From a virus (lineage: Duplodnaviria > Heunggongvirae > Uroviricota > Caudoviricetes): a stretch of DNA of 34,661 nucleotides. Every line of letters starts with the position of its first letter. The stretch's first letter is position 1. The stretch lies in the IMG/VR virus record IMGVR_UViG_2531839482_000004; one strand, given 5' to 3'. A model generated the notes under the pieces. It was not told the origin of the DNA, did no database searches, and worked only from the letters and a program-made list of their open reading frames with translations. A program made the translations under genes and the position numbers. Of the stretch, positions 1 to 34,661 are shown one piece after another.

Positions 1-307
<307 letters not shown>

Positions 308-359
308 TTAGGTGGCGAGATGCAAAAGTTAGTCAGAATGCGATTCAGGAGGTTTAAGG

Positions 360-806
360 GTGAGGCAAATATACATGCTTCGCAACGAAGCAATCAGAAA
401 TAACGCCATAGACGCAATACTCTCACTTCCCATCGACGACAAGTCACCTCACGAAGTCCACATTAAAGAACCCAAGCGGAGCAATCCTCAAAACCGCCTT
501 ATGTGGGCGTTATTGCAGGACGTATCACGTCAGGTGCTTTGGCATGGACAGAGACTTGCGCCGGAGGACTGGAAAGACCTGTTTACTGCCCTGTGGCTTA
601 AGACCAAAAAACTGGAGCAACGAAGTGTGCCTGGTATCGACGGTGGCGTTGTCATGCTTGGCGTGCGTACCAGCAAAATGCGAAAGGCCAGCATGACTGA
701 GCTTATCGAAATCATGTTCTGGTTCGGCTCAGAGCGCAACGTGCGGTGGAGTGATGACTCCCGGCGAGAGTATGAATGGTCACAACAAAAAGGGAGGGGT
801 GAATGA
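360..806 (+). CDS. ninB: NinB/Orf-family recombination protein
   Basis: 148-aa ORF, GTG start with AGGAGG 8 nt upstream; NinB-like motif pattern (PQNRLMWALLQDVSRQV, PGIDGG, ELIEI); position upstream of ninE in a nin region. Confidence 0.8.
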   Translation: MRQIYMLRNEAIRNNAIDAILSLPIDDKSPHEVHIKEPKRSNPQNRLMWALLQDVSRQVLWHGQRLAPEDWKDLFTALWLKTKKLEQRSVPGIDGGVVMLGVRTSKMRKASMTELIEIMFWFGSERNVRWSDDSRREYEWSQQKGRGE

Positions 807-1333
807 TTAAGCATAAATCAGAAACACCAAAAGAAGTTAGAGATTGCTGGCAAACGCCGCTTTGGCTTTTTGATGCACTGGATATTGAGTTTGGATTCTG
901 TCTGGATTCGGCAGCGAGCGACAAAAATGCTCTGTGCGCTCACTGGCTAACTGAGGCCGACGACGCGCTCAATTCTGAGTGGGTAAGCCACGGTGCAATC
1001 TGGAATAACCCACCGTACAGCAATATCAGGCCGTGGGTGGAAAAAGCCGCTGAGCAGTGCATACAACAGCGACAGACGGTAGTTATGCTTGTGCCAGAGG
1101 ATATGTCAGTCGGATGGTTCAGCAAGGCTCTGGAGAGTGTCGACGAAGTTCGCATTATCACTGATGGACGGATTAATTTTATCGAACCATCGACAGGGCT
1201 GGAGAAGAAGGGAAACAGCAAAGGCTCCATGCTGCTGATTTGGCGACCGTTCATCAGTCCTCGACGGATGTTTACTACCGTATCCAAAGCGGCATTGATG
1301 GCGATCGGGCAGGGCGTCAGGAGGGCGGCATGA
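803..1333 (+). CDS. phage N6-adenine DNA methyltransferase
   Basis: 176-aa ORF with NPPY catalytic motif ([10 protein letters not shown]); ATGA overlap with ninB stop; occupies the lambda ninC/ninD position. Confidence 0.8.
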
Positions 1334-1506
1334 GGCGACAGCGACGAAGTTTCACCGACATCATCTGCGAAAACTGCAAATACCTTCCAACGAAACGCTC
1401 CAGAAATAAACGCAAGCCAATCCCAAAAGAATCTGACGTAAAAACCTTCAATTACACAGCTCACCTGTGGGATATCCGGTGGCTAAGATATCGTGCGAGG
1501 AAATGA
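1330..1506 (+). CDS. ninE: NinE protein
   Basis: [58 protein letters not shown] closely matches lambda NinE; ATG at 1330 overlaps the methyltransferase stop. Confidence 0.85.
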
Positions 1507-1508
1507 CA

Positions 1509-1850
1509 ATGGATTATTCACAGTTAAGTGATTTTGAAATTAACAGAATGGTAGGAGACATAATTTTTAAAGGACTTTGGGCAAGTAAACCGGAAACATC
1601 AGGGAATAACACCAACAAATGGTATTACGGAAATGCTGATACAACTTTTGAGCCATTAAATCATTTGCCTGACTACTGCAATGATCCGAGCGCTTCATGG
1701 CCGATTATTGAGAAATACAGGATTTCTATCTTAGACCAGTTAACTGAATGGTGTGTGGATGCAAAAGGCGTAAGCCCAATATTTGATACCAGACCTCTCC
1801 GCGCCGCCATGATTGTCTTTCTCCTGATGCAGGAGGCCAATAATGCTTAG
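1509..1850 (+). CDS. hypothetical nin-region protein
   Basis: ORF 1467-1850; ATG at 1509 ([17 protein letters not shown]...) has GAGG 8 nt upstream. Lower GC than neighbours; no family recognised with confidence. Confidence 0.5.
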
Positions 1851-2037
1851 CCTATCTCAATCCCTTCAATACCTGAAAGGAAGCATAGAGCGGGCTTCAA
1901 TGTGCACAGAGTGGATTCTATCTAGGTTTAGCGCATACAGAAGATTGCCGGTAAAGGGCATGCCAAGCAAGTCGATGCTGCATATGCAAAAGAATACGCG
2001 CTGGAAGGGATGGCGAGAACACAGGTTATCTGGCTGA
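1843..2037 (+). pseudogene. NinF-like N-terminus fused to unrelated sequence; a ybcO-like 3' remnant lies in another frame
   Basis: First ~20 aa ([21 protein letters not shown]) resemble lambda NinF, then diverge. In a different frame 1990-2060 encodes ...[28 protein letters not shown], resembling the C-terminus of DLP12 YbcO and ending at the rusA start. Confidence 0.4.
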
Positions 2038-2056
2038 AAGAGGGGGTTATTAAGGC

Positions 2057-2419
2057 GTGAATACCTACAGCATCACATTCCCCTGGCCTCCGAGCAATAA
2101 TCGCTATTACCGCCATAATCGCGGGCGCACGCACGTCAGCGCAGAGGGGCAGGCATACCGCGATAACGTCGCCCGAATCATTAAAAACGCAATGCTGGAT
2201 ATCGGCCTGGCTATGCCTGTGAAAATCCGCATTGAGTGCCACATGCCGGATCGCCGTCGCCGTGACCTGGATAATCTGCAAAAAGCCGCTTTTGACGCAC
2301 TCACTAAAGCAGGTTTCTGGCTGGATGATGCTCAGGTCGTTGATTACCGCGTTGTGAAGATGCCTGTTACCAAAGGTGGGAGGCTGGAACTGACCATCAC
2401 CGAAATGGGGAATGAATGA
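2057..2419 (+). CDS. rusA: Holliday junction resolvase RusA
   Basis: 120-aa translation [50 protein letters not shown]... is essentially the E. coli DLP12 RusA sequence. Confidence 0.92.
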
Positions 2420-2642
2420 TGTTTGAGTTTAATATGGCAGAACTTCTTCGCCACCGCTGGGGGCGTCTGCGCTTATATCGTTTCCCCGGTTCTGTTTTGA
2501 CCGATTACCGAATACTGAAGAATTACGCCAAAACACTGACAGGAGCAGGAGTATGAAGTCAGAGATAACAATCAACTAATACTGTTTTGTTGATTTTTGC
2601 TTGTAATTGGCGTTCTGGTCTGAGTTTTTGTGGAGTAAGTTG

Positions 2643-3026
2643 ATGCGTGATATTCAGATGGTTCTTGAGCGTTGGGGAGCGTGGGCGGCTAATAATCATG
2701 AAGATGTGACCTGGTCGTCCATTGCCGCCGGTTTTAAGGGATTAATTCCTTCAAAAGTAAAATCTCGCCCGCAATGTTGTGACGATGACGCGATGATCAT
2801 TTGCGGGTGCATGGCCCGTCTGAAAAAGAACAACAGCGATTTGCACGATTTATTAGTAGATTATTATGTAGTCGGTATGACATTCATGTCACTGGCAGGG
2901 AAGCATTGCTGCTCTGATGGTTATATCGGGAAAAGGTTACAAAAGGCTGAGGGCATAATTGAAGGGATGTTAATGGCATTAGATATCCGGTTAGAGATGG
3001 ATATCGTTGTTAATAACTCTAATTAA
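2643..3026 (+). CDS. quuD: late-gene antiterminator Q (DLP12 QuuD-like)
   Basis: [34 protein letters not shown]...[18 protein letters not shown] matches recalled QuuD; ATG 2643 has GGAG 9 nt upstream (track ORF starts earlier at TTG 2607). Confidence 0.85.
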
Positions 3027-3052
3027 TACGCCAATTATTTACTAAAAGTTAT

Positions 3053-3084
3053 TAAAAATGGGGCGTTGAAACGCCCCCAAAAAT
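3053..3084. terminator. GC stem-loop flanked by A/T tracts between Q and nmpC
   Basis: ggggcgttgaaacgcccc (3060-3077) with aaaaat upstream; on the minus strand the hairpin is followed by a T-rich run, consistent with termination of the leftward nmpC transcript. Confidence 0.4.
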
Positions 3085-3111
3085 AAAGGGTAATATATAA
3101 CAGAAGGTTTG

Positions 3112-3200
3112 TATAGTTAGAAGCAAGGTTGTGCTTCTAAAGGAAGTGGCTTGAGGGAGCCACTTATATGTTGGGGAGGCAAAGCCTCCCACAACATATC
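3112..3200. repeat. cluster of three stem-loops immediately 3' of nmpC
   Basis: Inverted repeats agaagca...tgcttct (3115-3136), agtggc...gccact (3137-3157) and atatgttggggaggc/gcctcccacaacatat (3166-3197). Confidence 0.4.
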
Positions 3201-3214
3201 TTTTAGTAATCAAA

Positions 3215-4297
3215 TTAGAACTGGTAAACCATACCTACAGCAACGATATCATCGGTAGCAACGCCAGATGCTTTCGTGAAATCGCTCTTATCAATCAGGT
3301 TGATTTTGTAGTCAACAAAAGTGGACATATTTTTGTTGAAGTAATAGGTTGCACCTACATCAACATATTCAACCAGGTCCTGATCACCCCAAACACCCAA
3401 GTCTTTTCCTTTAGAATGCAGGTAAGCAACGGATGGACGCAGGCCGAAGTCGAACTGATATTGTGCAACAGCTTCGAAGTTTTGTGCTTTGTTGGCAATA
3501 TGGTTATTACCAAAAACAGTCATGTTCTGGGTTTCAGAATAGGTGGTGGCCAGATAGATGTTGTTCGCATCATATTTCAGACCAGCTGCCCATACTTCAG
3601 CATTTTGACCAGAAGCATTCAGACCGTTGTTACCGTAGATAACCTGATTATTAGTGCGATCAGATTTAGCATAGGTTGCACCCACGCCGAATCCTTCATA
3701 CTCATAAGTAGTTGAGAAACCGAAACCATCGCCATTAGCTTCAGTTACTTCATTTCGGTCATTTTTGCCCTGATACTGAGCTGCAAAGTTCAGGCCATCA
3801 ACCAGACCAAAGAAGTCGTTGTTACGATAAGTTGCAACACCTGTGGTGCGACCAGTCATGAATACATCTGTTTGGGTCCAGGTATCGCCACCGAATTCTG
3901 GCAGAACGTCAGTCCACGCACCGATGTCGTATGCTACACCGTAGTTACGGCCGTAATCGATTGAGCCGTAGTCACCGAATTTCAGGCCTGCAAATGCAAG
4001 ACGGGTTTTGTCTTTGGAGGAACCTTGAGATTCAGCGCGGTTGCCTTTGAATTCATATTCCCACTGACCGAAACCAGTCAGTTGATCGTTGATTTGGGTT
4101 TCACCTTTGAAGCCAAGACGGGCATAAGTAGTATCACCATCATCTGCATCATTAGAGGAGAAGTAGTGCTTAGCATTAACTTTCCCGTACAGATCCAGCT
4201 TGTTACTGTCTTTATTATAAATTTCAGCTGCCTGAGCAGACATCGCCATCAGTACTGATGCAGCTACAGCAGAAATTGCCACTGTTAATTTTTTCAT
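3215..4297 (-). CDS. nmpC: outer membrane porin, OmpC/NmpC family (intact)
   Basis: 360-aa ORF with signal peptide [23 protein letters not shown], porin motifs and C-terminal ...VGMVYQF; opposite strand to the phage late genes, as for nmpC in DLP12. Confidence 0.9.
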
Positions 4298-4885
4298 CGT
4301 GAGCCCTTTTTTTTGAACTATTATTAAAAAATGATGTCACTGCGCGATAAATATTCATCTAATCAATGTGATTATTTCAAGATGTAAGTTTTAGTTTCTC
4401 ATTTAATTTGTGAAGTAGATCTCTATTTTTATCTGAACTTTTTCTATCGAAACCTATTTATGGCTCTTATTTGAACAAAAATAAACCTGTTAGCTAATTT
4501 ATATTAATGGCTGTTATTTATGGGGGTTCTATAATTCGACAGTTTAATTTAAATCAACTAAAAATAACGTCTGAAATTATTTATTGGTTATTTGTTGAGG
4601 TTTTCTTATGTATTTGTGGTGGAGTTTTGAACACTCGGTAGCATTCTCATAAATATCATTCAGTGGTTTACGTACGTAAAAAATTGGTTATGCTGTTAAG
4701 AGTGGTTACTTCGTCACACAGCTTAAACCCGCCGTCGAGCTGGTTTTTCCATTTTTTGAGTCTCGATATTAGCTGATAACTCAATACCTGAGTTATTCAC
4801 TGACTCCGAGTCTGTTACGTTTCTGCTTTTTTGCGATACGTTGTATTCCCTCAATTTACACCCGCTTTGTCTGCGAGGTGGGGTT

Positions 4886-5101
4886 ATGAAATCCATGGAT
4901 AAGTTAACAACGGGTGTCGCCTATGGCACCTCAGCAGGTAGTGCCGGTTACTGGTTTTTACAGCTGCTCGATAAAGTCACGCCCTCACAGTGGGCAGCAA
5001 TAGGTGTGCTGGGTAGCCTGGTATTTGGCCTGCTGACGTACCTGACAAACCTCTATTTCAAGATTAAAGAAGATAAGCGCAAGGCTGCGAGAGGTGAATA
5101 A
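4886..5101 (+). CDS. essD: phage-21-type pinholin (S21-like), dual-start motif
   Basis: [71 protein letters not shown], 71 aa, two TM segments; Met1/Met4 dual start typical of holin/antiholin pairs. Confidence 0.88.
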
Positions 5102-5598
5102 TGCCTCCATCATTACGAAAAGCCGTTGCTGCTGCTATTGGTGGCGGAGCAATTGCTATAGCATCAGTGTTAATCACTGGCCCAAGTGGTAACGATGGTC
5201 TGGAAGGTGTCAGCTACATACCATACAAAGATATTGTTGGTGTATGGACTGTATGTCACGGGCATACAGGAAAAGACATCATGCTCGGTAAAACGTATAC
5301 CAAAGCAGAATGCAAAGCCCTCCTGAATAAAGACCTTGCCACGGTCGCCAGACAAATTAACCCGTACATAAAAGTTGATATACCGGAAACAACGCGCGGC
5401 GCTCTTTACTTGTTCGTTTACAACGTGGGCGCTGGCAATTTCAGAACATCGACGCTTCTTCGCAAAATAAACCAGGGCGATATCAAAGGCGCATGTGATC
5501 AGCTACGTCGCTGGACATATGCTGGCGGTAAGCAATGGAAAGGTCTCATGACTCGTCGTGAGATTGAGCGTGAAATCTGTTTGTGGGGTCAGCAATGA
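5101..5598 (+). CDS. rrrD: SAR endolysin (lysozyme with N-terminal signal-anchor-release segment)
   Basis: 165-aa ORF; hydrophobic Gly/Ala-rich N-terminus ([20 protein letters not shown]) followed by lysozyme-like domain; ATG overlaps holin stop (TAATG). Confidence 0.85.
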
Positions 5599-6056
5599 AC
5601 AGAGTAACCGCGATTATCTCCGCTCTGGTTATCTGCATCATCGTTTGCCTGTCATGGGCTGTTAATCATTACCGTGATAACGCCATTACCTACAAAGCCC
5701 AGCGCGACAAAAATGCCAGAGAACTGAAGCTGGCGAACGCGGCAATTACTGACATGCAGATGCGTCAGCGTGATGTTGCTGCGCTCGATGCAAAATACAC
5801 GAAGGAGTTAGCTGATGCGAAAGCTGAAAATGATGCTCTGCGTGATGATGTTGCCGCTGGTCGTCGTCGGTTGCACATCAAAGCAGTCTGTCAGTCAGTG
5901 CGTGAAGCCACCACCGCCTCCGGCGTGGATAATGCAGCCTCCCCCCGACTGGCAGACACCGCTGAACGGGATTATTTCACCCTCAGAGAGAGGCTGATCA
6001 CTATGCAAAAACAACTGGAAGGAACCCAGAAGTATATTAATGAGCAGTGCAGATAG
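5595..6056 (+). CDS. rzpD: i-spanin Rz
   Basis: [23 protein letters not shown]... N-terminal TM then coiled-coil periplasmic domain; matches recalled DLP12 RzpD. Confidence 0.88.
5815..5997 (+). CDS. rzoD: o-spanin Rz1 lipoprotein, embedded in Rz in the +1 frame
   Basis: [24 protein letters not shown]... lipobox LVVVGC, proline-rich; entirely inside the Rz coding region in another frame. Confidence 0.88.
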
Positions 6057-6087
6057 AGCTGCCCATATCGATGGGCAACTCATGCAA

Positions 6088-6381
6088 TTATTGTGAGCAA
6101 TACACACGCGCTTCCAGCGGAGTATAAATGCCTAAAGTAATAAAACCGAGAAATCCATTTACGAATGTTTGCTGGGTTTCTGTTTTAACAACATTTTCTG
6201 CGCCGCCACAAATTTTGGCTGCATCAACAGTTTTCTCCTGTCCAATTCCCGAAACGAAGAAGTGATGGGTGATGGTTTCCTTTGGTGTTACTGCTGTCGG
6301 TTTGTTTCCAACAGTAAACGTCTGTTGAGCACATCCTGTAATAAGCATTGCCAGAGCGGCAGAAAACAACATTTTTTTCAT
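6088..6381 (-). CDS. borD: Bor lipoprotein (serum-resistance moron)
   Basis: MKKMLFSAALAMLITGCAQQTFTV...ARVYCSQ, 97 aa with lipobox LITGC; near-identical to lambda Bor; ATG at 6381. Confidence 0.88.
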   Translation of the reverse strand: MKKMLFSAALAMLITGCAQQTFTVGNKPTAVTPKETITHHFFVSGIGQEKTVDAAKICGGAENVVKTETQQTFVNGFLGFITLGIYTPLEARVYCSQ

Positions 6382-6743
6382 CTTATTATCCTGCATTGTT
6401 AAAAACGGCAGAATCCTATGTGACAACAATTAAACGATAGTTAAATGGATTGATGAAAATTAAAACTATATAGGTGTACGCTCAGACTATTGGAGGAAGT
6501 TGGGGACACTCAGAATCCTGTGGAATGAAATAAACCGGTCTATCCGTCTATTACCCTTTTAGCTGCGCTGTATCGTCGCCGTATTCCCGCATTAACCATG
6601 ACCGTAGCCCGACGGGGAATTCCTTCTGCGTGAGTGTGCGGGAATAATCAAAAACGATGCACACCGGGTTTTACTGTGCTGACAGACGCAGGGTTACCCT
6701 CATAGTCGCTTTTCCGGTGCGATGGTGGAAGAAACCGGGATGT

Positions 6744-6938
6744 TCATCCATCATCACTTTGGATTGATGTATATGCTCTCTTTTCTGACGTTAGTCTCCG
6801 ACGGCAGGCTTCAATGACCCAGGCTGAGAAATTCCCAGACCCTTTTTGCTCAAGAGCGATGTTAATTTGTTCAATCATTTGGTTAGGAAAGCGGATGTTG
6901 CGGGTTGTTGTTCTGCGGGTTCTGTTCTTCGTTGACAT
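6744..6938 (-). CDS. small ribbon-helix-helix-like protein (DLP12 YlcI-like, DUF3950)
   Basis: 64-aa ORF MSTKNRTRRTTTRNIRFPNQMIEQINIALEQKGSGNFSAWVIEACRRRL...; resembles recalled YlcI located between bor and the terminase genes in DLP12. Confidence 0.5.
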   Translation of the reverse strand: MSTKNRTRRTTTRNIRFPNQMIEQINIALEQKGSGNFSAWVIEACRRRLTSEKRAYTSIQSDDG

Positions 6939-7106
6939 GAGGTTGCCCCGTATTCAGTGTCGCTGATTTGTATTGTCTGAAGTTGTTTTTACGTTAAGTT
7001 GATGCAGATCAATTAATACGATACCTGCGTCATAATTGATTATTTGACGTGGTTTGATGGCGTAGATGCACGTTGTGACATGTAGATGATAATTATTATC
7101 ATTTTT

Positions 7107-7326
7107 CGGGTCCTTTCCGGCGATCCGACAGGTTACGGGGCGGCGACCTCGCGGGTTTTCGCTATTTATGAAAAATTTCCGGTTTAAGGCGTTTCCGTTC
7201 TTCTTCGTCATAACTTAATGTTTTTATTTAAAATACCCTCTGAAAAGAAAGGAAACGACAGGTGCTGAAAGCGAGCTTTTTGGCCTCTGTCGTTTCCTTT
7301 CTCTGTTTTTGTCCGTGGAATGAACA
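7107..7326 (+). other. helper prophage cos site (cosQ, cosN, cosB)
   Basis: gggtcctttccggcgatccgacaggttacg / GGGCGGCGACCT / cgcgggttttcgctatttatgaaaa... matches the lambda genome termini; cosN 12-nt cohesive end GGGCGGCGACCT at 7138-7149, followed by cosB R-elements (gtttccgttc, aaaggaaacgacagg, tgtcgtttcctttctc) up to the Nu1 start. Confidence 0.92.
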
Positions 7327-7846
7327 ATGGAAGTCAACAAAAAGCAGCTGGCTGACATTTTCGGTGCGAGTATCCGTACCATTCAGAACTGGCAGGAACA
7401 GGGAATGCCCGTTCTGCGAGGCGGTGGCAAGGGTAATGAGGTACTTTATGACTCTGCCGCCGTCATAAAATGGTATGCCGAAAGGGATGCTGAAATTGAG
7501 AACGAAAAGCTGCGCCGGGAGGTTGAAGAACTGCGGCAGGCCAGCGAGGCAGATCTCCAGCCAGGAACTATTGAGTACGAACGCCATCGACTTACGTGTG
7601 CGCAGGCCGACGCACAGGAACTGAAGAATGCCAGAGACTCCGCTGAAGTGGTGGAAACCGCATTCTGTACTTTCGTGTTGTCGCGGATCGCAGGTGAAAT
7701 TGCCAGTATTCTCGACGGGCTCCCCCTGTCGGTGCAGCGGCGTTTTCCGGAACTGGAAAACCGACATGTTGATTTCCTGAAACGGGATATTATCAAAGCC
7801 ATGAACAAAGCAGCCGCGCTGGATGAACTGATACCGGGGTTGCTGA

Positions 7847-7872
<26 letters not shown>
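7327..7872 (+). CDS. nu1: terminase small subunit Nu1
   Basis: 181-aa translation matches recalled lambda gpNu1 except for one or two substitutions. Confidence 0.95.
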
Positions 7873-11553
<3,681 letters not shown>

Positions 11554-11573
<20 letters not shown>

Positions 11574-12873
11574 TCTCCCGCATATTGCCAGTATGGCCTT
11601 TAATGAGCCGCTGATGCTTGAACCCGCCTATGCGCGGGTTTTCTTTTGTGCGCTTGCAGGCCAGCTTGGGATCAGCCGCCTGACGGATGCGGTGTCCGGC
11701 GACAGCCTGACTGCCGGAGAGGCACCCGCGGCGCTGGCGTTATCCGTTGATGATGACGGACCACGACAGGCCCGCAGTTATCAGGTCATGAACGGCATCG
11801 CCGTGCTGCCGGTGTCCGGCACGCTGGTCAGCCGGACGCGGGCGCTGCAGCCGTATTCGGGGATGACCGGTTACAACGGCATTATCGCCCGTCTGCAACA
11901 GGCTGCCAGCGATCCGATGGTGGACGGCATTCTGCTGGATATGGACACACCGGGCGGGATGGTGGCGGGAGCATTTGACTGTGCTGACATCATCGCCCGT
12001 GTGCGAGACATAAAACCGGTATGGGCGCTGGCCAACGACATGAACTGCAGTGCAGGTCAGCTGCTTGCCAGCGCCGCCTCCCGGCGTCTGGTCACGCAGA
12101 CCGCCCGGACAGGCTCCATCGGCGTCATGATGGCTCACAGTAATTACGGTGCTGCGCTGGAGAAACAGGGCGTGGAAATCACGCTGATTTACAGCGGCAG
12201 CCATAAGGTGGATGGCAACCCCTACAGCCATCTACCGGATGATGTCCGGGAAACACTGCAGTCCCGGATGGATGCAACCCGCCGGATGTTTGCACAGAAG
12301 GTGTCGGCATATACCGGCCTGTCCGTGCAGGCTGTGCTGGATACCGAGGCTGCAGTGTACAGCGGTCAGGAGGCCATTGATGCCGGACTGGCTGATGAAC
12401 TTGTGAACAGTACCGATGCGATCACCGTCATGCGTGATGCACTGGATGCACGTAAATCCCGTCTCTCAGGAGGGCGAATGACCAAAGAGACTCAATCAAC
12501 AACTGTTTCAGCCACTGCTTCGCAGGCTGACGTTACTGGCGTGGTGCAAGCGACGGAGGGCGAGAACGCCAGCGCTGCGCAGCCGGACGTGAACGCGCAG
12601 ATCACCGCAGCGGTTGCGGCAGAAAACAGTCGCATTATGGGGATCCTCAACTGTGAGGAGGCTCACGGACGCGAAGAACAGGCATGCGTGCTGGCCGAAA
12701 CCCCCGGTATGACCGTGGAAACGGCCCGCCGTATTCTGGCCGCAGCACCACAGAGTGCACAGGCGCGCAGTGACACTGCGCTGGATCGTCTGATGCAGGG
12801 GGCACCGGCACCGCTGGCTGCAGGTAACCCGGCATCTGATGCCGTTAACGATTTGCTGAACACACCAGTGTAA
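11554..12873 (+). CDS. C: head maturation protease / scaffold gpC
   Basis: GTG start at 11554 overlapping the B 3' end; 439 aa (VTAELRNLPHIASMAFNEPLMLEPAYARVFF...), lambda gpC. Confidence 0.93.
12268..12873 (+). CDS. nu3: scaffolding protein Nu3 (in-frame internal start within C)
   Basis: ATG at 12268 in the C frame (MDATRRMFAQKVSAY...), same nested arrangement as lambda Nu3. Confidence 0.8.
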   Translation: MDATRRMFAQKVSAYTGLSVQAVLDTEAAVYSGQEAIDAGLADELVNSTDAITVMRDALDARKSRLSGGRMTKETQSTTVSATASQADVTGVVQATEGENASAAQPDVNAQITAAVAAENSRIMGILNCEEAHGREEQACVLAETPGMTVETARRILAAAPQSAQARSDTALDRLMQGAPAPLAAGNPASDAVNDLLNTPV

Positions 12874-12882
12874 GGGATGTTT

Positions 12883-13215
12883 ATGACGAGCAAAGAAACC
12901 TTTACCCATTACCAGCCGCTGGGCAACAGTGACCCGGCTCATACCGCAACCGCGCCCGGCGGGTTGAGTGCGAAAGCGCCTGCAATGACCCCGCTGATGC
13001 TGGACCCCTCCACCCGTAAGCTGGTTGCGTGGGATGGCACCACCGACGGTGCTGCCGTTGGCATTCTTGCAGTTGCTGCTGACCAGACCAGCACCACACT
13101 GACGTTCTACAAGTCCGGCACGTTCCGTTATGAGGATGTGCTCTGGCCGGAGGCTGCCAGCGACGAGACGAAAAAACGGACCGCGTTTGCCGGAACGGCA
13201 ATCAGCATCGTTTAA
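12883..13215 (+). CDS. D: head decoration protein gpD
   Basis: [41 protein letters not shown]..., 110 aa, lambda gpD. Confidence 0.95.
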
Positions 13216-13235
13216 CCTGACCCTTCATCACTAAA

Positions 13236-13257
13236 GGCCGCCTGTGCGGCTTTTTTT
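13236..13257 (+). terminator. stem-loop plus T-tract between D and E
   Basis: gccgcctgtgcggc followed by ttttttt; weak terminator or attenuator-like structure. Confidence 0.35.
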
Positions 13258-13270
13258 ACGGGATTTTTTT

Positions 13271-13546
13271 ATGTCGATGTACACAACCGCCCAGCTGCTG
13301 GCGGCAAATGAGCAGAAATTTAAGTTTGATCCGCTGTTTCTGCGTCTCTTTTTCCGTGAGAGCTATCCCTTCACCACGGAGAAAGTCTATCTCTCACAAA
13401 TTCCTGGACTGGTAAACATGGCGCTGTACGTTTCGCCAATTGTTTCCGGTGAGGTTATCCGTTCCCGTGGCGGCTCCACCTCTGAATTTACGCCGGGTTA
13501 TGTCAAGCCGAAGCACTTAGCATGGCTTTCTGAGGCTTTCGTGTAG
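13271..13546 (+). pseudogene. E: major capsid protein gpE, N-terminal fragment (codons 1-82) interrupted by island insertion
   Basis: MSMYTTAQLLAANEQKFKFDPLFLRLFFRESYPF...TPGYVKPKH matches lambda gpE 1-82, then reads into island DNA (LAWLSEAFV*) and stops at 13546. Confidence 0.92.
13506..13515 (+). repeat. attL core AGCCGAAGCA (left island junction inside E)
   Basis: Identical 10-mer occurs at 24486-24495 at the other junction; sequence outside the pair is contiguous lambda E. Confidence 0.75.
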
Positions 13547-13678
13547 TTGCTGGTTTTTACACTTAATCTTTTGATAATAAAGAATAAGTTTATCTGGCGC
13601 TTTCACTGAATTTTCCTCGTTATCTGTGTGTTGCAATCATCTCTGTATTGCAGCTTGTATTGCTTTTTGGGGCTAAAA

Positions 13679-14914
13679 ATGGCTGGCGAGAACAAACTGA
13701 GCGACAAAGCGCTTAAAGGATATCTGGGGAAACCCAGAGAAAAGCAGATCACCATTGCTGATGGAAAGGGGCTTTCTATTCGTGTGAGTACTAAAGGGGC
13801 TGTGAGCTTTGTTTTCTTCTACAGGTTAGCAGGTGGCCGGGCTGCTCCGGTCTGGCTAACGTTGGGTAAATATCCTGATATGTCACTCAAACAGGCAAGG
13901 GAAAAGCGCGACGAGTGCCGTGGTTGGTTGGCTGACAAACGTGATCCGCGTATCCAGATTAAGATTCAGGCTGAAGAACGCTTAAAGCCGGTCACAGTGG
14001 AGGATGCACTAAATTACTGGTATGAAAATTACTGTAAGGTGCGTCGTAAAACTCATGCTGTAACGCTTGGCAGATTTCGAAAGCATATCTTTCCCTATAT
14101 CGGTCATTTGCCCGTAAATGACACTCACCTATATGAATGGCTGGACTGTTTTGACCGAATTAAACGTAATGCACCAGTTATGGCGGCGTATGTTTTTTCT
14201 GACACTAAATTAGCTCTTCGTTTTTGTCGGGTACGCCAGTACGCGACGTGTGATGCTTTAAAGGATTTGCGCATGAGTGATGTGGGGCAGATTGCAGGTA
14301 AGCGGGATCGGGTTCTGGATGAAGCCGAACTGGGCCAGCTCTGGAAGGCAATTTTTGTCGAGCCTGATTTAAAACTAATGTCTGAATACACGCGAAAAAT
14401 GTTTGTGCTTTGTACAGTATTTGGATGTCGAATGAGTGAAGCCCGATTATCTGAATGGAGTGAATGGGATCTCGAAAGTTGGGTTTGGACTGTACCAAAA
14501 GATCACTCAAAAACTGGTGTTGAAATCGTCAGACCAGTACCTGAAATTCTACGACAGTGGGTAACGGATGTTCACGAAGAGACAAAACATACTGGTTATG
14601 TGCTGGGAAGTCTGCGAATTAGAGAAAGCGTAAGCAAGATTGGGGGGAAAATCGGTAAACGTTTGGGCCATGAAAAACAATGGTCACTACACGACCTTAG
14701 AAGAACGCTATCTACTCATCTAAGTGATCTCGGTGTTGAATTTTATGTAGTAGAACAACTGTTAGGCCATGCGCTACCTGGCGTGGCAGGGGTTTACAAC
14801 AGGAGTACGTTTATGGCTAAAAAACTGGATGCTCTGGAACTCTGGACTACATATCTCAATAGCATCGCAGCTGCTGATTCAAAAGTGACAATCCTCAAAC
14901 AAAAGGCTGGTTAA
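13679..14914 (+). CDS. int: tyrosine integrase, P4-type with N-terminal arm-binding domain
   Basis: N-terminus LSDKALKGYLGKPREKQITIADGKGLSIRVS...LGKYPDMSLKQAREKRDE (DUF4102-like); C-terminal catalytic region with HDLRRT and LGH...GVY motifs; first gene inside the left junction. Confidence 0.88.
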   Translation: MAGENKLSDKALKGYLGKPREKQITIADGKGLSIRVSTKGAVSFVFFYRLAGGRAAPVWLTLGKYPDMSLKQAREKRDECRGWLADKRDPRIQIKIQAEERLKPVTVEDALNYWYENYCKVRRKTHAVTLGRFRKHIFPYIGHLPVNDTHLYEWLDCFDRIKRNAPVMAAYVFSDTKLALRFCRVRQYATCDALKDLRMSDVGQIAGKRDRVLDEAELGQLWKAIFVEPDLKLMSEYTRKMFVLCTVFGCRMSEARLSEWSEWDLESWVWTVPKDHSKTGVEIVRPVPEILRQWVTDVHEETKHTGYVLGSLRIRESVSKIGGKIGKRLGHEKQWSLHDLRRTLSTHLSDLGVEFYVVEQLLGHALPGVAGVYNRSTFMAKKLDALELWTTYLNSIAAADSKVTILKQKAG

Positions 14915-14915
14915 C

Positions 14916-15143
14916 ATGAAAAAAATGGCAATTGTTGATAAAAAGGGTCTGGAGTACATTCCTAACATTGACCGAATGATCCGTGAGAAAGAATGTCGGG
15001 AGCTAACCACTCTTGCGAACAGCACACGCTGGAAGCTGGAGAAGGAAGGAAAATTTCCTAAGCGGATCAAGATTGGCGCTACTGCGGTAGCTTATCGTCT
15101 CTCCGAAGTTCAGGCATGGATTAAGGGAGAATGGAGTAATTAA
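14916..15143 (+). CDS. alpA: AlpA-family HTH regulator / excisionase-like protein
   Basis: 75 aa; ATG overlaps int stop; ...IKIGATAVAYRLSEVQAWIKGE resembles the AlpA HTH pattern; position immediately after int as in E. coli PICIs and P4-like elements. Confidence 0.75.
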   Translation: MKKMAIVDKKGLEYIPNIDRMIREKECRELTTLANSTRWKLEKEGKFPKRIKIGATAVAYRLSEVQAWIKGEWSN

Positions 15144-15161
15144 ATAATAAGGTATTTCGAT

Positions 15162-15983
15162 ATGACAATGTGTGTTATTTGGAAGTCAGTTGATGGAACT
15201 ATTTATGCCGCCACAGATTCTCGACTGAGCTTTGAAGAAAAAAAGTTAGATCGTTGCGTTAAAATATCCCGAATCACATGTCTTTTACATGAGCCTAGTG
15301 ATGCAGTAGATACAAGTAAGATACTTGTTGATAAGCGTGAGATTGCTACATTATTCTGTGGAGGCTTTACAAATGCCTATATCATCAAGGAGAGCCTTAC
15401 TGAGATTTTAAATAAAATAGTTCTCATGAGGGAATACTCCGGCGTGCCCTTTTCGGAAATTATAGATATAGCGTTTTCCATTTATGAAGATACATCAAGA
15501 GATATGTTTGCATCATTAATGGACCAACGATTTGGATGTGTTTTTTACATGATAAGTTACTGCCCTGTATATAAGGAAATGCAAGCATTTAAATTTGAAT
15601 TCAAAATAAATGAAAACGGTATTAACTATTATAAATCTAAACTTTTTGAAGATCGTAACTATGAGGTTAATGGAAGTGGGGTGAGGTACTTGGAACAAAA
15701 TCATCGTATTGAAGATCTAGTTAAAGAAGCTTATCAGAAGAATAAATACACACCACTTCTAGATATACTTGAGTCCGTAATTAATGATGACGACTGTGAC
15801 TCTGTTGGAGGTGCAATGCAATACATTTCATGTAATAAAGATAGACTAAAATTGTGTTGTCATATGTTATTTGAAGAAAATAATCATAAGTATATGAAAG
15901 CTGGGGTGGACTTAAATGAACTCAATGAGAAGTTTATACCTTCTGGTTTGTTTTTTGAGACAGATGCAATCATCAAAAGATAA
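15162..15983 (+). CDS. hypothetical protein, AT-rich cargo gene (possible Ntn-hydrolase-like fold)
   Basis: 273-aa ORF with markedly lower GC than flanks; N-terminus MTMCVIWKSVDGTIYAATDSRL loosely resembles the proteasome/HslV-type N-terminal nucleophile region, with Cys where HslV has Thr. Similarity is weak and unverified. Confidence 0.5.
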   Translation: MTMCVIWKSVDGTIYAATDSRLSFEEKKLDRCVKISRITCLLHEPSDAVDTSKILVDKREIATLFCGGFTNAYIIKESLTEILNKIVLMREYSGVPFSEIIDIAFSIYEDTSRDMFASLMDQRFGCVFYMISYCPVYKEMQAFKFEFKINENGINYYKSKLFEDRNYEVNGSGVRYLEQNHRIEDLVKEAYQKNKYTPLLDILESVINDDDCDSVGGAMQYISCNKDRLKLCCHMLFEENNHKYMKAGVDLNELNEKFIPSGLFFETDAIIKR

Positions 15984-16292
15984 ACGATAACCGACTTTGA
16001 TTGTGATAATTTTATCAAGATTATGATGAATGCTGCAGTATATCTAACATGCTGCAGTTAACTCAATTTGTATTATCGCTAATATTTTTAATAACAAGGA
16101 TGTTTATTGCTTTTTTATTTGAGAGTGAACGTCTAACCATTGTTGTTCTTAGTTCTCATGGAGAGATTGGAGCTTAAAATACGCAATGTTTTGAAATCAG
16201 CGCAACTATATTCCGTAATTGTTCTTTGTCGTTCTTGCGTGGCACGGTGATACACCTCTCATGTCGGTTGTTTTTTTGAACGCAGAAACATA

Positions 16293-16320
16293 AAACAAAG
16301 GCGACCGGGATGGTCGCCAG
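16293..16320 (-). terminator. rho-independent terminator of the leftward island operon
   Basis: ggcgaccgggatggtcgcc hairpin; on the minus strand it is followed by tttgtttt, downstream of the 16387 stop. Confidence 0.5.
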
Positions 16321-16386
16321 TGGCATAACACTAAAATTGAGCGTATTCAGAATACCAAGTGTCGGCTGGTGGACAATGGAATCAGT

Positions 16387-16743
16387 TCAATATTTAGGTG
16401 GTTCAACAAGAGCGTTTATCATTGCTCTCAAATTATCGCGAACACTTATCCAAGTCTGTTCTGCTCGTTCTAACTCATTAGTGTACAGCTTTAATGTTTT
16501 ATCTATGCCATATGTGGCTATTAAATTTATAGCTTCTTGTAACTTTTCGGGATTATTCCTTCTTGGGGGAGTGAATATACCGCGGATTTTTCCGGTAATT
16601 AAAGCTTTACGGTGTCTACATAGAATACCTTTACTTCCTGCTGGACAATTACAAGTCATGATTAGCGAGCCAGAATCGTTTGATACAGTGACTATGTATA
16701 CATCCAAACTACTGCTACTTGTTGCGAAGAATTCGTATTTCAT
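16387..16743 (-). CDS. SWIM-type zinc-finger protein, hypothetical
   Basis: 118-aa ORF with CxC-x7-CxH motif (TCNCPAGSKGILCRH); AAGGAG 8 nt upstream of ATG 16743; preferred over the overlapping plus-strand ORF 16310-16750. Confidence 0.6.
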   Translation of the reverse strand: MKYEFFATSSSSLDVYIVTVSNDSGSLIMTCNCPAGSKGILCRHRKALITGKIRGIFTPPRRNNPEKLQEAINLIATYGIDKTLKLYTNELERAEQTWISVRDNLRAMINALVEPPKY

Positions 16744-16770
16744 GTGTTAGCTCCTTGACTTCAATTATTC

Positions 16771-16965
16771 TTATCCTTTTGGTTCAATACCGCGCCGTAG
16801 CAGCTCTTTGCGCCCTAACTCTTTAAGCCAGTTGGCAAGGCTTACCCCATCGTTACTGGCTTCGTTATCAAACTGCTCCTTCAATTCAGGAACTATGCGC
16901 ATATGGAACGGTGGGGCCTTTCCTGTGCCTTTTTGTTTTTTATCGCGCTTAATAACCGTTGACAT
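16771..16965 (-). CDS. small ribbon-helix-helix-like DNA-binding protein (candidate island regulator)
   Basis: 64 aa; ...FHMRIVPELKEQFDNEASNDGVSLANWLKELGRKEL has a beta-strand/helix/helix pattern like Arc/MetJ-type proteins; start codon abuts a palindromic operator-like site. Confidence 0.55.
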   Translation of the reverse strand: MSTVIKRDKKQKGTGKAPPFHMRIVPELKEQFDNEASNDGVSLANWLKELGRKELLRRGIEPKG

Positions 16966-17026
16966 GTGTACACCTATAGCGTTATGTTTTTATTCGATAG
17001 GTGTACACCTTAACATGTGTGCATTT
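16959..17026. promoter_or_regulatory. divergent control region with inverted repeats (operator candidate)
   Basis: GTGTACACCTAT (16966-16977) and its exact reverse complement ATAGGTGTACAC (16997-17008), 19-bp spacer; related ACATGTGT boxes at 16962 and 17014; TTGACA at 16959-16964. Confidence 0.5.
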
Positions 17027-17300
17027 AAAAACGCAACGCCCCGCAGTGCGGGAACACATGCAGGGCGTCTAACCACCAACGATAGCAACAGTATCGAGGT
17101 AGCTATGAGAAATCATCCCACACACCCGCAAGGGCGGGACTCGCACAACCTGAATAAATTCACTTGGCGCTTTATCGCCCTGAGTGCGGCTAAACCGCGC
17201 ATGCTTACCATCGTGGTCACCAGCGAGCAGGAAGACCGCCAGCAATCCCCAACTGGCTGCGTGATGATATTCGCCGCCCGTATTCGTCAGGAGGTGTGCC

Positions 17301-17525
17301 ATGAATGATCTTTATTTTAAAGTGCTGACACATGCTGAAAACGCGCTCGTTTGTGGCAAAAATATGCGAGAAATCTTATCAACCTGGCTTGATGGGACAA
17401 CAAATGCGGAACACGATGAACGGGATGCTAATTTAGCTGGAGCGTTAATTACGTTACTTGATCCTGTCATCAAAGAGCTGGATGAAGCTATAAAAATACA
17501 CGACCAGAGCTATACCGGAGAATAA
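17301..17525 (+). CDS. hypothetical protein
   Basis: 74-aa ORF, AGGAGG 8 nt upstream of ATG; first gene of the rightward operon leading to the primase. Confidence 0.6.
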   Translation: MNDLYFKVLTHAENALVCGKNMREILSTWLDGTTNAEHDERDANLAGALITLLDPVIKELDEAIKIHDQSYTGE

Positions 17526-17528
17526 AAA

Positions 17529-17816
17529 ATGAAAAATAAATTTTCTGGCTTTATTGCCAGCGGTCAAACTCATTCAAAAATCAGCCTTGGGGATATTTTC
17601 AAAGACAGCTATGGCTATCGGGTAAAGATTATTTCGGTTGATGATCGTCGTGTCTCTTATTTGCGTGATGGTTATGATTTTGAATGTGTTATGCCGCGTC
17701 AGCAGTTCGAAAGAGATTTCATTCTGGTAAAAAATTGCAAGACAGATAATCAGAGGCGTGCCGCAGGCTATATCCGTAAAATTCGGGCAATGTTAGTTGC
17801 CGGAGGTAACAAATGA
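17529..17816 (+). CDS. hypothetical protein
   Basis: 95-aa ORF, GGAGA upstream; tightly coupled to the primase gene (ATGA overlap). Confidence 0.6.
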   Translation: MKNKFSGFIASGQTHSKISLGDIFKDSYGYRVKIISVDDRRVSYLRDGYDFECVMPRQQFERDFILVKNCKTDNQRRAAGYIRKIRAMLVAGGNK

Positions 17817-19633
17817 AACGTGCTCCGAACTTAAAATACCAACCGCGCGACAAAATGACGGAAGTCATCATTTTTGCTGGCAGTGATGCCTGGAGCCATG
17901 CAAAAGAATGGAATGAATGGGCAGGTAAGCATATTGCAGCAGATGATACACCACCAGTCATTCTGGGTACGGAACAACTGGAAAACCTGGATGATATGCA
18001 AATTATCGATGAAGGCCGTCATTATGTGCGTGTTTATCGTGCCGGAAAGATTGCAGAGAAAAGTCTGACGAAGGTTGCGACATTACTTGCTATTGCAGGC
18101 GTAAAGGAAGCACGTTGTTACCGTAGCTTTGTTGATCGAGAGCCTGAAGACTGGACTCCGCGCCTTGTCGGCCTAAAAGCTGAAGCGGAGCATGGGGAAA
18201 GTCTGGTGATTGAACTGCCAGTGAAGAAGGCAGAGCGCAAAAATGACGAGCGTGCTTCATCTTTGGCGTTGAATCAGATGGGGGCCAGCCAGCGCGGTGA
18301 AGTTCTCCTTGCACATTACGGCGGTGAACTGGCAATCAATGCCGACTCTGACACCGTTCATCATTACAACGGCGTTGTATGGGAGCCGGTTCAGGATAAA
18401 GAGTTACAGCGTGCTATGGCGCAGATTTTCATTGATGCGGAGATCAGCTATTCGCAGAACGCTATTAAATCGGCGGTAGATACCATGAAGTTAAGTTTGC
18501 CTGTAATGGGGAATACAGCCCGTAACCTGATTGGATTCAGTAACGGGGTATTTGATACCAGAACTGGTAATTTTCGGGAGCATAACAAAAACGACTGGTT
18601 GTTAATTGCCAGTGAATTACCTTTCAGCCCACCAGCAGAGGGGGAAACGCTGGCAACACATGCGCCGAATTTCTGGAAGTGGTTGCGCCGTTCGGTGGCT
18701 GAGAATGACCGCAAGGCAGATCGCGTACTGGCGGCATTATTCATGGTGCTGGCGAACCGGTACGACTGGCAGTTATTCATTGAGGTAACAGGGCCGGGGG
18801 GAAGTGGTAAAAGTGTGATGGCGGAGATTTGCACCATGCTGGCGGGTAAGGCTAATACAGTATCAGCAAGCATGAAGGCGCTGGAAGATGCAAGGGAACG
18901 TGCGTTAGTGGTTGGCTTTTCGCTGATTATCATGCCGGATATGACCCGCTACGCTGGTGATGGGGCAGGGATTAAGGCCATTACAGGCGGTGACAAGGTG
19001 GCAATTGACCCGAAACACAAAGCCCCCTATTCAACGCGTATTCCGGCAGTAGTGCTGGCGGTTAACAATAACGCCATGTCATTCAGTGACCGCAGCGGGG
19101 GGATCTCACGTCGTCGGGTGATATTCAATTTTTCGGAAGTTGTACCGGAGAACGAACGCGATTCGATGCTGGCGGAAAAAATAGAAGGTGAGCTGGCGGT
19201 AGTGATTCGTCATCTGCTTACAAGGTTTGCTGATCAGGACGAAGCCAGACGCCTGTTATATGAGCAGCAGAAATCTGAAGAAGCACTGGCGATAAAGCGA
19301 GAGGGGGATTCGCTGGTGGACTTCTGCGGTTATCTCATGGCATCGGTAATGTGTGATGGCCTGTTAGTGGGTAATGCTGAAATTGTGCCATTCAGCCCAC
19401 GCAGGTATCTCTATCATGCCTATCTGGCTTATATGAGGGCACATGGGTTTGGTAAACCTGTAACACTGACGCGCTTCGGTAAAGATATGCCGGGGGCAAT
19501 GGCGGAATATGGCAGGGGGTATATGAAACGGAAAACGAAGCACGGTTTGCGTTCAAACGTGACACTGACGGAGGAATCAGAAGACTGGATGCCATCATGT
19601 GTATCGGTCACTAATGACGATAGCAAAAATTAA
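17813..19633 (+). CDS. primase/helicase-type replication protein (P4/PICI pri-rep family, D5-like NTPase)
   Basis: 606 aa; Walker A GPGGSGKS; overall architecture like P4-family primase C-terminal/helicase proteins; GGAGG RBS. Confidence 0.8.
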   Translation: MKRAPNLKYQPRDKMTEVIIFAGSDAWSHAKEWNEWAGKHIAADDTPPVILGTEQLENLDDMQIIDEGRHYVRVYRAGKIAEKSLTKVATLLAIAGVKEARCYRSFVDREPEDWTPRLVGLKAEAEHGESLVIELPVKKAERKNDERASSLALNQMGASQRGEVLLAHYGGELAINADSDTVHHYNGVVWEPVQDKELQRAMAQIFIDAEISYSQNAIKSAVDTMKLSLPVMGNTARNLIGFSNGVFDTRTGNFREHNKNDWLLIASELPFSPPAEGETLATHAPNFWKWLRRSVAENDRKADRVLAALFMVLANRYDWQLFIEVTGPGGSGKSVMAEICTMLAGKANTVSASMKALEDARERALVVGFSLIIMPDMTRYAGDGAGIKAITGGDKVAIDPKHKAPYSTRIPAVVLAVNNNAMSFSDRSGGISRRRVIFNFSEVVPENERDSMLAEKIEGELAVVIRHLLTRFADQDEARRLLYEQQKSEEALAIKREGDSLVDFCGYLMASVMCDGLLVGNAEIVPFSPRRYLYHAYLAYMRAHGFGKPVTLTRFGKDMPGAMAEYGRGYMKRKTKHGLRSNVTLTEESEDWMPSCVSVTNDDSKN

Positions 19634-19644
19634 ACTTATGGAAT

Positions 19645-19800
19645 AACTGTTCACCAAACTATTCACCGTTCACCTTTTTGATTATTTATTGAGCTTCAAG
19701 GGTGAACAGTGGTGAACAGTTGGTGAATAGTTTTTGTGAAACTGTTCACCCATTAACATTATGAATTAAAAGAGAAAATATCAAAAGGTGAACAGGTGAA
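19645..19800. repeat. iteron cluster, candidate island origin of replication
   Basis: About nine copies of GGTGAACAG / CTGTTCACC (and GGTGAAT variants) in both orientations around an AT-rich core (19756-19786), immediately downstream of the primase gene. Confidence 0.75.
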
Positions 19801-19846
19801 GGGTTAAAACGCAAAAATTTTAATTTACTGCTGTGAGATAAAGCCT

Positions 19847-20092
19847 ATGACAGCGAAGCACACAAAAAAATCACAATCGCACGCCCTTGATTTGACGGAA
19901 CACTGGTTAAGGGTGTCGATAAAAATCATCGACCGCAACGCCGGGGAAGGATACGCGAAAGCACATCCCGAACTGATTAGCGCATTCATGACAACGGCGG
20001 CTGCAAACTTTGCCACTCTGACCGAACGGGAGATTGCTGAAGCGGAGGAAGTGACAACAATCAATATTAAGTCCGGAGAGCAGGCAGCATGA
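19847..20092 (+). CDS. hypothetical protein
   Basis: 81-aa ORF between the origin and the ssb-like gene; no family recognised. Confidence 0.5.
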   Translation: MTAKHTKKSQSHALDLTEHWLRVSIKIIDRNAGEGYAKAHPELISAFMTTAAANFATLTEREIAEAEEVTTINIKSGEQAA

Positions 20093-20538
20093 CGGCGCAA
20101 ATATCAGTTTACGGGCGGTTGGTGGACGACCCGCAGACAAAACAGACCAGCAAGGGCACCCCCATGACGCTGGCGCGTATGGCGGTATCACTGCCCTGCA
20201 GTCAGTCGGATGACGGTCAGGCGACGATGTGGTTATCTGTCCTGGCGTTTGGCAGACAAGCCGACGCGCTGGCAAAGCATCACAAAGGCGAACTCCTGAG
20301 CGTGGCGGGTAATATGCAGGTGAGCCAGTGGACTGGACAGAACGGTGAAACGCGGCAGGGCTGGCAGGTTATCGCAGACAGCGTAATCAGTGCGCGAACG
20401 GTGCGACCGGGCGGCAAAAAAGGTCAACAGGGTCAGGCTACTGACGCACTGAACAGAGCAAAACAACAGGTAGATCAGCAAGGAAGCCATCCACCAGTGG
20501 GAGATAATGAGCAATGGGGAGATGATATTCCGTTTTAA
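20089..20538 (+). CDS. ssb: single-stranded DNA-binding protein (SSB-like)
   Basis: 149 aa; OB-fold-like N-terminus, Gly/Gln-rich linker, C-terminal acidic tail ...WGDDIPF as in SSB proteins. Confidence 0.75.
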   Translation: MTAQISVYGRLVDDPQTKQTSKGTPMTLARMAVSLPCSQSDDGQATMWLSVLAFGRQADALAKHHKGELLSVAGNMQVSQWTGQNGETRQGWQVIADSVISARTVRPGGKKGQQGQATDALNRAKQQVDQQGSHPPVGDNEQWGDDIPF

Positions 20539-20755
20539 ATATTGCCAATAAAAAAGGCCGGAAAAAAATAAATTTTCCGGCATGCTACATAAATCCCGAC
20601 CAAAGGGAGTGAAGATATTAACACTAATTATCCGCGCTGAAGTTGTTATCCCAAAACTTTATACAACATTGCACTCGGTTGCATGTATTCGCATGACAAA
20701 TATCGGTGATAGCATATATCCACAATTATTTTTAATGAATGCAAAGAGGATGCGT

Positions 20756-21796
20756 ATGGTTGATTTATATTCGCCTACCCAGCTTGTACAGGTGGTTAAT
20801 GCTGTAGATGTACAAAAACAACTAAATGCGTTGTTTACCAGTTTGTTTTTTACTCGCTCGGTAATGTTTGAATCGCGCGATATTATTCTTGATACAATCG
20901 ACGATCCAAATATCCCAATTGCAGCGTTTTGTTCTCCTATGGTGGGTAGTAAAGTTTCACGTGACGAAGGGTACGAATCAAAAACAATTCGTCCAGGCTA
21001 TATGAAGCCGAAAAGCAGCATTGATCCAAATAAGTTAGCTGTGCGCCCTGCTGGTGTATCACCTGAGCAATACAATGCTTTTGGAGCGCGTAATATTAAA
21101 GTTAAACAGGCGATTGTAAATCAGGCTAAATCTATTCGTGCACGTATTGAATGGCTTGCCGTTCAGGCAATCACAACGGGGAAAAATATCATTGAGGGCG
21201 ATGGTATTGAACGTTATGAGCTGGACTGGAATATTAAACCACAAAATATCATCACTCAGTCTGGCGGTGCTGAGTGGTCAGGTAAGGATAAAGAAACTTT
21301 TGATCCAAATGATGATATTGAGAGCTACGCAGAATTTAGTGAGGGCGTCACTAATATCATCATTATGGGCGGTAATGTATGGAAGAAATACCGTTCATTC
21401 AGAGCGATAAAAGAGGCTCTGGATACCCGTCGTGGTTCTAATTCCGAACTGGAAACGGCCCTTAAAGACCTTGGTGATTCGGTGAGTTTTAAAGGGTATA
21501 TGGGCGATGTTGCGATTGTTGTATACAGCGGGCGTTATACCGACGAGGACGGAACTGAAAAACATTTCCTTGATCCTGATTTGATGGTGCTTGGCAATAC
21601 GGCTCTTCAGGGGATTGTCGCCTATGGCGGTATTCAGGATCCGGAGCTAATCCGAATGGGGCTGACTAAAGCCGAACTTGCACCGAAAAACTATATTGTG
21701 CCTGGTGATCCGGCTATTGAATATGTGCAGACACATTCAGCACCACAGCCAATACCGGCCCGCATCAATCGTTTTGTTACCGTTCGCATTGGCTAA
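20756..21796 (+). CDS. island-encoded major capsid protein, divergent paralog of lambda gpE
   Basis: 346 aa; shares RPGYMKPK, NIITQSGGAEWSGKDKETFDPNDDIESYA, ALDTRRGSNSELETALKDLG, AIVVYSG, MVLGNT with helper gpE but is diverged throughout; AGAGGA RBS 6 nt before ATG 20756. Confidence 0.88.
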   Translation: MVDLYSPTQLVQVVNAVDVQKQLNALFTSLFFTRSVMFESRDIILDTIDDPNIPIAAFCSPMVGSKVSRDEGYESKTIRPGYMKPKSSIDPNKLAVRPAGVSPEQYNAFGARNIKVKQAIVNQAKSIRARIEWLAVQAITTGKNIIEGDGIERYELDWNIKPQNIITQSGGAEWSGKDKETFDPNDDIESYAEFSEGVTNIIIMGGNVWKKYRSFRAIKEALDTRRGSNSELETALKDLGDSVSFKGYMGDVAIVVYSGRYTDEDGTEKHFLDPDLMVLGNTALQGIVAYGGIQDPELIRMGLTKAELAPKNYIVPGDPAIEYVQTHSAPQPIPARINRFVTVRIG

Positions 21797-21805
21797 GGGG
21801 GAGCA

Positions 21806-22147
21806 ATGGCTACTCATTACACTGAACTCATGGCTGGCACTGAAGCACTGGTGACTACGCTGGGGATATTTTCAGCTAATAAAGGGGTAATTCCTGCATT
21901 TACGCCACTGATGCAGGAAGATGCAACAGGTGCACTGGTGGTATGGGATGGTTCGAGCGTAGGTAAAGCGGTTTATGTTTCCGCTGTACAAATCGACACC
22001 GCGAAAAAAACACAGGCTCAGGTCTATAAGACAGGTGTCTTAAATGTTGATGCTCTGAACTGGCCTGAGTCTGTAAAAGAACTGTCAGTAAAGATTGCAG
22101 CGTTTGTTGGCTCAGGTATTTCTGTTCAGCCGCTGGCTCGTGTGTAA
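21806..22147 (+). CDS. island-encoded decoration protein, divergent paralog of lambda gpD
   Basis: 113 aa; shares TPLM, LVVWDG, YKTGV, WPE, AAFVGSGISV with gpD; lies downstream of the capsid gene (order E-like then D-like, opposite to lambda). Confidence 0.75.
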   Translation: MATHYTELMAGTEALVTTLGIFSANKGVIPAFTPLMQEDATGALVVWDGSSVGKAVYVSAVQIDTAKKTQAQVYKTGVLNVDALNWPESVKELSVKIAAFVGSGISVQPLARV

Positions 22148-22158
22148 AGGGGGATACA

Positions 22159-22542
22159 ATGCAGAATGATTACAATGACCTTAAGCCAATTGCCGAAATG
22201 ATGTACCCGAATCCAGCTGTAGAGGAATTAAAAGCTATCGCTGACAAAATGTGTTTAAGCGAGCGCCTTGTTGATATGAATCAGGTGATGGAAATTACAA
22301 CCCTGAGTCGGCGTACACTGCTAAACCTTGAGGCTAGTGGAGAGTTCCCGGAGCGTGTGCAGGTTACGGAAGGGCGTAAGGCCTGGTATTTAAGTGAAGT
22401 GATCGACTGGATAAATAATATTCCTCGCGCTTCTGAATATTGCCGCGTACCTGTCCCAAAAAAGCCAGATGCGGCGCTATGCCTCAAGATTGAGCGTGTA
22501 CGCCGCAATGCACGGGATGGTCGCTATAAGCTGATTGGTTGA
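22159..22542 (+). CDS. AlpA/MerR-like HTH protein with N- and C-terminal extensions
   Basis: 127 aa; core MEITTLSRRTLLNLEASGEFPERVQVTEGRKAWYLSEVIDWI fits the AlpA-type HTH pattern. Confidence 0.6.
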   Translation: MQNDYNDLKPIAEMMYPNPAVEELKAIADKMCLSERLVDMNQVMEITTLSRRTLLNLEASGEFPERVQVTEGRKAWYLSEVIDWINNIPRASEYCRVPVPKKPDAALCLKIERVRRNARDGRYKLIG

Positions 22543-22565
22543 TGAAATTAGGGCCCGCTCTGGCT

Positions 22566-22787
22566 GGCGGGTCCTTTCCGGCGATCTGACAGGCTACGGG
22601 GCGTCAGGCGCGCAGTTTTTCGCTATTTGTGAAAATTTTCCTGTTTAAGGCGTTTCCGTTCTTCTTCGCCGTAACTTAATGTTTTTATTAAAAACACCCC
22701 CTAAAAAGAAAGGAAACGACAGGTGCTAAAAACAGGCTTTTTGGCCTCTGTCGTTTCCTTTCTCTGGTTTTGTCCGTGGAATGAACA
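22566..22787 (+). other. island cos site (cosQ and cosB conserved, cosN divergent)
   Basis: Aligns base-for-base with helper cos 7107-7326, but the cosN position reads GGGCGTCAGGCG (helper GGGCGGCGACCT), with further changes just downstream. Confidence 0.8.
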
Positions 22788-22853
22788 ATGGAAGCCAACA
22801 AAAAGCAGCTGGCTGACATTTTCGGTGCGAGTATCCGTACCATTCAGAACTAG
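22788..22853 (+). pseudogene. Nu1-paralog N-terminal segment ending in an in-frame amber codon (codon 22)
   Basis: MEANKKQLADIFGASIRTIQN then TAG where helper Nu1 has TGG (Trp). Confidence 0.7.
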
Positions 22854-22865
22854 CAGGAGCAGGGA

Positions 22866-23339
22866 ATGCCCGTTCTGCGAGGCGGTGGCAAGGGTAATGA
22901 GGTGCTTTATGACTCTGCCGCCGTCATAAAATGGTATGCCGAAAGGGATGCTGAAATTGAGAACGAAAAGCTGCGCCGGGAGGTTGAAGAACTGCGGCAG
23001 GCCAGCGAGGCAGATCTCCTGCCAGGGACTATTGAGTATGAACGCCATCGACTTACGCGTGCGCAGGCCGACGCACAGGAACTGAAGAATGCCAGCGAAA
23101 CAGGTGAGGTAATTGACACTGCATTTGCGACTTATGCTTTGTCGAAATTAACTGGGGAAGTTGGAGCAATCATTGATAGTCTTCCACTTGCGATCTGTCG
23201 ACAGTTTCCTGGCATGGAAAAACGGTATCAGGACTTCATTAAGATGGAGGTCAGTAAAGCATTTATTCGAGCTTACCAGATCTCAGATAACATTCCAGAT
23301 ATGGCTGAAAGGTATATCAAGGATAATCAGCGAAGTTAA
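22866..23339 (+). CDS. N-terminally truncated terminase small-subunit paralog (Nu1 residues 27-end; divergent C-terminal domain)
   Basis: Starts at the codon equivalent to Nu1 Met27, where a GAA->GAG change creates a GGAG Shine-Dalgarno 6 nt upstream; first ~80 aa near-identical to Nu1, last ~75 aa replaced by AT-rich divergent sequence. Confidence 0.7.
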   Translation: MPVLRGGGKGNEVLYDSAAVIKWYAERDAEIENEKLRREVEELRQASEADLLPGTIEYERHRLTRAQADAQELKNASETGEVIDTAFATYALSKLTGEVGAIIDSLPLAICRQFPGMEKRYQDFIKMEVSKAFIRAYQISDNIPDMAERYIKDNQRS

Positions 23340-23445
23340 AACAAATGAAACCATAGGTAGGAAGAGTGCTTAGGTGGTTCTTTGTTGCTTAAAAGTCGCC
23401 AGTAAAACTGGCGATAGATTTTATTTGTCAAAAGCATTTGACCTT

Positions 23446-24351
23446 TTAAGGTAGTGGTACTATGGATATTTTTCTGTCGTTCCCAAATGAACTTTTAAAT
23501 AATTTCGCTCTTGGATACATCTTAACTAGTGATGCGACTTCATCGAACTCGCTGGCATCAAAAAGAGGACCAAGTATTACAGATTTTAACTCAAAAGGGT
23601 GAAATTTTAAGTCGCTATATTGACCAGTGCTATTTGGCCTAGCGTAGGTTGAAATTCTCCACTCTCTTTCATATGCCCATTCTTCTGTTTTTATGAATAT
23701 TATCTCATTATTGATATATTCAATTGACTTATTGTCTGGCATGAAAAGCAACTCGGCCATCCCTTCAGCAGTGTGAGTTAGAGGCATTTCATCTGTGTAT
23801 TTCATAGGTTTGGCTATTAACCAAGCGCTATCCAGAAAGTCTACACAATCAAATTCGATAACTATACCTTTATATTTATCGGCATAGTGATTCCACATAG
23901 GAGTGATTATAGGGCTCTCAGATAAACACAAAATCCTTCTGTTATTAAGCATTCCTCGCCAGACATCTTTCATTTCTTGTATTGCCGCAGGAGCGCCAAT
24001 CCCAACTGGTGGAATGTTTACCATTTCTTGAAATCTTTCAATTAATCCTGCGGGTATGCCTAAAGGAAATGACTTTTGGAAATCACTTAGCATTGTTCTA
24101 ATTCTAGGGTTTAAATTTTGTATGTCTTCTCTGGGGGTAATCAACTCCGCTATTAACTTGCGGGCTAAAGCTTTGCCAATATTAATTTCGTTAATACCAG
24201 GCATAACTTCTCTTGGAACATCAAAAGGGTCATTAAATAGGACCGGAGAACTCCATCTAAGGCTGCATGAATCAAGAACAATTTTCGCGGTATTCAACGA
24301 CATATACTTATAAAATGTTGAGCGTTCATGCATTCTGTTGGGTGAGCGCAT
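23446..24351 (-). CDS. hypothetical protein, DUF2971-like, AT-rich cargo gene
   Basis: 301 aa; N-terminal FYKYMSL...LRWSSPVLFNDPFD and WAYEREWRI motifs as recalled for DUF2971 proteins; low GC; GAGGA RBS; last gene before the right junction. Confidence 0.55.
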   Translation of the reverse strand: MRSPNRMHERSTFYKYMSLNTAKIVLDSCSLRWSSPVLFNDPFDVPREVMPGINEINIGKALARKLIAELITPREDIQNLNPRIRTMLSDFQKSFPLGIPAGLIERFQEMVNIPPVGIGAPAAIQEMKDVWRGMLNNRRILCLSESPIITPMWNHYADKYKGIVIEFDCVDFLDSAWLIAKPMKYTDEMPLTHTAEGMAELLFMPDNKSIEYINNEIIFIKTEEWAYEREWRISTYARPNSTGQYSDLKFHPFELKSVILGPLFDASEFDEVASLVKMYPRAKLFKSSFGNDRKISIVPLP

Positions 24352-24485
24352 AGATTCCTCTTGTTAAATGAGTGATGGTTTTCATCCATGTATTGCACGT
24401 TGTATTGCATTCAAGGATTTTCCATTTCAATTCTATAGCTAAAACGTAATCAAATCATTCACATCCTTTCATATTTGACTCATGT

Positions 24486-24495
24486 AGCCGAAGCA
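24486..24495 (+). repeat. attR core AGCCGAAGCA (right island junction)
   Basis: Identical to 13506-13515; E coding sequence resumes in frame immediately afterwards. Confidence 0.75.
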
Positions 24496-25276
24496 TGAGG
24501 TGAATCCGCAGATGACCCTGCGTCGCCTGCCGGATGAAGATCCGCAGAATCTGGCGGACCCGGCTTACCGCCGCCGTCGCATCATCCTGCAGAACATGCG
24601 TGACGAAGAGCTGGCCATTGCTCAGGTCGAAGAGATGCAGGCAGTTTCTGCCGTGCTCAAGGGCAAATACACCATGACCGGTGAAGCCTTCGATCCGGTT
24701 GAGGTGGATATGGGCCGCAGTGCGGCGAACAACATCACGCAGTCCGGCGGCACGGAGTGGAGCAAGCGTGACAAGTCCACGTATGACCCGACCGACGATA
24801 TCGAAGCCTACGCGCTGAACGCCAGCGGCGTGGTGAATATCATCGTGTTTGATCCGAAAGGCTGGGCGCTGTTCCGTTCCTTCAAAGCCGTCAAGGAGAA
24901 GCTGGATACCCGTCGCGGCTCTAATTCCGAGCTGGAGACAGCGGTAAAAGACCTGGGCGAAGCGGTGTCCTATAAGGGGATGTATGGCGATACGGCGATC
25001 GTCGTGTATTCCGGACAGTACGTGGAAAACGACGTCAAAAAGAACTTCCTGCCGGACAACACGATGGTGCTGGGGAACACTCAGGCACGCGGTCTGCGCA
25101 CCTATGGCTGCATTCAGGATGCGGACGCACAGCGCGAAGGTATTAACGCCTCTGCCCGCTACCCGAAAAACTGGGTGACCACCGGCGATCCGGCGCGTGA
25201 GTTCACCATGATTCAGTCAGCACCGCTGATGCTGCTGGCTGATCCTGATGCGTTCGTGTCCGTACAACTGGCGTAA
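24486..25276 (+). pseudogene. E: major capsid protein gpE, C-terminal fragment (codons ~80-341)
   Basis: ...KHEVNPQMTLRRLPDEDPQNLADPAYRRRRIILQNMRDEE... to ...FVSVQLA matches lambda gpE; preceded in frame by a TAG from island DNA. Confidence 0.92.
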
Positions 25277-25278
25277 TC

Positions 25279-25300
25279 ATGGCCCTTCGGGGCCATTTTC
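25279..25300 (+). terminator. stem-loop after E
   Basis: atggcccttcggggccat followed by tttctctc. Confidence 0.35.
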
Positions 25301-25317
25301 TCTCTGTGGAGGAGTCC

Positions 25318-25713
25318 ATGACGAAAGATGAACTGATTGCCCGTCTTCAGGTGCTGGGTGAGCAACTGAACCGTGATGTCAGCCTGACGGGGACGAAAGA
25401 AGAACTGGTGCTCCGTGTGGCAGAGCTGGAAGAGGAGCTTGATGACACGGATGACGCTGCCGGTCAGGACACATCTGTCAACCCGGAAAATGCGCTGACC
25501 GGACATGAAAATGAGGTGGTATCAGCGCAGCCGGATACCGTGATTGATACGGCTGCTCTGGTCACGGTCGTGGCACTGGTGACGCTGCATACTGATGCAC
25601 TTCACGCCACGCGGGATGAGCCTGTGGCATTTGTGCTGCCGGGAACGGCGTTTCGTGTCTCTGCCGGTGTGGCAGCCGAAATGACAGAACATGGCCTGGC
25701 CAGAATGCAATAA
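25318..25713 (+). CDS. FI: DNA-packaging protein gpFI
   Basis: MTKDELIARLQVLGEQLNRDVSLTGTKEEL..., lambda gpFI; GGAGG RBS. Confidence 0.93.
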   Translation: MTKDELIARLQVLGEQLNRDVSLTGTKEELVLRVAELEEELDDTDDAAGQDTSVNPENALTGHENEVVSAQPDTVIDTAALVTVVALVTLHTDALHATRDEPVAFVLPGTAFRVSAGVAAEMTEHGLARMQ

Positions 25714-25724
25714 CGGGAGGCGCT

Positions 25725-26078
25725 GTGGCTGATTCCGATAACCTGTTCGATGCTGCCATTGCCCGCGCCGATGAAACGATACGCGGGTACATGGGAACGT
25801 CAGCCACCATGACATCCGGTGAGCTGTCCGGTGCTGTGATACGTGGTGTTTTTGATGACCCTGAAAATATCAGCTATGCCGGACAGGGGGTGCGCGTTGA
25901 AGGCTCCAGCCCGTCCCTGTTTGTCCGGACTGATGATGTGCGGCAGCTGCGGCGTGGAGACACACTGACCATCGGCGAGGAAAACTTCTGGGTGGACCGG
26001 ATTTCGCCGGATGATGGCGGAAGCTGTCATCTCTGGCTTGGGCGTGGCGTGCCGCCTGCCGTTAACCGTCGCCGCTGA
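25725..26078 (+). CDS. FII: head-tail connector gpFII
   Basis: GTG start; 117 aa matching lambda gpFII. Confidence 0.93.
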   Translation: MADSDNLFDAAIARADETIRGYMGTSATMTSGELSGAVIRGVFDDPENISYAGQGVRVEGSSPSLFVRTDDVRQLRRGDTLTIGEENFWVDRISPDDGGSCHLWLGRGVPPAVNRRR

Positions 26079-26089
26079 AAGGGGGATGT

Positions 26090-26668
26090 ATGGCCATAAA
26101 AGGTCTTGAGCAGGCCGTTGAAAACCTCAGCCGTATCAGCAAAACGGCGGTGCCTGGTGCCGCCGCAATGGCCATTAACCGCGTTGCGTCATCCGCGATA
26201 TCGCAGTCTGCGTCACAGGTTGCCCGTGAGACAAAGGTACGCCGGAAACTGGTAAAGGAAAGGGCCAGGCTGAAAAGGGCCACGGTCAAAAATCCGCAGG
26301 CCAGAATCAGGGTTAACCGGGGGGATTTGCCCGTAATCAAGCTGGGTAACGCGCGGGTTGTCCTTTCCCGCCGCAGACGTCGTAAAAAGGGGCAGCGTTC
26401 ATCCCTGAAAGGTGGCGGCAGCGTGCTTGTGGTGGGAAACCGTCGTATTCCCGGCGCGTTTATTCAGCAACTGAAAAATGGCCGGTGGCATGTCATGCAG
26501 CGTGTGGCCGGGAAAAACCGTTACCCCATTGATGTGGTGAAAATCCCGATGGCGGTGCCGCTTACCACGGCGTTTAAACAGAATATTGAACGGATACGGC
26601 GTGAACGTCTTCCGAAAGAGCTGGGCTATGCGCTGCAGCATCAACTGAGAATGGTAATAAAGCGATGA
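26090..26668 (+). CDS. Z: tail completion protein gpZ
   Basis: 192 aa matching lambda gpZ. Confidence 0.93.
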   Translation: MAIKGLEQAVENLSRISKTAVPGAAAMAINRVASSAISQSASQVARETKVRRKLVKERARLKRATVKNPQARIRVNRGDLPVIKLGNARVVLSRRRRRKKGQRSSLKGGGSVLVVGNRRIPGAFIQQLKNGRWHVMQRVAGKNRYPIDVVKIPMAVPLTTAFKQNIERIRRERLPKELGYALQHQLRMVIKR

Positions 26669-27060
26669 AACATACTGAACTCCGTGCAGCCGTACTGGAT
26701 GCACTGGAGAAGCATGACACCGGGGCGACGCTTTTTGATGGTCGCCCCGCTGTTTTTGATGAGGCGGATTTTCCGGCAATTGCCGTTTATCTCACCGGCG
26801 CTGAATACACGGGCGAAGAGCTGGACAGTGATACCTGGCAGGCGGAGCTGCATATTGAAGTTTTCCTGCCTGCTCAGGTGCCGGATTCAGAGCTGGATTC
26901 GTGGATGGAGTCCCGGATTTATCCGGTGATGAGCGATGTCCCGGCACTGTCAGATTTGATCACCAGTATGGTGGCCAGTGGCTATGACTACCGGCGCGAC
27001 GATGATGCGGGCCTGTGGAGTTCAGCCGATCTGACTTATGTCATTACCTATGAAATGTGA
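26665..27060 (+). CDS. U: tail terminator protein gpU
   Basis: 131 aa matching lambda gpU. Confidence 0.93.
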
Positions 27061-27067
27061 GGACGAT

Positions 27068-27808
27068 ATGCCTGTACCAAATCCAGTAATGCCGGTGAAA
27101 GGGGCCGGGACCACACTGTGGGTTTATAAGGGGAACGGTGACCCTTATGCGAACCCGCTTTCAGACGTTGACTGGTCGCGTCTGGCTAAAGTTAAAGACC
27201 TGACGCCCGGCGAACTGACCGCTGAGTCCTATGACGACAGCTATCTCGATGATGAAGATGCGGACTGGACTGCGACCGGGCAGGGGCAGAAATCTGCCGG
27301 AGATACCAGCTTCACGCTGGCGTGGATGCCCGGAGAGCAGGGGCAGCAGGCGCTGCTGGCGTGGTTTAATGAAGGGGATACCCGTGCCTATAAAATCCGC
27401 TTCCCGAACGGCACGGTCGATGTGTTCCGCGGCTGGGTCAGCAGTATCGGTAAGGCGGTGACGGCGAAGGAAGTGATCACCCGCACGGTGAAAGTCACCA
27501 ACGTGAGACGTCCGTCGATGGCAGAAGATCGCAGCACGGTAACAGCGGCAACCGGCATGACCGTGACGCCTGCCAGCACTTCGGTGGTGAAAGGGCAGAG
27601 CACCACGCTGACCGTGGCATTCCAGCCGGAAGGCGCAACCGACAAGAGCTTCCGTGCGGTGTCTGCGGATAAAACAAAAGCCACCGTGTCGGTCAGTGGT
27701 ATGACCATCACCGTGAAAGGTGTTGCTGCAGGCAAGGTCAACATTCCGGTTGTATCCGGTAATGGTGAACTTGCTGTGGTTGCAGAAATCACCGTCACCG
27801 ACAGTTAA
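27068..27808 (+). CDS. V: major tail tube protein gpV
   Basis: [22 protein letters not shown]... 246 aa, lambda gpV with C-terminal Ig-like domain. Confidence 0.93.
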
Positions 27809-27823
27809 TCCGGAGAGTCAGCG

Positions 27824-28246
27824 ATGTTCCTGAAAACCGAATCATTTGAATATAACGGTGTGAGCGTCACGCTTTCTGAACTGTCAGCCCTGCAGCGAAT
27901 TGAGCATCTCGCCCTGCTGAAACGACAGGCAGAACAGGCGGGATCCAGTCTCAATCGACAGGTGAGCGTGGAAGATCTCGTCAGAACCGGTGCTTTTCTG
28001 GTGGCGATGTCCCTGTGGCATAGCCATCCGCAGAAGACAAAGATGCCGTCCATGAATGAAGCCGTTAAACAAATTGAGCAGGAAGTGCTTACCACCTGGC
28101 CCACAGAGGCAATTGCTCAGGCTGAAAATGTGGTAATGCGTCTGTCCGGTATGTCTGAGTTTGTTGTGAATGATGCACCTGAACAGGCAGATGACGCCGG
28201 GCCAGCAGAGCCTGTTTCTGCGGGAAAGTGTTCGACGGTGAGCTGA
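27824..28246 (+). CDS. G: tail assembly chaperone gpG
   Basis: 140 aa matching lambda gpG. Confidence 0.93.
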   Translation: MFLKTESFEYNGVSVTLSELSALQRIEHLALLKRQAEQAGSSLNRQVSVEDLVRTGAFLVAMSLWHSHPQKTKMPSMNEAVKQIEQEVLTTWPTEAIAQAENVVMRLSGMSEFVVNDAPEQADDAGPAEPVSAGKCSTVS

Positions 28247-28662
28247 GTTTTGCCCTGAAACTGGCGCGTGAGATGGGGCGACCCGACTGGCGCGCCATGC
28301 TTGCCGGGATGTCATCCACGGAGTATGCCGACTGGCACCGCTTTTACAGTACCCATTATTTTCATGATGTTCTGCTGGATATGCACTTTTCCGGGCTGAC
28401 GTACACCGTACTCAGCCTGTTTTTCAGCGATCCGGATATGCATCCGCTGGATTTCAGTCTGCTGAACCGGCGCGAGGCTGACGAAGAGCCTGAAGATGAT
28501 GTGCTGATGCAGAAAGCGGCAGGGCTTGCCGGAGGCGTCCGCTTTGGCCCGGACGGGAATGAAGTTATCCCCGCTTCCCCGGATGTGGCGGACATGACGG
28601 AGGATGACGTAATGCTGATGACAGTATCAGAAGGGATCGCAGGAGGAGTCCGGTATGGCTGA
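27824..28662 (+). CDS. T: tail assembly chaperone gpG-T (-1 programmed frameshift product)
   Basis: Slippery heptamer G GGA AAG at 28222-28228 near the G 3' end; the -1 frame continues as the gpT ORF (to 28662). Confidence 0.85.
28222..28228 (+). other. -1 ribosomal frameshift slippery site GGGAAAG
   Basis: Seen directly at the G/T overlap; conserved lambda G-T mechanism. Confidence 0.85.
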
Positions 28663-31216
28663 ACCGGTAGGCGATCTGGTCGTTGATTTGAGTCTGGATG
28701 CGGCCAGATTTGACGAGCAGATGGCCAGAGTCAGGCGTCATTTTTCCGGTACGGAAAGTGATGCGAAAAAAACAGCGGCAGTCGTTGAACAGTCGATGAA
28801 CCGGCAGGCGCTGGCTGCACAGAAAGCGGGAATTTCCGTCGGGCAGTATAAAGCCGCCATGCGTATGCTGCCTGCGCAGTTCACTGACGTGGCCACGCAG
28901 CTTGCAGGCGGGCAAAGTCCGTGGCTGATCCTGCTGCAACAGGGGGGTCAGGTGAAGGACTCCTTCGGCGGGATGATCCCCATGTTCCGGGGGCTTGCCG
29001 GTGCGATCACCCTGCCGATGGTGGGGGCTACCTCGCTGGCGGTGGCGACCGGAGCGCTGGCGTATGCCTGGTATCAGGGCAACTCAACCCTGTCCGATTT
29101 CAACAAAACGCTGGTCCTTTCCGGCAATCAGGCGGGACTGACGGCAGATCGTATGCTGGTCCTGTCCAGAGCCGGGCAGGCGGCAGGGCTGACGTTTAAC
29201 CAGACCAGCGAGTCACTCAGCGCACTGGTTAAGGCGGGGGTAAGCGGTGAGGCTCAGATTGCGTCCATCAGCCAGAGTGTGGCGCGTTTCTCCTCTGCAT
29301 CCGGCGTGGAGGTGGACAAGGTCGCTGAAGCCTTCGGGAAGCTGACCACAGACCCGACGTCGGGGCTGACGGCGATGGCACGCCAGTTCCATAACGTGAC
29401 GGCGGAGCAGATTGCGTATGTTGCTCAGTTGCAGCGTTCCGGCGATGAAGCCGGGGCATTGCAGGCGGCGAACGAGGCCGCAACGAAAGGGTTTGATGAC
29501 CAGACCCGACGCTTGAAAGAGAACATGGGCACGCTGGAAACCTGGGCAGACAGGACAGCACGGGCATTCAAATCCATGTGGGATGCGGTGCTGGATATTG
29601 GTCGTCCTGATACCGCGCAGGAGATGCTGATTAAGGCAGAGGCCGCGTTTAAGAAAGCGGACGATATCTGGAATCTGCGCAAGGATGATTATTTTGTTAA
29701 CGATGAAGCGCGGGCGCGTTACTGGGATGATCGTGAAAAGGCCCGTCTTGCGCTTGAAGTCGCCCGAAAGAAGGCTGAGCAGCAGAGTCAACAGGACAAA
29801 AATGCGCAGCAGCAGAGCGATACCGAAGCGTCACGGCTGAAATATACCGAAGAGGCGCAGAAGGCTTACGAACGGCTGCAGACGCCGCTGGAGAAATATA
29901 CCGCCCGTCAGGAAGAACTGAACAAGGCACTGAAAGACGGGAAAATCCTGCAGGCGGATTACAACACGCTGATGGCGGCGGCGAAAAAGGATTATGAAGC
30001 GACGCTGAAAAAGCCGAAACAGTCCGGCGTGAAGGGGTCTGCGGGCGATCGTCAGGAAGACAGTGCTCATGCTGCCCTGCTGACGCTTCAGGCAGAACTC
30101 CGGACGCTGGAGAAGCATGCCGGAGCAAATGAGAAAATCAGCCAGCAGCGCCGGGATTTGTGGAAGGCGGAGAGTCAGTTCGCGGTACTGGAGGAGGCGG
30201 CGCAACGTCGCCAGCTGTCTGCACAGGAGAAATCCCTGCTGGCGCATAAAGATGAGACGCTGGAGTACAAACGCCAGCTGGCTGCACTTGGCGACAAGGT
30301 TACGTATCAGGAGCGCCTGAACGCGCTGGCGCAGCAGGCGGATAAATTCGCACAGCAGCAACGGGCAAAACGGGCCGCCATTGATGCGAAAAGCCGGGGG
30401 CTGACTGACCGGCAGGCAGAACGGGAAGCCACGGAACAGCGCCTGAAGGAACAGTATGGCGATAATCCGCTGGCGCTGAATAACGTCATGTCAGAGCAGA
30501 AAAAGACCTGGGCGGCTGAAGACCAGCTTCGCGGGAGCTGGATGGCAGGCCTGAAGTCCGGCTGGAGTGAGTGGGAAGAGAGCGCCACGGACAGTATGTC
30601 GCAGGTAAAAAGTGCAGCCACGCAGACCTTTGATGGTATTGCACAGAATATGGCGGCGATGCTGACCGGCAGTGAGCAGAACTGGCGCAGCTTCACCCGT
30701 TCCGTGCTGTCCATGATGACAGAAATTCTGCTTAAGCAGGCAATGGTGGGGATTGTCGGGAGTATCGGCAGCGCCATTGGCGGGGCTGTTGGTGGCGGCG
30801 CATCCGCGTCAGGCGGTACAGCCATTCAGGCCGCTGCGGCGAAATTCCATTTTGCAACCGGAGGATTTACGGGAACCGGCGGCAAATATGAGCCAGCGGG
30901 GATTGTTCACCGTGGTGAATTTGTCTTCACGAAGGAGGCAACCAGCCGGATTGGCGTGGGGAATCTTTACCGGCTGATGCGCGGCTATGCCACCGGCGGT
31001 TATGTCGGTACACCGGGCAGCATGGCAGACAGCCGGTCGCAGGCGTCCGGGACGTTTGAGCAGAATAACCATGTGGTGATTAACAACGACGGCACGAACG
31101 GGCAGATAGGTCCGGCTGCTCTGAAGGCGGTGTATGACATGGCCCGCAAGGGTGCCCGTGATGAAATTCAGACACAGATGCGTGATGGTGGCCTGTTCTC
31201 CGGAGGTGGACGATGA
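28655..31216 (+). CDS. H: tape measure protein gpH
   Basis: 853 aa matching lambda gpH. Confidence 0.95.
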   Translation: MAEPVGDLVVDLSLDAARFDEQMARVRRHFSGTESDAKKTAAVVEQSMNRQALAAQKAGISVGQYKAAMRMLPAQFTDVATQLAGGQSPWLILLQQGGQVKDSFGGMIPMFRGLAGAITLPMVGATSLAVATGALAYAWYQGNSTLSDFNKTLVLSGNQAGLTADRMLVLSRAGQAAGLTFNQTSESLSALVKAGVSGEAQIASISQSVARFSSASGVEVDKVAEAFGKLTTDPTSGLTAMARQFHNVTAEQIAYVAQLQRSGDEAGALQAANEAATKGFDDQTRRLKENMGTLETWADRTARAFKSMWDAVLDIGRPDTAQEMLIKAEAAFKKADDIWNLRKDDYFVNDEARARYWDDREKARLALEVARKKAEQQSQQDKNAQQQSDTEASRLKYTEEAQKAYERLQTPLEKYTARQEELNKALKDGKILQADYNTLMAAAKKDYEATLKKPKQSGVKGSAGDRQEDSAHAALLTLQAELRTLEKHAGANEKISQQRRDLWKAESQFAVLEEAAQRRQLSAQEKSLLAHKDETLEYKRQLAALGDKVTYQERLNALAQQADKFAQQQRAKRAAIDAKSRGLTDRQAEREATEQRLKEQYGDNPLALNNVMSEQKKTWAAEDQLRGSWMAGLKSGWSEWEESATDSMSQVKSAATQTFDGIAQNMAAMLTGSEQNWRSFTRSVLSMMTEILLKQAMVGIVGSIGSAIGGAVGGGASASGGTAIQAAAAKFHFATGGFTGTGGKYEPAGIVHRGEFVFTKEATSRIGVGNLYRLMRGYATGGYVGTPGSMADSRSQASGTFEQNNHVVINNDGTNGQIGPAALKAVYDMARKGARDEIQTQMRDGGLFSGGGR

Positions 31217-31542
31217 AGACCTTCCGCTGGAAAGTGAAACCCGGTATGGATGTGGCTTCGGTCCCTTCTGTAAGAAAGGTGCGCTTTGGTGATGGCTATT
31301 CTCAGCGAGCGCCTGCCGGGCTGAATGCCAACCTGAAAACGTACAGCGTGACGCTTTCTGTCCCCCGTGAGGAGGCCACGGTACTGGAGTCGTTTCTGGA
31401 AGAGCACGGGGGCTGGAAATCCTTTCTGTGGACGCCGCCTTATGAGTGGCGGCAGATAAAGGTGACCTGCGCAAAATGGTCGTCGCGGGTCAGTATGTTG
31501 CGTGTTGAGTTCAGCGCAGAGTTTGAACAGGTGGTGAACTGA
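31213..31542 (+). CDS. M: tail tip protein gpM
   Basis: 109 aa matching lambda gpM. Confidence 0.93.
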   Translation: MKTFRWKVKPGMDVASVPSVRKVRFGDGYSQRAPAGLNANLKTYSVTLSVPREEATVLESFLEEHGGWKSFLWTPPYEWRQIKVTCAKWSSRVSMLRVEFSAEFEQVVN

Positions 31543-32240
31543 TGCAGGATATCCGGCAGGAAACACTGAATGAATGCACCCGTGCGGAGCAGTCGGCCAG
31601 CGTGGTGCTCTGGGAAATCGACCTGACAGAGGTCGGTGGAGAACGTTATTTTTTCTGTAATGAGCAGAACGAAAAAGGTGAGCCGGTCACCTGGCAGGGG
31701 CGACAGTATCAGCCGTATCCCATTCAGGGGAGCGGTTTTGAACTGAATGGCAAAGGCACCAGTACGCGCCCCACGCTGACGGTTTCTAACCTGTACGGTA
31801 TGGTCACCGGGATGGCGGAAGATATGCAGAGTCTGGTCGGCGGAACGGTGGTCCGGCGTAAGGTTTACGCCCGTTTTCTGGATGCGGTGAACTTCGTCAA
31901 CGGAAACAGTTACGCCGATCCGGAGCAGGAGGTGATCAGCCGCTGGCGCATTGAGCAGTGCAGCGAACTGAGCGCGGTGAGTGCCTCCTTTGTACTGTCC
32001 ACGCCGACGGAAACGGATGGCGCTGTTTTTCCGGGACGTATCATGCTGGCCAACACCTGCACCTGGACCTATCGCGGTGACGAGTGCGGTTATAGCGGTC
32101 CGGCTGTCGCGGATGAATATGACCAGCCAACGTCCGATATCACGAAGGATAAATGCAGCAAATGCCTGAGCGGTTGTAAGTTCCGCAATAACGTCGGCAA
32201 CTTTGGCGGCTTCCTTTCCATTAACAAACTTTCGCAGTAA
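31542..32240 (+). CDS. L: tail tip protein gpL
   Basis: 232 aa matching lambda gpL. Confidence 0.93.
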   Translation: MQDIRQETLNECTRAEQSASVVLWEIDLTEVGGERYFFCNEQNEKGEPVTWQGRQYQPYPIQGSGFELNGKGTSTRPTLTVSNLYGMVTGMAEDMQSLVGGTVVRRKVYARFLDAVNFVNGNSYADPEQEVISRWRIEQCSELSAVSASFVLSTPTETDGAVFPGRIMLANTCTWTYRGDECGYSGPAVADEYDQPTSDITKDKCSKCLSGCKFRNNVGNFGGFLSINKLSQ

Positions 32241-32245
32241 ATCCC

Positions 32246-32989
32246 ATGACACAGACAGAATCAGCGATTCTGGCGCACGCCCGGCGATGTGCGCCAGCGG
32301 AGTCGTGCGGCTTCGTGGTAAGCACGCCGGAGGGGGAAAGATATTTTCCCTGCGTGAATATCTCCGGTGAGCCGGAGGCGTATTTCCGTATGTCGCCGGA
32401 AGACTGGCTGCAGGCAGAAATGCAGGGTGAGATTGTGGCGCTGGTCCACAGCCACCCCGGTGGTCTGCCCTGGCTGAGTGAGGCCGACCGGCGGCTGCAG
32501 GTGCAGAGTGATTTGCCGTGGTGGCTGGTCTGCCGGGGGACGATTCATAAGTTCCGCTGTGTGCCGCATCTCACCGGGCGGCGCTTTGAGCACGGTGTGA
32601 CGGACTGTTACACACTGTTCCGGGATGCTTATCATCTGGCGGGGATTGAGATGCCGGACTTTTATCGTGAGGATGACTGGTGGCGTAACGGCCAGAATCT
32701 CTATCTGGATAATCTGGAGGCGACGGGGCTGTATCAGGTGCCGTTGTCAGCGGCACAGCCGGGCGATGTGCTGCTGTGCTGTTTTGGTTCATCAGTGCCG
32801 AATCACGCCGCAATTTACTGCGGCGACGGCGAGCTGCTGCACCATATTCCTGAACAACTGAGCAAACGAGAGAGGTACACCGACAAATGGCAGCGACGCA
32901 CACACTCCCTCTGGCGTCACCGGGCATGGCGCGCATCTGCCTTTACGGGGATTTACAACGATTTGGTCGCCGCATCGACCTTCGTGTGA
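32246..32989 (+). CDS. K: tail tip assembly protein gpK
   Basis: 247-aa ORF; the classical 199-aa lambda K annotation corresponds to the internal start near 32390. Confidence 0.85.
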   Translation: MTQTESAILAHARRCAPAESCGFVVSTPEGERYFPCVNISGEPEAYFRMSPEDWLQAEMQGEIVALVHSHPGGLPWLSEADRRLQVQSDLPWWLVCRGTIHKFRCVPHLTGRRFEHGVTDCYTLFRDAYHLAGIEMPDFYREDDWWRNGQNLYLDNLEATGLYQVPLSAAQPGDVLLCCFGSSVPNHAAIYCGDGELLHHIPEQLSKRERYTDKWQRRTHSLWRHRAWRASAFTGIYNDLVAASTFV

Positions 32990-33558
32990 AAACGGGGGCT
33001 GAAGCCATCCGGGCACTGGCCACACAGCTCCCGGCGTTTCGTCAGAAACTGAGTGACGGCTGGTATCAGGTACGGATTGCCGGGCGGGACGTCAGCACGT
33101 CCGGGTTAACGGCGCAGTTACATGAGACTCTGCCTGATGGCGCTGTGATTCATATTGTTCCCAGAGTCGCCGGGGCCAAGTCAGGTGGCGTATTCCAGAT
33201 TGTCCTGGGGGCTGCCGCCATTGCCGGATCATTCTTTACCGCCGGAGCCACCCTTGCAGCATGGGGGGCAGCCATTGGGACCGGTGGTATGACCGGCATC
33301 CTGTTTTCTCTCGGTGCCAGTATGGTGCTCGGTGGTGTGGCGCAGATGCTGGCACCGAAAGCCAGAACTCCCCGTACACAGACAACGGATAACGGTAAGC
33401 AGAACACCTATTTCTCCTCACTGGATAACATGGTTGCCCAGGGCAATGTTCTGCCTGTTCTGTACGGGGAAATGCGCGTGGGGTCTCGCGTGGTTTCTCA
33501 GGAGATCAGCACGGCAGACGAAGGGGACGGTGGTCAGGTTGTGGTGATTGGTCGCTGA
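32887..33558 (+). CDS. I: tail tip assembly protein gpI
   Basis: 223 aa matching lambda gpI; overlaps the K 3' end. Confidence 0.93.
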   Translation: MAATHTLPLASPGMARICLYGDLQRFGRRIDLRVKTGAEAIRALATQLPAFRQKLSDGWYQVRIAGRDVSTSGLTAQLHETLPDGAVIHIVPRVAGAKSGGVFQIVLGAAAIAGSFFTAGATLAAWGAAIGTGGMTGILFSLGASMVLGGVAQMLAPKARTPRTQTTDNGKQNTYFSSLDNMVAQGNVLPVLYGEMRVGSRVVSQEISTADEGDGGQVVVIGR

Positions 33559-33577
33559 TGCAAAATGTTTTATGTGA

Positions 33578-33598
33578 AACCGCCTGCGGGCGGTTTTG
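33578..33598 (+). terminator. stem-loop between I and J
   Basis: aaaccgcctgcgggcggtttt: GC stem with flanking A/T runs. Confidence 0.35.
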
Positions 33599-33618
33599 TC
33601 ATTTATGGAGCGTGAGGA

Positions 33619-34661
33619 ATGGGTAAAGGCAGCAGTAAGGGGCATACCCCGCGCGAAGCGAAGGACAACCTGAAGTCCACGCAGCTGCTGAGTGTGATCG
33701 ATGCCATCAGCGAAGGGCCGGTTGAAGGTCCGGTGGATGGATTAAAAAGCGTGCTGCTGAACAGTACGCCGGTGCTGGACACTGAGGGGAATACCAACAT
33801 CTCCGGTGTCACGGTGGTGTTCCGTGCCGGTGAGCAGGAGCAGACACCGCCGGAGGGGTTTGAATCCTCCGGCTCCGAGACGGTGCTGGGTACGGAAGTG
33901 AAATATGACACGCCGATCACCCGCACCATTACGTCTGCAAACATCGACCGTCTGCGCTTTACCTTCGGCGTGCAGGCACTGGTGGAAACCACCTCAAAGG
34001 GGGACCGGAATCCGTCGGAAGTCCGCCTGCTGGTTCAGATCCAGCGTAATGGTGGCTGGGTGACAGAAAAAGACATCACCATTAAGGGCAAAACCACTTC
34101 ACAGTATCTGGCCTCGGTGGTGGTGGATAACCTGCCGCCGCGCCCGTTTAATATCCGGATGCGCAGGATGACGCCGGACAGCACCACAGACCAGCTGCAG
34201 AACAAAACGCTCTGGTCGTCATACACCGAAATTATCGATGTGAAACAGTGCTACCCGAACACGGCACTGGTCGGCGTGCAGGTGGACTCGGAGCAGTTCG
34301 GCAGCCAGCAGGTGAGCCGTAATTATCATCTGCGCGGGCGCATTCTGCAGGTGCCGTCGAACTATAACCCGCAGACGCGGCAATACAGCGGTATCTGGGA
34401 CGGAACGTTTAAGCCAGCATACAGCAACAACATGGCCTGGTGTCTGTGGGATATGCTGACCCATCCGCGCTACGGCATGGGGAAACGTCTTGGTGCGGCA
34501 GATGTGGATAAATGGGCGCTGTATGTCATCGGCCAGTACTGCGACCAGTCGGTGCCGGACGGTTTTGGCGGCACGGAGCCGCGCATCACCTGTAATGCCT
34601 ACCTGACCACGCAGCGTAAGGCGTGGGATGTGCTCAGTGATTTCTGCTCGGCGATGCGCTG
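33619..34661 (+). CDS. J: central tail fibre / host specificity protein gpJ (5' part, continues beyond window)
   Basis: MGKGSSKGHTPREAKDNLKSTQLLSVIDAISEGPVEGPVDG... matches lambda gpJ N-terminus. Confidence 0.93.
   Translation, partial: MGKGSSKGHTPREAKDNLKSTQLLSVIDAISEGPVEGPVDGLKSVLLNSTPVLDTEGNTNISGVTVVFRAGEQEQTPPEGFESSGSETVLGTEVKYDTPITRTITSANIDRLRFTFGVQALVETTSKGDRNPSEVRLLVQIQRNGGWVTEKDITIKGKTTSQYLASVVVDNLPPRPFNIRMRRMTPDSTTDQLQNKTLWSSYTEIIDVKQCYPNTALVGVQVDSEQFGSQQVSRNYHLRGRILQVPSNYNPQTRQYSGIWDGTFKPAYSNNMAWCLWDMLTHPRYGMGKRLGAADVDKWALYVIGQYCDQSVPDGFGGTEPRITCNAYLTTQRKAWDVLSDFCSAMR

What the first reader, a model, noticed from the sequence alone, without database searches (positions are those of the whole stretch)
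23446..24351. DUF2971-like AT-rich gene at the island's right end, opposite strand
This is a second compositionally atypical cargo gene, placed between the packaging module and attR and transcribed convergently. Its motifs (FYKYMSL, LFNDPFD, WAYEREWRI) match what I recall of DUF2971, a family of unknown function; function unknown.
Basis: inference. Interest (0 to 1): 0.55.

Follow-up and report, generated by a model that had tools for sequence, protein, structure and literature searches.

The report
Satellite-borne DUF2971 ADP-ribosyltransferase-like defence gene
The AT-rich reverse-strand gene is a real DUF2971 protein with an ADP-ribosyltransferase fold, sitting in a swap-in slot of a phage satellite where related satellites carry other anti-phage genes, so it is most likely an untested single-gene phage-defence toxin and not a new kind of system.

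Summary
A 301-aa ORF lies at 23446-24351 on the minus strand. Its GC is 0.377, against 0.44 for the island and 0.57 for the flanking prophage. It matches Pfam DUF2971 above the gathering score and contains all three quoted motifs.

The island is a known type, a helper-embedded PICI inserted in the lambda-like capsid gene E (Tommasini et al. 2023). The gene fills the attR-proximal reverse-strand slot. Relatives with the same integrase carry TIR, AbiJ-like, Mrr-like, DUF262+HEPN or unknown cassettes there. It occurs in about 32 of about 179 such E. coli islands, so it is accessory, and it is under purifying selection (dN/dS 0.07-0.15).

Best reading: a stand-alone, phage-triggered ART toxin, comparable to the validated lactococcal DUF2971 system Aristaios. 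Its target and trigger are unknown. It is a new member of a known kind, of moderate interest.

The parts
23446..24351 (-). DUF2971 / PDC-S31 family gene. It encodes 301 aa with a predicted ART fold and K15-Y156-E228xE230 as the candidate active site.
24357..24364 (-). Shine-Dalgarno sequence AAGAGGAA, 5 nt upstream of the ATG at 24351. It supports Met1 as the start.
   Evidence: Read directly from the sequence. It is conserved in the Enterobacter and Klebsiella orthologs.
23395..23415 (.). GC-rich hairpin between the convergent terS and DUF2971 genes. T-runs flank it on both strands, so it is a terminator-like element.
   Evidence: Terminator scan and the sequence itself.
24389..24409 (+). Two TGTATTGCA repeats 12 bp apart, putative integrase arm-type sites of the attR arm. 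They lie 38 bp from the DUF2971 start codon and mark the conserved edge of the cassette slot.
   Evidence: The repeats are conserved across islands carrying six different cassettes, and cassette-specific DNA begins directly after them.
24486..24495 (+). attR core AGCCGAAGCA, the 10-bp identity block inside capsid gene E.
   Evidence: There are exactly two copies in the window. This matches the 10-bp block reported for Eco567.11capE (PMC10111431).
13506..13515 (+). attL core AGCCGAAGCA. The island therefore spans about 13506-24495 (about 11 kb).
13627..13664 (+). Matching arm-type repeats (TGTGTTGCA, TGTATTGCA, TGTATTGCT) next to attL, upstream of int.
13628..14914 (+). Tyrosine integrase of the capE helper-embedded PICI clade. 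It defines the island family used for the slot comparison.
   Evidence: Pfam Arm-DNA-bind_3 plus Phage_integrase. Present in 179 of 5426 E. coli genomes.
22788..23339 (+). Island Nu1-like small terminase gene, the convergent neighbour. In this window it carries an amber codon at 22851-22853 (W22*).
   Evidence: phrog_57 E=9e-50. Translations and alignment against strain 95-3322.
24500..25276 (+). C-terminal part of the interrupted helper capsid gene E. The N-terminal part is at 13244-13546.
   Evidence: phrog_6020 E=1.5e-159. Pfam Phage_cap_E on the N-terminal fragment. RefSeq annotates both fragments as partial major capsid protein.

Best explanation
The gene is a stand-alone anti-phage defence cassette carried by a helper-embedded phage satellite (a capE HE-PICI).

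What it encodes: a cytoplasmic enzyme with an ADP-ribosyltransferase (ART) fold. The conserved core has beta-1 FYKY, then RWSSPxxFNDPFD, then MWxHYAxxYxG, then YExEWR. Two variable helical inserts (residues 51-137 and 195-222) and a variable C-terminus (263-301) decorate this core.

Proposed mechanism (inferred): in the lysogen the protein is made from its own signals, on the strand opposite to helper late transcription, and is kept inactive. Infection by a competing phage is sensed, probably through the variable inserts. The core then uses NAD+ to ADP-ribosylate a target needed for phage gene expression or replication. The target is most likely nucleic acid, as for DarT and Tpt1, and otherwise a transcription or translation protein. 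Infection is thereby aborted, which protects the lysogen population and both resident mobile elements.

Shown here: the gene is real and under purifying selection; it belongs to DUF2971 and PDC-S31; it has an ART fold; the Tyr and ExE residues are conserved; it has no conserved partner gene; it sits in a variable slot that otherwise holds defence-type genes.

Inferred only: enzymatic activity, the target, the trigger, the abortive outcome, and any regulation by antisense late transcription or by integrase binding at the adjacent arm sites.
For: Family membership:
- Pfam DUF2971, 40 bits against a cut-off of 22.
- PADLOC PDC-S31, E=2.5e-32, covering residues 9-289.
- All 62 aligned homologs match DUF2971.

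Fold:
- The AF2 model has pLDDT 94.6 and pTM 0.86.
- The five best hits all modify nucleic acids.

Active site:
- Y16, W153, Y156, G162, K221, E228, E230 and R232 are invariant even in paralogs of 20-55% identity.
- This agrees with the published description of DUF2971 as an ART with a poorly conserved motif-I His, a strictly conserved Tyr and an ExE motif (PMC12522546).
- Conservation is concentrated in the core segments. The inserts are variable.

Defence role by position:
- In islands with the same integrase, the same attR-proximal reverse-strand slot holds a TIR_2+DUF3298 protein, an AbiJ/Abi_C protein, an Mrr_cat endonuclease, a DUF262+HEPN pair or a 438-aa unknown.
- The conserved att arm ends just before each cassette.
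- The island's left hotspot holds a PD-T7-1 homolog (E=1e-124), or a second DUF2971 type, in relatives.

Accessory status: 32-33 genomes carry the gene against 179 with the integrase.

Other contexts:
- Orthologs of 88% and 71% identity sit at the same slot in Enterobacter and Klebsiella HE-PICIs.
- Homologs of 46-62% identity lie in chromosomal islets next to HEPN_AbiV, CbtA, integrase fragments or Ogr, and the 75%-identity homolog lies next to a HipA_C gene.

Selection: dN/dS is 0.07-0.15.

Precedent: Aristaios, a 316-aa single-gene DUF2971 protein from Lactococcus plasmids, is an experimentally validated Abi-like system. It stops Skunavirus transcription and protein production (PMC11381338, PMC13064643, PMC12967558).
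Against: - There is no experimental evidence for this protein. PDC-S31 is only a candidate family.
- DUF2971 is very large (20,317 cluster representatives at E<=1e-3) and functionally heterogeneous, so sharing a Pfam domain with Aristaios is weak evidence. Direct similarity to Aristaios could not be tested because the sequence was not obtainable.
- The canonical motif-I His or Arg is replaced by Lys15, so NAD+ chemistry is not guaranteed.
- No sequence-level match to any known ART Pfam family or PDB chain was found. Foldseek found nothing significant.
- No promoter was recognised upstream.
- There is no antitoxin, so how a toxic ART would be restrained is unexplained.
- Slot co-occupancy is guilt by association.
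Confidence: 0.6

Rival explanations
1. It is a satellite-versus-helper interference factor or a life-cycle factor. On this reading the ART modifies a helper or host component (for example RNA polymerase, as T4 Alt/ModA do, or helper DNA) to bias gene expression or packaging toward the satellite, and does not defend against unrelated phages.
For: The gene lies directly next to the satellite's cos/terS packaging module and the att arm. Orthologs of 71-88% identity keep this exact position in Enterobacter and Klebsiella HE-PICIs. Aristaios affects phage transcription.
Against: Only about 18% of E. coli islands with the same integrase carry it. The others carry unrelated defence-type cassettes or an unknown gene in the slot. 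More distant homologs sit in non-satellite islets. It is on the strand opposite to the co-oriented satellite and helper late genes.
Confidence: 0.12
2. It is an addiction or stabilisation toxin, or a selfish toxin, that keeps the island in the genome. On this reading it is a toxin-antitoxin-like module whose antidote is elsewhere or within the same polypeptide, with no role in immunity.
Against: No conserved adjacent partner gene appears in any of the contexts examined. The cassette contains only this ORF. The slot exchanges with TIR, Abi and REase genes typical of defence.
Confidence: 0.08
3. It is a counter-defence or host-manipulating ART, or a secreted effector. On this reading it ADP-ribosylates a host defence or host-cell protein to benefit the mobile element or the bacterium in a host.
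For: PMC12522546 predicts about 18% of DUF2971 proteins to be effectors. A 27%-identical paralog lies on IncF plasmids near SOS-peptidase and Hha genes.
Against: The translated N-terminus (MRSPNRMHERST...) is polar, with no hydrophobic stretch resembling a secretion signal; this was read by eye, with no predictor run. The gene occurs in commensal, animal and environmental E. coli. The other genes found in the slot are defence-type, not anti-defence.
Confidence: 0.07
4. It is a catalytically dead ART-fold protein (a pseudoenzyme) or uses other chemistry. With the motif-I His replaced by Lys, it might act only as an NADase, as a Tpt1-like phosphotransferase, or as a binding protein.
For: K15 replaces the canonical His or Arg throughout the subfamily. 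The best structural match is Tpt1, which is not a classical toxin ART.
Against: The ExE motif, Y156 and R232 are invariant, and the core is under strong constraint. Motif-I His is known to be variable in DUF2971. This rival concerns chemistry and is still compatible with a defence role.
Confidence: 0.13

Closest known systems
Aristaios (Lactococcus plasmid pUCCL641_199; Grafakou et al. 2024, PMC11381338)
   Same: Both are single-gene proteins of about 300 aa. Both carry DUF2971 (PF11185) and a predicted ART fold. Both sit on a mobile element with no partner gene. Aristaios is validated as Abi-like and blocks phage transcription and protein production.
   Different: The host is Gram-positive and the carrier is a plasmid. 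Direct sequence similarity could not be measured here. The trigger and target of Aristaios are also unknown. The E. coli protein has Lys at motif I.
PADLOC PDC-S31 (phage defence candidate, single gene)
   Same: There is a strong full-length HMM match (E=2.5e-32, profile positions 5-246 of 259) and the same single-gene architecture.
   Different: PDC families are computational candidates without experimental validation (my knowledge of PADLOC naming). No mechanism is attached.
DarT of DarTG (ssDNA thymidine/guanosine ADP-ribosyltransferase)
   Different: There is no DarT (DUF4433) sequence match and no adjacent DarG macrodomain antitoxin. There are about 110 residues of extra helical inserts and an extra C-terminal region. 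The motif-I residue differs.
Tpt1/KptA RNA 2'-phosphotransferase
   Different: No Pfam or PDB sequence match to Tpt1/KptA was found. Tpt1 is a housekeeping tRNA-splicing enzyme and does not share this mobile-element context. From my recollection, not checked here, Tpt1 has an RNA-binding N-terminal lobe and an R-H-R-R catalytic tetrad, neither of which was looked for in this protein.
Eco567.11capE helper-embedded PICI (Tommasini, Mageeney & Williams 2023, PMC10111431)
   Same: The carrier island matches it. It is about 11 kb, has an integrase of the same kind, the same 10-bp identity block at codon ~80 of lambda-like gene E, its own E- and D-like genes, AlpA and a D5-type primase.
   Different: That paper defines Integration, Bro, Replication and Late zones. 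It does not describe the attR-proximal reverse-strand cassette slot or its defence-type content.
Defence hotspots of P4-like satellites and P2 prophages (Rousset et al. 2022, PMC9122126)
   Same: The logic is the same: a fixed position in a satellite where diverse, mostly short anti-phage systems are exchanged.
   Different: The satellite family is different (a lambda-dependent PICI embedded in its helper) and the position is different (next to attR and the integrase arm sites).

Membership tests
Pfam DUF2971 (PF11185) | HMM match above the curated gathering score | tested here: met
   40 bits against a cut-off of 22, E=1e-9, profile positions 1-89 of 89 on residues 152-233. All 62 aligned homologs also match.
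Pfam DUF2971 (PF11185) | Family-typical motifs outside the Pfam model: N-terminal aromatic-x-Y strand plus NDP(F/E)(D/E), and a C-terminal ExE-x-R | tested here: met
   Y16, N40, D41, E228, E230 and R232 are invariant in an alignment with paralogs of 20-55% identity that are annotated or matched as DUF2971.
PADLOC PDC-S31 candidate defence family | Match to the family HMMs over most of their length, with single-gene architecture | tested here: met
   PDLC04990 E=2.5e-32, profile positions 5-246 of 259. Four further PDC-S31 models also hit. No conserved neighbour gene appears across contexts.
ADP-ribosyltransferase superfamily | ART split beta-sheet fold | tested here: met
ADP-ribosyltransferase superfamily | Motif I His or Arg in beta-1 | tested here: not met
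   The aligned position is Lys15 in 61 of 62 subfamily members. It is Gln or His in paralogs. The literature notes that this His is poorly conserved in DUF2971.
ADP-ribosyltransferase superfamily | Motif II aromatic residue (Tyr) and motif III catalytic Glu (ExE) | tested here: met
   Y156, E228 and E230 are invariant. E228-x-E230 sits at the start of strand 230-236 in the model. The assignment of motifs to residues follows PMC12522546 and is an inference, not a superposition.
ADP-ribosyltransferase superfamily | NAD+-dependent transfer of ADP-ribose | not testable with these tools
   This needs biochemistry.
Aristaios anti-phage system | Sequence homology to pUCCL641_199 beyond the shared Pfam domain | not tested
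   The Aristaios sequence was not obtainable. Only a BioProject accession is given and no supplements are held.
Aristaios anti-phage system | Abortive-infection phenotype from a single gene | not testable with these tools
   This needs a phage challenge.
DarTG toxin-antitoxin | DarT (DUF4433) sequence family membership | tested here: not met
   No Pfam hit other than DUF2971 at E<=1 for the protein or for any of the 62 homologs. No PDB sequence hit.
DarTG toxin-antitoxin | Adjacent DarG macrodomain antitoxin gene | tested here: not met
   The neighbours are terS and attR here. No macrodomain gene appears in any homolog context.
CmdTAC (PD-T4-9) mRNA ART system | Match to the PADLOC PD-T4-9 models and a three-gene operon | tested here: not met
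   Only PDC-S31 models hit at E<=1, and the cassette has a single gene.
capE helper-embedded PICI (carrier element) | Integration inside lambda-like gene E at a 10-bp identity block, with its own integrase, AlpA, primase and capsid homolog | tested here: met
   Split E gene. Core AGCCGAAGCA present twice. Integrase, AlpA, D5 primase and E/D homologs present. Matches the description in PMC10111431.

The most novel reading that the evidence does not exclude
This Lys-variant DUF2971 enzyme is a partner-less, self-restrained ADP-ribosyltransferase that modifies nucleic acid (DarT- or Tpt1-like chemistry on phage DNA or RNA). Its activity or expression is wired into the helper-embedded satellite's life cycle. 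In the lysogen it would be ON as a guard. When Q-antiterminated helper late transcription runs antisense through it, or when integrase occupies the arm sites 38 bp from its start codon, it would be silenced. This would spare the helper and satellite from their own abortive system. The attR-proximal reverse-strand slot would then be a previously undescribed, life-cycle-gated defence hotspot of HE-PICIs.
Probability: 0.15. Interest if true: 0.65.

Novelty: new member of a known kind. Interest (0 to 1): 0.4.

Why it matters
If the gene protects against phages, it would be the first tested Gram-negative member of the very large DUF2971 family (more than 20,000 sequence clusters). It would also be a single-polypeptide ART defence without an antitoxin. 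That would give a tractable E. coli model for two open questions raised by Aristaios: what triggers these proteins, and what they ADP-ribosylate.

The slot comparison also shows that helper-embedded PICIs carry an exchangeable defence cassette next to attR. That position can be mined for new single-gene systems; the 438-aa unknown found in SX45 and AF40 is one example.

If the gene does not protect, this is an ordinary annotated domain-of-unknown-function gene on a known type of satellite.

Tried and rejected
- Sequence search of the PDB with the family profile returned only noise.
- Pfam at E<=1 on all 62 homologs showed no second domain and no known ART family. NCBIfam gave no hit.
- tblastn against 50,697 phage genomes found only one Pseudomonas phage, at 28% identity over 56% of the query. 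The gene is therefore not a common phage gene.
- The promoter scan found no sigma-70-like site in the 135-bp upstream region. The two weak intragenic matches are below the number expected by chance.
- Rfam at gathering threshold found nothing in the window.
- I tested whether the island's other AT-rich cargo gene (15162-15983) is a second DUF2971, prompted by a 273-aa DUF2971 at the same place in strain SX45. It is not: there is no similarity to either protein and no Pfam or PADLOC hit.
- hhalign of the family profile against the SX45 paralog aligned only the motif II-III region, with low probability. A MAFFT alignment that included intermediates was more informative.
- The Aristaios sequence could not be retrieved.
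- Literature searches for PDC-S31, and for DUF2971 in E. coli satellites, found nothing specific.

Full report
**1. The observation**

The window has an ATG-initiated ORF of 301 codons at 23446..24351 on the minus strand. Its translation contains the three quoted motifs: FYKYMSL (residues 13-19), LFNDPFD (38-44) and WAYEREWRI (225-233).

The gene has GC 0.377 and GC3 0.33. The island around it has GC 0.439, and the flanking prophage has 0.566 and 0.576.

The gene converges on the island's Nu1-like small-terminase gene, which ends at 23339. The 106-bp spacer holds a GC-rich hairpin (23395-23415) with T-runs on both sides.

A Shine-Dalgarno sequence AAGAGGAA lies 5 nt before the ATG. It is conserved in orthologs from Enterobacter and Klebsiella.

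A database search found 479 homologs. The best 120 are nearly all about 300 aa long and cover 98-100% of the query. Pairwise dN/dS against orthologs of 62-88% identity is 0.07-0.15. The ORF is therefore a real, constrained gene.

RefSeq calls the identical gene in strain 95-3322 as 252 aa, starting at Met50. That start removes the conserved N-terminal strand and the NDPFD motif. Met1 is conserved across orthologs while Met7 is not, so the 301-aa form is the better call.

**2. Family**

Pfam DUF2971 (PF11185) matches at 40 bits, against a gathering score of 22.

PHROGs places the protein in phrog_1762, which has unknown function. PADLOC-DB matches all five models of the candidate single-gene defence family PDC-S31, the best at E=2.5e-32 over residues 9-289. 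NCBIfam has no model for it.

A profile of 62 homologs finds 20,317 cluster representatives at E<=1e-3 in a library of 1.84 billion proteins. The full-length subfamily accounts for 645 of them at E<=1e-30.

**3. Fold and active site**

AlphaFold2 with the 62-sequence alignment gives mean pLDDT 94.6 and pTM 0.86.

- the Rhs toxins TreX and TreTu, SopF, Scabin, CARDS, pertussis-like and heat-labile toxins, a diphtheria-toxin homolog and PARP15.

My alignments agree with that description. Y16, W153, Y156, G162, K221, E228, E230 and R232 are invariant even against paralogs of 20-30% identity. The motif-I position is Lys15 in 61 of 62 subfamily members, Gln in a Klebsiella plasmid paralog and His (FHYT) in a paralog from strain SX45.

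Conservation is concentrated in the core. About half of the positions in 1-50 and 138-194 are conserved in at least 90% of sequences. The helical inserts (51-137, 195-222) and the C-terminus (263-301) are variable. That pattern fits a fixed catalytic core with diversifying sensor or specificity surfaces, but this reading is an inference.

**4. The carrier element**

The gene lies inside an island of about 11 kb bounded by two copies of AGCCGAAGCA, at 13506-13515 and 24486-24495. These are the only two copies in the window. The island splits a lambda-like major capsid gene E into an N-terminal part (13244-13546) and a C-terminal part (24500-25276).

The island encodes the following genes:
- a tyrosine integrase;
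- an AlpA-like HTH protein;
- a DUF4222 protein and a D5-type primase;
- SSB;
- its own E-like capsid and D-like decoration genes;
- a second AlpA;
- a Nu1-like terS preceded by a cos region that is about 94% identical to the nohA/nohD regions of other lambdoid prophages.

Paired TGTATTGCA repeats, 12 bp apart, flank both ends and are probably integrase arm sites.

This is the helper-embedded PICI type described by Tommasini, Mageeney and Williams (2023). Their example is Eco567.11capE, with a 10-bp identity block at site E:Phage_cap_E_80 (PMC10111431). The context is therefore already known. That paper does not discuss this gene or its position.

**5. Core or cargo**

The integrase is present at 95% identity or more in about 177-179 of 5426 complete E. 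coli genomes. The DUF2971 gene is present in 33 genomes, 32 of them full length. All copies are at least 99.7% identical and all are chromosomal.

I sampled islands with the same integrase. The same position, between alpA/terS and attR on the reverse strand, holds different cassettes:

| Cassette in the slot | Strains |
|---|---|
| TIR_2+DUF3298 protein | AR_0013, 21KM1392 |
| AbiJ/Abi_C protein | STEC711, TUM20902 |
| Mrr_cat endonuclease | SCU-316 |
| DUF262+HEPN pair | ET490 |
| 438-aa unknown | SX45, AF40 |

An alignment of the regions upstream of six cassettes shows that the att core and arm repeats are conserved. Cassette-specific DNA begins immediately after the second repeat.

The island's left variable region also holds defence-type genes in relatives. 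SCU-316 has a PD-T7-1 homolog there (E=1e-124) and SX45 has a different DUF2971.

Orthologs of the gene at 88% and 71% identity occupy the same slot in HE-PICIs of Enterobacter and Klebsiella. Homologs of 46-62% identity lie in small chromosomal islets beside HEPN_AbiV, CbtA, integrase remnants or Ogr, and the 75%-identity homolog lies beside a HipA_C gene. No neighbour is conserved across these contexts, so the gene works alone.

**6. Most likely mechanism**

I propose a stand-alone, phage-triggered ART toxin that protects the lysogen, and with it both the helper and the satellite, from competing phages.

The precedent is Aristaios, a 316-aa DUF2971 protein from a Lactococcus plasmid. It acts as a single-gene Abi-like system and stops Skunavirus transcription and structural-protein production. 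Its trigger and target are unknown (PMC11381338, PMC13064643, PMC12967558).

The five best structural neighbours all modify nucleic acids. A DNA or RNA target is therefore my first guess, with modest confidence.

All cassettes in this slot face against the helper's late transcription, which the HE-PICI paper argues reads through the embedded satellite. The start codon is 38 bp from the arm repeats. Both facts suggest that expression could fall during helper induction. This is speculation and is listed as the novel reading.

**7. Rivals**

I considered four alternatives: a satellite-helper interference factor, an addiction toxin, a counter-defence or effector ART, and a pseudoenzyme or protein with other chemistry. 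They are listed with their evidence in the rivals section of this report. The accessory distribution, the defence-type genes found in the slot and the invariant ExE/Tyr argue against the first three as the main role. The fourth concerns chemistry and remains open.

**8. Novelty and verdict**

The element is known, the domain family is known, and a member of the family is a validated defence gene. PADLOC already lists this subfamily as a candidate. I therefore classify the finding as a new member of a known kind.

What this analysis adds:
- the corrected start codon;
- a high-confidence ART model with a Lys variant at motif I;
- the demonstration that the attR-proximal reverse-strand position of capE HE-PICIs is an exchangeable, defence-type cassette slot.

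Interest is moderate (0.4). It is a good experimental candidate but not a surprise.

Noticed in passing
window 13506-24495: The whole island is a helper-embedded PICI inserted at codon ~80 of the lambda-like capsid gene E of its helper prophage, with a 10-bp identity block AGCCGAAGCA at both ends. This type is already described (Eco567.11capE, PMC10111431).
   Followed up: yes
window 22788-23339 (amber codon at 22851-22853): In this window the satellite's Nu1-like small terminase has a TGG-to-TAG change at codon 22 (W22*). The otherwise near-identical gene in strain 95-3322 is intact. This copy may make only an N-terminally truncated TerS starting at Met27, or may be defective in packaging.
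   Followed up: partly
window 23446-24351; L001 14147-14905: RefSeq/PGAP annotates the identical DUF2971 gene as 252 aa (WP_001117802.1) starting at Met50. This drops the conserved beta-1 strand and the NDPFD motif. Homologs and the Shine-Dalgarno sequence support the 301-aa form.
   Followed up: yes
window 15162-15983 (+): This is a second AT-rich cargo gene (273 aa, GC 0.336) in the island's left variable region. It matches phrog_16034 (unknown function) and has no Pfam, PADLOC or NCBIfam hit. It is unrelated to the DUF2971 proteins. In related islands this region holds a PD-T7-1 homolog or a different DUF2971, so it is a plausible unknown defence gene.
   Followed up: partly
L002 9868-11184 (-) (strain SX45); same protein in L020 (isolate AF40): A 438-aa protein (WP_016247987.1) with no Pfam hit, and only a marginal PADLOC hit, occupies the same attR-proximal slot in two unrelated E. 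coli strains. It is a candidate novel single-gene defence.
   Followed up: no
window 22567-23098: The satellite's cos region and the 5' part of terS are about 93-95% identical at the DNA level to the nohA/nohD cos-Nu1 regions of lambdoid prophages in more than 4000 E. coli genomes. This is consistent with recent capture of helper packaging signals.
   Followed up: partly
window 16387-16743 (-) and 16771-16965 (-): Two small reverse-strand ORFs lie in the left variable zone. One is SWIM-zinc-finger-like (motif CNCPAG...CRHRKAL). The other has the size and position of the gene annotated as a HicB-family antitoxin in related islands. The 146-aa plus-strand ORF that overlaps the first one looks spurious.
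   Followed up: no
L001 2516-3832 (strain 95-3322): In one genome carrying the same composite, the helper prophage's S49 head protease gene is annotated as a pseudogene with an internal stop. Some helper-satellite composites are therefore decaying.
   Followed up: no
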